Shown: positions 1 through 64,000 of the stretch, piece by piece
Position numbering within the stretch: position 1 is the first letter of the stretch
Layout of the letters: every line of letters begins with the position of its first letter
NCBI RefSeq assembly: GCF_002706985.1
Contig: NZ_PAKP01000027.1
Strand: one strand, 5' to 3'
DNA: 64,000 bases
Origin: Sneathiella sp.
GTDB lineage: Bacteria; Pseudomonadota; Alphaproteobacteria; Sneathiellales; Sneathiellaceae
Translations under genes and position numbers: made by a program
The notes under the pieces: generated by a model
The model's database searches: none
Seen by the model: only the letters and a program-made list of their open reading frames with translations
Told to the model about the DNA's origin: nothing

Positions 1-2
1 GT

Positions 3-521
3 GCCGATGTTGATCATCACAAATCCCTCGCTGCGGCGGCGGGTGTCGCCCCCATTTTCGAAAGACGCAACGAAAAGGCTGATCTTCTGCAGCTCAACCC
101 CAAGCAGACAGGTGCCACCATGATGGAGTTTGACCACCATAATGGCGGCGATGACATAATGGGGAACTATCACTGGGCAGGCGATGGCTGGCAGGACTAT
201 GTGAGCAAGGATGTCACGGGCGATATCCTCGGGATCGAGATTTGCAGCCCCGGCGCAGAGTCGCGCGCGAAGCTGTGGGGACAGATCTGCGACCGGCCTG
301 TCAAGGCCGCGCCGGGAGGGTTTGAAATCGAGCTGGATTACGGCCTGCTCCATTTCAAAGAGACCCCGGACCGGACGGAGGAACTGTTTACGGCGATTGA
401 TATGACCGCGAAGGATCCAAAGAAAATGCGGGAAAAGGCGAAGGCCACGGGTTGCGCCGTTACAGATGAAGGATTTGATTTTTGCGGCGTGCATTTTCGG
501 CTCTCGCCCGCCGCCGCCTGA
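3..521 (+). CDS. VOC/glyoxalase-like domain protein, 5'-truncated by the window edge
   Basis: The frame of ORF 120..521 stays open back to position 3 (ADVDHHKSLAAAAGVAPIFERR...QLNPKQTGATMMEFD); C-terminal GFDFCGVHFRL resembles glyoxalase-like proteins. Confidence 0.5.
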   Translation, partial: ADVDHHKSLAAAAGVAPIFERRNEKADLLQLNPKQTGATMMEFDHHNGGDDIMGNYHWAGDGWQDYVSKDVTGDILGIEICSPGAESRAKLWGQICDRPVKAAPGGFEIELDYGLLHFKETPDRTEELFTAIDMTAKDPKKMREKAKATGCAVTDEGFDFCGVHFRLSPAAA

Positions 522-582
522 GACTGAAAGAATAATAAAAGGCGCAATGGCGCCACATCTAGTAACCTTGGAAGGGGTTAAA

Positions 583-1065
583 ATGACCGTACTAGACCTT
601 GATAATTTCGAGACCGATTTCTGGAAGGATGTCGACAAGCGAAAAACCTGGGATGAGATCATTCCGGGCGAACTGCGCGACACCCGGCCCGTGACCCTCA
701 GCAAGGAGGTGATTGCCCGCTATGCCAAGGGCGTCGGCGAGGACAACCCGATCTATTTCGATGAGGAATATGCGAAAACGACGCCCTATGGCGGCATTAT
801 CGCGCCCCCGTCCATCCACATCCTGCTGATGTTCGCCTGCACGACGACAGAAGACTGGATGCGTTCCCCCGGGACCATCAATGCCGGACAGAACTGGTCC
901 TATCATGTCCCGATCCGCCCCGGCGATACCATCACCATGCGGGGAACCGCGCTTGATCGCTTCATCCGCAAGGACCGCCTGTTTGCCGTCCATGAAAACA
1001 CATTCACCAACCAGCACGGCCAGGTCGTCTGCACCGGTCGCGGCCAGACCATACGTCCCGCTTGA
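583..1065 (+). CDS. MaoC-like (hot-dog fold) dehydratase subunit
   Basis: EDNPIYFDEEYAKTTPYGGIIAPPS motif; GAAGGGG RBS before ATG 583. Confidence 0.85.
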   Translation: MTVLDLDNFETDFWKDVDKRKTWDEIIPGELRDTRPVTLSKEVIARYAKGVGEDNPIYFDEEYAKTTPYGGIIAPPSIHILLMFACTTTEDWMRSPGTINAGQNWSYHVPIRPGDTITMRGTALDRFIRKDRLFAVHENTFTNQHGQVVCTGRGQTIRPA

Positions 1066-1090
1066 ACCGAACTGGGAAAGGAACAGCATC

Positions 1091-1552
1091 ATGACCGCAA
1101 AAGAAGAGTTCGATAAGGTAAACGAAGGGGACGTCATCACCGGCCGGGAATTCACGGTGACCCGCGACACCATCCAGGCCTTCGCCGACGCATCCCTCGA
1201 CTATAATCCGCTGCATTTCGACGATAACTATATGAAGAACAAGTTCGGAAAGACGCAGTTTGACGGCGTTATCATGCATGGAATGCAGAATTTCGCGCTT
1301 ATTTCACGCACATTGACAGATTGGCTGCTGCCGCGCGGCGGGTTCCACCGGCGGCTGGAAACCCGCTGGCTGAAACCGGTACAGCTCGGCCATACCATTA
1401 CGCCGGTCGCCAGAATTTCGCGAAAGCGTGAGACGGAGAAGGGATATTGGCTGCTTTTCGATATCGAGGTCACCAATCAGGATGGCGATCTGGTGGCCGC
1501 CGGAAATGCCATGGCCGAGTTTCCGGACATTATACCGGGCGCGGCGGCCTAA
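1091..1552 (+). CDS. MaoC family dehydratase
   Basis: DYNPLHFD...GVIMHGM hydratase motif with the catalytic Asp/His. Confidence 0.85.
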   Translation: MTAKEEFDKVNEGDVITGREFTVTRDTIQAFADASLDYNPLHFDDNYMKNKFGKTQFDGVIMHGMQNFALISRTLTDWLLPRGGFHRRLETRWLKPVQLGHTITPVARISRKRETEKGYWLLFDIEVTNQDGDLVAAGNAMAEFPDIIPGAAA

Positions 1553-1573
1553 CGCCCTTCAACCTGAGTTTCC

Positions 1574-1933
1574 TCAGCCCGCGCCCATGTGGGTAAGGAT
1601 GTTCACAAGCCGCCCAAAAGGGTCTTTCACATAAAACCGGCGGACACCCCAGGGTTCGTCCGCCGGACCATAGACAACGGGAATGCCCGCCGCACATATC
1701 TTCTCATAAACCTCGTCCAGGTTATCCACCTCGATCGAGAGGTCTGGCACGTCGGTGCCGGACCCGCCCTCGCTCGCAAAACTGATTTGCGCCAGCGCCT
1801 GTCCGCCGCCGACGTAGGTCTGTATCCAGCCGTGGTCCATCGCAACATCCAGACCCAGAATATCGCCATAAAACGATCTGGCCCGCTGAATATCCTCTGT
1901 CGCAATGTTGGTGACAATCCGTTGTACGGCCAT
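1574..1933 (-). CDS. VOC/glyoxalase/bleomycin-resistance family protein
   Basis: ARSFYGDILGL and DEPWGVRRFYVKDPFGRLVNIL motifs. Confidence 0.9.
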   Translation of the reverse strand: MAVQRIVTNIATEDIQRARSFYGDILGLDVAMDHGWIQTYVGGGQALAQISFASEGGSGTDVPDLSIEVDNLDEVYEKICAAGIPVVYGPADEPWGVRRFYVKDPFGRLVNILTHMGAG

Positions 1934-1938
1934 AGGAA

Positions 1939-2481
1939 TCAGTCCCTGTTATCCGGTTCGCTGATACCCTGTTCTTTCATGACGGCGACCGCCGTGTCAA
2001 ACCCCAATGCCACGGCATCTTCAAGGGGTGAGTTACCGTCGTCAATCCGCGTCGGCCTATGGGGGTCGGCGCCACGCCGGAGGAGGAGCGTGACCGCCTC
2101 GATATCCCGCTGGGCCACGGCATAGTGAAGCGGCGTCCAGTCATTGAATCCGCGTTGACAAACATCGGCACCATGATCGAGGATCAGCGTCATCAGTTCG
2201 TATTTATCCTCGCGATCCGATGCGAGAAGGGTGAAAAGTGGCGGAAAGCCGTCATCATCGCTGTAATTCGCATCCGCGCCGAGACGCAGGAGGTCATAGA
2301 TGAGGCTTTGCGGGCTCCAGCAGAAGGCATATTCCAGCGGGGGCCCGCCACAACCAAGCTCGAAAGGTTGTTCACAGTTGGGAAATCCGGACGGATGCCC
2401 GAGCAACCGGCGCACGCCCTCAAGATCTCCTTCCCGATAGGCCCGGTCCAGCGCCAGGGCTTTTTGATGAACATCAGACAT
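1939..2481 (-). CDS. Ankyrin repeat protein
   Basis: GADVCQRGFNDWTPLHYAV and GNSPLEDAV ankyrin repeats. Confidence 0.9.
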   Translation of the reverse strand: MSDVHQKALALDRAYREGDLEGVRRLLGHPSGFPNCEQPFELGCGGPPLEYAFCWSPQSLIYDLLRLGADANYSDDDGFPPLFTLLASDREDKYELMTLILDHGADVCQRGFNDWTPLHYAVAQRDIEAVTLLLRRGADPHRPTRIDDGNSPLEDAVALGFDTAVAVMKEQGISEPDNRD

Positions 2482-2545
2482 TTTCGCCGCCTAAGGTGAA
2501 ACCGTCTCGGGAAGGACCGGCTCTCCCTCCCTGATTACCGCGATA

Positions 2546-3502
2546 CTACTCCTGCACTGCCGTCGGCGGAGTATAGGTACTGGTAATCACTTCCTTCCAC
2601 GCCATATCCGTCTCAAAATCCGCGGGCTTTGAGACCTTTATCCCGCGCGCCAGCAGATCGCCACAGAAAATCTCCTTGATCAATTCCGTCGTCAGGTCAT
2701 GGCTGTGATCGTCATAGGCTTCCGCCTCCGCCTCATCCCTGAAGCAATATCCCTTCCAGAGGACCGAAAGGCGGACAGTTCCATAGTCGACAAGTGCGAC
2801 TTCCTCGCCCTCGTCGATGACCCGCCAGTGATTGTCCCCGGTCAGTTCAAGTTTCGCATCGTGACCGAGATTGTCATAGCGGTGCTGTTCCGCCTTCGGC
2901 CCGACGCTGCCGACGCGGTGGAACATATATTCGTTATCCGCCAGAACGCTGCAGTTGTTATAGGGTGGCCGCTCGGTTCGGGAGGGTGCGCCCAGCCCGT
3001 CGGGCCAATATTCAAACTCTCCGCCCTCGCCGTCATAGAACCAGGTAATTGCCGAGGCGACGGGAATCGCCCAGTCATGAAACAGGCCGGAATACCCCAT
3101 CGGCGCCAGCATCCAGCTTGGCACCTCCCGGTTCTGCGCACCCCGGAAAAACGGCAGGTCCTGGTGATAGGGAAGGCCTTCCACCGGCAGGTTCAGATTT
3201 GTCATCATCGCGACCGGACGGATAATCTCCGCCTTGAAAGACTTCTTTGCGGCATCGATAAACCGCTGGTTATAAAAATATGGCTCTGCTCCGTCGAAGA
3301 TCACTTTGCCGCCGAGGGCCCAGAAATTGCGGAACCATCCGCCGGATGTCTCGCCCTTCGCACGGTGAACCGCGGAGAGGGTCTTATAGGGGCTTCCCTT
3401 TTTGATCAGATCGACAACACCGTCCGGATCATCGAATGCCGGTTCAAGTCGGACAGGAGGGGCCAGAAGATGCTTGGGGCGGACAGCAAGCGAAACGGTC
3501 AT
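2546..3502 (-). CDS. Hypothetical protein, possible Fe(II)/2-oxoglutarate-type oxygenase
   Basis: 318-aa ORF with YHQDLPF (HxD) and a distal MFHRV His; family not recognised. Confidence 0.5.
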   Translation of the reverse strand: MTVSLAVRPKHLLAPPVRLEPAFDDPDGVVDLIKKGSPYKTLSAVHRAKGETSGGWFRNFWALGGKVIFDGAEPYFYNQRFIDAAKKSFKAEIIRPVAMMTNLNLPVEGLPYHQDLPFFRGAQNREVPSWMLAPMGYSGLFHDWAIPVASAITWFYDGEGGEFEYWPDGLGAPSRTERPPYNNCSVLADNEYMFHRVGSVGPKAEQHRYDNLGHDAKLELTGDNHWRVIDEGEEVALVDYGTVRLSVLWKGYCFRDEAEAEAYDDHSHDLTTELIKEIFCGDLLARGIKVSKPADFETDMAWKEVITSTYTPPTAVQE

Positions 3503-3590
3503 GGGCTTTTCCTTTTTTACGGGTAGTATGCCATAAAGACGCCGCTCCGGTAAAGAACTGCGTCATGCCGATTTAATTCTGAATAAATGT

Positions 3591-4805
3591 CTATTCCGCC
3601 GGGGAAATTGTCGGTACAGCGACCTCACGGCGGACCCGCCCCGGCAGCAGAAGAGCGGCCAGCGAGATCAAGGCGGCGACAATCGCAACAACGGCAATCA
3701 CGCCGGAGAATCCTGCGCCAGATTCCAGAATATACCGCGCCGCCAGAAGGGAGAGCGCGCCGATCACCAGATTGAGCATAAGCTTCACCGCCATGACCTT
3801 CGACCGCCAGGCGTCCGGCACATAGCGCGATATAACCGTATCGGTAATCGGGATCTGACCAAAAACAAAGGCCATCGCGAGCAAGGTCGCGAAGAACAAC
3901 GCATAATTCATCTGCGTCGCCATTATTCCGATCAGGATCGGCTGCGCGAGTGCAATAATAAAGAGCACCGGCTTGATACGGTATTTATCAATCAAACGAC
4001 CGACCACCATCTGCGCGAAGGCCGCAATCGCATATACCAGCGCCGCCAGCAGTCCCGTCGTCGCCACATCCACCGTCACGTCCGGCATGCTGACTTCGAA
4101 CATCCGCGGAATGACGAACGTCATGGTACCAAACACAAATCCGCCCGCCGATGTCACCAGCGATATGGCGAACAGTGCCCGTTTCCAGCCCGGCATGAAG
4201 CCGACGATTTCCTTTTCCCCGGCCGCATGCACCGGCGGTTTCCCGCCGCCGCGCCGGACGAAAATCATGAACCCGATGCCGATGGCAATGGCGACGGTGC
4301 CGGGAATGATGAAGGCCGCCCGCCAGTCATAATCGGCGAGAATGAACCCGGTAATCAGCGGTGCCGCCGCAACCCCCATATTCCCCCACACACCATTGAG
4401 GCCAAGGCGCCAGCCTATTCTGCCGCCCCCCTGAACAACCATGGCAATGCCGACAGGGTGATAGATGGACGCGAACAGCCCGATTGCCGCGAGACCCACG
4501 GCAATCTGTAGCGGATCCTGTGCCAGCCCGGTAGCGATCGCCGAGAGCCCGATGCCGACAAAAAAGACCACGATCATACTGTTGCGGTTCCATTTATCGG
4601 CGATATAAGCGGCAAGCGGCGCGCCCGCGCCGAACAGGACAAGCGAGGGAATGCCATAGGGGATCATCTCCGCATAGGCGCCATCTTCTGCGAGACCAAA
4701 GGAAATGCCCGCGCTAAAGGCCGCCTTGGCGAAAATCAGCATGAACAGATGGTCAACGAAATGACCGACGTTCAGGTAAGTGAATCGTAGCTGCTGACTG
4801 GTCAC
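3591..4805 (-). CDS. MFS transporter
   Basis: About 12 hydrophobic segments; IADKWNRN and GRLIDKYRIK MFS loop motifs. Confidence 0.9.
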   Translation of the reverse strand: MTSQQLRFTYLNVGHFVDHLFMLIFAKAAFSAGISFGLAEDGAYAEMIPYGIPSLVLFGAGAPLAAYIADKWNRNSMIVVFFVGIGLSAIATGLAQDPLQIAVGLAAIGLFASIYHPVGIAMVVQGGGRIGWRLGLNGVWGNMGVAAAPLITGFILADYDWRAAFIIPGTVAIAIGIGFMIFVRRGGGKPPVHAAGEKEIVGFMPGWKRALFAISLVTSAGGFVFGTMTFVIPRMFEVSMPDVTVDVATTGLLAALVYAIAAFAQMVVGRLIDKYRIKPVLFIIALAQPILIGIMATQMNYALFFATLLAMAFVFGQIPITDTVISRYVPDAWRSKVMAVKLMLNLVIGALSLLAARYILESGAGFSGVIAVVAIVAALISLAALLLPGRVRREVAVPTISPAE

Positions 4806-4979
4806 TGGATTGTTCCTGTTATAGCGGCGGCCGGAAGCGGCCTTTTCCGCGCTTTATTATCATTTCAGGTTATCATAAAGGCTTCAAAACTGTCACAGTA
4901 CATTTTATGTCCTGTCGCATTAGATTTTCTAACGAAATTTTTCGCATTGCATTGAGGCCGTAATTCCATATTATGGGGG

Positions 4980-5070
4980 CTGCTCATCGGGGTGCCTTTC
5001 AAGGCTGAGAGACATGAGAAATGTCGACCCGTCGAACCTGATCCGGCTAGAACCGGCGGAGGGAATTGAG
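4980..5070 (+). ncRNA. TPP (thi-box) riboswitch
   Basis: CGGGGTGCC...GGCTGAGA...ACCCGTCGAACCTGATCCGGCTAGAACCGGCGGAGGGA matches the conserved TPP aptamer elements; lies directly upstream of thiM. Confidence 0.95.
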
Positions 5071-5129
5071 GCCGATTCAATCCCACAGAGTTTTCGCGCC
5101 CCTTCCCTCCGATGTGAAACGGAGGAAAA

Positions 5130-5867
5130 ATGCGTGATAATGCGACAGACGAACTGCTAGCGGAGATTGCCCGGCGCAGTCCTGCCGTTCACTGCCTGAC
5201 CAATACGGTCGTCCAGGCACTGACGGCGAATATGCTGCTGGCCGTCGGGGCCATTCCGTCCATGTCCTCCGATATTTCCGAAGTCGCCGATTTTGTCTCC
5301 GGCGCGAATGCCCTTCTGATCAATCTCGGAACACTCGACGGGGATCGTAAATCGGCAATCGAGGCCGCGATAACTGCGGCCAGAAAGAAAAATATTCCCT
5401 GGATTCTCGACCCGGTCCTGATCGACAGGGCGTCAGGGCGCCTCGCCTACGCAAAAGAGCTGATGACACGTCAACCGGCGCTTATTCGCGGAAATAGCGG
5501 GGAAATCAGCGCCCTGAACGCAGATCCACATATCCTCGCCCGGAAAACCCGCGCAATCGTCGCCGTAACCGGCGTTGAAGATCTGATCACCGACGGCCAA
5601 AGCGAAAAAACCGTCACCGGCGGTCATATGCTCATGAGCCGGGTCACCGGCATCGGCTGCGCCGGCACAGCGCTTTTGGGGGCCTGCCTTGCGGCCGCAG
5701 ATCCGTCGGCACGGCTGGAGGCCGTTGCCATCGGCCTGCGCCTTCTTGGCGACGCCGGAGAGAGAGCCGCAAACACATCGAACGGCCCCGGCAGCTTCGC
5801 CGCAGATATCCTCGATGAAGTCTACAAATCAAGCCAATCCAGCCTTCAGGAAAGGAAGGAATCATGA
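5130..5867 (+). CDS. thiM: Hydroxyethylthiazole kinase
   Basis: PAVHCLTNTVV, ANMLLAVGAIPSM, PWILDPV, IRGNSGEI and VTGIGC motifs. Confidence 0.92.
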   Translation: MRDNATDELLAEIARRSPAVHCLTNTVVQALTANMLLAVGAIPSMSSDISEVADFVSGANALLINLGTLDGDRKSAIEAAITAARKKNIPWILDPVLIDRASGRLAYAKELMTRQPALIRGNSGEISALNADPHILARKTRAIVAVTGVEDLITDGQSEKTVTGGHMLMSRVTGIGCAGTALLGACLAAADPSARLEAVAIGLRLLGDAGERAANTSNGPGSFAADILDEVYKSSQSSLQERKES

Positions 5868-6952
5868 CTGAAAAATCCCTGTCCCGACGCAAATTCATGA
5901 TGGCTTCCGGCCTCGGTGTCGCGGGGGCCGGTCTGTTCAGCACTCCGGCCATCTCAAGCGGCGCCCGGCAATGGAAGATGGTGACGTCATGGCCCAAAGG
6001 GGCCCCCGGCGTCGGCGTGACCGCGCAGCGCCTTGCCGACCGGATCACGACCATGAGCGGCGGCAAACTCACCGTTAAACTCTATGCCGCTGGTGAACTC
6101 GTGCCCGCGCTCGAGGTTTTCAGCGCCGTCGGCGGCGGCACCGCCGAGCTTGGCCATACCGCCTCCTTCTTCTGGCAGGGAAAGGCCAAGGCCAGCGTCT
6201 TCTTTACGACGGTACCCTTCGGCCTGACCGCCCTTGAACATATGGCCTGGATCAATCAGGGTGGCGGGCAGGAGCTTTGGGACAAGCTCTACCAACCCTC
6301 TGATATCAAACCATTTATGGCCGGAAATACCGGAATACAGATGGGCGGATGGTTCAAGAAGGGGCTGAACTCCCTTGATGACTTGAGGGGGGTGAAAATC
6401 CGCAGCGCCGGTCTCGGCGGCGAACTGTTCGAGGCCCTCGGCGCCACATCCGTGCTGCTCCCGCCAGGAGATATCTATCCCGGCCTGCAAAACGGCCTGA
6501 TCGACGCCGCGGAGTTTCTCGGCCCCTGGAGCGATCGTGCCTTCGGATTTTACAAGGCGGCCCCCTATTATTACTGGCCCTCCTTCAACAAGCCGAACGG
6601 CAGCGCCGAATGTCTGGTCAACCGCACCGCCTTTGAAGGGTTGAGCGATGACCTCAAGGCGGTGGTGGCCAATGCCTGTCAGTCGGAAAACGCCTTTGGC
6701 CTGTCCGAATCCGATTGGGAAAACGCCCGCGCACTGGATGACCTTATCGAAAACAAGAATGTAAAGGTTCGTCAGTTTCCGGCCGATCTTCTCGCGCGGG
6801 CCCGGGAACTCACACCTGGACTGATCGACAATTTTGTCTCCGGCGATGCCATGGCGGAGGAAATTCTGGCGTCCTACCGGACGGCGGTCTCCCTGTCGAA
6901 GAGCTGGTCCCGGGTCAGCCGCCAACCGTTTTTCGCCGCAAGGGATGCCTAG
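5864..6952 (+). CDS. TRAP transporter substrate-binding protein (DctP/TakP-like) with Tat signal
   Basis: SRRKF Tat motif, WKMVTSWP, GVKIRSAG and DAAEFLGPWSD; ATGA overlap with thiM. Confidence 0.9.
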   Translation: MTEKSLSRRKFMMASGLGVAGAGLFSTPAISSGARQWKMVTSWPKGAPGVGVTAQRLADRITTMSGGKLTVKLYAAGELVPALEVFSAVGGGTAELGHTASFFWQGKAKASVFFTTVPFGLTALEHMAWINQGGGQELWDKLYQPSDIKPFMAGNTGIQMGGWFKKGLNSLDDLRGVKIRSAGLGGELFEALGATSVLLPPGDIYPGLQNGLIDAAEFLGPWSDRAFGFYKAAPYYYWPSFNKPNGSAECLVNRTAFEGLSDDLKAVVANACQSENAFGLSESDWENARALDDLIENKNVKVRQFPADLLARARELTPGLIDNFVSGDAMAEEILASYRTAVSLSKSWSRVSRQPFFAARDA

Positions 6953-6958
6953 ACCCAA

Positions 6959-7008
6959 CCCCACCATTATGGTTAATGAGCGGTTAATATCGCAACCATA
7001 ATGGTGGG
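6959..7008. repeat. 15-bp perfect inverted repeat with a CtrA-like TTAA-N7-TTAA across the loop
   Basis: CCCACCATTATGGTT (6959-6974) / AACCATAATGGTGGG (6994-7008); GTTAATGAGCGGTTAA at 6972-6987. Confidence 0.7.
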
Positions 7009-7137
7009 TTTTATAATTTCTTAGGTGCCAACGCCTACCATTATGGTGTAAAAACGGTCCGTTTCAGCCTTGACCGGCTCGCCCGCCCCCTTCATATTGC
7101 CCGCGGTAAAATTCCCGAAAATGAGCCGGAGTTCCTC

Positions 7138-7980
7138 ATGTCCCTTCAGAACGGCCTGATTATCCTGGGTATCCTGATCGCTCTGGCCGCCATCGCGGGA
7201 TATGCAGGGCTGACCTATTTTTACGGCTCCATATACGATTTCGATCAGTCTAGGGACGGACCGGAAAAATACGGACATGATGACGTAAAGGAAGTCACCT
7301 TTACCGCTGAAGACGGATCAACCATATCCGCCTGGATCAGGCCGCCAGAGGGCGATGCGCCGGTTATTCTATATTTCATGGGGAATTTCACATCGATCGG
7401 ACCATCAATGTTCCGCCTGAAACCCTTTCTCGATGAAGGCCTCGGCCTTGCTGCGCTGGTCTATCGGGGGTCGAGCGGCAAAGGCGGCATTCCGTCCGAA
7501 GAGAGTTTCGCCGCCGACGCCCGCGCCCTGTATGATCAGCTGGACAGCCTGATGGGACAAGAAATCCCGCCAGAACAACGGCTTGCCCATGGTTACAGCC
7601 TGGGAACCGGGATTGCGGTTCGTCTCGCAACGGAACGGAAAATTGCCGCTCTCACGCTGGAGGCCGCATATGCGCGGTTTTGCGACTATTTCACGAACCG
7701 ATACTACGGCCTGCCGTTCTGCATGATCATGACGACAGAAAGATATGATTCCATCGACCGGATAGCGGATATAAATGCCCCCCTCCTGATGCTGCACGGG
7801 GAAAAGGACGCGTCCATCCCCATTAGTTCCGGCAGAACGCTGTTCGCCGCCGCGCAGGAGCCGAAGGAATTCAAAGCCTATCCGGACGGAGACCATGTCA
7901 ATCTCAATAAACTCGGCATTGTCGAAGACAGTCTGGCGTTCTATCAGACCCATATGCCCGGAAGCTGGGTCAACGAGTAA
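7138..7980 (+). CDS. Alpha/beta hydrolase with N-terminal membrane anchor (BEM46/ABHD13-like)
   Basis: HGYSLGTG nucleophile elbow, LMLHGEKDASIP and GDH; 3' end overlaps the PKS 3' end. Confidence 0.85.
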   Translation: MSLQNGLIILGILIALAAIAGYAGLTYFYGSIYDFDQSRDGPEKYGHDDVKEVTFTAEDGSTISAWIRPPEGDAPVILYFMGNFTSIGPSMFRLKPFLDEGLGLAALVYRGSSGKGGIPSEESFAADARALYDQLDSLMGQEIPPEQRLAHGYSLGTGIAVRLATERKIAALTLEAAYARFCDYFTNRYYGLPFCMIMTTERYDSIDRIADINAPLLMLHGEKDASIPISSGRTLFAAAQEPKEFKAYPDGDHVNLNKLGIVEDSLAFYQTHMPGSWVNE

Positions 7981-10900
7981 GCAGCAGCTCGTTCAGGATT
8001 TTCCCGATTTCCCCGATTGTCGGATCGATCATCATATTGAAATGGTCGCAATCGAAGGTCATGACCTCGATATTCCCGGAGACGAACTTGTCCCATCCGA
8101 GCTGTGGTCCGGCCCGCAGGAACTCCACACTGGCCTGACGGCCCTTGAACAACAGAACATCAGCGGGATAGTCCGGTGGATGATACTGATGTTCGGCCGC
8201 CAGATAGGCCTGCGTCATGCGCTGGCCAACCAGTTCATCGGGAATATGCTCACCTTTTGCGAGATGCGCCTCAATTTGCTGCATTTCGCGGCCCGCCGAC
8301 AGGCTCCGCCATTTTCGAAGCGGCCATTTGAGGGCGAACGTCAGGCTCCAGTGACGGGCCATCCATATTTTCCCGAGAATGCCGAGTGGCTCGCCGTCAA
8401 TTTCCGGCGCCAGGGTATCGAACAGGACAAGATAGCCGACCTCATGCCCGGTATTGCGAAGCTGATGCGCCATCTCGAAAGCGATCACGCCGCCGCCTGA
8501 ATATCCTGCCAGATGATAGGGCCCTTCGGGCTGCTGTTTGAGAATGGCTGCGACATAGCAGGCCGCCATTTCCTCAATTGTTTCATGTATTTCCGTCCCG
8601 CCATCGGAGCCGAGCGCGCGCAAGGCGTAAAATGGCAGTTTCGAATCGAGATATCCGGACAGCGAGCGGAAGTTAAGCACATTGCCGCCCGCCCCATGAA
8701 CAAGATACAGAGGCTTAACCGCCGGATCACCGGGTTTGATGCGCACAAGCGGCGACCATTCCCCATCCACGGACACATTGTCGGCGGGCGCTGTATCGAC
8801 CACGGACGTCACCACCAGATTACCCTTGGTGATAACGACATCCGACAGGAGGCGCAGGGTCGGTGCCTGGAACAGGGTGGCAAGCGGCAGGTCCGTTCCG
8901 TATTCTTTTCGGATTTTGGCGAACAAGCGCACCGCCGCCAGAGAATGACCTCCAAGATCGAAGAAATCCGCGTCCGGTTCCGGCTGGCCGACGCCCAGAA
9001 GGTCTGACCAGAACTCCGCCATCTTCTCTTCGATACTGTTTGCGTAATTGCCGCTGGATGCACCGCCGTCCTTGTCGGGACGTTCCGCCTTTTTCTTGCG
9101 CTGAACCCCGATACGGGCCATTTCCCGGCTGATATCGGACATGGAAGTCGGCGAAATCACCATCGAACGCGCATCGGACTCCAGCATGCGGCTGAAAACA
9201 GCCGGAGCGTCCCGTGCCCCTATGCCTTGCGCAATCATGATATCGACCAGCTGTTCAGGCGCCGAATCAAGATCAAATGTCGTTCCTTCAACCCGGCTGA
9301 GCGCGAACCCTTCCATTACCATCAGGGGATTGTTCTTTTCATCCAGGAACAGCACGTCAAAGCTGGCAAACCGGCCCGGCGTTTCAGCAACCATCCGGGC
9401 GCGGGTAATAAAACGCTGTGGCAGAGGCGCGAAAATGCGAATGCGGTCGACGGACATCGGCGCATAAAACGCGCCTTCCTTGCCGACATCCGACAAAAGG
9501 TTGAGCCCGATCGTCGCCGCCGTATCCGTAAGTCCCGGATGCGCCGCGTAAGTCTCCAGATCCGGGACAAATGTATCCGCAAGGGCGAAATTGCCCTCGA
9601 CTTCGCCGTCGCCAAGGCGGATCTCGCCGACATTGTCCCAGCGCGGACCGAAATCGATCAGTTCGGCTTGCGAATCCTGGCCGCTGTTATCCGAAACCGA
9701 CAACGCCGACACCATTTGCAGGGCGCGCGGGATCTTGCGGTCATTCAACCGCTTGAAGACAAGCCGGGCGCGGCAATGCTCGGTCATCGGCCCCTCGGGC
9801 GTGAGGGCGCTTTGCACCTGGAACTCATAGCCCTGCTCAATTGGCGTCAGCGTAATGGTAACGCGGGCGCGCACCCCTTCCGGAAACACCATCGGGCTCA
9901 GAAGCGACAGGGACTGTAACTCCCATTTCCGGTTTGATGCCGCGGCCAGCATGGCGGCGCGGGCAATCTCGATATACGCCGTTCCCGGCAGCACCGGAAT
10001 GCCCCCGACCACATGCTCGCTCAGCACCCAGAGCTCAGCCGGATCATAATAGGAGGTAAAGGAAATGACACCGCTGTCATCCTTTTCAAGCGGCCCGAGA
10101 AGCGGATGAACGCCTTCCGCGCTCTCTTCCATCGTGCGATAGGCGCGCGCCGCCATGCCGATATCGCGCCAGACGCCCCATGAAATTGCCAGACCGTCGG
10201 CGCGGGAGGCGGCCAGAGACTCAAGATAACTGTTCGCGGCCACATAATCGACCTGACCCGGCGGTGCCGTCACCACGGAGGTGGATGAGAAGACGGTAAA
10301 AAAGTCGAGGCTTCCCTCGGGCAGCAGGGCCGCAAGGTTTCCGCCGCCCGTTACCTTTGCCGACAGCACACGATGCGTATCGTCGAGGCTTTTGCCGAGC
10401 ATCGGGGCATCATCCATAATCCCGGCGCCATGGAACACACCATCAATGCCGCCAAACTGCGTCTTAACCTCATCAAGCGCAGAAGCGAGCATGGTTTTAT
10501 CGGTGACATCTGCGCTGAGCATGAGGACTTTTCCACCTGCTTCCTCAATCTCCCGGATCGCGTTAATGGAGCCCGCAACGGAAGACGCGGGCGTGGATTT
10601 CAGGATAGTGTCCCATTCGTCCCGCGCCGGAAACGCGGAACGACCGATCAGGGCAAGCTGTGCCTTTGCTGTACCGCCTAGATAGCGGGCAAGGGCGAGT
10701 CCTATGCCGCCAATACCCCCCGTAATCACATAGCGTCCGCCTTCCTTGATCCGTTTCGGAAGCGCCGTCGGCGCAGTCACAGAAAGCGGCGCCAGTTTCT
10801 GGGCATAGCGTTTTCGGCCCCGGAGGGCGATGCAGTCATCTGATGTGCCCCCGTCATGCTCATCCAGGATTGCTTTTCCCGACCATGCCGGATCTTCCTT

Positions 10901-13900
10901 TGCCTCAAGATCGATATATTGCGCCATCAATCCGGAAATTTCCCGCGGCGCAACCCGCACCGGACCGAGCAATGTGCCGAGTGACGGATAGGAGACCGGC
11001 TCTCCCGCAACGGAAAAACCACCGCTTCCGACAAAGCTCAGGCGAACATCCTCCGTCGGATCGGCGGACTGAATGGCCCGCGCGAGACAGAAGGCGCTGT
11101 CAAACAACCCCTTTTGTCCGTCCGCGGCGGAGGCCATGGGCCAGCAATGGAGGATATTGGCCGGCACTTCCTTGAACTCCGCAAGAAGGGCATCGTAATC
11201 CTCGGCAACATCGGGGGCGAGACGGTAGTCATCTCCCTCGCGAACAAAGCCGTCCCCGGGCCGGACGAGCGCGACCTTCTCACGCCGCGCTTCAAGCGCC
11301 GTCACCAGCGCATCGGAAACGGGATCGCCGCCATGGAACAGAAGCCAGCTGCCGCCATGTTTCGGCTCTGCCGGTGGAACCGGCGCAAGGTCCCAGCGTT
11401 TCGTAACGTACCAGTCGTCGGGATTTTCCTTCCGGGTAAGCTGGATGGCGGTTTCTTCCGGCGCATCCCCGGTCTCCGACTGGCGGCCGGTGCCCGGCTC
11501 GATCCAGTGGCGATCCTTGGCAAAGGCATAGGTCGGCAGGGACACGCGGCGCCCACCTGTCCCCGGCAGTCTGTCCCAATCCAGCGCGCCGCCGACGGCC
11601 CAGATGTTTCCAGCGGCGACAAGCGCCAGCGCCATATCGTCATCGGCCTCTTTCGGTGGACGGCCGGAGGAAATCACGGCTAGCGGTTCATTCTCGCCCG
11701 GGTTCATTTCGGCAAGCGGACCGAGCGTATGTCCGGGACCGACTTCCAGAAGAATCTGATCCGGTTTTTTCAGGACGGTTTCCACCGTATCGGCGAAGCG
11801 GACCGTATGGCGCAAGTGGCGCACCCAGTAATCGATGGTGGAAAAGTCCCCGTCCTGTCCCCAGTCACCGCGCAGGCTGGATACGAAGGGAATCTCCGGT
11901 GATTTCAGGCTGATGCCGTCAATGCCGCTCCGGAAGTTTTCCAGCTGATCATCGAGAATACGGCTATGGGCGGCAACATTGATGCGCACCCGCGTTGCCT
12001 CGAACTCCGTGTCTTTCAGCTGTATTTCCAGCGCGTCAATTTTCGCAACCTCACCGGAGACAACGCAGAGATCCGGTGCATTCAGAGCCGCGATATCAAG
12101 GGCCTCTCCAACGAGCTCTTTTACCTTGGTATGCGGCGCAGGGATAATTGTCATTGCTCCGGCCGCGGCCGCATCCATGACTTTTCCGCGCCAGACGACG
12201 ACTTTCAGGGCATCGGCGACCGACATCACCCGGGCGATCACCGCCGCCGCATATTCCCCGGCGCTATGGCCAAGGACAGCGGCGGGCTCTACACCAAAGC
12301 TCATGAACATCATTGCATAGGCATATTCCAGAATGAAGAGCGCCGGAATGGCATAGCCGGACATTTCCATGCTGGCGCGCGCCTTTTCATCATCCGAAGA
12401 CCGTTCGAACATGACCGTGCGCAAATCGGAGGGCGCATCGGCAGGCATCTGCGCAAAGCATTCATCCACTGCCGAGCGAAACGCATCTGACGTTTCCAGC
12501 AGTCCGGCACCCGCGCCCGGATATTGCGCGCCGCCGCCCGGGAACATGAAGACGACCTCCGCCTTGCCGGTTCCGGTCTTGCCGCCGGCAACCCGGCTCG
12601 GCGCTTCATTCCAGAGAGCCTTCGACAAATCGTCCTTTTCCCTGGCGACGATCACGCGGCGCTCGGCGAACTCGCGGCGTCCATGACGCAGGGTGAAGGC
12701 CGCATCCGCCAAGGACGGCATGTCATCGGAGGACACGAAGTCCCGCCATTTTTCCTGTATACCATCGAGCGCCGCCGTCGTGCGGGCCGAGAAGGGAAAC
12801 AGACGCCAGCAGCTTTCGGAAACAATCTCGGGACGAAGCGGCGCTTCCTCGACAATGGCATGGGCGTTCGTTCCGCCCACCCCGAGGGAATTGATCCCGG
12901 CCCGGCGCGGAACATCCCTGCGCGGCCAGGGCCTGCTCTCGTTCACCACATAGAACGGGCTGTTCGCGATATCGAAACGGCTGTTCGGTGTTTTATAGTT
13001 GAGGGAGGCCGGAATGACGTCATGACGCAAGGCCTCCACGACCTTGATCAGGCTGGTCGCACCGGCGGCCGTATCGAGATGACCGACATTGCTTTTGACC
13101 GACCCGATTCCGCAAAAGCCTGTGCCGCCCGCGCCATAGACCTGCGACAGGCCCGCAAGTTCAATCGGATCGCCGACCGGCGTGCCGGTGCCATGGGCCT
13201 CAATATAGCTGACGGTCTCCGCCGGGACATCGGCAATGGCGAGGGCTTCCGCCGCCGCCTCGGCCTGACCATCGACACTTGGCGCGAGATAGCCCGCTTT
13301 TTGCGCTCCGTCGTTGTTGATGGCGGAGCCGATCAACACCGCCTTGATATCATCACCATCTGCAAGCGCATCTTCCAGACGCCGGAGGACGACTAGGGCC
13401 GCACCGGAGCCGAACACCGTTCCCTCGCTGTCATTATCGAAGGGTCGGCAGATGCCATCCGGTGACTGGATTTCCCCTTCCGCGAACTTATAGCCATGAC
13501 GGTGCGGCAGCTCGACGGTGACCCCGCCGGCAATGGCCATGTCGCATTCCATGGAAAGCAGGCTGGCGGCCGCCTGATGAACGGCCACAAGCGAGGTGGA
13601 GCAGGCCGTCTGGACCGCCACGGAGGGGCCCTGCAAATTCAGGATGTAGGACAGACGCGTTGTCAGGAAGTCCTTGTCATTGCCGGTATGGCGCAGCAGG
13701 AACAGGCCGATTTCCTCGACAAGGTCCGGATTACTAAGCAGGTTGTAGGGCAGATAGGCCTGCATGCCGGAGCCTGCGAAAACGCCGATGCGCCCGTCGA
13801 AATTCTCCGGCATATGACCGGCATCCTCGAAGGCTTCCCAGGCGCATTCAAGAAAATGGCGATGCTGCGGATCAAGGATGGATGCCTCACGCGGGGAAAA

Positions 13901-14155
13901 GCCGAAAAATCCGGCGTCGAAACATTCCATATCGGAGAGATAATTGGCGGCCCTTACATAGTTGGGATCGGCCAGATCCTTGGCGCTGACCCCGTTTTCC
14001 AGCATTTCCTCGGCGCTGAACCAGCGCGTGCCCATCCGCTCGTTCGCCAGCAAATTCCAGAACTGTGCGACGTTACGCGCCGACGGAAACCGCCCGGCCA
14101 TACCAACAATGGCAATCTTTTCAGATGCCTGAATTCCCTCAACATTGTCTGTCAT
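7970..14155 (-). CDS. Type I polyketide synthase, KS-AT-KR-DH-ACP-TE
   Basis: KS QTACSTS / EAHGTGT / NVGHL; AT GHSAGE; KR GGIGGIG, MDD and DY; DH HVVGGIPVLP; ACP DLGGHSL; TE GYSGG and a C-terminal DH. Confidence 0.95.
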   Translation of the reverse strand: MTDNVEGIQASEKIAIVGMAGRFPSARNVAQFWNLLANERMGTRWFSAEEMLENGVSAKDLADPNYVRAANYLSDMECFDAGFFGFSPREASILDPQHRHFLECAWEAFEDAGHMPENFDGRIGVFAGSGMQAYLPYNLLSNPDLVEEIGLFLLRHTGNDKDFLTTRLSYILNLQGPSVAVQTACSTSLVAVHQAAASLLSMECDMAIAGGVTVELPHRHGYKFAEGEIQSPDGICRPFDNDSEGTVFGSGAALVVLRRLEDALADGDDIKAVLIGSAINNDGAQKAGYLAPSVDGQAEAAAEALAIADVPAETVSYIEAHGTGTPVGDPIELAGLSQVYGAGGTGFCGIGSVKSNVGHLDTAAGATSLIKVVEALRHDVIPASLNYKTPNSRFDIANSPFYVVNESRPWPRRDVPRRAGINSLGVGGTNAHAIVEEAPLRPEIVSESCWRLFPFSARTTAALDGIQEKWRDFVSSDDMPSLADAAFTLRHGRREFAERRVIVAREKDDLSKALWNEAPSRVAGGKTGTGKAEVVFMFPGGGAQYPGAGAGLLETSDAFRSAVDECFAQMPADAPSDLRTVMFERSSDDEKARASMEMSGYAIPALFILEYAYAMMFMSFGVEPAAVLGHSAGEYAAAVIARVMSVADALKVVVWRGKVMDAAAAGAMTIIPAPHTKVKELVGEALDIAALNAPDLCVVSGEVAKIDALEIQLKDTEFEATRVRINVAAHSRILDDQLENFRSGIDGISLKSPEIPFVSSLRGDWGQDGDFSTIDYWVRHLRHTVRFADTVETVLKKPDQILLEVGPGHTLGPLAEMNPGENEPLAVISSGRPPKEADDDMALALVAAGNIWAVGGALDWDRLPGTGGRRVSLPTYAFAKDRHWIEPGTGRQSETGDAPEETAIQLTRKENPDDWYVTKRWDLAPVPPAEPKHGGSWLLFHGGDPVSDALVTALEARREKVALVRPGDGFVREGDDYRLAPDVAEDYDALLAEFKEVPANILHCWPMASAADGQKGLFDSAFCLARAIQSADPTEDVRLSFVGSGGFSVAGEPVSYPSLGTLLGPVRVAPREISGLMAQYIDLEAKEDPAWSGKAILDEHDGGTSDDCIALRGRKRYAQKLAPLSVTAPTALPKRIKEGGRYVITGGIGGIGLALARYLGGTAKAQLALIGRSAFPARDEWDTILKSTPASSVAGSINAIREIEEAGGKVLMLSADVTDKTMLASALDEVKTQFGGIDGVFHGAGIMDDAPMLGKSLDDTHRVLSAKVTGGGNLAALLPEGSLDFFTVFSSTSVVTAPPGQVDYVAANSYLESLAASRADGLAISWGVWRDIGMAARAYRTMEESAEGVHPLLGPLEKDDSGVISFTSYYDPAELWVLSEHVVGGIPVLPGTAYIEIARAAMLAAASNRKWELQSLSLLSPMVFPEGVRARVTITLTPIEQGYEFQVQSALTPEGPMTEHCRARLVFKRLNDRKIPRALQMVSALSVSDNSGQDSQAELIDFGPRWDNVGEIRLGDGEVEGNFALADTFVPDLETYAAHPGLTDTAATIGLNLLSDVGKEGAFYAPMSVDRIRIFAPLPQRFITRARMVAETPGRFASFDVLFLDEKNNPLMVMEGFALSRVEGTTFDLDSAPEQLVDIMIAQGIGARDAPAVFSRMLESDARSMVISPTSMSDISREMARIGVQRKKKAERPDKDGGASSGNYANSIEEKMAEFWSDLLGVGQPEPDADFFDLGGHSLAAVRLFAKIRKEYGTDLPLATLFQAPTLRLLSDVVITKGNLVVTSVVDTAPADNVSVDGEWSPLVRIKPGDPAVKPLYLVHGAGGNVLNFRSLSGYLDSKLPFYALRALGSDGGTEIHETIEEMAACYVAAILKQQPEGPYHLAGYSGGGVIAFEMAHQLRNTGHEVGYLVLFDTLAPEIDGEPLGILGKIWMARHWSLTFALKWPLRKWRSLSAGREMQQIEAHLAKGEHIPDELVGQRMTQAYLAAEHQYHPPDYPADVLLFKGRQASVEFLRAGPQLGWDKFVSGNIEVMTFDCDHFNMMIDPTIGEIGKILNELLLTR

Positions 14156-14227
14156 ATTCTAGTTCATCCCCGTCGGATCTGACGGTTTTAATAAAATGAC
14201 AGAATGCCATCCTGCCAAAATTCTTTC

Positions 14228-17200
14228 CTACTGTACAGATGTCCCTGTTCTTTGGGTCATCCGTGCCCGGCGCGCCGCCGCCCGCTGAGCGCCGCGCATC
14301 GCCGCTGTCGATTCTCCCTCCGCCTTGCCGCCGCCATCTAGATGCCGCGCTAGCGCCTGAATGGTCGAAAAGCGGAACATGTCGGTAATCGCCACTTCCT
14401 TGTCGAACAGCTCCTTCAGGCGCCGCTGTACCTGAACCACCAGCAGGGAATGACCGCCGAGATCGAAGAAGTTATCGGTCACCCCGACTTCACCGAGCCC
14501 GAGCGCCTCGCACCAGATTTTGGCAATGGCGGCTTCGGTGTCGCTCTGCGCGGCCTCCGTCGAGGCGCTGGCCTGCGCCTGCGGCTTGGGCAGGGCCTTG
14601 CGGTCGATCTTGCCGTTCGGCGTCTGCGGCATCACATCCAGCATGATCACCTGTGACGGTGTCATGAATTCCGGCAGCATGGTGCCAAGTTTCTTGCGAA
14701 CCTCCTGCGGATCGATCCGTTTTCCGGGCGCAACCGTCGCAAAGGCAACCAGCCGTTTGTCGCTATCGCCGGTTTCAAACACGGTTACCGCCGCGTCCTT
14801 CACCTCATCGAGTGATCCAAGCTTGGCTTCAATCTCGCCAAGCTCGATCCGGTGGCCGCGCACCTTGACCTGATTATCCATCCGGCCATGGAATTCGAGG
14901 CGACCATCGGGCATATGCCGCACCAGATCGCCCGTCCGGTAGAACCGGCCTTCGCTTGTATCGAGGAAGCGCTGCGCCGTCAGTTCCTCACGGTTCCAAT
15001 AGCCTTTCGCGACGCCGTCGCCACCAATCCAGAGTTCCCCCGCAACGCCACTTGGCAGCGCCTGCCCGTATTCATTGCGAACCGAATAGACCGTATTGGC
15101 CATTGCCTCCCCAAGCGGGATGGTCTCGCCAATCGTTTGAAGATTGGCAACCGAGGACCAGACGGCCGTTTCCGTCGTGCCATACATATTGAGCAACGTT
15201 CCCTTGAGGTGGGAGCGCAGGTTCCGGGCAAGATCCGGCGGGAACCCTTCGCCGCCGACCATCATGACATCCAGCTTGCCGAGCGCCGTCCGGCCGGCCT
15301 GTTCCGCCACCAGGAAGGACGCCATGGACGGCGTGCACTGGAAATGGGTGATGTCATGCTCGGCGATCTGCTCGGCGACGGAAGCCTGACGCGCCACGCC
15401 GCCTTCCGCCAACAGATTGTTTTTAAGCTCATTGATATAGGTGAGATGCTTCAGCACCAGATCCGTATCGACGCCGAAGTCGATCAGGCAGCCGATTTCA
15501 TCAACCCCCATGCGGGCAATCTCCCGCACCAGTTCCTGACAGCTGTCCGGGGTGCCGAACAGACCGCTTGTCTGGTAATATCGCTCGAACGCATGATCGA
15601 GCAGGGCATCCGTCTCTTCTTCGGTGAGTTCCTGCTTTTCAAATACTTCCTGCGGCGTCAGGCCGGTTGCATCGGCTTTCTGCTTGAAGGTCGGCGAACT
15701 CCAGGACGCGCGGCGCAACAAATCGACCGAGCTTTTGAGATAGCCCTTCATCGGTTCGCGCACCGCTTCACGCACCTGCTCCTCATCCTCGCCGACGAAG
15801 GTATGCAGCATCAGCGTGACCTTGCCCGCGCCGGGATGCCCGGCCTCACGCCAGGCCATGCGGTAGGCACGGATTTTCTCGGCCACATCCTCGAACTTCT
15901 GACCGAGCAGATGGGTAAGCACATAACAGCCCTTTTCCGCCGCCGCCGCGAAGGTTTCCGGGTTCCCCGCCGCCGTCAGCCAGAGCGGAATGTCTCCGCG
16001 CACGGGTTGCTGCAGGGTCGATACCTCGATCTCCTCACCCTTGTGATTGGGGAAAGAGACACTCTCGCCCCGCCACAATTTTCGCAGCATGTCGATGCCA
16101 TCCAGCATGACATCCTTTCGGTTGTCGAAATTATCCGGCTGCAGCACGAAGTCATTCGGCTGCCAGCCGCTGGCAATTGCGATACCGGCGCGCCCGCCTG
16201 AGATATTATCGACAAGCGCCCAGTCCTCCGCCACGCGGATGGGATGATGCAGCGGCAGAACGCAGGAACCCGCCCGGATATCGATATTCTTGGTCATGGA
16301 AGCGACCGCCGCGGAACTCACCGCCGGATTGGGGTAAAGGCCGCCAAAGGCATGAAAATGCCGCTCCGGCGTCCAGACCGCCTCAAATCCGTTCTCATCG
16401 GCGAATTTCGACCCCTGCAGCAGCAGACGATAGGCTTCGGGGCCGCTGCCCGCCACTTCGGAGGCAAAATAGAACAGGCTGAATCCCGGAACCGGGGTTG
16501 AGGAAACGCCATCCGTCTGCAGCACCACCGTATAGCCACGCGCCAGCGTCCAGAAAATTTCCAGAACCGAGATGTCGAAAGACACCGACGTAATCGCCAG
16601 CAGGCGCACCTCGCCATCATGCGGAACCGTCAGATCGGTCCCGGTGAAGAAGTTGACGATATTCTGATGGGTGAGCATAACCCCCTTCGGAATACCGGTC
16701 GAGCCGGAGGTATACATCAGATAGGCAAGATCGGAAGGATCGCCGTCGGGAAGGGCCGTCTCGCCACCTGTTGCGTCCGGATAAACAATCTTTTTCGGGT
16801 CCAGGCGGAATTTGAACTCCGTCTTCTGGCTGGCGACGATCAGCGGGGTCGTGCTGTCCTCAATCATGAAGGCAACCCGCTCCACCGGATAGGAGGGATC
16901 AAGCGGCAGATAGGCGGCGCCCGTCTTCAGGATGGCCAGCAGGGACACCACCAGATCGGTCGATCGTTCCAGGCAGAGCCCGACAACGCTTCCCCGCCCG
17001 GCACCGCGCTCAATGAGGGCCGCGGCGAGGGCATCCGTGCGCCGGTCAAGCTCGGCATATGTCAGTACATCGCCATCGGCTTTGAGGGCGGTCGCCTCTG
17101 GTGTCTTTCGGGCCTGCTCTCGGATGACCTCATGAATGCGTTTATCGCGCGGATAGGCAACACCCATATGATCCATGCCGATCTGCTCTTCGCCCGGATC

Positions 17201-18745
17201 GGTGAGCGGTAGCGTCTTGAGCGCCGCATCCCTGTTTGCCGTGAAGGCATTGATGAAAAAGGCGATGTCGCGCCCCATCGCCGTCAGCATATCCCGGGCA
17301 TACAGCCCGGTGCGCGCGATCAGGCGCGGCGACGAACCGAAGGCAAGCACCAGATTGCGGTCCTGCAAAAGCTCCTGATCGCTGCCGTCTTTCGCCGTAA
17401 CCGCCGTCGAAAGAGCGCGCAAGGCAAGGTCCCGCACCGCCAGATCCGGTATCCGGGCGATAAGATCGACAGTTCTCGGCCCTGCTTTCTCGCCTTCGGC
17501 CTTGATGTTCCGGTAGGCGTTAATCGTTGCGCGAACGCTGTCATCACCATTCACGGGCAGGGTGACAAGCTGGGTATCGGCGATCAGCGGATGCGCTGGT
17601 CCCGTAATATCCGTGCCGCAAGAGACCGTCTTCGCCCCCATGAGGAGGGAATGCCAGACCAGAAACGCCGCCGTCGCATCATCCGCGTCGATGGTCCCGC
17701 TGACGGGCACCGGCGCCGTGACGGCACCGGACGCCATATCCCGGTTAGACGGATAGGGTGATTGCGGCGGCATGGCCCCCGCGAGCGTCTCCTGCCAGTA
17801 AAGCTCGGCCCCCGCCGCGGCATTCAGAAGATCGTCGGAAATATCGGTAAGCGGCGGGATTGCCGTTCCGGCCTGAAGGCCAAGTGCATTGGGGTGCCGT
17901 GGCTCGCCTGCGAGACAGCGAAACGCCCCGAGGATGACATCATGATCCTGCGCAGCAATCCGGACAGTATCGTTATCAACGGAAACAACCTGCCCCGGCG
18001 CGGCACTGGCGGGCGCGTCCGCGATTTTTAGGGTTCCGACAAGGGATATTCCGCGGCCCGTCCATAGCTTTGCCGCGCCGAGCGGGTTGGTATAGGCCCC
18101 GAAATCCAGCGCGCGGACCAGCCGGTCCAGCTCTCGGGCCGGTTTCGTGAAATCGAGCGCGCCGAGCTTTTCAGGGCGCATGACCGCATCATAGCGGTTC
18201 CGCTCAGCTCCCTGCTCCTGCGGCTGAACAGTGTTGTTCTTAAGCTCCTGCACCAGTTCGGTGAAGGAAGCGAGCCCGGCCTCATAACATTTCGCGTTCA
18301 GGCTCATGGAGGTTTCATCTGCGGCCACGGGCACGGTACGGGATTTCAGGATCCGGCCGGCATCCGGCGTGTCCTTCATTTCATGCCAGGTAACGGCATG
18401 CTCCGTCTCCCCGTTCATCAGCGCCCAGGACGTGACATTGATCCCGCAATATCTCGGCAACGGTCCGTCGAAGAAGTTGATGGCGAATTTTGCAGGCTGA
18501 ACCGGCAGGTGCTGCGGGAAGATGGTCAGGTTGACGATGCTGAAAAGATAATCGAAGGCAAGGCCGTTCAGCGTTTCATCATCCGGCGCATCGAAAAGCG
18601 GCAGTTTTTCCGCTTCTGCCCAGGCACGAACCCGCGGCTCATGGCTCAAAATACCGGTAATCTCACCGCCTGCGCGCCGGAACTCCTCGGCGCATTGAAC
18701 AAGGAGGGTTCCCTCACCAACGAATAGCCCGTTCATCACAAACAC
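14228..18745 (-). CDS. NRPS-like loading protein: formyltransferase - partial C - A domain interrupted by a luciferase-like monooxygenase - PCP
   Basis: Formyltransferase-like N-terminus; A3 YTSGSTGIPKG, A4 FDISV; LLM insert (FSLFYFASE...WTPERHFH, ~15420-16483); A5 YGTTE, A7 YRTGDL, A8 GRMDNQVKVRGHRIELGEIE, A10 NGKIDRKAL; PCP DLGGHSL. Confidence 0.93.
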   Translation of the reverse strand: MFVMNGLFVGEGTLLVQCAEEFRRAGGEITGILSHEPRVRAWAEAEKLPLFDAPDDETLNGLAFDYLFSIVNLTIFPQHLPVQPAKFAINFFDGPLPRYCGINVTSWALMNGETEHAVTWHEMKDTPDAGRILKSRTVPVAADETSMSLNAKCYEAGLASFTELVQELKNNTVQPQEQGAERNRYDAVMRPEKLGALDFTKPARELDRLVRALDFGAYTNPLGAAKLWTGRGISLVGTLKIADAPASAAPGQVVSVDNDTVRIAAQDHDVILGAFRCLAGEPRHPNALGLQAGTAIPPLTDISDDLLNAAAGAELYWQETLAGAMPPQSPYPSNRDMASGAVTAPVPVSGTIDADDATAAFLVWHSLLMGAKTVSCGTDITGPAHPLIADTQLVTLPVNGDDSVRATINAYRNIKAEGEKAGPRTVDLIARIPDLAVRDLALRALSTAVTAKDGSDQELLQDRNLVLAFGSSPRLIARTGLYARDMLTAMGRDIAFFINAFTANRDAALKTLPLTDPGEEQIGMDHMGVAYPRDKRIHEVIREQARKTPEATALKADGDVLTYAELDRRTDALAAALIERGAGRGSVVGLCLERSTDLVVSLLAILKTGAAYLPLDPSYPVERVAFMIEDSTTPLIVASQKTEFKFRLDPKKIVYPDATGGETALPDGDPSDLAYLMYTSGSTGIPKGVMLTHQNIVNFFTGTDLTVPHDGEVRLLAITSVSFDISVLEIFWTLARGYTVVLQTDGVSSTPVPGFSLFYFASEVAGSGPEAYRLLLQGSKFADENGFEAVWTPERHFHAFGGLYPNPAVSSAAVASMTKNIDIRAGSCVLPLHHPIRVAEDWALVDNISGGRAGIAIASGWQPNDFVLQPDNFDNRKDVMLDGIDMLRKLWRGESVSFPNHKGEEIEVSTLQQPVRGDIPLWLTAAGNPETFAAAAEKGCYVLTHLLGQKFEDVAEKIRAYRMAWREAGHPGAGKVTLMLHTFVGEDEEQVREAVREPMKGYLKSSVDLLRRASWSSPTFKQKADATGLTPQEVFEKQELTEEETDALLDHAFERYYQTSGLFGTPDSCQELVREIARMGVDEIGCLIDFGVDTDLVLKHLTYINELKNNLLAEGGVARQASVAEQIAEHDITHFQCTPSMASFLVAEQAGRTALGKLDVMMVGGEGFPPDLARNLRSHLKGTLLNMYGTTETAVWSSVANLQTIGETIPLGEAMANTVYSVRNEYGQALPSGVAGELWIGGDGVAKGYWNREELTAQRFLDTSEGRFYRTGDLVRHMPDGRLEFHGRMDNQVKVRGHRIELGEIEAKLGSLDEVKDAAVTVFETGDSDKRLVAFATVAPGKRIDPQEVRKKLGTMLPEFMTPSQVIMLDVMPQTPNGKIDRKALPKPQAQASASTEAAQSDTEAAIAKIWCEALGLGEVGVTDNFFDLGGHSLLVVQVQRRLKELFDKEVAITDMFRFSTIQALARHLDGGGKAEGESTAAMRGAQRAAARRARMTQRTGTSVQ

Positions 18746-18859
18746 ATAGGTCCTTCAGCCATTATTGTTTTTCTTAAAATGTTCTGTTTTTACGCACCAT
18801 AGAAATAACCTGTTTATTAACCCTTAATGAGGGGCAAAAATTTCTTTTGCAAAAGGACG

Positions 18860-19495
18860 TTAGTTGCTGCGTGGAATATCCGAGACATATTTCGGAATGT
18901 GATAGCCCTTCTGCACCGCGGGACGATCCGCAATCCGATGATACCAACTCTTTACGTTCGGATATTGTTCCAAATCAATTGTCTGCCACTCAAACCGGGA
19001 AATCCAGGGCCAGATTGCGATATCGGCAATGCTGTAGTCGCCGGCGACGAACGCCCGGTCCGAAAGGGCGGCATCCAGCACGCCGTAAAGCCGTTTCGCC
19101 TCGTTAAGGTATCTCTCCTCGGCATAGGGCGCCTTACCCTGATTGAAGCGCACGAAATGATGGACCTGGCCGCACATGGGGCCGAGACCGCCCATCTGCC
19201 ACATCAGCCATTCCATCATCTGCCAGTAGGCTTTCTCTTCCGTCGGGACCAGCTTGCCGCCTGCCTTCTTCGACAGATACAGCATGATCGCGCCGGATTC
19301 CATCATCCGGATGCCTGTATCGGTATCGACAATCGCCGGAATCCGGCCGTTCGGCGAAATCTCTACAAATTCCGCAGATTTCTGGTCTCCCGCCGTAATA
19401 TCGATGGGATGGACACGATAGTCGAGACCCAGCTCTTCCAGCAGGATCGAGACCTTGCGGCCGTTGGGTGTTCCCCAGGTATAGAATTCAATCAT
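18860..19495 (-). CDS. Glutathione S-transferase family (YfcG/YghU-like)
   Basis: TPNGRKVSILLEEL, SPNGRIPAIVD and MESGAIMLYL motifs. Confidence 0.92.
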   Translation of the reverse strand: MIEFYTWGTPNGRKVSILLEELGLDYRVHPIDITAGDQKSAEFVEISPNGRIPAIVDTDTGIRMMESGAIMLYLSKKAGGKLVPTEEKAYWQMMEWLMWQMGGLGPMCGQVHHFVRFNQGKAPYAEERYLNEAKRLYGVLDAALSDRAFVAGDYSIADIAIWPWISRFEWQTIDLEQYPNVKSWYHRIADRPAVQKGYHIPKYVSDIPRSN

Positions 19496-19516
19496 TGTTC
19501 CTCCTCTTGTATACGG

Positions 19517-21205
19517 TCAGGCTTTCGCCTTCTCGCCCTGCGCCCGCATGCCGGATAAACTCTGCTCCGGCGTCAGTGCCTCCGCATCCACGACCAGTTC
19601 GATCACCGCCGCCGTCCCGCAGGCCTGGGCCGCAGTAAAAACCTCCGCAAACTCATCCGTACTCTCCACACGCTCGCCAAAGGCCCCGTAGGCCCGGGCA
19701 AGCGCCGGAAAATCCGGATTTGAAAGCCCTGTCGCATGCACCCGCGACGGATATTCCCTCTCCTGATGCATACGGATAGTACCGAGCATGCCGTTATTCA
19801 CAATGATGAAGATCACATTTGCATTAAACTGCATGGCCGTTGCCAGTTCCTGACCCAGCATCATGAAACAGCCATCGCCGTTAAAGCTGACAACCGTACG
19901 GTTCGGCTCCGTCAGCTTGGCGCTGATCGCCGCCGGAACGCTGTAGCCCATGGCGCCGCTGGTGGGCGCGAGCTGGGTGCGGTACTTCTTGTGCTGGAAG
20001 AAACGATGGGCCCAGACGGCATAATTGCCCGCCCCGGCGGTGATAATCGCATCCTCGGGCAGCGTCTCGTTCAGGTAAGCGACGATCTTTCCAAGGTTGA
20101 CCGGACCCGGCACCTCCGTCGGCTTGATCCGCGCCAGATAGTCGGCGCGGGCGTTCATAACCCAGCCTTCGCGCGCCTTTACGCCCCCTGGCGCCATGGC
20201 GCGGGCCGCGGCGGCAAATTCGGGCATACGCGCATTGATCGCGATATCCGGAAGATAGACGCGGCCAAGCTCGGAAACACCCGGATGGACATGCACAAGC
20301 GTCATGGACGGGTTCGGAACGTCTACCAATGTATAACCCTGCGTCGTCATTTCGCCAAGGCGCGGCCCGACGACCATCAGCAAATCGCTCTCCTTTATCC
20401 GGGCGGCCAGCTTGGGATTGATGGCAATCCCCACATCCCCGGCATAGTTGGGATGACGGTTGTCGAAGCAGTCCTGCGAGCGGAGCGAGGCACCGACGGG
20501 AATGCCGTGGCTTTCGGCAAAGGCCTGTATGTCATCCACCGCGGCCTGGCTCCAGGTGGAACCGCCGACAATCATGAACGGGCGTTCCGCAACAGCAAGC
20601 TGCGCCTCCAGCGCCATCATGTCCGCCGCGGCGGGCGCAATGCTGTGCGCGATTGCCGGATGGGCGATATCGGCAATGTCCGCCATATCGGTCAGCATAT
20701 CCTCGGGCAGCGCCAGCACAACCGGACCCGGACGGCCGGAAAGCGCGGTATGAAAGGCGCGGCTGACATATTCGGGAATCCGGCGCACGTCATCGATCTC
20801 GGCCACCCATTTGGCCATTTCACCGAACATCCGGCGATAGTCGATCTCCTGAAAGGCTTCACGGTCCAGCGCATCCCGCCCGACTTGACCGACGAACAGG
20901 ATCATCGGCGTGCTGTCCTGAAACGCGGTATGCAGGCCGATGGACGCATTCGTCGCGCCGGGTCCCCGCGTCACCATGCAGATGCCGGGCCGCCCGGTCA
21001 GTTTGCCGTAAGCCTCCGCCATGTTGGAGGCCCCGCCTTCATGCCGTGTGTTGATCATACGGATGCTGTTTGCGTAGCTGTAAAGCCCGTCGATGACCGC
21101 AAGATAGCTCTCGCCGGGGACACAGAAAACCGTGTCCACTCCCTGTAACGCCAGCTGATCCGCCAGTATTTGTCCGCCTGCCCTGGTTTGAAGCGTTTCC
21201 GCCAT
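19517..21205 (-). CDS. ThDP-dependent enzyme, acetolactate synthase large subunit-like
   Basis: VPGESYL, RHEGGAS and the GDG...NN ThDP motif (GDGCFMM...IVNNG). Confidence 0.9.
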   Translation of the reverse strand: MAETLQTRAGGQILADQLALQGVDTVFCVPGESYLAVIDGLYSYANSIRMINTRHEGGASNMAEAYGKLTGRPGICMVTRGPGATNASIGLHTAFQDSTPMILFVGQVGRDALDREAFQEIDYRRMFGEMAKWVAEIDDVRRIPEYVSRAFHTALSGRPGPVVLALPEDMLTDMADIADIAHPAIAHSIAPAAADMMALEAQLAVAERPFMIVGGSTWSQAAVDDIQAFAESHGIPVGASLRSQDCFDNRHPNYAGDVGIAINPKLAARIKESDLLMVVGPRLGEMTTQGYTLVDVPNPSMTLVHVHPGVSELGRVYLPDIAINARMPEFAAAARAMAPGGVKAREGWVMNARADYLARIKPTEVPGPVNLGKIVAYLNETLPEDAIITAGAGNYAVWAHRFFQHKKYRTQLAPTSGAMGYSVPAAISAKLTEPNRTVVSFNGDGCFMMLGQELATAMQFNANVIFIIVNNGMLGTIRMHQEREYPSRVHATGLSNPDFPALARAYGAFGERVESTDEFAEVFTAAQACGTAAVIELVVDAEALTPEQSLSGMRAQGEKAKA

Positions 21206-21309
21206 TTTCTTCCCTTCGGATTATTGTCGTTGGATCATTATATGATCCCAATAAATCGCACAGGCAAGTTAATCGCAAGATATTACGATTGTTTTATGTC
21301 AGCAGGATT

Positions 21310-22107
21310 TCAGCTCTGCCGTTTCAACGTCCCCAATAGCGACAACAGCGCGAACATGATGGCGGCGGCGGTCACGATGCTGGGGCCGGAGGGTGTATCG
21401 AACTCAACAGAGCCCGATATCCCGCCCACGACGGCGATCAGGCCGAGGACGGCGGCCCAGATCGCCATGCTCTCGGGCGAGGTGACAAGCTGCCGCGCCG
21501 TCGCCGCCGGAATAATCAGCATCGAGGTGATCAGAAGGATACCGACAATGCGGATCGAGACCGCCACCACGATCGTCATCAGCAGCATGAGAAGGATGTT
21601 GGTCCAGACCGTATTCACCCCTTCCGCCCGCGCGAGGTCCTCATGCAATGTCATCAGGGTGAGGGACGACCAGTTGAGCGCGAGAAGGCCAAGCACCAGC
21701 GCGCCGCCACCATAAATCCAGTAAAGGTCCACCATCCGGACGGTCAGGATATCGCCGAACAGATAGCTGTAGAGATCGAAGCTGACATTGTTCAGGAAAC
21801 TGAGCGCCACCATGCCAATGGACAGCGCCGCATGGGCAAGAATGCCGAGCAATGTATCCGTCGCCAGCACCCGCCGCTGCTGCAGCCAGACAAGCAACAG
21901 CGCAAAAACCGCACAGATAATGACTGTCGAGAGGTTTATGTTGAGGCCGTATAGCAGACCGAGCGCAATCCCGAGAAGTGCGCTATGGGCCAGCGAATCG
22001 CCGAAATAGGCCATCCGCCGCCAGACCACGAAACAGCCGAGCGGCCCGGCAATCAGCGCAACGCCGATCCCGGCGGCCAGCGCCCGCAGGATAAAATCAT
22101 CCATCAT
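21310..22107 (-). CDS. znuB: Zinc ABC transporter permease
   Basis: GPLGCFVVWRRMAYFGDSLAHSALLG and IPAATAR motifs. Confidence 0.93.
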   Translation of the reverse strand: MMDDFILRALAAGIGVALIAGPLGCFVVWRRMAYFGDSLAHSALLGIALGLLYGLNINLSTVIICAVFALLLVWLQQRRVLATDTLLGILAHAALSIGMVALSFLNNVSFDLYSYLFGDILTVRMVDLYWIYGGGALVLGLLALNWSSLTLMTLHEDLARAEGVNTVWTNILLMLLMTIVVAVSIRIVGILLITSMLIIPAATARQLVTSPESMAIWAAVLGLIAVVGGISGSVEFDTPSGPSIVTAAAIMFALLSLLGTLKRQS

Positions 22108-22892
22108 CGCGCCGCCTTTTCTTCGTGAGAATGGTCATGATGATGGCCGGATGTTCCGTCATGGTGATGTGCATGATCATGGTCGTGGTCATGATCGTGG
22201 CTGTGGTTATAGACCGCCATCAGTCGCGCCATATCATTGCCGAACAGGCTGATAAATTCCGGGTCCCGCGTCACCATATGCGGCTCGCCGGAGCAGCAGA
22301 TATGATGGAAGAGGCAGACAACCTCCCGCGTGCTCGACATCACGAGATGAAGATCGTGCGACACCATCAGGATACTGACATCCCTCTCGGCGTAGATCTT
22401 CTCGATCAGCTTGTAAAAGGCGAGCTGCCCGGTCACATCCAGATTCTGCGCCGGCTCGTCCAGCACCAGAAGGTCCGGATCATCCAGCAGCGCCCGCGCC
22501 AGCAAAACCCGCTGCAGCTCCCCGCCCGAGAGGACATGAAGCGGCTTGTCGAGAATATCCTCGATTGCTGTTTCCTCGGCGACGGTTGCCAGTTTTGCCT
22601 TGCCGGCTTTCTTGCGCAGGGTGAGGAACCGCCGCACCCGGATCGGGACCGTATGATCCGCCACCAGGCGCTGCGGCACATAGCCGATTTTCAGGCCGTC
22701 CCGGCGGAACACGTCCCCCTCTGAGGGAGCATAAAACCCCATCATGCATTTGAGCAGCATGGACTTGCCCGCGCCGTTCGGGCCGATAATGGTGATAAAA
22801 TCCTTCTCGCCAATGCTGAGAGAGACATTCTCCAGGATGCTATTCCCGTCACGAAGGACGCTGACCCCGCGGGCCGAGAGCAACTCTCCCAT
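22104..22892 (-). CDS. znuC: Zinc ABC transporter ATPase with His-rich tail
   Basis: GPNGAGKS, LSGGELQR, LLVLDEP and CCSGEP; His-rich C-terminus. Confidence 0.93.
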   Translation of the reverse strand: MGELLSARGVSVLRDGNSILENVSLSIGEKDFITIIGPNGAGKSMLLKCMMGFYAPSEGDVFRRDGLKIGYVPQRLVADHTVPIRVRRFLTLRKKAGKAKLATVAEETAIEDILDKPLHVLSGGELQRVLLARALLDDPDLLVLDEPAQNLDVTGQLAFYKLIEKIYAERDVSILMVSHDLHLVMSSTREVVCLFHHICCSGEPHMVTRDPEFISLFGNDMARLMAVYNHSHDHDHDHDHAHHHDGTSGHHHDHSHEEKAAR

Positions 22893-22896
22893 CAGC

Positions 22897-23361
22897 TTAA
22901 TGCGTCCTGCGGCAATCACCGCATTCGCCGGTGATCTCAAGCGTGACGTGATCGGCGACGAACTCGTTCCGCTGGCTGGTTTTTGAAATGATATCCGTAA
23001 TATCGGGGTTGCAGCATTCCTTCGCCTCCCCGCAATCGGAGCAGATCAGGAAGTAGCATTCGCGATGCTTGAGCGGATGGCTGCAGCCGACAAAGGCGTT
23101 GAGGCTGCTGATCTTGTGGACAAGGCCGTTTTCCGTCAGAAATTCCAACGCACGATAAACCGTCGGCGGCTTGATCGCGGCAATCCGCTGATCCAGCCTG
23201 TCGAGAATATCATAGGCCTTGATCGGCCCGTGGCTCTGCCAGACCAGTTCCAGCACCTTGCGTCGCACGTCCGTGAAGCGTAAATCCCGCTCGGCGCAGA
23301 TTTCCTCCGCCCGTTCCAGGGCATCGGCAATGCAGTCATTATGGGTCGTGCAATTATGCAT
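22897..23361 (-). CDS. zur: Zinc uptake regulator (Fur family)
   Basis: PPTVYRALEFL, CSHP and CSDC...CGDC motifs; adjacent to znuABC. Confidence 0.9.
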   Translation of the reverse strand: MHNCTTHNDCIADALERAEEICAERDLRFTDVRRKVLELVWQSHGPIKAYDILDRLDQRIAAIKPPTVYRALEFLTENGLVHKISSLNAFVGCSHPLKHRECYFLICSDCGEAKECCNPDITDIISKTSQRNEFVADHVTLEITGECGDCRRTH

Positions 23362-23394
23362 TAAAAAAATTCCAAAAGGACAATTGACATGGTT

Positions 23395-23411
23395 ATGTTA
23401 TAATATAACAT
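23395..23411. promoter_or_regulatory. Zur box
   Basis: ATGTTATA-A-TATAACAT palindrome between the divergent zur and znuA; matches the proteobacterial Zur consensus. Confidence 0.9.
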
Positions 23412-23449
23412 TGCGCCTCTTCGCAACCGGAAAGTCGAAAATATATCTC

Positions 23450-24463
23450 ATGACCAGAATTTTTATAAGCCTGATGTTCGCCCTCCTGCTCACCGGGACC
23501 GCCTCCGCGGCCTCCGAAAGGGATGTCGTGGTGACGATCAAACCCCTGCATTCGCTGGTTCAGGGGGTGATGGGAGACACGGGAGAGGCAACCTTGCTGA
23601 TCGAGGGGGCGCAGTCCCTTCACGGCTTTTCCCTTAAACCCTCTCAGGTGAAATATCTGCAGAAGGCCAGAATTGTCTTCTATGTCGATGAGACGATGGA
23701 GAGCTTCCTGAAAACCGCGCTCGACTCCCTGCCCGAGGGTGTTCACAAGGTGCCGTTCGCCCGCCTGCCGGGCATCGAGCTGCTGGAACGGCGCGAGGGT
23801 GGCGCATGGGATGAGCATGATCACGATCATGGACATAGCCACACTCATGAGCATGACGAAGAGCATAAGCACGCCCATGAAGATGAACACGACCATAAAC
23901 ATGGTGATACGCATAATCACGGAGAGGGGGCAGAGCACGGGCTGGAGGAAGACAATCTTCATATCTGGCTGGATCCGGAAATTGCACAGAAGATTGTTCT
24001 TGTCGTTGCGGAAGAACTTGCCGAACTATATCCCGAGAACCGGGGCATCTACATAGCCAATGCCGAAACGATGACAGCCCGGCTCGTAGAAATGGATGCG
24101 GAGCTTGCAGAAAAACTCGCACCGGTGCAGGATCAGCCCTATGTCGTGCTTCATGACGCCTATCCCTATTTCGAGCGACGCTATAATTTAATGGCGGTCG
24201 GCTCCCTGACGCTGGATCCCGAGGCGCCTGCGTCTGCGAAAAAGCTCAAAGACATCCGGGCGAAACTTAAGGAAACGAGCGCCCGCTGTATCTTTCGCGA
24301 ACCGCAGTTCGATGACAGGCTGGTCCGCACAGCGGCCGAGGGATTGGATATAAAGTTCGGCACCCTCGATCCGCTCGGGGCGGATATCGAACCCGGGGAA
24401 GACCTTTATTTCAGCTTGCTGAACAGGTTGGCGAACAATGTCGCCGACTGCCTCGGCAAGTGA
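23450..24463 (+). CDS. znuA: Zinc ABC transporter substrate-binding protein
   Basis: VVVTIKPLHSLV, HGFSLKPS, long His-rich loop, LHIWLDP and VLHDAYPYFE. Confidence 0.93.
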   Translation: MTRIFISLMFALLLTGTASAASERDVVVTIKPLHSLVQGVMGDTGEATLLIEGAQSLHGFSLKPSQVKYLQKARIVFYVDETMESFLKTALDSLPEGVHKVPFARLPGIELLERREGGAWDEHDHDHGHSHTHEHDEEHKHAHEDEHDHKHGDTHNHGEGAEHGLEEDNLHIWLDPEIAQKIVLVVAEELAELYPENRGIYIANAETMTARLVEMDAELAEKLAPVQDQPYVVLHDAYPYFERRYNLMAVGSLTLDPEAPASAKKLKDIRAKLKETSARCIFREPQFDDRLVRTAAEGLDIKFGTLDPLGADIEPGEDLYFSLLNRLANNVADCLGK

Positions 24464-24466
24464 CCG

Positions 24467-24787
24467 TCACCCCTTTTCCGCGCAGTTTATGCAGATGGTC
24501 GTATAGGGCAAGGCCTTCAGGCGGGCTTCGTTGATCTCTTCGCCGCAAGACGAGCAGGTCTGATATTCCCCGCTGGAAATGCGCTCAAGGGCGAAGCGGA
24601 TCAGGGCGATTTCTCGGGTCACGCTTTCTTCGAGCCGTTCATCGACCTCGTCGCCTTCCCGTTCGACCGCCTGCTCGCTGAAAGAGGCGCTATGGCTCCC
24701 GCGAAGGCGTTGCTCAATGTCCTTTAACCGCTGTTCCCCCTCGGTCAGCATATCCCGCAGTTGTTTTTCGGCAGCATTCATATCCAC
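24467..24787 (-). CDS. TraR/DksA C4-type zinc finger protein
   Basis: CSSCGEEI...RLKALP...CINC. Confidence 0.88.
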   Translation of the reverse strand: MDMNAAEKQLRDMLTEGEQRLKDIEQRLRGSHSASFSEQAVEREGDEVDERLEESVTREIALIRFALERISSGEYQTCSSCGEEINEARLKALPYTTICINCAEKG

Positions 24788-24983
24788 GGATCATTCTCCT
24801 GCAAAAACTTTTGTCTCCCACAATACCCTGAAACATCATGATAGCATTGATATGGATCAAGACAAAATCACGCGCAAGGCAACGGAGATTTCGAATATCA
24901 TGTCAGAATTCGGATAGTTTCCCGCGGAACCGGATGACAATATGCTCCGATAATAGAAGTCTGGTTGTGAATGAGGGTTAGGG

Positions 24984-25895
24984 ATGTCGTTGCGAACCTG
25001 GGGAATGTTGATCGCCCTGTCGTTTCTTTGGGGCGGCACCTTTTTCTTTATCGAGCTGGCGCTTGTTGACTTCACGCCCTTCACGATTGTTTTTCTGCGG
25101 GTCTCCGTCGCCGCGCTGGCGCTGCTCGCCTATCTGCTGGTGACGGGAGAGGCAATCCCCCGCGACGCGGCGATCTGGGCGGCCTTTCTGGTCATGGGCC
25201 TGCTCAACAATATTATTCCCTTCAGCCTGATCACCTGGGGACAGACCCATATTACGGGGAGCGTCGCGTCGATCCTGAACGCCACGACGCCCCTGTTCGC
25301 GGCTATTCTTGCTCATTTCTTCACCCGTGACGAGAAACTCCGGCGGCATAAACTCTTTGGCATTCTGCTCGGCTATTGCGGTGTCTTCATCATGATGCAG
25401 CCAACGCTGGTGGATGGCTTCAGCCTTCAGAGCCTCGGCCAGATCGCCATTCTCGGGGCCGCGCTTTCCTATGGCTTTGCCGGTATCTGGGGCAAGCGGC
25501 TGGGGCGCAGCTCGGCGCTGGTTAATGCCTTCGGCATGCTTGCCTGCTCCAGCATCGTCATGCTCCCCGTCGTGCTGGTGCTGGAGGCACCGTTCAGCGC
25601 AACACCCTCCCTGATCAGCATCGGGGCGATGCTGTGCCTCGCGCTCGCCGGAACGGCACTCGCCTATATTCTTTATTTCCGGGTTCTGGTATTGGCAGGG
25701 GCAGTCAATCTGCTGCTGGTGACGTTCCTTATCCCGGTGACCGCCCTGATCCTCGGCGTCGGCGTCCTGGGGGAGACAGTCCATCCCTTCGCCCTGATCG
25801 GCACCGCCGTTATCTTTGCCGGGCTCGCCCTCATTGACGGACGCATCCTCGGGCTGCTTCGGAAAAGGCCGGGGCCGGGCCGGGAAATCCCCTAA
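24984..25895 (+). CDS. DMT/EamA family transporter
   Basis: About 10 TM segments; WGGTF and ASILNATTPLF motifs. Confidence 0.9.
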   Translation: MSLRTWGMLIALSFLWGGTFFFIELALVDFTPFTIVFLRVSVAALALLAYLLVTGEAIPRDAAIWAAFLVMGLLNNIIPFSLITWGQTHITGSVASILNATTPLFAAILAHFFTRDEKLRRHKLFGILLGYCGVFIMMQPTLVDGFSLQSLGQIAILGAALSYGFAGIWGKRLGRSSALVNAFGMLACSSIVMLPVVLVLEAPFSATPSLISIGAMLCLALAGTALAYILYFRVLVLAGAVNLLLVTFLIPVTALILGVGVLGETVHPFALIGTAVIFAGLALIDGRILGLLRKRPGPGREIP

Positions 25896-27424
25896 AACGA
25901 TACCGGTGGCCAGTTCGCCAGCCGATGCTCGCCTACCCCGTTGGTCAGCGAGCGGCTATGTATGGCCAGCCTTGATATCAGGTAGGACCGCGTTTCCCGC
26001 GGATCTATGACGGCGTGGCCGAGATAGGGCGCCGCAAGACTGTAAGGGGTGGTGTCCGATGACAGTTCCGCCGTCAGTTCCTCAAGCGATTTGCCGCTGC
26101 CGTCCTCCTTCCCCGTGAAGACAACGCTCGCGGCGATTTTCGGGTCCATAAAGCTGATCTCGGAGGAAAACCAGGCCGCCGTTTCATCCGCCTTGCCGCC
26201 GCCCATGTTGATATAGGCCTGGCCGAAACTCTTGCGAAGAACGAGGGCGATCTTGGGCACGGTCGCCTCCTCCACGGCCGCGAGGAAATTCATGATCCGG
26301 CCCGCCATGCCGCGCCGCTCCGCCTCCGTCCCGATCAGGAAGCCCGGCGTATCCGCCATAAAGACAAGCGGCACGTTGAAACTGTCGCACAGGACAATGA
26401 AATTCGTGATCTTGGAGCAGGAATCGGCATCCAGAGCTCCGCCCTTGTATCGCGGGTTTGTCGCAATGATGCCAACCGTCTGCCCTCCAAGTCGGGCAAG
26501 ACCGGTGACCGCCGGGCGGGCAAAGCGTTCCTTCAACTCAAAAAAGCTGTCGGGATCGACAATGGCTTCGATCGCGCGGCGAATGTCATAAGTCTTCCGC
26601 CGTTCAATCGGCACCAGATCCGGCAGATCCGTCCCCCGGTCATCCGCCCCGGCCGGAACGGGAACAACCGGCGGCGCCATGCGGTTATGATCCGGCAGAT
26701 AGGAGAGGAATTTCCGGATCGCGAGAAGGGCTTCCTCATCGCTGTCCACGATCTTGTCGATCAGGCCGGTAATCTTCCCATGCACATTCGTCCCGCCAAG
26801 CTCCTCCAGCGATCCCGTCTCCCCGATCGAGCCCGACGTGACGTTCGGGCTGGAGACCGCCAGAATGGCACCACGGCGCATGACCGTAAAATCGGACAGC
26901 ACACAGGAGAACGCACCGCGGCCATAGGTCAGACCCAGCACCCCGGCCGCCGTCGGAACGACGCGGCGGCTGAAATAGCGGCCCGACTCGCCCCCGGCCC
27001 CGATCCCGGCGGCCCCCATGACATCGGGCAGCCGACCACCGCCGCATTCCATCAGATTGATGAGCGGATGACCGTTTTTCACGCACAGGTCTCGGATATG
27101 ATTGTATTTTTTAAGCTGGACCCGGCCGGAAGAGGCGGCAACGGTCGAGAAATCCGCCGAATTGATCCCCATCATCCGCCCATCGACCGAGCCGAAACCG
27201 CACACGGCGGAATCAGCGGGCGTCCGGTCCCGCATGTCCGGGTTTATGCTGGTTGCGAAAAGCCCGAACTCCTCGAAGCTGCCGTCTTCGACCAGCGCCG
27301 TTATCCGCTCCCGGGCATTCAGGATCCCGCCCTCTTTACGCGCCGCGAGATGACGCGGAGAGCCCATGGCCTCGGCCTTGCTCTTGCGCTTTTCAAATTC
27401 GGACAGTTTTTCCTCGAAGCTCAT
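25892..27424 (-). CDS. Acyl-CoA carboxylase carboxyltransferase subunit
   Basis: LNARERI, ECGGGRLPD, GLARLGGQTVGIIA and DTPGFLIG motifs. Confidence 0.88.
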   Translation of the reverse strand: MSFEEKLSEFEKRKSKAEAMGSPRHLAARKEGGILNARERITALVEDGSFEEFGLFATSINPDMRDRTPADSAVCGFGSVDGRMMGINSADFSTVAASSGRVQLKKYNHIRDLCVKNGHPLINLMECGGGRLPDVMGAAGIGAGGESGRYFSRRVVPTAAGVLGLTYGRGAFSCVLSDFTVMRRGAILAVSSPNVTSGSIGETGSLEELGGTNVHGKITGLIDKIVDSDEEALLAIRKFLSYLPDHNRMAPPVVPVPAGADDRGTDLPDLVPIERRKTYDIRRAIEAIVDPDSFFELKERFARPAVTGLARLGGQTVGIIATNPRYKGGALDADSCSKITNFIVLCDSFNVPLVFMADTPGFLIGTEAERRGMAGRIMNFLAAVEEATVPKIALVLRKSFGQAYINMGGGKADETAAWFSSEISFMDPKIAASVVFTGKEDGSGKSLEELTAELSSDTTPYSLAAPYLGHAVIDPRETRSYLISRLAIHSRSLTNGVGEHRLANWPPVSF

Positions 27425-27607
27425 GCGTTCCCTCTCTTTTTATCGTTTTTGTCAGACATCGCACTTAACAGGGATGGGCCAATTCAGGCCCAATTGCAAA
27501 CAATAAATAAAGGATATCTGCACCTTAGCGTATCCGGTCAAAACTAAAGGTTGCGCTATCAGATGTGATTGATCTATTTAAAGAGGAACACTTATTGAGG
27601 GAACAGA

Positions 27608-28264
27608 ATGAGATATTTTTCGATTATCTGGATATTTTTACTTGCAAGCTGCGCAAGCAATGACAAGCCGGTCGACATTTCCGATGTAGATCTGAACAAC
27701 GCCTATGTCATTGGCTGGTATGTGACGTATAGCGACATCTGCCGGACCTATAATGGAAGCGGCGCGGACATTAAGGTCATCCATGCGATCAAAGAACGGT
27801 TCAAATGGTCTGACAGCTTCAAGAGGGGGTATGATTATAATCGGAACTATTTCGCTTATGACACCGTTACCGGTCTTAAACGTTGCGATGAGGCGAAAGC
27901 GGTTTTGAACGCGGTTTACAACGGGGAAACAAGTAAAGGGGCCGAATTACAATACTATCTTGATCTCGCGTGGGAGGGTCTTCTACCCGCACGGGAAGTT
28001 TTTCCGGTGAAAGTCAATGAGGTTGGCCGGGCCGGACATGTCAAATCCGCCTCTTTGATCGGTGGCAAGAAATGCGATGCGATCTTCCGCTATGATGAGA
28101 GCGGGCAGGGCGATTGGGAAGTAACTTGCACGGACGGCACCAAAGCGAAAGGCAAACTGCAAACACTCAGTTCCGGAAACGGGTCCAAAGGGACTGGTTT
28201 TGACAGTGAAGGCAACAAGATCGATTTCAGGATCACCCGGGATCGGCCCGGAACCTCGACATAA
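27608..28264 (+). CDS. Hypothetical lipoprotein
   Basis: Lipobox LLASC; AT-richer codon usage than neighbours. Confidence 0.65.
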   Translation: MRYFSIIWIFLLASCASNDKPVDISDVDLNNAYVIGWYVTYSDICRTYNGSGADIKVIHAIKERFKWSDSFKRGYDYNRNYFAYDTVTGLKRCDEAKAVLNAVYNGETSKGAELQYYLDLAWEGLLPAREVFPVKVNEVGRAGHVKSASLIGGKKCDAIFRYDESGQGDWEVTCTDGTKAKGKLQTLSSGNGSKGTGFDSEGNKIDFRITRDRPGTST

Positions 28265-28271
28265 ATTCTGA

Positions 28272-28826
28272 CTAGGCCAGAAGCGCGACCAGCCCGGTCA
28301 GAACAAACGCCGCCACCGCGACAAGGCGGGCGATTTTAAGCGGAATATGCTTCATCAGCGCCGCGCCGAGCAGGACGACCGGGATATTCGCAAGCATCAT
28401 CCCGAGTGTCGTGCCGAGGGTAACGGGCAGAATGGCCGTGAAATGCGCGCCCAGGAGGACCGTTGCGATCTGCGTTTTATCGCCGATTTCCGCGAGGAAG
28501 AACAGCAATGTCGACACCATAAAAGCGCCGTAGCCGTCATAGCGTGCTGTCGGTTCCTCATCCTTGTCCGGGATCAGCAACCAGAGCCCGACCACGATAA
28601 AGCTGCCAGCGATAAGCCATTGCCCCATTTCGCTCTCAAGAAACTGCCCGAGCCAGACCCCGGCTCCCGCAGAGACCGCATGATTGGCCAGGGTGGCGAC
28701 AAGGATACCGGCGATGATGCTCCAGGGTTTGTTGAACCTTGCAATCAGGAACAGCGACAAAAGCTGGGTTTTATCCCCGATTTCGGCAAGGGCGACGGTG
28801 AAGGTAGAGGTGAGAAACGCTTCCAT
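28272..28826 (-). CDS. TMEM165/GDT1 (UPF0016) Mn2+/Ca2+ transporter
   Basis: Two EIGDKTQ motifs; start at MEAFLTS. Confidence 0.92.
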   Translation of the reverse strand: MEAFLTSTFTVALAEIGDKTQLLSLFLIARFNKPWSIIAGILVATLANHAVSAGAGVWLGQFLESEMGQWLIAGSFIVVGLWLLIPDKDEEPTARYDGYGAFMVSTLLFFLAEIGDKTQIATVLLGAHFTAILPVTLGTTLGMMLANIPVVLLGAALMKHIPLKIARLVAVAAFVLTGLVALLA

Positions 28827-28889
28827 AATGACTTTCCAGCGGGACGAAAACCAAGAACAAACACCGGCCTCCCGCAGACGGGACCGTTG

Positions 28890-29008
28890 TTTGCCTTGGG
28901 TCTTGTCGGCGATGCGGCCAAACGCACCGCGACCCTGCCACAGGCCGTGAGGGCCCGAGTATGTTGACAGGGTCACTCATTGGAAGTTGAGCAGACTACT
29001 CCCCCATG
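28890..29008 (-). ncRNA. yybP-ykoY (Mn2+-sensing) riboswitch
   Basis: Minus strand GGGGAGTAG...GTCAACATACTC...GTGGC...AAGACC upstream of a UPF0016 gene, its usual context. Confidence 0.85.
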
Positions 29009-29080
29009 ACAGGGCGCACACTACAGATCAGAATGCGCCTTGTCCATGCGAATACGCACTCAAAAGACGCGCCGCACTCC

Positions 29081-29950
29081 TCAGAAAGGACGGTCGCCCA
29101 CAATTGTTACCCGCTCCATCAGGCGATGCTCCGGGAAGAAATCTCCCACCGCGTAATGCTGGGTGCTGCGATTGTCCCAGAAGGCAATAGAGCCGGGTTC
29201 CCAGCGGAAGCGCACCTGATAATCCGGTATCGACGCTGTCCGATAGAGTTTGGTCAGCAGTTCCATGCTTTCCTGTCGGGTCTTGCCTGTGATGTTCGTG
29301 GTGAACGGGTTGTTCACATAGATCGCCTTGCGCCCCGAAACCGGATGGGTGCGAACGATGGGATGCTCCGACGGCGGATATTTCGCTTTCAGTTCCTTGA
29401 CCAGCTCCTCGGTGCCCGGCTGGGCATACATTGCCTGACGGAACGGTTTCCAGTCATGCATGGCGGTCAGGCCCTCGATCTCTTCCTTGGTCTCGTCATC
29501 CAGATCTTCATAGGCGGCTTCCATATCCGCCCATAATGTATCGCCGCCGACCTTGGGGGAAATGATGCATCTCAGGATCGACCCGAGTGACGGATCCTTC
29601 CGCCAGGTCACATCGCTGTGCCATTCATCGGCAGTTACCTGAGATTTTGCCGTGCTTTCAATAACCATGATTTCGGGTGCGATATCCTGTGTCTTGAAGC
29701 CCTCTTTATGTTGGGTAAGGGGGTGAATCTCTAGCTCGCCAAACCGCCGGGCGAAGGCAAGATGCTGTTCGCGCGTGAGATTCTGGTTGCGAAAGAAGAG
29801 GACCTTGTGCCTGACGAGCGCATCGGAGAGCTGGTCGATCACTCCCTGATCCAGGGTTTCCCGCAGGTCCACGCCCGAGACAACCGCGCCCAGACGCACC
29901 GTCATCGGCTCAAAATGCAGTTTGTCCGCGACAATATTCAACATCACCAT
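29081..29950 (-). CDS. TauD/TfdA family Fe(II)/2OG dioxygenase
   Basis: WHSDVTW and WDNRSTQHYA motifs. Confidence 0.92.
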   Translation of the reverse strand: MVMLNIVADKLHFEPMTVRLGAVVSGVDLRETLDQGVIDQLSDALVRHKVLFFRNQNLTREQHLAFARRFGELEIHPLTQHKEGFKTQDIAPEIMVIESTAKSQVTADEWHSDVTWRKDPSLGSILRCIISPKVGGDTLWADMEAAYEDLDDETKEEIEGLTAMHDWKPFRQAMYAQPGTEELVKELKAKYPPSEHPIVRTHPVSGRKAIYVNNPFTTNITGKTRQESMELLTKLYRTASIPDYQVRFRWEPGSIAFWDNRSTQHYAVGDFFPEHRLMERVTIVGDRPF

Positions 29951-29974
29951 TTCCCTCTCCTTTTCTTCTTATGC

Positions 29975-30030
29975 ATTAATCGATTCCAATTAATTGATAT
30001 GGATTAATTGATTGTGATTAATTTGTCAAG
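29975..30030. repeat. Four tandem 14-bp ATTAAT-led units, probable TetR operator array
   Basis: ATTAATCGATTCCA / ATTAATTGATATGG / ATTAATTGATTGTG / ATTAATTTGTCAAG. Confidence 0.6.
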
Positions 30031-30076
30031 GCGATAATATAGGGCAGATACAATTGTATTTCGGGAAGCAGCCTTT

Positions 30077-30796
30077 ATGACAAACAGCAATAGCCTCGAA
30101 CAGCTGATCGTTGAGCATCCGGACGTTCAGTCGCTTCCGCTTGAGGGAACAAAGCTCAGGATTGTCACTGCGGCGGAACGGCTGTTTGCGATCCACGGCA
30201 TTGACGGGGTAACGCTTCAACAAATCCTGAAAGGCGCAGGCCAGCGTAACTCCTCCGCCATGCATTATCATTTTGGCTCCCGCGAGGCCCTGATCGAGGC
30301 CATCCTCATGTGGCGGGTCAGCAAGATCGACGCCCATCGCAACCGGATGATCGATGAATTGCTGGCGGAGGGGCGCGGCGATGACATCCGCGGCATTCTG
30401 GCAACCGCCGTCATTCCCTTCATTCGCCCGATCGAGGAATCATCGCAGCCGAGTTTCTACAACCGCTTCCTGCTGGAGGTGCATCGCAGCCCCTCCGTCA
30501 GCTTTGATGACATCATCGCCGGCAAGGCCGACCGGGGGATCAAACGGATGAACGAGTTGCTGCTCCGGCAGCTTGACCATATTCCCGCCGAATTGCGGAT
30601 GACCAGGATTGCCACCATCCGGTCGATGATCATCTTCGCCGTCGCGGATATCGAGGCGGTGCGCTCGCGTAAAATAAAGGAAACCGGCGCGTTCAACTTC
30701 GACCGCGCGGTCGAGAACCTGATCGACATGGTCAGCGCCGCCTTCATCGCCCCCGTCTCCCCACAAACCCAAAACCGCCTGACCGACGGGGAGTAG
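30077..30796 (+). CDS. TetR/AcrR family regulator
   Basis: IVTAAERLFAIHGIDGVTLQQI...MHYHFGSREALI HTH. Confidence 0.92.
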   Translation: MTNSNSLEQLIVEHPDVQSLPLEGTKLRIVTAAERLFAIHGIDGVTLQQILKGAGQRNSSAMHYHFGSREALIEAILMWRVSKIDAHRNRMIDELLAEGRGDDIRGILATAVIPFIRPIEESSQPSFYNRFLLEVHRSPSVSFDDIIAGKADRGIKRMNELLLRQLDHIPAELRMTRIATIRSMIIFAVADIEAVRSRKIKETGAFNFDRAVENLIDMVSAAFIAPVSPQTQNRLTDGE

Positions 30797-30909
30797 AAAT
30801 ATCGTTTTCGCCGGAAACGATTTAAGGTAACGGGTCTGGTTTGCAAGCTGAAATGTGATTGCTATACTCCTTATACTCGCTTTTAGTTGCGCCAACATAA
30901 GGATTAGCA

Positions 30910-31803
30910 ATGGGAACAAAGTCCCGCATTCTCGCATTCACTATACTTTTTCTCGCCTGTATAAATACCGGCATTCCGAAGAGTAAAACCGCGCAGGCTG
31001 CGAGCTCTGAAATACATTATTTTGATGACCCCGAAACGCTATCAACTTACTGTACCGAGGGTAATGCCAGAGCCTGTACCGTACTAGGCGCGAGATATCA
31101 GCAGGGGCGGAGCCTGCCCAAGAACCTGTCTTCGGCTACAGAATATTATGAAAAGGCCTGCAATCTGGGTTCACCAAAATCCTGTTTTGATTTTGCGGAA
31201 CTCCAATTTAAACACAACAACCAGCGCGTTGAGGCAACAGCTATCTTTGAAAAGCTGTGCAATCAAACCGATATGATGATGGCCTGCCAATATGCGAGCT
31301 CTATTTATGAAAGAGGCGTTGACGATATTCCCGCAAATGCGGAAAAATCAAAGGCATATTGGGCGCACGGGAAGGAAGTTCGTTATCTTCCAATTAGCCT
31401 GAGCATGGATGAAACAATTGATCAAAAAATATCGAGGACTATCAACAATTGCGAACAGGATAAACTTTTAGCGGCATGTGATACGCTCGGTTCCATATAC
31501 AAGGAGGGCGTAAAGCATATTAAAGCGGACCCCGAAAAATCAGAAGCTTACTTTATGAAGGCCTGTCGACAGAATTCTTTTCCTTCCTGTTTTAAGATAG
31601 ATGAAGATAAAGCAGGTGGGCTCAAAAGAGTTGAGAAATTATGTGTGAACGAAAACAATGTTGCTGCATGTATCTTGGTTGCTTCGAAATACAAAAACGG
31701 GGCTGCGGGCGTGCCGGTAAGCCGGGCAAAAGCAAACGAATACTACGACAAAGCTTGCCTTCTCGGGCATGACAAGTCATGTCTTGAGGCTTTTAAGAAA
31801 TAA
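30910..31803 (+). CDS. Secreted Cys-rich Sel1-like repeat protein
   Basis: Signal peptide; repeated KAC..G...C and AC..LG..Y units. Confidence 0.8.
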   Translation: MGTKSRILAFTILFLACINTGIPKSKTAQAASSEIHYFDDPETLSTYCTEGNARACTVLGARYQQGRSLPKNLSSATEYYEKACNLGSPKSCFDFAELQFKHNNQRVEATAIFEKLCNQTDMMMACQYASSIYERGVDDIPANAEKSKAYWAHGKEVRYLPISLSMDETIDQKISRTINNCEQDKLLAACDTLGSIYKEGVKHIKADPEKSEAYFMKACRQNSFPSCFKIDEDKAGGLKRVEKLCVNENNVAACILVASKYKNGAAGVPVSRAKANEYYDKACLLGHDKSCLEAFKK

Positions 31804-31819
31804 ATCGGGAGGACTTGTC

Positions 31820-32899
31820 ATGTGGCCTAGCCAGAAGCTGCTTGATCTGTTTCAAGTCGAATTGCCAATCATCCAGGCGCCCATGGCCGGCGCTAATGGT
31901 TCTGCCTTGGCAATTGCGGTAAGCGAGACGGGCGGTCTTGGCTCCCTTCCTTGCGCCATGCTAAGTGAAGACCAGATCCGCGCCGAAGCGGGCATCATTC
32001 GGCAACAAACCGCAAAACCGTTCAGCATGAATTTTTTCTGCCATACCGCCGTAACCCCGACGCCGGAACAGGAGGCGAACTGGGCCTCCCGGCTCGCGCC
32101 ATTCTACAAGGAGTTCGGGCTTGATCCTTCGGAAATCGCCCCGGCACCCGCGCGCCGTACCTTTGATGAGGGCATGTGTGAATTGGTTGAAGAGATCAAA
32201 CCACAGGTGGCCAGCTTTCATTTCGGCCTGCCCGACCCCTCCCTGCTTGCGCGGGTCAAGGCGGCGGGCGTGCGCGTTATTTCCAGTGCCACGACAGCGG
32301 CCGAAGCACGCTGGTTGGAAACCAACGGCTGCGATGCGATTATTGCCCAAGGCTATGAGGCGGGCGGCCATCGCGGCATGTTCCTTAGCGGGGATATTAC
32401 AGCGCAACCCGGCACCATGGCGCTGTTGCCGCAAGTCGTCGATGCCGTGAAAGTGCCGGTTATCGCCGCGGGCGGCATTGCAGATGGCCGGGGTATTGCC
32501 GCAGCCTTTGCGCTCGGCGCCGCTGGCGTGCAGATTGGCACCGCCTATCTTTTCACGCCGCAGGCCCTCATCACCGATATTCATCGCGCGGCCTTGCATC
32601 ACGCCAAAGATAACGAGACGGTGCTGACGAACGTCTTTTCCGGAAAGCCTGCCCGCGGCATCATCAACCGCGCAACCCGCGAGGTTGGGCCGATTTCAGG
32701 TGACGCCCCTCCGTTTCCGACAGCAGGTGCCGCGCTTACCCCCCTCAAAGCAAAAGCGGAAGCGACTGGCTCGGGTGATTTTACCTCGCTCTGGTCCGGA
32801 CAGGCGGCCTCCCTTGCCCGCGATATGGACGCCGGAGACCTCACCCGCACCTTCGCATCGGACGCCCTTCAGCGGATGAAGCAATTGGCAGGCACGTAG
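31820..32899 (+). CDS. Nitronate monooxygenase family flavoprotein
   Basis: PIIQAPMAG, AQGYEAGGHRG and VIAAGGIADGRG motifs. Confidence 0.92.
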   Translation: MWPSQKLLDLFQVELPIIQAPMAGANGSALAIAVSETGGLGSLPCAMLSEDQIRAEAGIIRQQTAKPFSMNFFCHTAVTPTPEQEANWASRLAPFYKEFGLDPSEIAPAPARRTFDEGMCELVEEIKPQVASFHFGLPDPSLLARVKAAGVRVISSATTAAEARWLETNGCDAIIAQGYEAGGHRGMFLSGDITAQPGTMALLPQVVDAVKVPVIAAGGIADGRGIAAAFALGAAGVQIGTAYLFTPQALITDIHRAALHHAKDNETVLTNVFSGKPARGIINRATREVGPISGDAPPFPTAGAALTPLKAKAEATGSGDFTSLWSGQAASLARDMDAGDLTRTFASDALQRMKQLAGT

Positions 32900-32906
32900 A
32901 GAAAGT

Positions 32907-32934
32907 TTGACATTCCAGTTAATTAGCGTATAAG
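32907..32934 (+). promoter_or_regulatory. Sigma70-type promoter of rhlE, implying a ~200-nt 5' leader
   Basis: TTGACA-N16-TATAAG. Confidence 0.6.
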
Positions 32935-33145
32935 CCCTGCATTGCCGAAGCGATACCAGATAGAGTGTCGCGTTGCAGAATTTCGCATGGCGCTAACTTC
33001 GATCCCCTTTGAGTGGGCTGTCGAAATCACCCCCGAAACAGCAATACAGACAAGACGATCGATGATTTCGATCGTTCGTTTTATGAATATTTCGAGGGCT
33101 CCTACGCTGCAACAGGCCTCATAAAGCTGGAAAGTAACTATAGTA

Positions 33146-34501
33146 ATGACAAAATTTACAGACCTCGGTCTGAACCAATCCGTCCTTCGCGCTGTCGAAG
33201 AGAGCGGCTATGAAACCATGACTCCCATCCAGAAACAGGCGATTCCCGCCGTGATGGAGGGCAAAGACCTGATCGCAATTGCGCAGACGGGCACCGGTAA
33301 AACCGCCGCCTTCTCGCTTCCCCTGATCCAGAAACTTCTGACCGGAGAGGGCAAGCGCGCACCGAAAGGCGCCCGCGCCCTGATCCTTGCGCCAACGCGG
33401 GAGTTGGCGATACAGATTTCCGAGAATATCCAGGCCTATGCGAAATACCTGCATCTGAAAAGCACCCTGATCTATGGCGGGGCAGGTGCCAAGCCGCAGA
33501 TTAAGGCAATGATCGCCGGTGTCGATATCCTGATTGCAACACCGGGCCGCCTGCTCGATCTTATGAACCAGCGCCATGTCAATCTCGGCAAGGTCGAATA
33601 TCTGGTGCTTGATGAAGCGGACCGGATGCTCGATATGGGCTTTATCCGCGATATTCAGAAAATCATCGCGCAACTGCCAACGACTCGCCAGACCCTGCTT
33701 TTCTCGGCGACCATGCCGAAAAGCGTTGAAAAGCTAGCCAACAGCATTCTCACCCATCCGGTCCGGATAGAGGTTGCTCCGGCCGCGACAACCGCGGAAA
33801 AGGTGGCACAGCATGTCCTGATGGTGCCAAAGGGCCGCAAGCGCGAGCTGCTCGCCCATGTGTTGAAAGACGAGAACCTAAGCCGCGTGCTGATCTTCAC
33901 CCGCACCAAGCATGGCGCGAACAAGGTGTCCCGCCAACTCGAGCAGCTGGGCATCTCCTCCGACGCAATTCACGGCAACAAGTCTCAGAACGCCCGTCAG
34001 AAGGCCCTCAATTCCTTCCGCAGCGGCGAGACCCGTGCTCTGGTGGCAACGGATGTGGCGGCGCGCGGGATCGATGTCGATGGCGTGACCCATGTGATCA
34101 ACTTTGAGATCCCGAACGAACCCGAAAGCTATGTCCACCGGATCGGCCGCACAGCGCGCGCCGGCGCGGCGGGATCGTCCCTTTCCTTCTGCGATCATGA
34201 AGAACGGGCGTATTTGAAAGATATCGAGAAGAGCATCCGCCAGCCCGTCCCGGTATTGACGGATCACCCCTTTCATGCGGAAGGCATCGCGGGTGCCCCG
34301 GCCGGTGAGGAAAGCAAACCTGCGATGACCGGACGCAGGAGCCGTGGCGCCAGGAACGGTCGGCGCGCATCGGCTCCAGGGACAAGCAGCAATCAGAATA
34401 CACCGCGTCGTGCCGGCGCGGGTGCCCCGGCCAATTCGCAGCGGAGCGGAGCGGGCAAGTCTCGTTCCCGAAATCGCCGCCCGCAGCGCACTGCCGCATA
34501 A
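33146..34501 (+). CDS. rhlE: DEAD-box RNA helicase
   Basis: AQTGTGKT, PTRELA, LDEADRMLDMGF, SAT and HRIGRTARAG; basic C-terminal tail. Confidence 0.9.
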   Translation: MTKFTDLGLNQSVLRAVEESGYETMTPIQKQAIPAVMEGKDLIAIAQTGTGKTAAFSLPLIQKLLTGEGKRAPKGARALILAPTRELAIQISENIQAYAKYLHLKSTLIYGGAGAKPQIKAMIAGVDILIATPGRLLDLMNQRHVNLGKVEYLVLDEADRMLDMGFIRDIQKIIAQLPTTRQTLLFSATMPKSVEKLANSILTHPVRIEVAPAATTAEKVAQHVLMVPKGRKRELLAHVLKDENLSRVLIFTRTKHGANKVSRQLEQLGISSDAIHGNKSQNARQKALNSFRSGETRALVATDVAARGIDVDGVTHVINFEIPNEPESYVHRIGRTARAGAAGSSLSFCDHEERAYLKDIEKSIRQPVPVLTDHPFHAEGIAGAPAGEESKPAMTGRRSRGARNGRRASAPGTSSNQNTPRRAGAGAPANSQRSGAGKSRSRNRRPQRTAA

Positions 34502-34526
34502 TCCATAAAGCACAGCGTCAAACAAG

Positions 34527-34557
34527 AAAGGCCCCGCCGCACAGGCAGGGCCTTTTT
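34527..34557 (+). terminator. Rho-independent terminator after rhlE
   Basis: AAAGGCCC...GGGCCTTTTT. Confidence 0.8.
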
Positions 34558-34563
34558 AAATTC

Positions 34564-34613
34564 TGGTGGAGCCAAACGGGATCGAACCGTCGACCTCTTG
34601 AATGCCATTCAAG
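34564..34613 (-). repeat. att site: duplicated 3' 50 bp of tRNA-Ala
   Basis: TGGTGGAGCCAAACGGGATCGAACCGTCGACCTCTTGAATGCCATTCAAG is identical to 53660-53709. Confidence 0.97.
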
Positions 34614-34728
34614 TGTTCCATTATGAACCGTACACTACGAGCAATCATTAAACGGCTATTTACCGGGACTCCCCTTAACTCTAATCGAGCCGTTTACTAT
34701 ATAGAGTGCATATGATACCTTATTCCAA

Positions 34729-34759
34729 GGTCACTTATAGGTCACTCGATATGGTCACT
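34729..34759 (+). repeat. Probable integrase arm-type sites (3x GGTCACT)
   Basis: GGTCACT at 34729, 34740 and 34753; the 18-mer GGTCACTTATAGGTCACT recurs at 53594-53611. Confidence 0.75.
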
Positions 34760-35941
34760 CAGAGCAGATACAAGCTCACAAAGCGGTTAATCGACAGCTT
34801 CGCCTACTCGGGCGGGACAGATGTTCGATGGGATGAAACTATTCCCGGCTTTGGCGTTCGCATCTATCCGTCCGGTAAAAAGGCTTTCATTCTCAGATAC
34901 AGGGCACAAGGCCGCAAGCGGCTATTAACCCTTGGCAGGTTCGGCGCTGATCTGACGCTTGAGCAAGCGCGCGACAAGGCCAAGTCACATCGTGTCAGTG
35001 TTCGCGACGGAAAAGACCCGCTGGAAGAAAGAAAGAAGTTCTCGCAAGGGAAAACTTTCAAGGAATTGAGCGACAAATATATCCGGGACCATGCCAAGCC
35101 CCACAAGAAAACATGGAAGACAGACGAGAGCAGGCTTGAACGCCATATCCCCGCGTCGTGGAGCAGTCGTATAGTCGCAACGATTAACCGCGACGATGTA
35201 AGCAGCCTTCATTCAAAGATAGGGACGACCGCGCCCTATGAGGCCAACCGGACGCTGGACCTTTTGCGCGTCGTATTTGAGAAGGCCCGAAGCTGGTATT
35301 TCATTGAAAGCACGGCAGAGAACCCTGCAGCGGGTATCAAGAAATTCCGGGAACACAAGCGCAAGCGGTTTGTGACACGGGAAGAATTACCCGAACTGGC
35401 GAAGGCTATTGATAAGGAACAGAGCATATATGTTCGCTCAGCTCTCTGGCTCTATCTGTTGACGGGCTTACGCAAAAACGAATTGTTGAAGGTAAAGCGG
35501 TCGGAGGTTGATTTTTCCCGGCAAATGCTACGCCTCCCTGATACGAAATCAGGAGACGAACAGGAAGTCACCTTGAGCGCCGCAGCAATGGCTATCATCA
35601 ATGCGATACCGCCAGAGGAAAAGAACCCCTACCTGTTCCCCGGCAAAATCAAGGGCAAGCACATCGTCAATATCGACAAGGCTTGGCGGCGCGTCCGGGA
35701 GTCCGCAGAGATAGACGACCTGCATCTACATGACCTCCGGCGTTCAGTTGGAAGCTGGCTTACACAGACAGGCGTTGATCTGAATGTCATCAAGTCCGCC
35801 CTTCGCCATTCCAATATTTCAACCACGCTGATCTATGCCCGCCTGGGCGATGATCCGGCGCGAGCGGCAATGGAGGCGCACGGCGAAAACATTCTAGCGG
35901 TCGCTGGAAAGCACACAAAGTTAGTGGAGGGAAATCGTTGA
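34751..35941 (+). CDS. int: Tyrosine integrase with N-terminal arm-binding domain (P4-like)
   Basis: WDETIPGFGVRI arm domain; GLRKNE, HDLRRS and RHSNISTTLIYAR catalytic residues. Confidence 0.95.
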   Translation: MVTQSRYKLTKRLIDSFAYSGGTDVRWDETIPGFGVRIYPSGKKAFILRYRAQGRKRLLTLGRFGADLTLEQARDKAKSHRVSVRDGKDPLEERKKFSQGKTFKELSDKYIRDHAKPHKKTWKTDESRLERHIPASWSSRIVATINRDDVSSLHSKIGTTAPYEANRTLDLLRVVFEKARSWYFIESTAENPAAGIKKFREHKRKRFVTREELPELAKAIDKEQSIYVRSALWLYLLTGLRKNELLKVKRSEVDFSRQMLRLPDTKSGDEQEVTLSAAAMAIINAIPPEEKNPYLFPGKIKGKHIVNIDKAWRRVRESAEIDDLHLHDLRRSVGSWLTQTGVDLNVIKSALRHSNISTTLIYARLGDDPARAAMEAHGENILAVAGKHTKLVEGNR

Positions 35942-36903
35942 CGCAATTTTTTGAACCGCCGACAACTGATACTATGTCGCTTTTTCAGACTATCAGATTT
36001 TTGGCTTATGACGAGAAGCCTATAAAGTTAGACCACGCGATTGCGCTTGGATATTTTGCGTCCAACGATCCGCAAAAGGAATCGGCGGCAAAAAACACTA
36101 TTTTCTTGGCCCTCAGCTTGGGGAAGCTGCCTGCTTTCGGTATTAAGACAGATAACATTGATAAAAACGGGCAGTTAACCCCGGAAGAAGATGCCAGAAC
36201 CAGCAACATAGCGAATGCAGAAACACCGGAGGAAATTCCGGCTTGTTTTTGGTCCTTGCGCTGCATTGATTGGGGAGCGGGAAGGTGTTGGCAAACCTCT
36301 GTGCGTGAGGACTTAATTGATGAGCCATTGCCCAAAGTTACCAAGGCCCCGCCGCCTATCCCGTTGCGAGGATCGGCGGCAGCCACGAGTCAAAAAATAG
36401 AGATGCTAAAGGAAAACCTACCCGAGAGCCTAGCGAACGAAACCAGTATGCCGCCATGGCTAGACTATGAAAAAGCTGCTAGCGCACCCCCGCGAAAATC
36501 AAAGTCAAAGAATAAGGGTAAAGCGACGAGCGCCACACTCTTGCCAAGGGAAAAAATATTGCGCCAAACTGTTTATTCTCTTGGGGGGTATATAGGCATT
36601 ACCCTGAAAACAGCCGATGTCTTTAAAGTGCTAGAGGCGCATAACGCAGACAAGTCGCCCCTGACTCATAGTGGCGGCGCAGGGCGAAGCAGCGCCATGC
36701 ACCTGTACAGAAAGGAACTCCTTGAAAGGTTCGGGCGTAAAGCATCAAAACCAAGTCTCAGGGCAGAGGCGGCGGCAATACTGGACGCCGTAAAAAAGCA
36801 GTATCCAGACATTAATCATTCGAAGTGCGGCGCGATAGAAAACGGCCTGCGAGATGACTACAACAAAATTAAACCGGAAATTTTGGCGTGGTCGGAAGAA
36901 TGA
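35938..36903 (+). CDS. Hypothetical protein translationally coupled to the integrase
   Basis: 321-aa ORF with a TTG start overlapping the int stop. Confidence 0.6.
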   Translation: MTQFFEPPTTDTMSLFQTIRFLAYDEKPIKLDHAIALGYFASNDPQKESAAKNTIFLALSLGKLPAFGIKTDNIDKNGQLTPEEDARTSNIANAETPEEIPACFWSLRCIDWGAGRCWQTSVREDLIDEPLPKVTKAPPPIPLRGSAAATSQKIEMLKENLPESLANETSMPPWLDYEKAASAPPRKSKSKNKGKATSATLLPREKILRQTVYSLGGYIGITLKTADVFKVLEAHNADKSPLTHSGGAGRSSAMHLYRKELLERFGRKASKPSLRAEAAAILDAVKKQYPDINHSKCGAIENGLRDDYNKIKPEILAWSEE

Positions 36904-37050
36904 AAGCATAAATATGCGCATTTAATTGCCATAGAAATGGCATTTAATTGCCATTAAATTAAATCGAACGCTTCAATTTAATGTCGTTTAACCACATGAA
37001 ATTAAATAATAAAATACGTTCATTGCTTCTTCCTACTATGGAGATAAACT

Positions 37051-37323
37051 TTGAACGCAGTACAAAACCACAAGCCAGATATAGGGCCAAGCGCCCCTGA
37101 CGAGAGCGGCTCCGATTATTGGTATGCTCTTATAGGTGAGGACAGGGGAGCCGAGTTTGTCGGCCTTGATCCTCGCACCCTCCAAGCAAGACGACAAAGA
37201 GGCGGCGGGCCGAAATATGTCCGCATATCCTCCCGCTGCATCAAGTATCGAAGAATTGATTTAAAGGAATGGGCTGATGGCCTGCTCCGGCAATCAACTT
37301 CGGACACAGGCGAGGCCGCGTAA
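37051..37323 (+). CDS. AlpA/excisionase-like HTH protein
   Basis: AEFVGLDPRTLQARRQRGGGPKYVRISSRCIKYRRIDLKEW. Confidence 0.85.
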   Translation: MNAVQNHKPDIGPSAPDESGSDYWYALIGEDRGAEFVGLDPRTLQARRQRGGGPKYVRISSRCIKYRRIDLKEWADGLLRQSTSDTGEAA

Positions 37324-37422
37324 TGAATACCCGGCTTCTCAATAAAAAAGCACCCGAGCAAGGTTTGGACAACGGCGCTCAAGGTGCTTTCTTTTCATCC
37401 ATTTTACAGGACGGACACAACC

Positions 37423-37581
37423 ATGATGTTACAGAATAAACTCCCCAATAGCAAGCCTTACCCGCACATCGCGGAAGGCGATCTAGCCAAGCGGCAGGCG
37501 TCGTTAATCGGCCACCGCTACCACGTTTCCCCTTCATATGCCCGAGTCGTTGCAAGGGAAGTTTTCGGAGGTGAAGCATGA
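37423..37581 (+). CDS. Small hypothetical protein
   Basis: Part of the ATGA/TAATG-coupled run; RYHVSPSYARVVAR. Confidence 0.5.
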   Translation: MMLQNKLPNSKPYPHIAEGDLAKRQASLIGHRYHVSPSYARVVAREVFGGEA

Positions 37582-37886
37582 GCCGTATGTCAGTGACCGC
37601 CATCAACAAGGAATATGACGCTCCCACTCCCTTCACTGTACGAGGCCAGACGGCTAAATGCCTGTTGGCGCTTGTCGAGGCCGGGGAGAAAGGGACCACA
37701 GCCCTTGAAACATCGTCCTGGGCTTTACGGTTTAGCGCCTATTGCTTCGACCTTCGCCACAATCATGGGCTCTCAATCCGCACGGATCGCGAACCGCATG
37801 ATGCAGGCTGGCACGGTCGGCACGTTCTGGAAACACCGGTTGAGATTATCGAGATCAAACGACCGGAGGGAGGCGCAAATGGGTGA
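37578..37886 (+). CDS. Winged-helix domain protein typical of alphaproteobacterial islands
   Basis: GTTALE...LRFSAYCFDLRHNHGLSIRT. Confidence 0.7.
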   Translation: MSRMSVTAINKEYDAPTPFTVRGQTAKCLLALVEAGEKGTTALETSSWALRFSAYCFDLRHNHGLSIRTDREPHDAGWHGRHVLETPVEIIEIKRPEGGANG

Positions 37887-38076
37887 AGTCGTCAGAATGC
37901 CGCTCAAAGCGCCAACAGCAGCCTCTACGCTTGTTTTCTATTCATGGGAGGCAATTTTGCAAGACCTCCCGCCACGGAGTCGGAAAAAGGCCCTGATAAC
38001 GGCTTACAGGGGTGGGCTGATACCTGCCGCGCTCGTTTCCTATCTCATGGACCTATGGGAGTTGGAGAGCATTTAA
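37879..38076 (+). CDS. Small hypothetical protein
   Basis: GGAGG RBS; stop overlaps the next ATG. Confidence 0.5.
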   Translation: MGEVVRMPLKAPTAASTLVFYSWEAILQDLPPRSRKKALITAYRGGLIPAALVSYLMDLWELESI

Positions 38077-38810
38077 TGAGTTTTTACCTAATGCACCGGG
38101 GCTGGATGGATAATCCAGCCTTCCGAAACGAACCCTACAACCGGCGCGACGCATTTTGCTGGCTGATAGAACATGCTGCATTCCGGGACGGCGTAACAGT
38201 ACCGCTTCCAATGGGGGATATTACGCTGAACCGGGGGCAGCTAACCTACTCCACCAGATACCTCGCGCAAGCGTGGAGATGGACCGAACCGCGCGTCAGA
38301 AGGTGTTTAAAGTTGTTTCAAAGTCGATCCATGATTGAACTTGAAACCGACGCAGGGCAAACCGTCATAACCATTTGTAAATATGACGATTATCAGGACG
38401 CCAAGCGAGTTATCGACGCAGCAATCGACGCAGCAGCGACGCAGGACCGACGCAGCAGCGACGCAAATAAGAAAGAAGGAAAACCCTTAAAACCCTTAAA
38501 TGATGATGTTAACGGGGCAGGCTACGCCTTTGCGGGTAAAATTATCCGGCTCAATCAAGCAGATTTCAACCGGTGGGAAGAAGCCTATCAATCTATCCCG
38601 GATTTAAAGGCAGAGCTTACAGCCCTTGATGATTATTTCCACACTCAGAATCCAAAGAACTGGTTCGCGGCGGTATCGGGCGCACTCAAGAAACGCAACA
38701 ATCAATATCTCGACGGGAAAAAGCAACCAGCCCACAAGATGACGGATGCCGAATATAACCGTTTGCACAGCGACCTAGTGACCTCCAATCCGATGGGAGG
38801 CGCGCAATGA
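38076..38810 (+). CDS. Phage replication initiator-like protein (lambda O-like) with internal iterons
   Basis: MSFYLMHRGWMD...LNRGQL...LAQAWRW N-terminus; internal CGACGCAG repeats; upstream of the helicase. Confidence 0.7.
   Translation: MSFYLMHRGWMDNPAFRNEPYNRRDAFCWLIEHAAFRDGVTVPLPMGDITLNRGQLTYSTRYLAQAWRWTEPRVRRCLKLFQSRSMIELETDAGQTVITICKYDDYQDAKRVIDAAIDAAATQDRRSSDANKKEGKPLKPLNDDVNGAGYAFAGKIIRLNQADFNRWEEAYQSIPDLKAELTALDDYFHTQNPKNWFAAVSGALKKRNNQYLDGKKQPAHKMTDAEYNRLHSDLVTSNPMGGAQ
38414..38466 (+). repeat. Five CGACGCA(G) iterons at 11-12 bp period, candidate origin
   Basis: Copies start at about 38414, 38426, 38437, 38448 and 38459, followed by an A-rich tract. Confidence 0.7.
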
Positions 38811-40498
38811 CCAGAGACATTAGCGAACGGCTGGCGGATCAGGGTATCAGGCTCAAGGACTATGCGGCGGGCGAGCATGCCACACTCTGCCCGGAATGCA
38901 GCCACAACCGGAAAAAGAAAACCGATCCCTGCCTGAGTGTTAAGATTGACGGCGAAGGCGGAGCCACTTGGATCTGTCATCACTGCGATATGGTCGGCAA
39001 TGTTCCCTGCATCGAGAAACCATCAAAATGGAAGCGGCCAGCCTTGCCGGAGAAACCCAAAAGGTCAGAGTCCATGTATGACTGGTTTAAGGGACGGGGT
39101 ATATCGCGGGCAACTGTGGACGCGGCGGGATGCTTCGCCACAGAGGAATATTACGGGCCGGAAAAGAAAAGCTGCATTGCCTTTCCCTACCGCCTGGACG
39201 GCAAGCCGGTTAACGTGAAGTACCGGACGCGGGACAAGCAATTCAAGCAGACACAGGGAGCGCAGCGGACCCTTTACAACATCGACAATGTGACCGGAGA
39301 CGAGATCGTTTTCGTTGAGGGTGAAATGGACGTTCTGGCTTTATGGGAAGCCGGAATAAAAAACGCGGTCAGCCTGCCGGATGGAGCGCCGAAGGAAGCC
39401 AAGTTCAGGGATGACGACAAGCGGTTTGAAGCCCTTCGTAACTGCCTGCCGAAACTGGAAGGCGTGAACAAGGTTATTATCGCGACGGATTCAGACGGAC
39501 CGGGGGAAGCCTTGGCGGCAGAACTGGCGCAACGTTTCGGGAAAGACCGTTGTTGGCGGGTGGATTGGGCGGAGCTCAAAGACGCTAATGCCGCCTTGCA
39601 GGCATGGGGCGCGGAATCCGTGCGCAATACTGTCGAAGAAGCCGAGCCATGGCCGATTGACGGGGTTTACCGATTCGAGGATTTTGGAAACGCGGTTCTC
39701 GATATGTATCACGGTCGCGGGCCACAACCTGTCAGGATCGGCATAGAAGGGCTCGACGACTTTTACAGGGTAATGCCGGGCACCTTCCATATCGTGACGG
39801 GTATACCCAACCACGGGAAATCAAACTTCCTCGAGCAGATCACCATGACGCTGGCTGAAAAGCACGGCTGGAAATTCGGGATATTCTCCCCGGAACACAA
39901 GCCTGCGCAGTATGCCAGCCGCCTGCTTGAGAAGCATTTGAAGCAGCCGTTTTATGACGGGCCGAATCCGAGAATGACACCGGAGGAAATCACGTCAGGA
40001 CTGGAATATGTGAACCGGCATTTCTATTACATCACGAGCAACGACCATACGCCTACGATTGACTGGATACTTGAGAAGGCGCGGCTCTCCTGCCTCAAGT
40101 ACGGCATCAAGGGGCTTGTGATTGATCCATACAACGAGATCGAGGCCGGACGGGAGAAGAACCAGACGGAAACGGAGTTTGTCAGCCAGCTTATCTCGAA
40201 GATCAAGCGGTTCTGCCGGACGCATGATGTGACGGTCTGGGTTGTGGCGCATCCGGCGAAGATGCACAGGGACCTGAACGGCGACCAGCCCATGCCGGAC
40301 CTTTACAGCATTTCAGGGTCCGCGCATTGGTTCAACAAGGCTGACATGGGTCTGATAGTCCACAGGAACTTTGAGGAAAAGACAACCGCCGTTGCAATCA
40401 ACAAGGTGAAGGAACAGCCAGCATGGGGCGGCACAGGCAAGCTCACGTTCTGGTTTGACGGTGCACACAGGATTTACAAGCCATCCGGCGCATTTTGA
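38807..40498 (+). CDS. Bifunctional primase-helicase (T7 gp4/Twinkle-like)
   Basis: CPEC...CHHC zinc finger, TOPRIM VEGEMD / ATDSDGPG, Walker A GIPNHGKS, VIDPYN and WFNKAD. Confidence 0.9.
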   Translation: MTRDISERLADQGIRLKDYAAGEHATLCPECSHNRKKKTDPCLSVKIDGEGGATWICHHCDMVGNVPCIEKPSKWKRPALPEKPKRSESMYDWFKGRGISRATVDAAGCFATEEYYGPEKKSCIAFPYRLDGKPVNVKYRTRDKQFKQTQGAQRTLYNIDNVTGDEIVFVEGEMDVLALWEAGIKNAVSLPDGAPKEAKFRDDDKRFEALRNCLPKLEGVNKVIIATDSDGPGEALAAELAQRFGKDRCWRVDWAELKDANAALQAWGAESVRNTVEEAEPWPIDGVYRFEDFGNAVLDMYHGRGPQPVRIGIEGLDDFYRVMPGTFHIVTGIPNHGKSNFLEQITMTLAEKHGWKFGIFSPEHKPAQYASRLLEKHLKQPFYDGPNPRMTPEEITSGLEYVNRHFYYITSNDHTPTIDWILEKARLSCLKYGIKGLVIDPYNEIEAGREKNQTETEFVSQLISKIKRFCRTHDVTVWVVAHPAKMHRDLNGDQPMPDLYSISGSAHWFNKADMGLIVHRNFEEKTTAVAINKVKEQPAWGGTGKLTFWFDGAHRIYKPSGAF

Positions 40499-40509
40499 GA
40501 GAGGACAGT

Positions 40510-41238
40510 ATGAGCGTAAAGACGAAAGACAAGGTAGATGAAGACCTGCGAAAGCTTGTGGGGGATTTGAAAGAGGAATCGGAGAAAGATTTTACGCACA
40601 TCGAGTTACGGCGGGACCGCGTTGACGAAATGCCGGAGCGGGCGCAGGAACGGCTGAGCAAGATATTTGACGACGAAATAGCCTCGCCGGTCATCAAGGA
40701 CGCAAACGATGGCGCGGGCCTCGGCATTTTCTACAATGACGACGAAGAGTTGGGTTTACTGGCGCTTATATCAACGTTCGGCGTCACCTATGGTGATTTC
40801 ACTGTGCAGCAATTAAATGGTCTATTGCTGGCGTCTGGAACGGCCAAGGACAACAAGGAAGAACTTGGAAAAAAGGCGTCGGCGGACATCAATATTGTAG
40901 CGGCGCTTGAGCCAAGGGATGCGGTCGAAAGTATGTTGGCTGTGCAGATGACGGCAACGCACCGGGCAATAATGAAAGCAGCCCAACAGCTCAACCACGC
41001 GGAAATGCTTGACCAAAGCAACAGCGCTGCAAACCGGATGACGAAACTCATGAATGTTTACACCCGGCAGGTTGAAACTCTCAACAAACACCGGGGCAAA
41101 GGCCAGCAGAAAATGACGGTCGAGCATGTTCACGTCAACGAAGGCGGGCAAGCAATTATCGGAACCGTCGAGGGAGGGGGCAGGGGTAATTCAAAAAAAG
41201 GAGGACAACCCCATGCAGCGTTGCGGAGCAAAGACTAG
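40510..41238 (+). CDS. Conserved island hypothetical protein
   Basis: ESMLAVQM...HRGKGQQKMTVEHVHVNEGGQAIIG, a pattern I associate with genes next to HGGxSTG genes. Confidence 0.65.
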   Translation: MSVKTKDKVDEDLRKLVGDLKEESEKDFTHIELRRDRVDEMPERAQERLSKIFDDEIASPVIKDANDGAGLGIFYNDDEELGLLALISTFGVTYGDFTVQQLNGLLLASGTAKDNKEELGKKASADINIVAALEPRDAVESMLAVQMTATHRAIMKAAQQLNHAEMLDQSNSAANRMTKLMNVYTRQVETLNKHRGKGQQKMTVEHVHVNEGGQAIIGTVEGGGRGNSKKGGQPHAALRSKD

Positions 41239-41446
41239 AACGGGCGAACCGTGCAAGACCTGGGCAATGAAAAACGGCAGGTGTCGGATGCATGGCGGGA
41301 TGTCGCCCGGAGCGCCAAGGGGGCCGCGCAACGGGAACTATCGGCATGGCTTCTATACGAATGAGGCTATAGCTGAGCGGCGACAAATGTCGGCATTCAT
41401 TCGAGACATGCGGGAGGCGCTAGATGGCACGTCCCACGAAGTATAG
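41213..41446 (+). CDS. HGGxSTG-domain protein
   Basis: CGAKTRTGEPC...GRCRMHGGMSPG; AAGGAGG RBS. Confidence 0.8.
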   Translation: MQRCGAKTRTGEPCKTWAMKNGRCRMHGGMSPGAPRGPRNGNYRHGFYTNEAIAERRQMSAFIRDMREALDGTSHEV

Positions 41447-41822
41447 GCCGGAAATGCAGGATGAGATTATATCCCTGATGCGGGAAGGGGCGAGTATTCA
41501 AGAGGTATCGGCGGCGCTCGGTATATGTCGGTCTAGTCTGTATAATTGGAAGCGCCAATATCCAGAGTTTTTAGACACCATAAAAAGGGGAGAAACCTAC
41601 TCACAGGCGTGGTGGGAACGGCAGGGGCGGCTAAACCTTTGGAATCCTCAATTCAACTATCGTCATTGGTTCCGGCAGATGTGCAACCGGTTTGGCTGGC
41701 GGAATAATATCCGAAGGCGTAACGGCGAACAGCATCGGTTTGCTTTAATCCACGACAGACCAATGACAGAGGATGAATGGCTTGTCAGATATTCAGGGCA
41801 CAATGGTGGACCTTCGCTCTAA
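41424..41822 (+). CDS. Terminase small subunit-like protein
   Basis: MARPTKYRPE...LGICRSSLYNWKRQYPEF...SQAWWE...NRFGW, a podovirus TerS-like pattern. Confidence 0.75.
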   Translation: MARPTKYRPEMQDEIISLMREGASIQEVSAALGICRSSLYNWKRQYPEFLDTIKRGETYSQAWWERQGRLNLWNPQFNYRHWFRQMCNRFGWRNNIRRRNGEQHRFALIHDRPMTEDEWLVRYSGHNGGPSL

Positions 41823-41930
41823 TTCTGCTGGCTTTTCTTATTGCTCTCGTTCTGACCGACTCGCTGGCAAGTTGATAAATTCCTAATATACATTATGATA
41901 TGAATGCGTTTTGGATACCGGAGGACTGTC

Positions 41931-42290
41931 ATGCGGCTTTCAATTCCTTACAGTTTCTACTTGGTTCTTTTTACGGCGTTATGCTGGCTTCCAATTGCAG
42001 CGGCCCAATCTTCGACTGTATCGCTCGCCGATATGGTTGCGGCCTGCAAAGTGGATGCCCGACCGGCGACAGGTCAATTTGTATGTGATGACTCAGTTGG
42101 AGCAGCGGGTGACGCCATTGAATCAAAGTGCGTTACACTTCGAATGACAGGCAAAATTAATTGTGACGCTACCGGCCCGTACGCCGAAACCCTCACCAAA
42201 TTTATGAGTATGTGCAAGTGGGCTGATGATCCTGTTTTCAAGGACAGGCTGGGCAATCCCATGAAGGGTAAGGGCGTTGAGTGCAACTAA
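41931..42290 (+). CDS. Secreted Cys-containing hypothetical protein
   Basis: GGAGG RBS, signal peptide ending AAA/Q, several Cys. Confidence 0.55.
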   Translation: MRLSIPYSFYLVLFTALCWLPIAAAQSSTVSLADMVAACKVDARPATGQFVCDDSVGAAGDAIESKCVTLRMTGKINCDATGPYAETLTKFMSMCKWADDPVFKDRLGNPMKGKGVECN

Positions 42291-42595
42291 TCAAGCCCAA
42301 CTGACCTTATAATAATCCGCGCCACCCTGCCCGTTTCCATATGCCGCAAGCCGGGATTTGGCTCCGATAGCGCCCTCATAAATCGCCGCGCCAGTTGCGG
42401 CCCTTTCTCGATAGTCTGGCTTATCTCTTCCAGCGCCTTCTCTAGTTGGCGGCTTCTTACATCCCGGCGCGCGCAATCCCGTGCCGCCCGTTCGATAACA
42501 GACAGCATTCTTTGAAGCTGGTCTTTATCCACCAGTTCTTCCGACCAGTTGCCGCCAAAGGAGACATTTCCGAGTTGCTTTTTCTTTTCTGTCAT
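42287..42595 (-). CDS. Hypothetical protein divergent from the Y-family polymerase
   Basis: MTEKKKQLGNVSFGGNWSEEL; start lies 2 bp from a LexA box. Confidence 0.6.
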   Translation of the reverse strand: MTEKKKQLGNVSFGGNWSEELVDKDQLQRMLSVIERAARDCARRDVRSRQLEKALEEISQTIEKGPQLARRFMRALSEPNPGLRHMETGRVARIIIRSVGLD

Positions 42596-42597
42596 GA

Positions 42598-42612
42598 GAA
42601 CAAAGAGAGAAC
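42598..42612. promoter_or_regulatory. Alphaproteobacterial LexA (SOS) box
   Basis: GAAC-AAAGAGA-GAAC, a perfect GAAC-N7-GAAC between divergent genes. Confidence 0.85.
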
Positions 42613-42647
42613 ATTTGCTGTCATTTTGCAAGACGGATTTTTATGCC

Positions 42648-43844
42648 ATGACGCCCATGCGGTCCCTTTATGTTGATATGAATAGCTTTTTTGCGAGCAT
42701 CGAGCAGCAGATTGATCCGGCACTCAGGGGCAGGCCCGTTGCGATAACGGCAATTGATAATGAATCAGGGGCTTGCGTTGCGGCAAGCTATGAGGCGAAG
42801 GCATATGGCATCAATACCGGCACCCGTATCTATGCCGCAAAAGAGCTTTGCCCCGGTATTATCTTCCGTCCCTCCCGGCATCGGCTGTATGTCCGGGTTA
42901 ATCAGAAAATCGCCCGCGTCATTGATGAGATAGCGGAATTGGAGTTTGTCCGCTCCATTGATGAATTCCAGGTGGCGCTGGGTGGAAAGACATCGGAACT
43001 TGAGGCGGCGCTGGATCTGGCCCGCAACATCAAGGCCGCGATACGGGAAAGGGTCGGCTCGGAGCTTCGCAGTTCCGTTGGCATCGGTCCAAACCATTTG
43101 CTGGCAAAGATAGCGGGGAAGCTGGAGAAGCCGGACGGCCTTAAATGGCTCGCCCCTGAGAACATGCCGGACGCTATCAGGCATCTCACCCTTGATGATT
43201 TACCGGGCATTTCAAAGGGCATCAGGGGAAGGTTGTACGATGCCCGGATATACGACACGACGGCGCTCTACAGGCTGGATCCGCGCCATGCCCGGATGAT
43301 TTGGCATTCGGTGGAGGGAGAGCGGTTTATAAGAGCCTTGCAGGGCATGGATATCCCGCTGATGCCAACCAAGCGGAATGGCTACGGGAACTCAAAGGTG
43401 CTGGCCCCGGTTCACCGTCCGCCGCACAAGGCAAAGATGGTCGGGCGCTGGCTGGTTGAGAAGGCATCGGAGCGGATGCGAAGGGATGGCTATTGTACCC
43501 GGCATTTTGACCTTTCACTGCGCATGACTGACGGCCCGCGCAATGCAGGCAAGAAGATAACGGCAACACGGGATACACGGTTCTTGCTCTCGATCTATGA
43601 GGGGCTATGGAGAGACATCCGCCGTCGCAGCAACGGGGATGTTTTGTCGATTACCGTTCACCTTGGGGACTTGATCCTGCTGACGGAGCGTAACGGCGAC
43701 CTGTTTGCGCCCCTCTCGCCGGGAATGCCAAACGAGCCCGAAAAGCTCGCAACCGTTATTGACCATATCAACCGCCGTTTTGGGGAGCGAATGGTGAAGT
43801 ATGGAGAGCATCAGGACCACCCGGGGTTCTTTGAGAAGGGTTAA
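42648..43844 (+). CDS. Y-family DNA polymerase (DinB/UmuC-like), catalytic residues intact
   Basis: YVDMNSFFASIEQ, AASYEAKAYGI, SIDE and SVGIGPNHLLAKIA. Confidence 0.92.
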   Translation: MTPMRSLYVDMNSFFASIEQQIDPALRGRPVAITAIDNESGACVAASYEAKAYGINTGTRIYAAKELCPGIIFRPSRHRLYVRVNQKIARVIDEIAELEFVRSIDEFQVALGGKTSELEAALDLARNIKAAIRERVGSELRSSVGIGPNHLLAKIAGKLEKPDGLKWLAPENMPDAIRHLTLDDLPGISKGIRGRLYDARIYDTTALYRLDPRHARMIWHSVEGERFIRALQGMDIPLMPTKRNGYGNSKVLAPVHRPPHKAKMVGRWLVEKASERMRRDGYCTRHFDLSLRMTDGPRNAGKKITATRDTRFLLSIYEGLWRDIRRRSNGDVLSITVHLGDLILLTERNGDLFAPLSPGMPNEPEKLATVIDHINRRFGERMVKYGEHQDHPGFFEKG

Positions 43845-43928
43845 TGCGAGATTCTCGTAATTCCCTAAGAAAATAACGGCGTATCTCGGATCATGGCTTG
43901 TTGATTGCACCTCGGCAATTAAAGAGTT

Positions 43929-44573
43929 TTAGCCACCAGTAAGGTTTGTGCCGCCACCTCTCTTTCCCTTTGTGTCAACTTTTTTGAATTTACGCAACGC
44001 ATACGGAGGAGAGCAGTCGATATCGCCAATTCTGAATTTTTTATGCTCATGCAGGCATATACTCGTATCTCCTCCCCATACAATGTTGCCGCTATTTGCA
44101 TAATAGTAAAAATATCGGTTTGATGTTGATGGCGATAAGGTTTTGCATTTGCCTCGATTGATTACCCACCATCCCTCACTAATCCAATTTCCGTTGTTGA
44201 GATAAGATATTGCGATAGATACCTTTGGCTTGTTTGAATGATTGCAGAACTCCCAGTTTGTTCTAGAGGTCCCGTATATTTTTGGAGCTGGCTGCGCTTG
44301 AACATTTGTCTTTACCTCGTCATAAATCGCAATGGCGACTTCATGTCTCAAGTTATAAGAAATAACTGTGGCAAAGATGGAAACAGCAACCACTAAAAGG
44401 CGAAATATCAAGTTTCCAACAAACGCACCAACAGACGCCACAACCACGCCGCATATAATGACGCCAACAATATTGTCGGAGCCAAAAGTGATGGCACCAA
44501 AGCCCAGCCCAGCTATTAAGCCGATGAACCCTAACAAGCCTCCCAGTGGCGTCCCTTGTTCACTGCTTGCCAT
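43929..44573 (-). CDS. Membrane protein with C-terminal DUF1036-like domain
   Basis: N-terminal TM helices; FCNHS...SEGWWVI..GKC...YFYYYA. Confidence 0.7.
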   Translation of the reverse strand: MASSEQGTPLGGLLGFIGLIAGLGFGAITFGSDNIVGVIICGVVVASVGAFVGNLIFRLLVVAVSIFATVISYNLRHEVAIAIYDEVKTNVQAQPAPKIYGTSRTNWEFCNHSNKPKVSIAISYLNNGNWISEGWWVINRGKCKTLSPSTSNRYFYYYANSGNIVWGGDTSICLHEHKKFRIGDIDCSPPYALRKFKKVDTKGKRGGGTNLTGG

Positions 44574-44883
44574 AATGCCTTCTCGCCAAAGTAAACTTCA
44601 TATCAACTTCAGGTTTTATGTTCGGGCGGCTTTCTGGAAGAGTCAATAGCTATATTAATCGGGTATAGGATTTATCATATACCAGATAACTCAGTGTTTC
44701 TCAGTTGCGGTTTTCATTCCAGTTCGGCTGGTTTTGATATTTTTAAGAGAATAAGGCGAATTGTGGCCGACTTTATATGTTTTCATGAAGAGGGGTCATA
44801 TAGCTTGTTAACGCGCCCAAAATCCTGTAAGATGTACCTGTTATGTTCCGCCTGTGAAGGTCGAACAACCGAAAGGCCCATTG

Positions 44884-46092
44884 ATGGATATATTTACTTT
44901 ACCGGAACAGGTGGCGCTCGATGCAACGGGCGTCCCCTTGGCCGGGGCAAAACTGGAATTCTACCGCGCAGGCACATCGACGCCGGAGGATACCTACACC
45001 ACCGCCGCCCGAAGCGTTGCACACGCCAACCCGGTTGTTGCGGACAGCCAAGGCAGGTTTCCCGCAATCTATCTTGGCACTTCCTACAACTACAAAGCCA
45101 TTCTCAAAACCTCTGCCGATGTTATCCGGGATACACAGGACAACATTCCGGGAGCAGCTTTTGATGGGGCGCTTATCAAGGCGGGCACGGTGGCAACCGC
45201 CGCGCTTGCTGCAAAAGCCGTCACCTTTGACAAGATGGCGGACCTAGCGCAGGGGAGCGTGATTGTTGGCGGGGCATCCAACAGGCCAGCAACCCTTGAT
45301 ATTTCGACGAACGGCAAATTTCTAAAAGGGAACGGCACCACGGGGGAAATGGTTACGCTCCCTTATCCACCGGAATTCAAGACAGGCTGCGTTGTCACTA
45401 TCGGAACGGACACGGACCACGATCTTGATATTACGGCGGGGTATCTCCGGGATTCAACCAATTCAGTTAACATTACCGTTGCGGCTATGACAAAGCGCGG
45501 CGATGCGGCTTGGGCAGCAGGGACGGGCAACGGCATGATGCTGACCGGGACTATCGCAGGCGATACGAACTATGCCCTGTACGTGATTGCCAAGGCGGAC
45601 GGGACGCAGGATTTCGGGCTGCATACGTCTCTCACGGACCCATCGGCAGACCTACCCGCAGATTATGTTTACTACCGCAAAATCAAGCAGGTGCGGACGG
45701 ATTCAAGCGCGAACCTGTTGCAAGTCCCTGTGGAGGCTGGCGGCTATAACGAAATCACCTATCCAGATCAGACAATCACAGCGGCGGGCACCTTGTCGCT
45801 GGATCATGCGCTAGGGACGGCGGATGTTGAAATATACCTTTCCCTTGTCTGCCAGACCAACGAATACAATTACACGGCGGGCGATGTTGTTCCCATTCAT
45901 AATTCAGTTGTTGGCGATAGCGGCACGAACGGCGGCACCAATATCAAGGTCACGTCCAGCAATCTTTCCCTGAAATACAACAACACGTCAACGACCTTTA
46001 GCATTCACAATTTCAGCACCGGCGCGGCTAACGCGGGACTGACAAACGCAAGCTGGAAACTCCGCATTAAGGTAAGGGCAGCAATCCAATGA
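44884..46092 (+). CDS. Phage tail fibre/spike-like protein
   Basis: N-terminal GVPLAGAKLEFYRAGTSTP...NPVVADSQGRFPAIYL virion-attachment-like domain; Gly/Thr-rich beta-type body. Confidence 0.75.
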   Translation: MDIFTLPEQVALDATGVPLAGAKLEFYRAGTSTPEDTYTTAARSVAHANPVVADSQGRFPAIYLGTSYNYKAILKTSADVIRDTQDNIPGAAFDGALIKAGTVATAALAAKAVTFDKMADLAQGSVIVGGASNRPATLDISTNGKFLKGNGTTGEMVTLPYPPEFKTGCVVTIGTDTDHDLDITAGYLRDSTNSVNITVAAMTKRGDAAWAAGTGNGMMLTGTIAGDTNYALYVIAKADGTQDFGLHTSLTDPSADLPADYVYYRKIKQVRTDSSANLLQVPVEAGGYNEITYPDQTITAAGTLSLDHALGTADVEIYLSLVCQTNEYNYTAGDVVPIHNSVVGDSGTNGGTNIKVTSSNLSLKYNNTSTTFSIHNFSTGAANAGLTNASWKLRIKVRAAIQ

Positions 46093-46418
46093 CACCGACC
46101 CCCTTTGTAGACAAAAACGGCAACTATCTCGGCATCTTCACAAGCCCGCCCATTGGTGGCGTGGCTGTCCCGGAAGCACCGGACGACGCGCGGCAGGTAT
46201 GGACCGGCAAGGCATACGGTCCCGTCCCTGACAAGCCGCAGGAAGAGCAGGACTGGGAAGTGCTGGCCGATGCCGAAACGCAAGCTGAAATTCTGGTTGA
46301 GCTTTACAAGAACCTTGTGAAAGAGGGCGGAACTATCCAGCCGGACGCCATAGACACCACCGCCGCGGCGAAATTCGAGAAATTGAAAACAGCGGTTGAT
46401 AGAAAGGAAGCCCGATGA
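46089..46418 (+). CDS. Tail fibre assembly/chaperone-like protein
   Basis: ATGA-coupled to the fibre gene; FVDKNGNYLG...VPEAPDDARQVWTG. Confidence 0.55.
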   Translation: MTPTPFVDKNGNYLGIFTSPPIGGVAVPEAPDDARQVWTGKAYGPVPDKPQEEQDWEVLADAETQAEILVELYKNLVKEGGTIQPDAIDTTAAAKFEKLKTAVDRKEAR

Positions 46419-46603
46419 TTGAGGTTGAAATATCAGGCGAAACCGCGCCGGGAGTTAGGGTTATGGCGGATATTCCGGCGCATATGATTAGGGGCGATGC
46501 CAAGCCCTTTGTGAAGGCAACAACGGACCCTGTTAATGGGCGTTTCGGTTTTCGCTGCGAAGGACTTCCCGTTGGCGTGCAGTTTGTTGTTCCGAAGGAG
46601 TAG
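46415..46603 (+). CDS. Small hypothetical protein
   Basis: ATGA overlap; AGGAAG RBS-like sequence. Confidence 0.45.
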   Translation: MIEVEISGETAPGVRVMADIPAHMIRGDAKPFVKATTDPVNGRFGFRCEGLPVGVQFVVPKE

Positions 46604-46608
46604 ATACA

Positions 46609-46764
46609 GTGGAAAAAGCAACCTTTGACCGGCATATGCACTTACGCTTTACCCCGCAGCTCGCGGAGCGGGCGCAGCGATACGCAGCCGCGCAGGAAAT
46701 GAGCCTTTCGGAGTTTATCCGGCAGGCCATTCGCGAACGCCTGGACAACACGGAGGCGGCATAA
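46609..46764 (+). CDS. Ribbon-helix-helix (CopG-like) small protein, absent from the ORF track
   Basis: AGGAG RBS; GTG start; HMHLRFTPQLAERAQRYAAAQEMSLSEFIRQAIRERL; TAATG overlap with the next gene. Confidence 0.7.
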   Translation: MEKATFDRHMHLRFTPQLAERAQRYAAAQEMSLSEFIRQAIRERLDNTEAA

Positions 46765-46997
46765 TGGGGAAGTATGACAGACCCGGCATATTGCCAAAGT
46801 TCATCAAGCGCATTGTTGAGGCTGAGGATACGCCAGAGGGGGCAGTAAGCCGCATTACGAGTGCTTTGCCATATTGGTCGCTAGATGCCCTCAGACGCGG
46901 CGCAGAGGCCGACAAAGGCGAGTATCAGGATAAAGACTATCACACAAAGCTGGACCGCCTGATTGAACACACGGAAAAGCATAAATGCCAAGTATGA
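46764..46997 (+). CDS. Hypothetical protein
   Basis: Coupled ORF (TAATG and ATGA overlaps). Confidence 0.5.
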   Translation: MGKYDRPGILPKFIKRIVEAEDTPEGAVSRITSALPYWSLDALRRGAEADKGEYQDKDYHTKLDRLIEHTEKHKCQV

Positions 46998-47299
46998 GGG
47001 ACATTGCGGACGCGCCGTTTCACGACGCAATTAAGATTGTTCGAAGTCTTCCCCGTGAGCGTTGGAAGGAAGTCCGGGCTATCAACGAGTGGTCACTACA
47101 AGACGCGCTAAACACGCTTGCCATGGATTCAGAGGAATTTGAGCAGATATATTTCAATAATTTCCTGGCGTCATTGAATTACGAGAAAGAAGACATGCCC
47201 GGCCTTGAAAGGCCAGAGGATGAGAAAAGAGCCGTATTCCATAAACGCATTGATGATGCCATGCGTATCAGGGAAGTTTTAAATAGGATCGAGCAATGA
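46994..47299 (+). CDS. Hypothetical protein
   Basis: Coupled ORF. Confidence 0.5.
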   Translation: MRDIADAPFHDAIKIVRSLPRERWKEVRAINEWSLQDALNTLAMDSEEFEQIYFNNFLASLNYEKEDMPGLERPEDEKRAVFHKRIDDAMRIREVLNRIEQ

Positions 47300-48288
47300 A
47301 TAGCCTAGTACCGTTTGCCAAGCCAACATTCTACAGCTCCGGCCAGAACGCCCTGAATTTGTCGGGCAGAAAGCCAGTCAGGACGCCAAGCGGCATAAAG
47401 TTTTACACGCCGCCCACCACGCGGAATGCGCTCAATCCGAACAATCTGCAACCTATCGGAAGCAACAACCTGACGGCGAGCCAGAATGCTTTGACGCGGG
47501 CCTTTTATGACCGGGATTTAGGGGGTCAGTCACCGGGAGACACACCCGGCACCGGCGGCGATCCTAATCAGGGCGCGGGCGAGTCTGTTCCTGCCGCGCA
47601 GATGTCAACGCAAGACTTGGCGGATGAAGTCGGCCAGCTCGATGCCATGAACGATGTTGTTAGCGTCGGCAAGAGTCTTGGCCTTAGCTTTGGACCGGTA
47701 GGATTGTTTGCAGGGCTTTACAGCGCAGGCAAAAACAAACTGGACAACAGGCCGGAACTTGAGCAACGCAACCGCGACCTTGCCTTGCAAGGACTGGCAC
47801 CGGTCAGCCCAACGGAATTCAGCTTTGACCCGCAGATGTCAGATCAACAGATTGCGGACCAGAACAAGGAAATGCAGCGCAGCGTAACGGGCACAGATCA
47901 GGGCGAAGCGAGAAACGATCCCAATCCGGCCCCGTCAGGTGACCCCGGTGCAGGGCAGGGTGACACGGTAATCTGTTCAGAGCTTTACCGGCAAGGCATC
48001 ATGCCGCGCCATATCTGGGAAGCAGACGAACGTTTCGGCGACACGCTCGATAAATCCACGCTAGAGGGCTACCACAGGTGGGCAGAGCCTTGGGTGAGGG
48101 TTATGCAGCGTTCACCCCTTGCAACACGCCTAACGTGGCTTGTGGCGCGGCCTTGGGCCTATTATATGGCTTTCAAGATGAAGGCGGTTAAGGAAGACAA
48201 CGCAACGGGGCGGCTGTTGATGAAAATCGGACTTCCCTTGTGCCAGACTATAGGCAATCGGATTCAGCGACTTCAAACCTACCAATAG
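47296..48288 (+). CDS. Possible virion ejection/internal protein with C-terminal 'VICSELY' domain
   Basis: Low-complexity G/Q/N/P-rich body; C-terminal GDTVICSELYRQG...GYHRWA domain. Confidence 0.5.
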   Translation: MNSLVPFAKPTFYSSGQNALNLSGRKPVRTPSGIKFYTPPTTRNALNPNNLQPIGSNNLTASQNALTRAFYDRDLGGQSPGDTPGTGGDPNQGAGESVPAAQMSTQDLADEVGQLDAMNDVVSVGKSLGLSFGPVGLFAGLYSAGKNKLDNRPELEQRNRDLALQGLAPVSPTEFSFDPQMSDQQIADQNKEMQRSVTGTDQGEARNDPNPAPSGDPGAGQGDTVICSELYRQGIMPRHIWEADERFGDTLDKSTLEGYHRWAEPWVRVMQRSPLATRLTWLVARPWAYYMAFKMKAVKEDNATGRLLMKIGLPLCQTIGNRIQRLQTYQ

Positions 48289-48634
48289 TGTATTTAAACT
48301 GGTTCTCTTTGTGTATCAGAAAGTCGTAGCTGTACCCCTCTTTCATTTTATCCTTGTAGGGCGAGGTAGAGCACATTACTGGCGCGAAATTGGTTTTGAA
48401 CATTTCAGAAACAGTTTCGTGACTTAGCTGTGGCAAGTTCTCATAGCCAGCTGCAGAGGGGCTGATTTCATACCTTAAGTAAAAGGTTTTTGTGTCGTTT
48501 CTACCAGCCATATAGCGGATTTTCTCGCCTTCGCCGATAATGAGCGGGGTATCAAGCTGATGCCAGCGGAGGGCGGAGTCCGGGGCGGCGGTCGCACAGC
48601 CGGTCAACAGCAGGAAAAGCAGTAAAACTCTCAT
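48248..48634 (-). CDS. Hypothetical lipoprotein
   Basis: Lipobox LLTGC. Confidence 0.65.
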   Translation of the reverse strand: MRVLLLFLLLTGCATAAPDSALRWHQLDTPLIIGEGEKIRYMAGRNDTKTFYLRYEISPSAAGYENLPQLSHETVSEMFKTNFAPVMCSTSPYKDKMKEGYSYDFLIHKENQFKYTIGRFEVAESDCL

Positions 48635-48820
48635 TGGGCGTCCTTTCTCGTAAGGCGGTAATAAACATACATAGCCGCTGTGCCGAGGTAAACTATGGCC
48701 CCAAGACCAAAGAACAGTAGCACCGCTTGCCAAGCGGTGTATTGCATGCAGAAAACTTAGGTTGTTTCAATTAATTTCTTATACTATCTTGGGTGATTGT
48801 TAGCTTGTTGGGGATTATGT

Positions 48821-49300
48821 ATGAGGTGGTTTTTAATTATCGCATTGCTATTTCTGGTTAACTGCCAGGCCCCGCAAATTATGGCGCCAAAAGAGCAAAT
48901 TCCGGCAAAAGAAGCTTATCAAAAACATGACTTTGCAACCATAAAAAAGATGGCGGAAAGCGGTGACCCTTGGGGGCAGTTCTATCTTGGTTCGATGTAC
49001 GGTTCAGGTAACGGCGTTAGTAAAGATCTTTATAAGGCCGTCAAGTGGTGGAGTTTGGCCGCCAAACAAGGTAACGCTACTGCGCAATATAATCTTGGCG
49101 TTGCCAATGAATACGGAAAAGGCGCACCTCAAGACTTTCAAACTGCATATATGTATTACTATATAGCTGCTGAGAATGGCTCTCATCAATATGGAACGGC
49201 GCTCGACAGGGTGGCAAATAAATTGAGTAACATTGAGATAGCCGAGGCTAAAAAACTCGCCCATGAATGCCTCGATAATAAGAAACTCCTAAATTGCTAG
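48821..49300 (+). CDS. Sel1-repeat lipoprotein
   Basis: LVNC lipobox-like; GDPWGQFYLGSMY and GNATAQYNLGVA Sel1 repeats. Confidence 0.85.
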   Translation: MRWFLIIALLFLVNCQAPQIMAPKEQIPAKEAYQKHDFATIKKMAESGDPWGQFYLGSMYGSGNGVSKDLYKAVKWWSLAAKQGNATAQYNLGVANEYGKGAPQDFQTAYMYYYIAAENGSHQYGTALDRVANKLSNIEIAEAKKLAHECLDNKKLLNC

Positions 49301-49752
49301 ACTGGGTCAAACCATTAACTATTAATCCGCCCGCCGACTGACCGGTACAGGAGCGGCGGGAATGGGCTCATAATCAAATTAGCATGGCCTTGATGCTTAA
49401 AGAAATGCTAGAAAGAAATCGCCAGCTTGAATCAGTTGGCCAGGAAGCGGCTGCAGAAGATTCCCTGTCTTTATGGAAACGCCTTAAACCTCTCCACCTA
49501 TGTGCGGAACAGAATCATTGTTTAAATGGAACACAGACAGCCATAGCAGGTTTGCTGTCTGTGAATTGCCCCCAATATTCAAGCACTTCCTGAATCGCGT
49601 TTTTGCAGCTGGCCTCGTCAGAAAACGGGATATTTTCTATTGGTCCCTGTGCGTGAAAAGCTAGTATCAGTATCCAAGCATTAATATTTAACATTGATTA
49701 TTTTCCATCCCCCCTTATACCACATTACCCATAATTGGCTATTACAGGGCAC

Positions 49753-49778
49753 AAAAAAAAGGAGAGCCGAAGCCCTCC
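49753..49778 (-). terminator. Rho-independent terminator for the leftward early genes
   Basis: Minus strand GGAGGGCTTCGGCTCTCC followed by T8. Confidence 0.85.
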
Positions 49779-49800
49779 CCAAGTTGGAGAAATCTAACAG

Positions 49801-50121
49801 TTATGTGTAGTCATAGCCGTCTGGCAGGCATTTCACCAAAGGTACTCGTTGGTCTATCCCATACTCGGGCTCATAACCGGCGTGGCTGTATTGCTCCCTG
49901 TCGTGGCTGTCCTCAAGGTCGGTATCGCCGTCGATATGGTCAAGCATCGAGATAAGAACCTCTGAGAGGTCGCCAAGCGCCTCAGTAAGCCTTAGCGTGG
50001 CCTCTGCAGCGTCTTTGATTGTACCGGCGTTTTTATCGGCCCTAAGCGCGCACAGAGAGCGGTGAAGATTCCCGACCCTGCTTGAGGCCTGTTTGTCATA
50101 GCTTTCGATAAGTTTAGCCAT
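49801..50121 (-). CDS. Phage-type hypothetical protein
   Basis: Acidic DGDTDLEDSHDRE segment; co-oriented with the upstream gene. Confidence 0.55.
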   Translation of the reverse strand: MAKLIESYDKQASSRVGNLHRSLCALRADKNAGTIKDAAEATLRLTEALGDLSEVLISMLDHIDGDTDLEDSHDREQYSHAGYEPEYGIDQRVPLVKCLPDGYDYT

Positions 50122-50122
50122 A

Positions 50123-50533
50123 TCACGCCAGCCTTTCTATATCGGCGAATACACTCAGAAGAACCTTTTGGTTAACCGAGCTTTTCCCCTGAAAACATCC
50201 ATTGTTGAAGTTTTCCGGCATTTCCAGCCAACGGATTTTTTCACGTACACCGGCAAGGCTATCGGCGGGCGTATCTGCCAAGCCCTTTATTGCATCGTGT
50301 GCCGCGTCCATAGTGGCGCTTAGTTCTTCGTCAGTGTTACAAGCGGGATTATCCACCCAAGCGGAGCAGCGGGCATATTCCGCCACCATCTCAGCAATGG
50401 CCCGGTCATTGTTACCGGCAATGCTTGTCGATGGGATGAAAGGAACAGCGATAGCGGGAAGCATGGCCGCGCCCTTTAATGCAGAACGCCTATCGAATTT
50501 ACGGGATTTCGAGTCTATATGTAACTCAGTCAT
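50123..50533 (-). CDS. Phage-type hypothetical protein with RR leader
   Basis: AAGGAG RBS; DRRSALKGAA twin-Arg-like leader. Confidence 0.6.
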   Translation of the reverse strand: MTELHIDSKSRKFDRRSALKGAAMLPAIAVPFIPSTSIAGNNDRAIAEMVAEYARCSAWVDNPACNTDEELSATMDAAHDAIKGLADTPADSLAGVREKIRWLEMPENFNNGCFQGKSSVNQKVLLSVFADIERLA

Positions 50534-50658
50534 AGCGTGAAACTCCTTTTCAGTTTCCGTTGTGATTAGGGCCGGGTTGGTGGTGAGACACCTTCTCGGC
50601 CTGCTTTATTGCAATAATTCACTTGCAATATGACAAAATTATACATAGTATGTTATCT

Positions 50659-51120
50659 ATGTCAACACAGTATTATAATTTCATCACATCCCAGCAATGC
50701 CGAATGGCCCGCGCTGCATTGAATATCACCGTCCGAGATTTGGCAGAGGCAACCGGCCTGTCAGCGATGACAATCACAAGATTTGAAAACGGCAAGAACA
50801 AAGGAAGCCCCGATACGTTGCAAACAATTGCTGCTGCATTTCAGGGTCGGGGCATTGTTTTTATTCCAGCAGACGACGACCTTGGGCCGGGTGTGAGGCT
50901 CATTTTAGAAGATGGAGAGAAGGAAGCCATGCAGCCACAGACCTACGACCAAAAAACTGCCGAAATAATTTGCGATATTCTTAGTGACGGAACGCCGCTT
51001 TCGTCGGTCGCTCAAGACTCAACAATGCCAAGCCTATCAACAATCAATCGCTGGCGAAGGGAAAACAAATGGTTCCGCGAGGAAGTCATGAAATGGATGC
51101 GTCTGCGGGGCCGGGGGTAA
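50659..51120 (+). CDS. Xre-family HTH regulator fused to a small-terminase-like HTH domain (start uncertain)
   Basis: CRMARAALNITVRDLAEATGLSAMTITRFENG...GPGVRL, then YDQKTAEIICDILSDGTPLSSV...MPSLSTINRW. Confidence 0.8.
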   Translation: MSTQYYNFITSQQCRMARAALNITVRDLAEATGLSAMTITRFENGKNKGSPDTLQTIAAAFQGRGIVFIPADDDLGPGVRLILEDGEKEAMQPQTYDQKTAEIICDILSDGTPLSSVAQDSTMPSLSTINRWRRENKWFREEVMKWMRLRGRG

Positions 51121-51144
51121 GGATGGCGAATGTGTCAGTGATAA

Positions 51145-51263
51145 AATAGCAAAGGCCCCACCGAGGCGGGGCCTATATATTGACACTATACCGGATTGCA
51201 ATCTCCTCTGCATAGCGGCCTCCTAGGAGGACTCATGCCCGATGCCGAAGCAGAGCGGGAACA
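51145..51263 (-). ncRNA. Candidate small RNA downstream of the PemK/MazF toxin
   Basis: Minus-strand TTGTAA-N17-TATATT promoter (51297-51269), several hairpins and an intrinsic terminator (51153-51174). Confidence 0.45.
51153..51174 (-). terminator. Rho-independent terminator
   Basis: AGGCCCCGC-CTCG-GTGGGGCCT (fully paired only on the minus strand) followed by TTGCTATTTT. Confidence 0.75.
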
Positions 51264-51305
51264 TTCGTAATATACTGATTGCTGCGTTAAATTACAATTA
51301 AATTA

Positions 51306-51710
51306 TTATATACCCAGTGCATGTCTCACGCAGTTTTGAATTCTGGCAAGGTCGTCAGGCGTAATAATTCTTGTATCATATATACGTTTTCCGCTTGGTT
51401 CCTTACCTAAAAATGGCATGATTAAGCGCTGTAACGCAACGGTAACCACCAAATCTGCTTTAACCCACATTCTGGTCTCAATAAATGGTTCAGGAAGTGG
51501 TGTGCCAATGTCCAGCTCGCAATGGTAAGGCATAATTGGATCAGGTATCGAAGTACTCAACGGAACAACAGTGCATAAATCGGCTCTTTCTCTGAATCTC
51601 GGGGAAATTACAACCACTGGACGGCGCTTCACCATTTCTGGCGGAATAAAGGAGCGATTAAAATCGCAAATCACTATTGTTCCCTGAGCTGGGTGGATAT
51701 GAAGCGCCAT
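51306..51710 (-). CDS. PemK/MazF family toxin with no adjacent protein antitoxin
   Basis: GTIVICDF...PEMVKRRPVVVIS...LCTVVPLSTS. Confidence 0.88.
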   Translation of the reverse strand: MALHIHPAQGTIVICDFNRSFIPPEMVKRRPVVVISPRFRERADLCTVVPLSTSIPDPIMPYHCELDIGTPLPEPFIETRMWVKADLVVTVALQRLIMPFLGKEPSGKRIYDTRIITPDDLARIQNCVRHALGI

Positions 51711-51853
51711 TAGCTCACCATTAATATAAGTATATTGTCTGTGCTCATTAAATCACACGTTTAACATTCTTTGTGGAAAAACTCATTAATTTTCCACAAG
51801 ACAAACGCCCCGTACCCCGTTTAGGCTACTGCTTTTGAAAAAGCGGGGGAGAA

Positions 51854-52138
51854 ATGCCGCCCAAAGACAGCCCCAATAAAATATTGAATACACTTTGTTG
51901 CGACTATGATCTGGGAGAGGGTTCTGTAAATATCTCGGAAAAATTCGGTAGGCAAAGCGTGTTGTTTCAGCTTGATGTAATTGAAGACTGGATCGCGGAT
52001 TTGGAGTTTTATCGCGATACAGCCCTTGGCGGACCCTTTGATGATATCCTGGAAGAGATTTCAGAGCAGGATCAGGCGGAAGTTATTGACCTGGCATCTC
52101 GCAGGAAGGCGGAAAAAGAAGTAGATAATGAAGATTAA
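51854..52138 (+). CDS. Hypothetical protein
   Basis: GGGGGAG RBS; acidic 94-aa ORF. Confidence 0.5.
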   Translation: MPPKDSPNKILNTLCCDYDLGEGSVNISEKFGRQSVLFQLDVIEDWIADLEFYRDTALGGPFDDILEEISEQDQAEVIDLASRRKAEKEVDNED

Positions 52139-52215
52139 GGGGAGACGAATGGCTAGAAAGGTTAAACCAGCTTTGAGGGATGGTAACTGAGAGACATGAA
52201 AAAGTAAGAGCATTA

Positions 52216-52428
52216 ATGGCAAATTCAAAAATTGTTACAGAGGCCAAAATCAGACGCGTAGTTAATGCCATGCAAAAGAGTGGCCTAACCATTTCCGAGT
52301 GTATCATTACATCTACGGAAGTTCGGCTTTTATTCGGTGAGAAGGGGTCGAAAAAAGAAACGATTATTTATGACGGGGCCGAGCCGTGGGACGAAGATGA
52401 CGGGCTGGAACCATGGCCGACGCGATGA
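52216..52428 (+). CDS. Small phage-type hypothetical protein
   Basis: VTEAKIRRVVNAMQKSGLTI; start uncertain. Confidence 0.45.
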   Translation: MANSKIVTEAKIRRVVNAMQKSGLTISECIITSTEVRLLFGEKGSKKETIIYDGAEPWDEDDGLEPWPTR

Positions 52429-52474
52429 GGAGCCAGTTGAGATAGTATTATTTATTGCCGGAGACAAAAATTGA

Positions 52475-52738
52475 ATGAACGACAGAAAGCACTTTGCACA
52501 ATCAACCAATGTCCCAAAACCTCATTGGCCGCAGAATGTTCGGTCAATATCCGTCGAGGGGCTCGAAAATCTTGGCATTAGTGACAGCGGGGAGCTTTAT
52601 TGGGATGGCAAGCGCCTAAAGGTCGAAAATAAAGTTACATTAAATCTTTGGCAAAATACTTTGGCTGCTATTACCGCCGGTTCTGCGCTGGTTGTTGCTG
52701 CTGTTAGCGTTATTGCCTATATATGCCCGCCTCAATAA
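52475..52738 (+). CDS. Small membrane protein
   Basis: ELYWDGKRL plus a C-terminal TM helix. Confidence 0.5.
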   Translation: MNDRKHFAQSTNVPKPHWPQNVRSISVEGLENLGISDSGELYWDGKRLKVENKVTLNLWQNTLAAITAGSALVVAAVSVIAYICPPQ

Positions 52739-52956
52739 TGCCTCTCAAACCTCGCATTATTTCCGGTCAGGAAGCCGCCGAATATCTCGGTTATTCCGGA
52801 CCCACCGATGCTTTCAAAAAGTTCTGCCGTGAAATCGGTGTTAAGCCAATCAGGCGAGGGCGGTACGACATCCAACAAATTGATGCTGCTCTGGACAGTT
52901 TACTCGGGCATGATAAGAGGGATGATGAATGGCACAAAAGATTAAATCGGCTTTGA
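52738..52956 (+). CDS. Excisionase-like HTH protein
   Basis: ISGQEAAEYLGYSG...RYDIQQIDAALD. Confidence 0.65.
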   Translation: MPLKPRIISGQEAAEYLGYSGPTDAFKKFCREIGVKPIRRGRYDIQQIDAALDSLLGHDKRDDEWHKRLNRL

Positions 52957-52987
52957 TGACCCGAGACTTTTGAAAGGCGGGTGCAGT

Positions 52988-53512
52988 GTGTGGGACTTTT
53001 TAAAGGATTTTCAAACGGGGATAGTCGGGATACTGGGTTTCGCGGGTGTAATATTGACGTTGTGGTGGAACGCAAGACTCCAGCGTAAAAGCCGAGAGCA
53101 TGAAATTGAAATAGAACGGAAGGCGCTTCATATTGCGCTGCTCACTGAGCTGAACGTGGTTCATAAAATATTCTCGTACAATATACGAACACTGAGCGAG
53201 AACATGGAAAAAATGCGTATAGGGCAGAATTTGGGTGATCTTGCATATGGTTTTGATGAGCCCAGCCGAGTTTTCGACGCCAACATACACAAGATAGGCC
53301 TTCTTGGCCAAGAAGGAGCCGGAAAAGTTCTTTCAGCTTTTCTTCCGCTGGCAACAGTATCAAACCGATTGCTTTTATACGGCACACTTCACTCTAGTGG
53401 CCAGTCAGTTTTAATTGATCCGGCGCATATTCACTCTATTCATAATATGTACCAAGGGCACATTGGAAAGATTGAGGCGGCGACACGATGGTTATCCGAA
53501 CATCAAGAATAA
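52988..53512 (+). CDS. Membrane-anchored hypothetical protein
   Basis: N-terminal TM GIVGILGFAGVILTLWW followed by a helical domain. Confidence 0.6.
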   Translation: MWDFLKDFQTGIVGILGFAGVILTLWWNARLQRKSREHEIEIERKALHIALLTELNVVHKIFSYNIRTLSENMEKMRIGQNLGDLAYGFDEPSRVFDANIHKIGLLGQEGAGKVLSAFLPLATVSNRLLLYGTLHSSGQSVLIDPAHIHSIHNMYQGHIGKIEAATRWLSEHQE

Positions 53513-53593
53513 AATCTTGAGCTATTGCACCTATCGCACCAATTGCACGGGGTAATATCCATATAGAGATAAAGGCGTGAAATCTGCCCCGGC

Positions 53594-53611
53594 GGTCACT
53601 TATAGGTCACT
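53594..53611 (+). repeat. Probable integrase arm-type sites (2x GGTCACT)
   Basis: GGTCACTTATAGGTCACT is identical to 34729-34746. Confidence 0.75.
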
Positions 53612-53620
53612 TGTAAAGAG

Positions 53621-53651
53621 AAAGGGCCCAGCCGTTTCCAGCTAAGCCCTT
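53621..53651 (-). terminator. Element-supplied hairpin downstream of the tRNA
   Basis: Minus strand AAGGGCTTAGCTG-GAAA-CGGCTGGGCCCTT, a long stem with GU pairs. Confidence 0.6.
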
Positions 53652-53659
53652 GAAATTAA

Positions 53660-53735
<76 letters not shown>

Positions 53736-53819
53736 ATAGTGGCGGGTGTGCCCGCCGCGGGTTCGGAAACTATGCCGAAGCCCTTTCAGATTCAAGTCAA
53801 AAGTGATTTCGGGGTGAAA

Positions 53820-54170
53820 TCAGCTTTCGTCGTCGGATTTCGGTTTGATCACCACGCCGGAAAGATCGTCATCATCATCTTCATCGTCGGGGAGATCGAC
53901 TGTATCCGGATCGATGAGATCGTCGTCCGTATCCGTATCATCATCATCGTCATCAATCAGATCGTCTGCTTTCTTTTTCGCCGCCGCGGCCGCAGCCTTT
54001 TTCGCCGCTTCCGTTGGCCCCGCAGACCGCCGCGGTTTCAGCAACCGTTCTGGTGTATTTTCTTCGCCGCAGGCCGGACAGATAATCGGCGTTTTCTTCA
54101 TATCGTAAAAAGGCTTTCCGCAAGCACTGCAACGATGCTTTTCGCCCCATTCCGGTTTTGCCATTGTCAC
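53820..54170 (-). CDS. TIGR02300 (FYDLN_acid) family protein
   Basis: MAKPEWGEKHRCSACGKPFYDMKKTPIICPACG plus an acidic tail. Confidence 0.9.
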   Translation of the reverse strand: MTMAKPEWGEKHRCSACGKPFYDMKKTPIICPACGEENTPERLLKPRRSAGPTEAAKKAAAAAAKKKADDLIDDDDDDTDTDDDLIDPDTVDLPDDEDDDDDLSGVVIKPKSDDES

Positions 54171-54375
54171 CTCATCCTTGTGTTGACGCCAAATCGGCTA
54201 AATTGGCGCCCCAAAGCAATTTAAGAGAGGGTGAATTGCCAGAATAACCGGGCGCTGTCAAAAGTTTCTTTCATTTGGGCTCAGCTTTATGTGACATCGG
54301 TAAAAAACCTTGCTAAAACCCCGGTGCAGGAGTTTCCCTATTTTCAAGCCCGAAGGCATATCCGGCCGAAGATCC

Positions 54376-55728
54376 ATGACCTCTCATTCCTCATCCCCGC
54401 TTCCACTGACGGCGCACGCCTCCGGGCCATTGACCGGCACCGTCACCGTGCCCGGCGACAAGTCGATTTCCCACCGCGCCCTTATTTTCGGCGCCCTCGC
54501 CGCCGGGACGACCTCGATTACCGGCCTGCTGGAGGGGGAGGATGTGCTGTGTACTGCCGCCGCCATGCGTCAGCTGGGTGCAACCGTCGTCAAGAATGAG
54601 GACGGCAGCTGGCAGGTTACCGGCAATGGCATCAGCGCCCTCGCCGAGCCGGAGCAGGTTCTTGACATGGGAAATTCGGGAACGGCGGCGCGGCTACTGA
54701 TGGGGCTGGTGGCGGCCTGCCCGTTCACCACCTTCTTCGCCGGCGACGCCAGCCTGCACAAACGCCCCATGGGACGGGTCCGGCTGCCGCTGGAGGAGAT
54801 GGGCGCCCTGATTACAAGCCGTTCGGGCGGGCGATTCCCTCTGGCCGTGACCGGGCGGGAGCTGATGTCGATCGACTATGAACTTCCCGTTGCCTCCGCC
54901 CAGGTGAAATCCGCAATCCTGCTGGCTGCGCTCGATACGCCGGGCCTCACCCGTGTGACCGAGCCCAAGCCGACCCGCGACCATACGGAGAATATGCTGC
55001 GGCATTTCGGCGCGACCGTGACCGTGACCGATCTCGATACCGGCGGGCGCGTCATCGAATATGAGGGGCAGCAGGAACTCACCGCCGCCGATATTACCGT
55101 GCCGGGCGATCCATCGTCGGCGGCATTTATGGTGGTTGCGGCGGCCATCCTGCCGGGATCGGATGTGACCATTACAAATGTTGGGCTCAATCCGCTCCGC
55201 GACGGGCTTTTCATAACGCTGAAGGAAATGGGCGCGGATATCAAGATTCTGAACAAGCGAGATCAGGCCGGAGAGCCTGTCGGCGATCTTCATGTCCGCG
55301 GCAGTGCGCTTCAGGGAATAACGGTTCCACCGGAGCGCGCGCCGACCATGATCGACGAGTTTCCCGTGCTGTTCGTCACCGCCACCTTCGCGACCGGCAA
55401 GACCGTCATGCGCGGTCTTGAGGAACTCCGGGTGAAGGAATCGGACCGGATCGCCAGCATGGCTGCCGGGCTGACCGCCTGCGGCGCAACGCTGGAGGAG
55501 TTCGAGGATGGCCTGATCATCGACGGCGACGGCGCCCCGCCGGAGGGTGGCGGGCGCATCGAAACCCATCTCGATCATCGCATCGCCATGTCTTTTCTGG
55601 TCATGGGGCTGGGTGCGAAAAATCCTGTCACCGTGGATGATGGCCGGGTGATGGAGACGAGCTTTCCCGGATTTGCCAATCTGCTGCGCCGTCTGGGCGG
55701 AGATATCCGCGAGGAAGACGCCTCATGA
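54376..55728 (+). CDS. aroA: 3-phosphoshikimate 1-carboxyvinyltransferase
   Basis: PGDKSISHR, GNSGT, SAQVKS, RVKESDR and DHRIAMS. Confidence 0.97.
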   Translation: MTSHSSSPLPLTAHASGPLTGTVTVPGDKSISHRALIFGALAAGTTSITGLLEGEDVLCTAAAMRQLGATVVKNEDGSWQVTGNGISALAEPEQVLDMGNSGTAARLLMGLVAACPFTTFFAGDASLHKRPMGRVRLPLEEMGALITSRSGGRFPLAVTGRELMSIDYELPVASAQVKSAILLAALDTPGLTRVTEPKPTRDHTENMLRHFGATVTVTDLDTGGRVIEYEGQQELTAADITVPGDPSSAAFMVVAAAILPGSDVTITNVGLNPLRDGLFITLKEMGADIKILNKRDQAGEPVGDLHVRGSALQGITVPPERAPTMIDEFPVLFVTATFATGKTVMRGLEELRVKESDRIASMAAGLTACGATLEEFEDGLIIDGDGAPPEGGGRIETHLDHRIAMSFLVMGLGAKNPVTVDDGRVMETSFPGFANLLRRLGGDIREEDAS

Positions 55729-56342
55729 TTATCGCGGTTGACGGTCCGGTCGCCGCCGGAAAAGGAACGCTGGCGCGGCGAATCGCTGATATATATAAGC
55801 TCGATTATCTGGATACTGGCGCGCTTTACCGCGCGGTTGGCCTCAAACTCCTGCAGGATAAGCAAGACCCGGCCGATACCGCCGCTGCGGTGACTGCCGC
55901 GCGCCATGTCGGTGAAATTGCCCTTGACGATCCCGCCCTTCGTGACGAGAAAACCGGCGAGGCGGCCTCGGTCGTTGCCGCGAATGAAGACGTCCGCGCC
56001 GAGCTCCTCCAGTATCAACGGAACTTCGCAAAACGGGAGAAAGGCGCGGTGTTGGACGGTCGGGATATCGGCACCGTCGTCTGTCCCGATGCCGATGTGA
56101 AGCTGTTCGTGACCGCCAGCGCCGAGATTCGCGCCCGCCGCCGGTTCGACGAACTGGCCGCCAAGGGCGTGGAGACAAGTTTCGAGGCTGTGCTGGAGGA
56201 TTTGCAGGCACGGGATGCCCGCGATACCGGCCGGGGTGCGGCCCCGCTTAAAAAAGCCGACGATGCGCACTTGCTTGACACGTCAAAATTGGATATAGAG
56301 GCGGCTGTTAACGCGGCTTGCAAGATTATTGACGCCGCCTAG
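55725..56342 (+). CDS. cmk: Cytidylate kinase
   Basis: DGPVAAGKGT, DTGALYR and DGRDIGTVV. Confidence 0.96.
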   Translation: MIIAVDGPVAAGKGTLARRIADIYKLDYLDTGALYRAVGLKLLQDKQDPADTAAAVTAARHVGEIALDDPALRDEKTGEAASVVAANEDVRAELLQYQRNFAKREKGAVLDGRDIGTVVCPDADVKLFVTASAEIRARRRFDELAAKGVETSFEAVLEDLQARDARDTGRGAAPLKKADDAHLLDTSKLDIEAAVNAACKIIDAA

Positions 56343-56490
56343 ATAGTAAGGATGAACCGTTCCGACCACGCCGGAACAATGAAACATTGCGCTTCTCTCG
56401 CGTGCGTACCTTTTAACCGGAGAAGCTTGTGGCCATCAATCCGCCGATGAACCGGTTTGGCCTGATATCAGGATTGCTAGGAAATCAAAT

Positions 56491-58227
<1,737 letters not shown>

Positions 58228-58283
58228 TCCGTTCATGTCCAACGTCGCTATCGGTCATATCTGTTTTCGTCGGGTGACTGAAC

Positions 58284-59192
58284 ATGCCTGCCGATAGCGA
58301 AGATTACAAAGTCAGGCGCCGTTTGAAGCGGCGCCTGACGCTTTGGCGCCTCCTTGCGATCGTTTTGCTGATCGTTGTCGGCGTCTGGATTTTCAATGCG
58401 ATGACAGAGGACGACGTCACGGATCATGTGGCCCGCCTCGATATCACCGAAATCATTGTTGAGAATGACCGCCGGCAGGACGCCATCGACCGGGTTATCC
58501 GGGATGCCTCCGCCAAGGCGCTGATTGTCTATATCAACAGCCCCGGCGGCTCGACCTATGGCAGCGAACGGCTCTACAAGGCGCTTCGCCGGGTCGCCGA
58601 AACCAAACCGGTTGTCACCGTGATCGGTACCGTTGGCGCCTCGGGCGGCTATATGACGGCCCTTGCCGGGGACCGTATTTTCGCGGGCGAATCCTCCATC
58701 GTCGGCTCCATCGGCGTGATCGTGCAGCTGACCGAAATCTCCGAACTCATGAAAAAGGTTGGCGTCAGCGCGACGGCGATCACCTCTGGCGCGCTCAAAG
58801 GCGAGCCCTCCCCCTTCAAGCCGATCTCGGAAGCCGGGCGGGAGAATCTGCAGGAGATGGTCACCGCTACCTATGACTGGTTCGTCGGCCTTGTAACCGA
58901 CCGGCGGCCGCTGGATGAAAATGAAGTCCGCAGCCTTGCCGACGGACGGATCGTCATCGGCCTGGTGGCGGTCAATAATGGCCTGATTGACGAGATTGGC
59001 GGCATCACGGAAGCGCAAACCTGGCTGGAATCGGTACAACAGATTCCGTCCAGCCTGCCCCTTCGCACCATCGATTATAGTGAGCCAAAACCTCTGATTG
59101 CGCGGCTTTTGGGGGAAATGATGGGGAAAAGCGTTTTATCAGAACGACTTACACTTGACGGACTGCTCTCCCTTTGGCAACCTGACGGATAG
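58284..59192 (+). CDS. sppA: Signal peptide peptidase
   Basis: INSPGGS, ASGGY and GSIGV. Confidence 0.92.
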   Translation: MPADSEDYKVRRRLKRRLTLWRLLAIVLLIVVGVWIFNAMTEDDVTDHVARLDITEIIVENDRRQDAIDRVIRDASAKALIVYINSPGGSTYGSERLYKALRRVAETKPVVTVIGTVGASGGYMTALAGDRIFAGESSIVGSIGVIVQLTEISELMKKVGVSATAITSGALKGEPSPFKPISEAGRENLQEMVTATYDWFVGLVTDRRPLDENEVRSLADGRIVIGLVAVNNGLIDEIGGITEAQTWLESVQQIPSSLPLRTIDYSEPKPLIARLLGEMMGKSVLSERLTLDGLLSLWQPDG

Positions 59193-59242
59193 TTGGGAAA
59201 ATGTCAGATTAAAGAGAAAATTTCAGGGGCGGGGAGTGTCGA

Positions 59243-59527
59243 ATGATAAAATCTGAACTCATAACAATCATCGCGGAAAATAATCCCCATTTATACCAAC
59301 GCGATGTGGAACGTATTGTTACCACGATTTTTGACGAAATATCCGATGCTCTCGCACGGGGCGACCGGGTCGAACTGCGCGGATTCGGAGCATTTTCCAC
59401 CAAGGAGCGGGCGGCGCGCGTTGGCCGCAATCCCCGCACCGGGGAAGCCGTGCAGGTGGAAAAGAAATATGTGCCTTATTTCAAATGCGGAAAAGACCTG
59501 CGCGACAGACTCAACGCCGAGGGTTGA
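59243..59527 (+). CDS. ihfB: Integration host factor beta
   Basis: MIKSELI...[10 protein letters not shown]...GRNPRTGE. Confidence 0.96.
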
Positions 59528-59596
59528 TAAGGTTCGCCATTTTTCCGGAAAACCGTTAGTCTGGCAGAAACCCATGTCTGAACCAGTAGGCTATTC

Positions 59597-59977
59597 ATGT
59601 TGAAATTTATTTTCTGGATTTTGTTCCTCGTCATCGCTCTTGCGGTTGCTGCCCTCAGTATAGCCAATCGGGAGACGGTGGTGTTTTCGCTTGATCCGCT
59701 TCCCTTCGCCTTTGACCTGCCGCTCTATGCCCTGTTGCTGGCCACGGGCTTCATCGGTCTGATCGTCGGGTCCGTCGTCACCTGGCTGCGCGGTCATTCT
59801 GTGCGTCACGAGAACCGGCTTCACAAACGCGAAGTGGAGGAGCTGAAAGGAAAGAACATGGCGCTGACCCGCGATCTTGAAGAAGCAAGAGCCCGCAACA
59901 GCAACGGCCCGGCGCCCGACGCCCTCACGCCGCCCATTGCCGACAAACACCAGATCGAACATCAGGCCGGCCATTAG
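59597..59977 (+). CDS. LapA/DUF1049 family membrane protein
   Basis: Two TM helices around ANRETVVFSLDP; usual position after ihfB. Confidence 0.8.
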   Translation: MLKFIFWILFLVIALAVAALSIANRETVVFSLDPLPFAFDLPLYALLLATGFIGLIVGSVVTWLRGHSVRHENRLHKREVEELKGKNMALTRDLEEARARNSNGPAPDALTPPIADKHQIEHQAGH

Positions 59978-59996
59978 GCCGGAAAAAGGTTTCCAG

Positions 59997-60941
59997 ATGC
60001 GGATTATTGAAAACGCCGAAGTATCGGCCGCCCTCGCTTACCCTGCGCTGATCGACGCGCTTCGCAGGATGTTCACCGAAGGCTGTACCCAGCCACTCCG
60101 GCACCATCATTCCCTGGACCCGGAGAATGAGAAAAAGGGCACCCTGCTGATCATGCCCGCCTGGCAGTCGGGGAAATATCTCGGTCTTAAAACCGTGACG
60201 GTCATGCCGGAAAACGGCAGCCGCGGCCTGCCATCGGTTCAGGGCACCTATCTCTTGTTCGATACGGTGGACGGACGGGCCCTCGCTTTCATGAATGCGG
60301 GCGAGCTGACCACCCGCCGCACGGCCTCCGCCTCGGCGCTCGCGGCCTCCTTCCTCGCGCGGAAAGACTCAAGCCGGTTGCTGATGGTTGGCGCTGGTGC
60401 CATGGCGCCCTGCCTCGTACGCGCCCATGCCGCCGTCCGCCCGATACAGGAGGTGTCCGTCTGGAACCATCGCGCCGAAAAGGCGGAACGGCTCGCCGAC
60501 GACCTCTCGAAGGAAGGATTTACGGCGCGCGCGGTGACCGACCTTAAGGCCGCCGCCGGAGACGCAGACATCATCTCCTGCGCCACCCTCTCCACCGAAC
60601 CGCTGATCCATGGGGACTGGCTGAAACCCGGCGTCCATGTCGATCTTGTCGGCGCCTTCACCCCGACCATGCGCGAAACCGACGATGCTGCCATCCGGAT
60701 TGCGAACGTCTTCGTCGATACCCGCGAAGGCGGCCTGAACGAGGCCGGCGATATCGTCCTTGCCATGAAGGCCGGCGCCTTTACGGAGCAGGACCTCAAG
60801 GCGGATTTGTATGACCTTTGCCGGGACCGGCACCCCGGCCGCACGAGCGACGAGGAAATCACGCTTTTCAAATCGACGGGCGCCGCGCTTGAGGATCTTG
60901 CCGCCGCAATCCTCGCCTATGAGGCAAACGAGCAGAAATAA
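59997..60941 (+). CDS. Ornithine cyclodeaminase/mu-crystallin family protein
   Basis: LTTRRTASAS, GAGAMA and FKSTGAALEDLAAA. Confidence 0.9.
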   Translation: MRIIENAEVSAALAYPALIDALRRMFTEGCTQPLRHHHSLDPENEKKGTLLIMPAWQSGKYLGLKTVTVMPENGSRGLPSVQGTYLLFDTVDGRALAFMNAGELTTRRTASASALAASFLARKDSSRLLMVGAGAMAPCLVRAHAAVRPIQEVSVWNHRAEKAERLADDLSKEGFTARAVTDLKAAAGDADIISCATLSTEPLIHGDWLKPGVHVDLVGAFTPTMRETDDAAIRIANVFVDTREGGLNEAGDIVLAMKAGAFTEQDLKADLYDLCRDRHPGRTSDEEITLFKSTGAALEDLAAAILAYEANEQK

Positions 60942-61046
60942 GCGCAAAATCATGTCATTTTGCGCGTCTATCGCTTTTCATTTTGTCGAAAGCCTCTATT
61001 ATCGCGGCAGTTTCCACCTATATCTCAGAAAACAGGATGTATGGAC

Positions 61047-61757
61047 ATGAGACAGACGCCCCAAAATGCCGTTTTTACTGCCATTGACACAACTGATCTG
61101 GAGGCGGCGATTGCCCTTGGCCGCGCCATCTCCCCGATTTCAGGCGGCCTCAAACTGGGGAAAGAGTTTTTCACCTCCCACGGTCCGCAAGGCGTGATGG
61201 CCGTTGCGGGAGAAACGACCCCGCTCTTTCTCGATCTCAAGTTCCACGATATTCCCAACACGGTCGCCGGTGGCGTGCGCGCCGCGGCGAAATTTATCAA
61301 GCCGACCATGCTGACCATTCATGCGAGCGGCGGCCCGGCCATGATCCGGGCGGCAGCCGATGCCTCCGCCGAGTTCGGGGACGAGCGCCCGCTGATCCTC
61401 GGTGTCACGGTACTGACCAGCATGGATGATGCGGATTTGAAAGCGGTTGGCGTGGAAAGTGCCGCCGAGGAACAGGTCCTGCGCCTTGCCGAGCTTGCGC
61501 AAAAGAACGGCGCCGACGGCGTGATCTGTTCCCCGCGCGAAATTCAGGCGCTTCGGAATGTCTGCGGCTCGGATTTCAAGCTGGTCGTCCCCGGCATCCG
61601 CCCGCTCGGCAGCGATCATGGCGATCAGAAGCGGGTGAAAACCCCGATCGAGGCAATGACCGACGGCGCGAGCTATCTGGTGATCGGCCGTCCCATCACC
61701 GGCGCACCCGATCCCGCTGCCGCCGTCAGCACGATTGTCGGGGAACTGGCCGCCTAG
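61047..61757 (+). CDS. pyrF: Orotidine-5'-phosphate decarboxylase
   Basis: FLDLKFHDIPNT, VTVLTS and VIGRPIT. Confidence 0.96.
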   Translation: MRQTPQNAVFTAIDTTDLEAAIALGRAISPISGGLKLGKEFFTSHGPQGVMAVAGETTPLFLDLKFHDIPNTVAGGVRAAAKFIKPTMLTIHASGGPAMIRAAADASAEFGDERPLILGVTVLTSMDDADLKAVGVESAAEEQVLRLAELAQKNGADGVICSPREIQALRNVCGSDFKLVVPGIRPLGSDHGDQKRVKTPIEAMTDGASYLVIGRPITGAPDPAAAVSTIVGELAA

Positions 61758-62414
61758 ATGACTGTCGCCGCGAAAATATGCGGACTGACGGACGCCGCCT
61801 CCGTTGCCGCCGCCGTTGAGAATGGCGCGGCCTATGTCGGCTTTGTCTTCTACGGCCGAAGCCCGCGTAACGTGACGCCCGAAGAGGCGGCAACCCTCGC
61901 TGCCGCTGTTCCTGCCCATGTCGAGAAGGTCGGTTTGTTCGTTGATCCGGACGACGCCCTGATCCGGTCGGTGCTGGATGCCGTATCACTTGAATGGATA
62001 CAGCTTCACGGATCGGAAACACCGGAACGGGTGGCCGAGATCAAACAGAAATTCAACCGCAAGGTAATGAAAGCCATTCCCGTCGCCGAAAAAGCGGATT
62101 TTAATGCGGTGACGGCCTATGAAAATGTCGCGGATATGTTGCTGTTCGATGCGAAAGCGCCTAAAACCATGGCCGATGCCTTGCCCGGTGGCAACGGGCT
62201 GGTTTTCGACTGGCAGATGATGCGCGGACTTACCATTTCGGTTCCATGGATGCTGGCTGGCGGCCTGACGGCGGAGAATGTGACGGAAGCGGTGACCATC
62301 AGCGGCGCAGAAATCGTCGATACCTCGTCCGGGGTCGAGTTCGAGCCAGGGCACAAAAACCCGGCGGCAATTGTGGCCTTCCTGACCGCGGTTAAGGCTG
62401 TTAAAACGAATTAG
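61758..62414 (+). CDS. trpF: Phosphoribosylanthranilate isomerase
   Basis: KICGL, QLHGSE, LAGGL and DTSSGVE. Confidence 0.96.
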
Positions 62415-62440
62415 AAGAGACTATTGAGGCGAAAAGAACG

Positions 62441-63652
62441 ATGTCGAAACTGAACAGCTATCGCACCGGGCCGGATGAAACCGGTCATTTCGGCATTTTC
62501 GGCGGGCAATTCGTCGCCGAGACGCTGATGCCGCTTATCCTGGAACTGGACAAGGCCTATGAGGCGTCGAAGGAAGATCCGGAATTCGCCAAAGAGCTCT
62601 CGGGCCTTTTGAAGAATTTCGTCGGCCGAGAATCCCCGCTCTATTTCGCCGAACGGCTGACCGAGCATTACGGCGGCGCGAAAATCTACTTAAAACGCGA
62701 AGACCTGAACCACACCGGCGCGCATAAGATCAACAACTGCATGGGGCAGATCCTGCTCGCCCGGCGTATGGGCAAGAAACGCATCATCGCGGAGACCGGC
62801 GCGGGCCAGCATGGCGTCGCCACCGCCACCGTCGCCGCGCGCTTCGGCCTGGACTGCGCGATCTATATGGGCGAGACGGATATCGAGCGGCAGAAACCCA
62901 ACGTTTTCCGCATGAAACTGCTAGGGGCGGAGGTTGTCCCCGTCAAGTCCGGCGCGCGCACCCTGAAAGACGCGATGAATGAGGCCTTGCGCGACTGGGT
63001 CACGAATGTGGAGGATACTTTCTACATCATCGGCACGGTGGCCGGGCCGCACCCCTACCCCGAGCTTGTCCGCGATTTTCAATGCGTGATCGGGGATGAA
63101 ACCCGCCGCCAGATCATGGCCGCAGAAGGACGCCTTCCCGATACCCTGCTTGCCTGCATCGGCGGCGGATCAAACGCCATGGGCCTGTTCCATCCGTTCC
63201 TCGATGATGAGAAAGTCGAGATTATCGGCGTCGAGGCCGCCGGTCACGGGATCGATACGGACAAGCACGCGGCATCACTTAAAGGCGGACGGCCGGGCGT
63301 CCTCCATGGCAACCGCACCTATCTGTTGCAGGATGACGACGGCCAGATACTGGAGGCGCATTCCATCTCCGCCGGTCTTGATTATCCCGGCATCGGGCCG
63401 GAGCATTCCTGGCTCAATGACGTGGGGCGGGTTAAATATGTCAACGCCACCGACGCCGAGGCATTGGAAGCCTTTCAGCTTTGCTGCAAGCTGGAGGGGA
63501 TTATCCCGGCATTGGAGAGCGCCCATGCGCTTGCCTATCTTGAAAAGCTCGCGCCGGGCCTGCCGAAGGATCATCTCATCGTCGTCAACCTCTCCGGTCG
63601 CGGCGACAAGGACATTTTCACCGTTGCCGACGCGCTGGGAGTTGAGTTGTGA
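62441..63652 (+). CDS. trpB: Tryptophan synthase beta chain
   Basis: [18 protein letters not shown] and SAGLDYPG. Confidence 0.98.
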
Positions 63653-64000
63653 GCGAAACCCGTATTGACCGCCGTTTCAAGGCCCTGAAGGCCGAAGGGC
63701 GCGCCGCCTTTGTCACCTATGTCATGGCCGGTGATCCGAATTACGAGACTGCGCTGGAGATTGTTAAGGGCCTGCCCGCCGCCGGCGCCGATGTGATCGA
63801 GGTGGGGCTGCCCTTCACCGACCCGATGGCCGACGGCCCGGCAATCCAGAAGGCGGGGCTGCGGGCGCTTGCCTCCGGCACCACCCTCAAAAAGACCCTG
63901 AAGCTGATTTCCGAGTTCCGGACAAGCGATGACGAAACACCGGTCGTACTCATGGGCTATTACAACCCGATCTACAGCTATGGCGTCGATCAGTTCCTGA
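63649..64000 (+). CDS. trpA: Tryptophan synthase alpha chain, 3'-truncated by the window edge
   Basis: GTG overlaps the trpB stop; [10 protein letters not shown]...[18 protein letters not shown]. Confidence 0.95.

Follow-up and report, generated by a model that had tools for sequence, protein, structure and literature searches.

A glycine-type NRPS with an embedded luciferase-like monooxygenase and a single-module PKS form a compact cassette of a widespread orphan family in Sneathiella sp.

The stretch of DNA of a marine Sneathiella sp. analysed here (the window, 64 kb in its full length) carries an NRPS gene, a PKS gene and a gene for a membrane-anchored hydrolase, which we interpret, with a probability of about 55%, as a functional, glycine-primed three-gene biosynthetic unit. 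The cassette belongs to a very widespread orphan NRPS-PKS family. The initial annotation of this locus was borne out in nearly every detail, including the open reading frames of the three genes and their coordinates (Table 1). The NRPS gene is followed by the PKS gene, whose 3' end overlaps the convergent hydrolase gene by 11 nt. Both giant open reading frames are unbroken and contain all catalytic motifs except the His of the formyltransferase-like domain. The annotated GTG start of the NRPS adds three residues; all 1502-aa homologues start at the ATG at position 18736, which, by this comparison, is likely the true start.

Table 1. Genes of the cassette and domains of the encoded synthases (window coordinates).
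Feature	Protein residues	Position	Strand	Basis
NRPS gene		14228-18745	-	ORF check, coordinates as in the initial annotation
PKS gene		7970-14155	-	ORF check, coordinates as in the initial annotation
Membrane-anchored alpha/beta hydrolase gene, 280 aa		7138-7980	+	Convergent with PKS
Formyltransferase-like domain (N- and C-subdomains), ArnA/Fmt-like	NRPS aa 1-280	17906..18745	-	PF00551/PF02911
Condensation remnant (C-terminal lobe and C-A linker)	NRPS aa 281-540	17126..17905	-	Family profile
Adenylation domain, N-terminal part through A4 (SFDISVLE)	NRPS aa 541-750	16496..17125	-	PF00501 aa 542-745
Luciferase-like FMN-dependent monooxygenase (LLM)	NRPS aa 754-1109	15419..16486	-	TIGR04020
Adenylation domain, C-terminal part (A5 = NMYGTTE)	NRPS aa 1115-1390	14576..15403	-	AMP-binding aa 1120-1386
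PCP (FFDLGGHSL)	NRPS aa 1400-1475	14321..14548	-	PF00550
KS, Cys (TACSTS) and both His motifs	PKS aa 12-437	12845..14122	-	Pfam aa 12-435
AT (GHSAGE)	PKS aa 535-815	11711..12553	-	Pfam aa 535-807
KR, structural and catalytic halves	PKS aa 913-1335	10151..11419	-	Domain match aa 913-1331
DH, placed after KR	PKS aa 1345-1630	9266..10123	-	PF21089/PF14765 aa 1350-1624
Carrier, PCP-type motif (FFDLGGHSL)	PKS aa 1705-1780	8816..9043	-	Match aa 1712-1773
TE (GYSGGG), NRPS/EntF-like	PKS aa 1812-2061	7973..8722	-	PF00975 aa 1815-2043

The most distinctive feature of the NRPS is a glycine-type adenylation (A) domain interrupted between A4 and A5 by the LLM, as in MtaG; this arrangement, proposed earlier, was confirmed by Pfam/NCBIfam searches and by inspection of the sequence. 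The LLM matches TIGR04020 over the full length of the model (aa 755-1108, 498.8 bits versus a cut-off of 244.45) as well as the PuwE structure (PDB 6ket, E 3.1e-108), and is located between the A4 motif FDISV (aa 723-727) and the A5 motif NMYGTTE (aa 1186-1192). The specificity code reads D-I-L-Q-M-G-M-V-W-K, exactly as originally reported, with D, I and L residing in the N-terminal part of the A domain and Q, M, G, M, V, W and K in the C-terminal part. It is identical at 8 of 10 positions, with two conservative changes (L-to-M and I-to-V), to DILQLGMIWK, the code common to all four known MOX-bearing glycine A domains (PMC12283262). Across the family the code is D-I-L-Q-[ML]-G-M-[IV]-W-K, and it hardly varies among some 70 relatives drawn from many phyla. 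The PCP follows (Pfam match at aa 1406-1469), and a domain search detected no TE on the NRPS.

The assignment of this NRPS as a starter module, headed by a formyltransferase-like region and containing a mere remnant of a condensation domain, agreed with Pfam and family profile searches. Formyl_trans_N and Formyl_trans_C were located at aa 73-158 and aa 195-272, respectively (Pfam/NCBIfam). The best PDB match of the formyltransferase-like domain is the formyltransferase domain of ArnA (E 1.6e-15); Fmt and sugar N-formyltransferase structures are matched as well, and the F domain of LgrA was not among the structural matches. The Asn-His-Asp catalytic triad is incomplete: Asn90 and Asp128 are kept, and the residue aligned to the catalytic His of ArnA is Phe92, within the motif N90-F91-F92-D93. 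The His-to-Phe replacement was found in all eight Sneathiella sequences examined, whereas the rest of the family carries N-[FY]-H-D throughout, with the His kept in about 60 other loci. Since the catalytic His is missing, formylation is not to be assumed in Sneathiella. Nevertheless, the Sneathiella versions of the domain have remained much alike (P0001 and P0015 share 78% identity, similar to the A domain), which suggests that it does something, and residual or altered catalysis may occur. The condensation remnant contains neither the N-lobe nor the HHxxxDG motif. A Pfam search of aa 300-525 of the window's own NRPS gave no match even at E 10, while a profile built from residues 275-545 of 10 family members matched condensation domains in their C-terminal lobe alone (McyB residues 199-482, E 3.7e-19; also the Txo1 and LgrA C domains). 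In relative P0089, Pfam Condensation positions 189-336 were matched.

The PKS consists of one reducing module ending in a TE, as had been claimed, with the domain order KS-AT-KR-DH-carrier-TE. The best solved relative of its KS-AT region is 8xju/8xjy (E 5e-207), from a PKS whose complex with a peptide synthetase has been deposited as 8xjz. The KR carries the catalytic Tyr and an I-M-D-D (LDD-like, B-type) motif. In the DH, the His of HxxxGxxxxP and the Asp of HPxLxD are present and conserved across the family, and the best PDB matches are DH structures of CurF, CurK and PksJ. The TE matches the EntF region, and its GYSGGG motif is conserved. Active-site motifs of all six domains, from KS to TE, are conserved in 12 aligned relatives. 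The module resembles canonical cis-AT reducing modules in having active-site motifs of KS (Cys-His-His), AT (GHSxG), KR, DH, carrier (Ser) and TE (Ser). However, the canonical order is KS-AT-DH-KR-ACP with HAFH or YASH in the AT, while here the DH follows the KR, and the AT specificity motif is VAAH, neither HAFH nor YASH, in a form ([IV]AAH) conserved across the family.

The hydrolase has an N-terminal hydrophobic (transmembrane) helix, a GYSLG nucleophile motif, and the Asp and His residues; together with its coordinates, these features substantiate the earlier description of a membrane-anchored hydrolase converging on the 3' end. The gene lies directly after the PKS, in convergent orientation, in loci L005 and L003/L004 and in the S. 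marina locus L085; the S. marina hydrolase is 60% identical and has different genomic flanks. In the clade comprising Sneathiella and Rhizobium sp. ARZ01 it completes the unit as a third conserved gene, and it follows the NRPS and PKS genes through different genomic contexts, which is not true of the upstream GST and TPP-enzyme genes. The latter two genes (18860-19495 and 19517-21205, respectively), co-directional with the cassette, were rejected as cluster members because they belong to generic families and are not kept beside the cassette elsewhere: they do not adjoin it in S. marina or Rhizobium sp. ARZ01, and the nearest Sneathiella MAG alone shares this arrangement with the window. A possible thiamine link, given by ThiM and a TRAP binding protein that are encoded close to the cassette in this window as well as in Rhizobium sp. 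ARZ01, was treated as a coincidence, since the cassette has the inverse orientation and tblastn revealed no homology between the DctP genes. The initial annotation noted no adjacent PPTase or glycosyltransferase; tblastn searches with the PPTase and the glycosyltransferase that accompany the cassette elsewhere revealed no homologue of either anywhere in the 64 kb window. A flavin reductase was not found in the window; in Agarilytica, one is encoded after the PKS. Promoter and terminator scans revealed sites no more numerous than in shuffled sequence.

More than 597 relatives of the cassette were detected across many phyla. Similar loci had been suggested for alphaproteobacteria; the family is not confined to this class. 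NRPS and PKS of the cassette type occur together in about 55 of the 80 sampled loci, the formyltransferase-like domain and the LLM are conserved together in about 60 loci, and all NRPS and PKS domains were matched by tblastn in loci of Leisingera, Shimia, Roseovarius, Paracoccus and others. The cassette is kept in at least seven Sneathiella lineages with 72-92% identity. Variants in two public sequencing runs, X6 and X7 (95-99% alike), concentrate on third codon positions, which account for 32 of the 40 differences listed (p = 2e-9), a pattern indicative of purifying selection. The only RNA evidence consists of 8-9 short contigs from a single poly-A metatranscriptome run, and DNA carry-over would look alike. 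A megablast search of a plasmid collection with the 12 kb region returned only short generic PKS/NRPS matches, so a close DNA relative is absent from that collection.

According to sequence comparison, the Sneathiella cassette is homologous to the "conserved roseobacter NRPS/PKS cluster", which comprises PKS, glycosyltransferase, NRPS and PPTase genes (Martens et al. 2007), a description with which the gene content of locus L011 agrees. The NRPSs (formyltransferase-like domain, C-remnant, A(LLM), PCP) share 35-53% identity by domain, and the PKSs (KS-AT-KR-DH-CP-TE) about 60% in the KS. In contrast to the PKS-GT-NRPS-PPTase arrangement of roseobacters, the Sneathiella NRPS precedes the PKS, the GT2 and PPTase genes are absent, a convergent membrane hydrolase is present instead, and the catalytic His of the formyltransferase has been lost. 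The roseobacter cluster was still without a product in papers of 2015, 2016 and 2023 (PMC4337385, PMC5014874, PMC10584327), consistent with the earlier statement that no product is known. A literature search for formyltransferase together with luciferase-like monooxygenase, adenylation and PKS found nothing, and neither did one for Rhodobacteraceae with NRPS, T1PKS and formyl; further searches led only to unrelated papers.

Individual parts of the assembly line have better studied counterparts. In MtaG and MelG (myxothiazol and melithiazol) the monooxygenase domain lies between a4 and a5 and acts on glycine (PMC10204066), and LLM-type domains hydroxylate alpha to the thioester (PMC10204066, PMC4219810). 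The Sneathiella NRPS shares with them a glycine A domain split by an LLM at a4/a5 and a near-identical code, and alpha-hydroxylation of PCP-bound glycine would be the chemistry expected by analogy. However, MtaG and MelG are terminal C-A(MOx)-PCP-TE modules that oxidise peptidyl-glycine, the chain leaving as an amide, while the Sneathiella module is a starter that has a formyltransferase-like head and no functional C domain, and feeds a PKS. SolF (solanimycin) and PuwE (puwainaphycin) contain LLMs of the same family, assigned to alpha-hydroxylation of carrier-bound thioesters and yielding alpha-hydroxyglycine in the case of SolF. The SolF domain, unlike the Sneathiella one, is located between a8 and a9 of an elongation module, and the PuwE domain stands alone between the PKS and the NRPS parts, with a fatty acyl chain as its substrate. 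A formyltransferase-fold domain fused to a starter A-PCP is known from LgrA (F-A-PCP) and from the N-formylglycine loaders of mycalolide, oxazolomycin and conglobatin, where the starter is also glycine. The Sneathiella module differs from these in the ArnA/Fmt-like type of the domain, the C-lobe remnant between it and the A domain, and the missing catalytic His; in known formylating loaders, an LLM, as found in the Sneathiella NRPS, has not been reported.

The sequence analysis establishes which domains and motifs are present and in what order, how they are conserved and to which family they belong; from these comparisons we infer the substrate, the oxidation site, the number of PKS cycles and the product. 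Judging by its specificity code, the A domain would activate glycine and load the PCP, and the embedded FMN-dependent LLM, if it works like its analogues in MtaG/MelG, SolF and PuwE, would hydroxylate the alpha carbon of the PCP-bound thioester. The timing of oxidation is uncertain, since a free alpha-hydroxyglycyl thioester would be unstable. In family members with Asn-His-Asp, the formyltransferase-like domain presumably N-formylates the glycyl unit; the Sneathiella domain, with Phe for His, probably performs no formylation and could act mainly as a scaffold with the condensation remnant. The KS would take the (hydroxy)glycyl unit, or a glyoxylyl unit after ammonia loss, from the PCP and condense it once with a malonyl-type extender, after which the B-type KR and the DH would generate an (E)-2-enoyl thioester on the PCP-like carrier. 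The TE would free a small C4 product of the 4-amino-4-hydroxybut-2-enoate or 4-oxobut-2-enoate type, or a derived lactam or lactone, and the membrane-anchored hydrolase may act on this product or its conjugate at the membrane. A C4 product of a single pass is a reasonable expectation. A functional glycine-primed unit is favoured by the intact domains and motifs, the retention of the hydrolase with the synthases in different contexts, the co-occurrence of NRPS and PKS, the KS-AT relative complexed with a peptide synthetase, the near-known glycine code, the strong TIGR04020 match and purifying selection; the lack of a known product in the family, the absence of PPTase and flavin reductase from the window, the nonstandard VAAH motif, the position of the KR before the DH, the instability expected of the oxidised thioester, the conservation of the formyltransferase-like domain and the scarce RNA evidence count against it.

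The same enzyme chemistry might serve the cell envelope, with the glycine-derived acyl unit being passed to a glycan or lipid and the conjugate processed by the membrane hydrolase. Genomic contexts elsewhere point in this direction: the Rhodobacteraceae PKS-GT2-NRPS-PPTase cassette is surrounded by other glycosyltransferases together with a Wzx-type flippase and a chain-length/kinase-like gene, the Agarilytica cassette adjoins exosortase EpsH/EpsI, GNVR and GT2, and the cyanobacterial NRPS is found within a glycosyltransferase cluster that also holds a discrete ACP, KASIII, SDR, PglD-like transferase and DegT aminotransferase. The affinity of the formyltransferase-like domain to ArnA and sugar N-formyltransferases, rather than to the LgrA F domain, fits as well. 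However, no glycosyltransferase or polysaccharide gene is present in the flanks of the cassette in the window or in the S. marina locus, and the TE that terminates the PKS is of the ordinary hydrolytic type; we consider an envelope conjugate possible, if somewhat unlikely, in Sneathiella. Iterative use of the single PKS module, which would take the product beyond C4 to a longer amino- or oxo-polyene acid, is conceivable because the KR precedes the DH, unlike in canonical modules. The KR-then-DH order without an ER, seen in this PKS, recalls iterative enediyne/PUFA-type synthases more than textbook cis-AT modules, and the AT motif is unusual. Nevertheless, iteration appears improbable, given that the KS-AT is nearest to modular and hybrid-interface KS-ATs (8xju, DEBS, CurL, ClbK), with iterative synthases scoring lower, that the DH is like the modular Cur and PksJ DHs, and that both the carrier and the TE are of NRPS type.

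Formyl-hydroxamate siderophore units are built by pairing an oxygenase with a formyltransferase, and the joint conservation of both domains in the family could reflect a different chemistry on glycine, for example N-hydroxylation and N-formylation to a hadacidin-like N-formyl-N-hydroxy (hydroxamate) head that is then extended. This seems quite doubtful, since hydroxylation by the characterised or assigned TIGR04020-type domains (MtaG/MelG, SolF, PuwE) takes place at the alpha carbon of a thioester, and Sneathiella has lost the formyltransferase His. Silencing or decay of the locus in this organism, which the lack of a PPTase in 64 kb, the His-to-Phe replacement and the sparse RNA evidence might suggest, is very improbable in view of the intact giant open reading frames with their catalytic motifs, the maintenance of the cassette in the Sneathiella lineages, the third-position bias among variants and the ability of a PPTase to act in trans.

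The family has been noted in roseobacters since 2007 as an orphan; the present analysis adds that the cassette is neither rare nor restricted to alphaproteobacteria, that Sneathiella carries a His-to-Phe replacement, that the hydrolase travels with the synthases, and that the cassette resides in polysaccharide loci elsewhere. The A-domain code and the oxygenase, almost invariant across phyla, suggest that a great many bacteria, marine and soil-dwelling alike, produce one conserved and probably simple molecule. One could tentatively speculate that an ancient pan-bacterial pathway supplies an alpha-oxidised glycine-derived C4 acyl unit, mostly for decoration or priming of exopolysaccharides or glycolipids, and that the Sneathiella branch diverged from it. 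If so, this would be an assembly-line-made glycan modification of a class not described so far, while the Sneathiella branch would have been uncoupled from glycan genes, lost formylation, recruited a membrane hydrolase and come to make a different, possibly reactive compound (4-oxo-2-enoate or hydroxypyrrolinone). The minimal Sneathiella form, with three genes, no glycan genes and a natural active-site substitution in the formyltransferase-like domain, offers a convenient system for heterologous expression and for dissecting the contribution of each unusual domain.

The window carries a compact NRPS-PKS cassette, which is a real locus rather than an artefact, has no close match to a characterised cluster, and is the minimal variant, with an altered formyltransferase-like domain and a linked hydrolase, of a very common orphan cassette. 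The domains and gene layout are as described in the initial annotation, whose observation is confirmed and whose interpretation is supported. The NRPS and PKS genes are co-directional and separated by 72 nt, and the G+C content of the cassette (0.57-0.61) is the same as that of its flanks. The top protein matches are Sneathiella proteins (72-92% identity), and the source is therefore a Sneathiella-like alphaproteobacterium. The two giant ORFs are intact and, apart from the formyltransferase His, have every catalytic motif. A close relative (95-99% alike) occurs in two public runs; of its 40 best-supported differences, 32 lie at third codon positions (p = 2e-9). One marine poly-A metatranscriptome run contains short contigs matching the hydrolase, PKS and NRPS genes, a weak hint of transcription. 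The listed GTG start of the NRPS adds three residues relative to the ATG at 18736 used by all homologues. Within the 72-nt gap separating the two synthase genes is a hairpin of 9 pairs and, after it, a T-run (14197-14217, minus strand); terminator-like sites across the region are not commoner than in shuffled sequence.

Features of the cassette and of the integrative element (NRPS and PKS domains from Pfam/NCBIfam)
Feature	Position	Strand	Details
NRPS	14228-18745	-	ORF, 1505 aa as listed
Formyl_trans_N	NRPS aa 73-158	-	
Formyl_trans_C	NRPS aa 195-272	-	
AMP-binding, first part	NRPS aa 542-745	-	
LLM	NRPS aa 755-1108	-	TIGR04020 'MupA/Atu3671', 498.8 bits (cut-off 244)
A domain, remainder	NRPS aa 1120-1386	-	
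PCP	NRPS aa 1406-1469	-	
PKS	7970-14155	-	ORF, 2061 aa
KS	PKS aa 12-435	-	Cys and two His present
AT	PKS aa 535-807	-	GHSAGE, VAAH
KR	PKS aa 913-1331	-	Catalytic Tyr, I-M-D-D (LDD-like, B-type)
DH	PKS aa 1350-1624	-	His and Asp motifs present
Carrier	PKS aa 1712-1773	-	PCP-type GGHSL
TE	PKS aa 1815-2043	-	GYSGGG
Alpha/beta hydrolase	7138-7980	+	ORF, 280 aa, convergent with PKS
Tyrosine integrase	34706-35941		Integrative element
Toprim/DnaB-type primase-helicase	38807-40498		Integrative element
UmuC/ImpB-family polymerase gene	42549-43844		Integrative element

Re-reading of the sequence placed the luciferase-like monooxygenase domain (LLM) after SFDISVLE (motif A4) and before NMYGTTE (A5), and returned the ten specificity residues D-I-L-Q-M-G-M-V-W-K, the latter exactly as first annotated. 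This code differs only by L-to-M and I-to-V changes from DILQLGMIWK, which a survey of A-domain codes found in all four glycine-activating A domains with a monooxygenase insertion (PMC12283262). Ahead of the A domain, after the formyltransferase-like part, lie approximately 260 residues that had no Pfam match when searched alone. A profile of this stretch from ten family members aligned solely with the C-lobe of condensation domains (McyB residues 199-482, E 3.7e-19; also Txo1 and LgrA), and in one relative the stretch is matched by Pfam Condensation positions 189-336. Since the N-lobe with HHxxxDG is absent from the NRPS, the earlier label 'C-domain remnant' is correct.

The N-terminus is formyltransferase-like, as proposed previously; among solved structures it is most similar to the formyltransferase domain of ArnA (E 1.6e-15), to Fmt, and to sugar N-formyltransferases, and the LgrA F domain does not appear in these matches. 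In the ArnA alignment, two residues of the catalytic triad are retained, Asn as N90 and Asp as D128, while Phe92 occupies the position of the catalytic His. The motif N-[FY]-H-D is invariant in about 60 loci of other genera, while N-[FY]-F-D occurs in both Sneathiella loci of the sampled set and in six more Sneathiella proteins. Canonical formyl transfer in Sneathiella is doubtful, judging from these residues. Nevertheless, two Sneathiella homologues (P0001 and P0015) share 78% identity in this domain and 76-82% in the A domain; being equally well conserved, the domain is kept for some purpose.

The PKS has the order and motifs of the single reducing module predicted earlier, with a carrier motif of the PCP type and the KR ahead of the DH, a departure from the canonical modular order. 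The AT motif VAAH is unusual; [IV]AAH is found family-wide, as against HAFH in unrelated PKSs of the same sample. The KS-AT part is nearest to 8xju/8xjy (E 5e-207), a PKS for which a complex with a peptide synthetase is available as well (8xjz); from neighbouring accession numbers and chain lengths, these entries may be colibactin ClbI/ClbH. The DH is similar to the modular CurF/CurK/PksJ dehydratases. Iterative operation of the module is possible, but both KS and DH are of the modular type, and a single pass is therefore most likely.

Domains of the LLM family are assigned the role of hydroxylating carrier-bound thioesters at the alpha carbon: MtaG and MelG, with the LLM between a4 and a5, use glycine, SolF yields alpha-hydroxyglycine, and PuwE introduces a 2-hydroxyl on a beta-amino acyl chain (PMC10204066; PMC4219810). 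The window LLM matches the PuwE domain structure with E 3e-108. On the basis of this match and the assigned chemistry, we propose that glycine is loaded onto the PCP, alpha-hydroxylated there, and passed to the KS, whereupon it would be extended by one malonyl-type unit, undergo B-type ketoreduction, and be dehydrated to an (E)-enoyl product to be freed by the TE. N-formylation elsewhere in the family would turn hydroxyglycine into a more stable carbinolamide; in Sneathiella, where the catalytic His is missing, ammonia would tend to be lost from the free alpha-hydroxyglycyl thioester, leaving a glyoxylyl unit. Given this route, the expected product class would be 4-amino-4-hydroxybut-2-enoate or 4-oxobut-2-enoate, or a cyclised form. 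We infer this reaction sequence and product, essentially the one initially predicted, from domains and analogies.

The hydrolase combines an N-terminal hydrophobic helix, consistent with the membrane-anchored enzyme already noted as converging on the 3' end, with an alpha/beta-hydrolase core carrying GYSLG/Asp/His; its database matches are generic only. It lies convergent and immediately after the PKS in three other settings, namely the nearest Sneathiella MAG (L005), S. marina, and Rhizobium sp. ARZ01. The S. marina protein is 60% identical, and the flanks there are very different (flagellar genes, C1 peptidase, RHS protein). Such retention with the synthases across differing contexts indicates that the hydrolase is a member of the unit. 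The upstream GST and TPP-enzyme genes are not retained in this way and so fall outside the unit. Immediately upstream of the TPP-enzyme gene is a ZnuABC-type zinc uptake system (21310-24463), comprising an ABC-3 permease and ATPase (-) and a divergent ZnuA binding protein. ThiM and TRAP solute-binding genes adjoin the cassette in the window (5130-6952) and in ARZ01 (L003 4105-9067), on opposite sides and with DctP genes lacking detectable homology, and this shared neighbourhood is probably a coincidence. The PPTase, GT2, and flavin reductase that neighbour the cassette elsewhere have no homologue within the 64 kb window, which extends the earlier remark that no PPTase or glycosyltransferase is adjacent.

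The window also contains a 19.1 kb integrative element (34550-53714) with a G+C content of 0.47-0.55, compared to about 0.58. Direct repeats of 69 nt (34550-34618 and 53646-53714, 88% identical) form its boundaries and duplicate the 3' part of tRNA-Ala(GGC) (53660-53735).

A scan of one genome per species revealed more than 597 NRPS relatives, a lower bound; among those listed are Rhodobacteraceae, Comamonadaceae, Sphingobium, Cellvibrionaceae, Chloroflexi, Salinivenus, Planctomycetes, Acidobacteria, Myxococcota, Actinomycetota, and cyanobacteria. Similar loci were noted initially in alphaproteobacteria, but the family extends beyond them. The same KS-AT-KR-DH-CP-TE PKS adjoins the NRPS at about 55 of 80 retained loci, with NRPS preceding PKS in most lineages outside Rhodobacteraceae. 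The order PKS, GT2, NRPS, Sfp-type PPTase, found in Rhodobacteraceae and a few others (e.g., a Hydrogenophaga MAG), is set among more glycosyltransferases, a Wzx-type flippase, and a ParA/kinase-like gene. This form is the roseobacter 'conserved NRPS/PKS cluster', four genes present in 28 of 57 genomes with an uncharacterised product (PMC4337385), also reported in the order PKS, glycosyl transferase, NRPS, PPTase with the product unidentified (PMC5014874). In a 2023 survey of 37 related species, the most frequent unknown cluster was an NRPS-like/T1PKS hybrid whose genes measure 4,527 and 6,333 nt (PMC10584327). These reports agree with the initial statement that no product is known. Three proteins of 328, 845, and 488 aa without Pfam matches (Rhodobacteraceae locus L011, 17441-18427, 18424-20961, and 2987-4453) are kept beside the roseobacter-form cluster in 13-21 loci.

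In an Agarilytica MAG (L086), exosortase EpsH/EpsI, GNVR, and TPR genes precede the NRPS, and a gene for a 163-aa flavin reductase directly follows the PKS (21288-21779), as also in locus L018; the Agarilytica neighbours are in keeping with an LLM that depends on FMNH2 and with a role linked to EPS in this lineage. In Dolichospermum (L002) and Aulosira (L010), an FT-A(LLM)-PCP protein without a type I PKS lies in a glycosyltransferase cluster with discrete ACP, KASIII, SDR, acyl ligase, PglD-like transferase, and DegT aminotransferase, possibly the same pathway in a dissociated form that feeds an amino sugar. Other homologues (P0089, P0094, P0097, and L062 8393-14293, the last followed by the same PKS) have a doubly interrupted A domain, with the LLM (a4-a5) and a methyltransferase near the C-terminus, and P0099 and P0102 carry a complete additional C domain ahead of the formyltransferase-like domain.

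The window copy is not unique, belonging to a very common cassette already known from roseobacters. Its repeated location in polysaccharide loci elsewhere suggests a role at the cell surface, and the family matters for its breadth, its near-invariant active sites, and its orphan product.

Follow-up and report, generated by a model that had tools for sequence, protein, structure and literature searches.

In the described type III toxin-antitoxin systems (ToxIN, CptIN and TenpIN), the gene for an endoribonuclease toxin adjoins a gene for a non-coding RNA that is made in excess, and there is no protein antitoxin. Some phages carry ToxI mimics with which they escape ToxIN. A conserved RNA associated with genes of the pemK family is represented in Rfam as the pemK RNA motif. 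The published account of AbiF-RCd22 from Clostridioides difficile describes a structured, motif-bearing non-coding RNA that neutralises, through direct binding, a toxic protein in cis as well as in trans, and its authors liken the RNA to type III RNA antitoxins; RCd22 carries two abiF motifs and is reported to lower abiF expression at the transcriptional level (PMC12373285). Here, we analysed a window, i.e., a whole stretch of 64,000 nucleotides from contig NZ_PAKP01000027.1 of Sneathiella sp., in which a toxin gene of the MazF/PemK fold is followed by a small RNA gene, together with homologous loci from other genomes, viruses and plasmids. We put the probability at roughly 60% that the two form a type III-like toxin-antitoxin module, in which a MazF-fold toxin would be neutralised by a single non-repetitive RNA.

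The toxin gene (51306..51710, minus strand), which belongs to the 'YifN' subfamily of the MazF/PemK fold, had been noted as intact in a preliminary description of the locus, and this agrees with the 134-aa open reading frame and with the Pfam match to PemK_toxin (PF02452; 55 bits, E 1.1e-14, curated cut-off 23.1 bits), the only Pfam match of the protein. With the AlphaFold2 model (pLDDT 90.8) as a Foldseek query against the PDB, the best 50 matches were all of the MazF type (MazF, MoxT, YdcE and related endoribonucleases). TM-scores to such structures were 0.6-0.8, and the closest were MazF of S. aureus, M. tuberculosis and B. subtilis; the sequence identity to solved structures is 15-21%. Residues R30 and S52 are invariant in the family, and the profile alignment puts them on R29 and T52 of E. 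coli MazF, which we take to be its catalytic residues. From sequence and model we infer that the protein is a MazF-fold endoribonuclease, and with the predicted fold and the catalytic Arg and Ser/Thr retained it looks active. The subfamily is set apart from classical MazF ('YifN', phrog_15698) and is about 20-30 residues longer, and PADLOC defence-system profiles gave no match to the toxin. Members of the family are present in at least 443 species-representative genomes, on 84 viral contigs and on plasmids, and also in 4016 of 5426 complete E. coli genomes.

On its 5' side the toxin gene is followed, after 143 intergenic nt, by a divergent gene (51854-52138, plus strand), and downstream of it lies a convergent gene for an Xre-HTH protein (50623-51120, plus strand). 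The ORF list of the window holds no small co-oriented ORF flanking the toxin, as was proposed for both of its sides. A MazE/PemI-type gene was found neither among the window ORFs beside the toxin nor in the neighbour clustering of 65 loci, and in the same all-against-all clustering of neighbouring ORFs a conserved protein partner was absent, the largest neighbour family being present at 4 of the 65 loci. A conventional type II system with an overlooked protein antitoxin (Xre-HTH or an unannotated small ORF), to which the RNA would be unrelated, could be suspected from three loci (L047, L062 and L159) in which Xre-HTH genes lie directly upstream of the toxin gene and overlap it; their products end in GPGVRL and are related to the neighbour in the window, and a related protein is encoded nearby in L001. 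On the E. coli plasmid p5217, the toxin gene has an 87-aa ORF upstream, which would also suit this explanation. However, only about 5 of about 150 loci have such an HTH gene next to the toxin, no other neighbour family recurs, and the RNA is kept even in the loci with an HTH gene. Nor does the RNA region contain a conserved ORF, since the ATG at 51213 is not kept and substitutions track base-pairing, without codon periodicity. We regard the type II explanation as highly improbable.

The predicted small RNA of about 120 nt (51142..51262, minus strand) would start near 51262, about 7 nt past the -10 box, and end in the U-tract; the covariance model built for it, R1, matches the window at 51267-51139 with 118.7 bits and E 1.9e-38. 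The sigma-70 promoter (51269..51297, minus strand), predicted by a promoter scan and located past the toxin stop exactly as the preliminary description had it, consists of the -35 box TTGTAA (51297-51292), a 17-nt spacer and the -10 box TATATT (51274-51269). It is conserved: 80 homologues have a promoter in the corresponding place, with TTGACA exact in 43 of them, at least 5/6 of the box matching in 70 and a 17-nt spacer in 65. In relatives with a 140-residue toxin, the TTGACA falls in the last toxin codons (Leu-Thr), and in most relatives the final codons of the toxin gene contain the -35 box. The RNA ends with an intrinsic terminator (51142..51174, minus strand), picked up by a terminator scan, in which a G+C-rich stem of 9 bp (51174-51153) precedes UUUGCUAUUUU, where the letters after the stem read TTTGCTATTTT; all nine pairs covary among homologues. 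It had been claimed to be complete on the toxin strand alone, and the U-tract is indeed found only there.

Between promoter and terminator lie three helices on the minus strand, whose hairpins had been recognised in the window and are supported by covariation over 35-80 homologues. Helix P1 (51238..51259) pairs CCCG with CGGG and continues through an internal loop, CUC/U, into UGC-UUCG-GCA; its pairs are 100% maintained, with C-G replaced by U-A and G-C in relatives. Helix P2 (51218..51232; CCTCCTAGGAGG), formed by G-U-CCUC, the loop CUAG and GAGG-C, has a conserved single-stranded linker, (A)UGAGU (51236-51231), on its 5' side, and four of its six pairs changed on both sides, one of them being A-U in 35, C-G in 19 and U-A in 18 sequences. 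Helix P3 (51184..51217) is an 8-bp stem whose inner helix, GGA/UCC, closes a conserved 8-nt loop, GAUUGCAA (51203-51196), so that its tip reads GATTGCAATC. Six of the eight stem pairs show compensatory changes (an inner pair is A-U in 41, C-G in 24 and U-A in 12 sequences), and the loop consensus GAWWSCAA is kept in distant variants inspected by eye, e.g., L192. A palindromic kissing loop, GAUUGCAAUC, was rejected as a candidate, as its variants include AAUGCAAU, AAAGCAAU and AACCAAG and the conserved part is GAWWSCAA only. The alternative CUCUGC/GCAGAG pairing, which had also been suggested, did not hold up: GCAGAG is specific to the window, and the consensus is CAUACAnCGGAG.

Covariation downstream of homologous toxin genes, named in the preliminary description as the check to make, is present, with compensatory changes in 21 of the 32 predicted pairs. 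Paired alignment cells amount to 97.5%, compared with 86.6% in shuffled alignments (none of 500 shuffles came as high) and about 40% with the partners slid, and the pairs with the highest mutual information all lie within the predicted helices; outside these nested helices no mutual-information signal of a pseudoknot or of the alternative pairing was detected. Folded as a single sequence, the RNA does not stand out in energy (z = -1.7, against -1.1 for the opposite strand), and the case thus rests on comparison, not on thermodynamics. On this comparative basis, the RNA is a real covarying structured family. G-U pairs occur only on the toxin strand (e.g., columns 67/100, G-U in 21 of 35 sequences) and the same is true of the U-tract, and because of this the RNA is assigned to the strand of the toxin. 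Both features bear on the idea that the conserved block is a DNA-level element such as an att site or an origin. An orphan copy in L118 that is located at a viral contig's end, beside an integrase gene, could be taken that way, yet compensatory changes keep the pairing, G-U is tolerated on one strand only, a conserved promoter stands at a fixed distance, a terminator with a U-tract comes after it, and the island of the window uses tRNA-Ala, not the RNA element, as its att site, which leaves this idea scarcely credible.

In Rfam 15, the window gave no relevant match at the gathering threshold or at E values up to 10, the pemK and abiF motifs included, and six variant loci gave none at the gathering threshold. 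Matches of the terminator to rnk_pseudo, BSnc120 and RsmY appeared at permissive thresholds only and were rejected as noise. Full-text searches, confined to papers readable without a subscription, returned no description of the toxin-RNA pairing. Tandem Repeats Finder reported nothing in 50500-52300, and every alignment shows the RNA as a single unit; L043 is the only locus with two complete copies.

The R1 RNA lies beside the toxin in 155 of the 156 homologous loci with room for it (79 of 79 genome loci, 69 new viral loci and 7 further toxin-anchored viral loci, the last of which share their contigs with RNA-anchored loci that had been scored before), and in the 156th, L159, the RNA is reduced and keeps the same promoter. 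The linked loci span alpha-, beta-, gamma- and delta-proteobacteria, Chlorobi, Nitrospirae and Planctomycetes as well as prophages and plasmids. Over the RNA region, identity to the Sneathiella copy is about 90%, compared with only 68% for the toxins, and the toxin's own upstream region is unalignable; these alignments indicate that the RNA region is under selective conservation. The RNA stands downstream of the toxin in the window and in nearly all loci, so this part of the preliminary description applies to most of the family, but it does not define it: in five distant relatives (L192, L195, L203, L204 and L208) the RNA is upstream and its terminator borders on the toxin ATG, and in one locus, p5217, the RNA is convergent with the toxin and shares its terminator with the toxin gene. 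The linkage survives the downstream, upstream and convergent layouts, and the RNA would therefore act in trans.

The layouts are also relevant to a reading in which the RNA controls the synthesis of the toxin and not its activity, as a type I-like or cis element that lowers mRNA stability or translation, or as a read-through attenuator. In the main layout the RNA would be co-transcribed with the toxin, no terminator separating them, in the upstream layout the RNA terminator gates toxin transcription, and in p5217 the convergent RNA and the toxin gene have a common terminator, all of which would be compatible with such control. It is opposed by the promoter that the RNA has of its own and that is conserved, by the occurrence in three orientations and as orphan copies, and by the conserved unpaired nucleotides, which appear to resemble a protein-binding surface and not an antisense seed. 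In addition, antisense pairing of the RNA with the toxin start region was no better than in shuffled sequences (mean z = -0.3, 38 loci), and no complementarity to the toxin translation start is conserved in these loci. A type I RNA is antisense to the toxin mRNA, whereas this one lies on the same strand without overlap and forms duplexes no better than shuffles. We consider control of synthesis distinctly unlikely.

Intact RNAs without a toxin were found in L091, L102, L118, L120 and L126, a decayed copy in L094, and intact RNAs next to a truncated toxin in L090 and a frameshifted toxin in L117. The orphan RNAs retain full R1 scores of 104-114 bits. Alternative toxins were sought beside them and rejected, the neighbours being unrelated (GNAT, a small membrane protein and unknowns). 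In E. coli K-12 the yifN pseudogene retains a reduced RNA, and strain NE1127, the single O157:H7 genome inspected, has an intact yifN with a reduced RNA form after it. Across the loci compared, the toxin is never without the RNA and the RNA is sometimes without the toxin, the asymmetry expected of a toxin-antitoxin pair. The strict protein-RNA linkage and the free-standing RNAs would fit equally well with a ribonucleoprotein, in which the RNA is regulatory or otherwise functional and the MazF-fold protein is its processing or chaperone partner that does not inhibit growth at natural levels. The scores of the orphan RNAs hint at a stand-alone function, and the PADLOC result is in line with such a ribonucleoprotein. 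On the other hand, the protein has the fold and the catalytic residues of bona fide MazF toxins, the layouts limit the protein relative to the RNA (by read-through in one and by the internal promoter in the other), toxin pseudogenes adjoin retained RNA, and the module is found on small plasmids and prophages. A ribonucleoprotein of this kind is unlikely, if not negligibly so.

We return to the toxin-antitoxin reading. Its first element, a single and independently transcribed RNA partner of an orphan toxin, is supported at the level of sequence as first proposed, by covariation, linkage, three layouts and the missing protein partner; the antitoxin action of the RNA we infer from the same comparisons. 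The toxin would be held in check by the three-hairpin RNA, which is about 120 nt long and has a near-consensus sigma-70 promoter and a terminator of its own. Since no terminator separates the toxin stop from the RNA, every toxin transcript should include one RNA copy in cis; the internal promoter would supply additional free RNA, and the RNA should thus be in excess over the toxin. In the upstream layout, in which the toxin gene starts about 10 nt or less from the RNA terminator, the toxin would be made only through terminator read-through, with the same excess of RNA. The RNA may bind the toxin dimer and block its RNA-binding groove, and the likeliest contacts would be the invariant unpaired UUAAGU linker and the GAWWSCAA loop. 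A stop of transcription, loss of the element or host shut-off by a phage could then lead to decay of the RNA and release of the toxin, with element addiction and/or abortive infection as the possible outcome.

In the window, the module sits in an integrative tRNA-Ala island of 19 kb that encodes an integrase and also carries phage-type replication genes, and a scan of the larger ORFs of the island did not find structural genes. Elsewhere, it is present on 84 viral contigs and on small plasmids. An abortive-infection role for such a 'satellite' is speculation. We tentatively hypothesise, at slightly less than even odds, that the YifN branch, E. coli yifN included, is an unrecognised class of type III-like systems with RNA antitoxins, in which one three-hairpin RNA would neutralise a MazF-fold nuclease, the RNA promoter is set in the last codons of the toxin gene and the lone RNAs of temperate phages could be decoy antitoxins that disarm the toxin of the host.

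Compared with AbiF-RCd22, neither the protein family (Abi_2/AbiD/F) nor the RNA motif matches the pair described here. The Rfam pemK motif is likewise a conserved RNA tied to pemK-family genes, but its covariance model has no match here. With type II MazEF/PemIK (Kid-Kis), the toxin shares the fold and the positions of the catalytic Arg and Thr/Ser, but it belongs to a separate and longer YifN subfamily and has neither a MazE/PemI-type gene nor another conserved protein neighbour; if our reading is true, it explains 'orphan' MazF/PemK genes that are annotated as type II toxins. Irrespective of that reading, the RNA is a new covariation-supported family for Rfam, and a promoter embedded in conserved C-terminal codons is a case of overlapping coding. 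The resemblance to type III systems lies in a presumed endoribonuclease toxin that adjoins a non-coding RNA gene in place of one for a protein antitoxin, in an RNA whose excess is suggested here by the layout, in the promoter-RNA-terminator-toxin order of toxIN, which recurs in the five distant relatives, in the location of both on plasmids and prophages, and in the toxin-less RNA copies on phage contigs. The differences are that the toxin is of the MazF/PemK family (PF02452) and not of the ToxN/AbiQ or CptN/TenpN families, that the RNA is one three-hairpin unit of about 120 nt and not a series of tandem 34-36-nt repeats, that it gives no pseudoknot signal, and that in the window and most loci it lies downstream, with its own promoter overlapping the end of the toxin gene. 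If our reading is true, type III would widen from three ToxN-like, repeat-array families to the best-studied toxin fold, MazF.

Past the stop codon of the putative toxin gene (51306-51710, minus strand; 134 aa), the toxin strand carries, in order, TTGTAA-N17-TATATT (51297-51269), GUUCCCGCUCUGCUUCGGCAUCGGGC, AUGAGU, CCUCCUAGGAGG, CCGCUAUGCAGAGGAGAUUGCAAUCCGGUAUAGUGUC and a terminator (51174-51153, minus strand) formed by a 9-bp G+C-rich hairpin followed by UUUGCUAUUUU. The promoter, hairpins and terminator listed in the preliminary description are all present in the window sequence. The nearest toxin relative, in a Sneathiella genome (68% protein identity), is followed by the same block at about 90% identity over 117 nt; the region upstream of the toxin is not alignable between the two. 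Among 80 genome loci collected with toxin homologues at 43-68% identity, from alpha-, beta-, gamma- and delta-proteobacteria, Chlorobi, Nitrospirae, Nitrospinota and Planctomycetes, nhmmer placed the block right after the toxin stop codon in more than 50. In Rfam 15, nothing matches the RNA at the gathering threshold, and in the window nothing does so at E up to 10 either.

The single-sequence folding energy of the RNA is unremarkable (z = -1.7). The RNAalifold consensus of 35 RNA sequences (alignment A3) comprises 32 base pairs, and 21 of these show compensatory double changes, which bears out the downstream covariation that had been proposed as a check. Paired cells reached 97.5% against 86.6% in column shuffles, none of 500 shuffles attained any of the five observed measures, and sliding the 3' partners by 1-3 columns lowered pairing to about 40%. 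Among 80 distinct RNA sequences, the top mutual-information pairs all lie inside predicted helices and show canonical pairing of at least 91%, with no mutual-information signal for a pseudoknot. The predicted structure has four parts: helix P1 (CCCG/CGGG plus an inner 3-bp hairpin), the short hairpin P2 with a conserved linker before it, UUAAGU (AUGAGU in the window), P3, whose 8-bp stem leads to an inner helix of 2-3 bp closing a conserved 8-nt loop, GAWWSCAA, and the terminator. Frequent G-U pairs and the U-tract place the RNA on the toxin strand. Of the details described earlier, the alternative CUCUGC/GCAGAG pairing proved particular to the window, with no conservation among homologues, and the GATTGCAATC sequence is not kept as a palindrome in them. 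Its pattern of substitution marks the block past the toxin as a conserved RNA gene. The block is unlikely to hide a coding sequence, because the sole ATG (51213) is not conserved and the substitutions track base-pairing. A 161-nt metatranscriptome contig carries an RNA variant (locus L027, 3482-3511, run X21; 5' part GCUUUGGCAUCGGGCUGAAGUCCUCCUCGU), and its length, near the predicted RNA size, is a hint that activated sludge contains the RNA as a separate, accumulating species.

The promoter of the RNA is itself conserved. Across 80 homologues, 43 have TTGACA as their exact -35 box and 70 match it at five or more of six positions, 65 have a 17-nt spacer, and in most the -10 box ends 0-3 nt ahead of the first position of R1, our covariance model of the RNA. 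In toxin homologues of 140 residues, TTGACA encodes Leu-Thr close to the C-terminus and the promoter spacer contains the stop codon, while for shorter toxins, the window's included, the same promoter is intergenic. Its retention in both settings indicates that selection acts on the promoter itself. In the window, the RNA is predicted to start near 51262, giving a length of about 120 nt.

In every one of the 79 genome loci long enough to include it, R1, which scores the window RNA at 118.7 bits, detects the RNA beside the toxin. Toxin relatives are also encoded on 84 viral contigs, and of the best 80 of these kept as loci, 69 were new loci with the RNA, seven were contigs of RNA-anchored loci previously scored with R1, three end too early to be judged, and in one, L159, a promoter of the same type (TTGACT-17-TATATT) precedes a reduced RNA. 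A downstream position, as first proposed, holds for most loci. In five distant relatives (L192, L195, L203, L204 and L208; 38% identity), the RNA with its promoter and terminator instead lies upstream of the toxin, which is the classical layout of type III systems; the toxin ATG is within about 10 nt of the U-tract in L192 and L203, and the toxin start is less clear in L208. In the E. coli plasmid p5217 (5.2 kb), the RNA (promoter TTGATA-16-TATAAT) is convergent with the toxin gene and shares a terminator with it. The 11-kb Polaromonas plasmid pH8NP1 has the standard module with an unannotated RNA of 108.7 bits, and a diverged version occurs in sequences deposited as Vibrio phages of the order Vinavirales, elements about 13-15 kb long. 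The RNA was rightly described as single and non-repetitive, and no tandem repeat was found in 50500-52300. Gene content across these loci demonstrates a toxin-RNA linkage that is obligate and retained through rearrangement. Since the partnership is kept through three arrangements, the RNA must, on this comparative argument, act in trans. Duplicated forms were also seen: L043 has two RNA copies (472-614 and 892-1025) behind one toxin gene, and the viral contig L164 has two complete modules (4001-4560 and 7194-7762) about 3 kb apart.

The toxin scores 55 bits against Pfam PemK_toxin (threshold 23.1), and its AlphaFold2 model is confident (pLDDT 90.8), with MazF-type toxins making up all of the top 50 PDB neighbours (TM-scores 0.6-0.8). 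R30 and S52 are invariant in the family, and the family profile alignment puts them on R29 and T52 of E. coli MazF, the catalytic residues of that enzyme. By its fold and these residues, the protein looks like an active MazF. The family is of moderate size (374 clusters at 50% identity, E up to 1e-10; 443 of about 185,000 species-representative genomes); PHROGs assigns it to phrog_15698, a family without a known function, and PADLOC has no model for it.

As stated in the preliminary description, no antitoxin ORF accompanies the toxin, and the window ORFs include no small co-oriented one on either side. When every ORF within about 1.5 kb of the toxin was clustered for 65 loci, no family occurred in more than four, and most apparent families were spurious ORFs overlying the RNA. 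The sole recurrent real neighbour is a small Xre-HTH protein ending in GPGVRL, encoded directly upstream of the toxin in L047 and L062 and overlapping its start in L159. It is related to an L001 gene and to the N-terminal half of the window's convergent downstream neighbour (50623-51120, plus strand), an unusual fusion in which an Xre-type HTH ending in GPGVRL is joined to a C-terminal part resembling the Sf6 small terminase subunit. On the other side of the toxin, 143 nt without an ORF precede a divergent gene (51854-52138, plus strand). A perfect 10-bp inverted repeat, TTGTGGAAAA-N9-TTTTCCACAA (51771-51799; 61-89 nt upstream of the toxin start), occurs once in the window against a chance expectation of none, is missing from the Sneathiella relative, and is a possible operator within the divergent promoter region. 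About 100 nt upstream of a 136-aa gene (50123-50533, minus strand) is a sigma-70 promoter that fits the consensus perfectly, TTGACA-16-TATAAT (50638-50665, minus strand; 12/12 matches); this gene and its neighbour at 49801-50121 are syntenic with genes in the Sneathiella locus L001.

A search from the RNA side with an exact-block pattern returned 32 genome and 11 viral loci; the pattern is strict, and its orphan fraction is no population estimate. Six of these loci have no toxin in the fetched stretch: the RNA is structurally intact (104-114 bits) in L091, L102, L118 (203-333, minus strand), L120 (11022-11145, plus strand) and L126 (10380-10508, minus strand), and decayed in L094. The toxin is reduced to its C-terminal 76 residues in L090 and frameshifted in L117. 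No toxin was found without the RNA among the loci examined, while the RNA was found without the toxin, a decay pattern expected if the RNA is the antidote. The intact toxin-less copies in L118, L120 and L126 are on viral contigs; L120, with a gene for a CI-like repressor, and L126, with genes for a repressor, an integrase and RecT, both look like temperate phages. In L118 the RNA lies right against an integrase gene where the contig ends, and in L126 it lies near a CI-like repressor. Such copies could be decoy antitoxins or integration targets.

E. coli yifN is a distant family member, and 4016 of 5426 complete genomes of that species have the locus. The K-12 gene (L087, 2402-2961) carries a pseudogene annotation; there and in O157:H7 (L214, 430-990), yifN is followed by TTGACA-17-GATAAT, a shortened RNA and a terminator. 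This RNA, about 100 nt upstream of ppiC, has P1, a CUAAGU linker and P2, and lacks P3. In the O157:H7 strain NE1127, yifN is intact (149 aa; 30% identity to the toxin of the window) and retains the Arg and Ser/Thr.

The module lies inside a 19.1-kb integrative element (34550-53714) delimited by 69-nt direct repeats that correspond to the 3' half of tRNA-Ala(GGC) (34550-34618 and 53646-53714; perfect core about 50 nt), the tRNA gene itself being at 53660-53735 on the minus strand. The island encodes an integrase (34706-35941), a DnaD-like helicase loader (37944-38810), a primase-helicase (38807-40498) and a Y-family polymerase (42549-43844); the larger ORFs scanned include no virion or structural phage genes. 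It may be a satellite-like element, and its content fits a role of the module in element maintenance or defence. Near each island end (34729-34746 and 53594-53611) there is a copy of GGTCACTTATAGGTCACT, a perfect 18-nt repeat composed of two GGTCACT half-sites; the copies may be arm-type integrase binding sites. Elsewhere, the window holds a TPP riboswitch (4978-5082, plus strand; 69.5 bits) and a manganese yybP-ykoY riboswitch (28908-29016, minus strand; 51.1 bits), both at the Rfam gathering threshold.

The RNA might instead act as an antisense regulator of toxin translation, which is unlikely because its duplex energies with the toxin start region are no better than those of shuffles (mean z = -0.3). 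As an antitoxin, the RNA would bind the MazF-fold dimer and block its substrate groove, with the unpaired invariant UUAAGU linker and the GAWWSCAA loop as probable contact points. The RNA is presumed to be shorter-lived than the protein, so the nuclease would be set free once transcription stopped or the element was lost. The predicted transcription units show layouts favouring RNA over toxin: in the main one, no terminator separates the two and the internal promoter gives additional RNA, and in the upstream one, the toxin depends on terminator read-through.

We found no description of this toxin-RNA pairing in the literature searched, which left out most subscription journals, and with no Rfam 15 family the RNA family appears to be undescribed so far. 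By ancestry, the toxin belongs to the MazF/PemK family, and the module differs from type II members in lacking a protein antitoxin. Among published systems whose RNA is structured and not an array, AbiF-RCd22 (PMC12373285) comes closest; its protein and RNA are both unrelated to those found here. Although the module lacks two of the features that define type III toxin-antitoxin systems, a repeat-array RNA and a ToxN-family toxin, these are the systems to which its predicted function would bring it closest.
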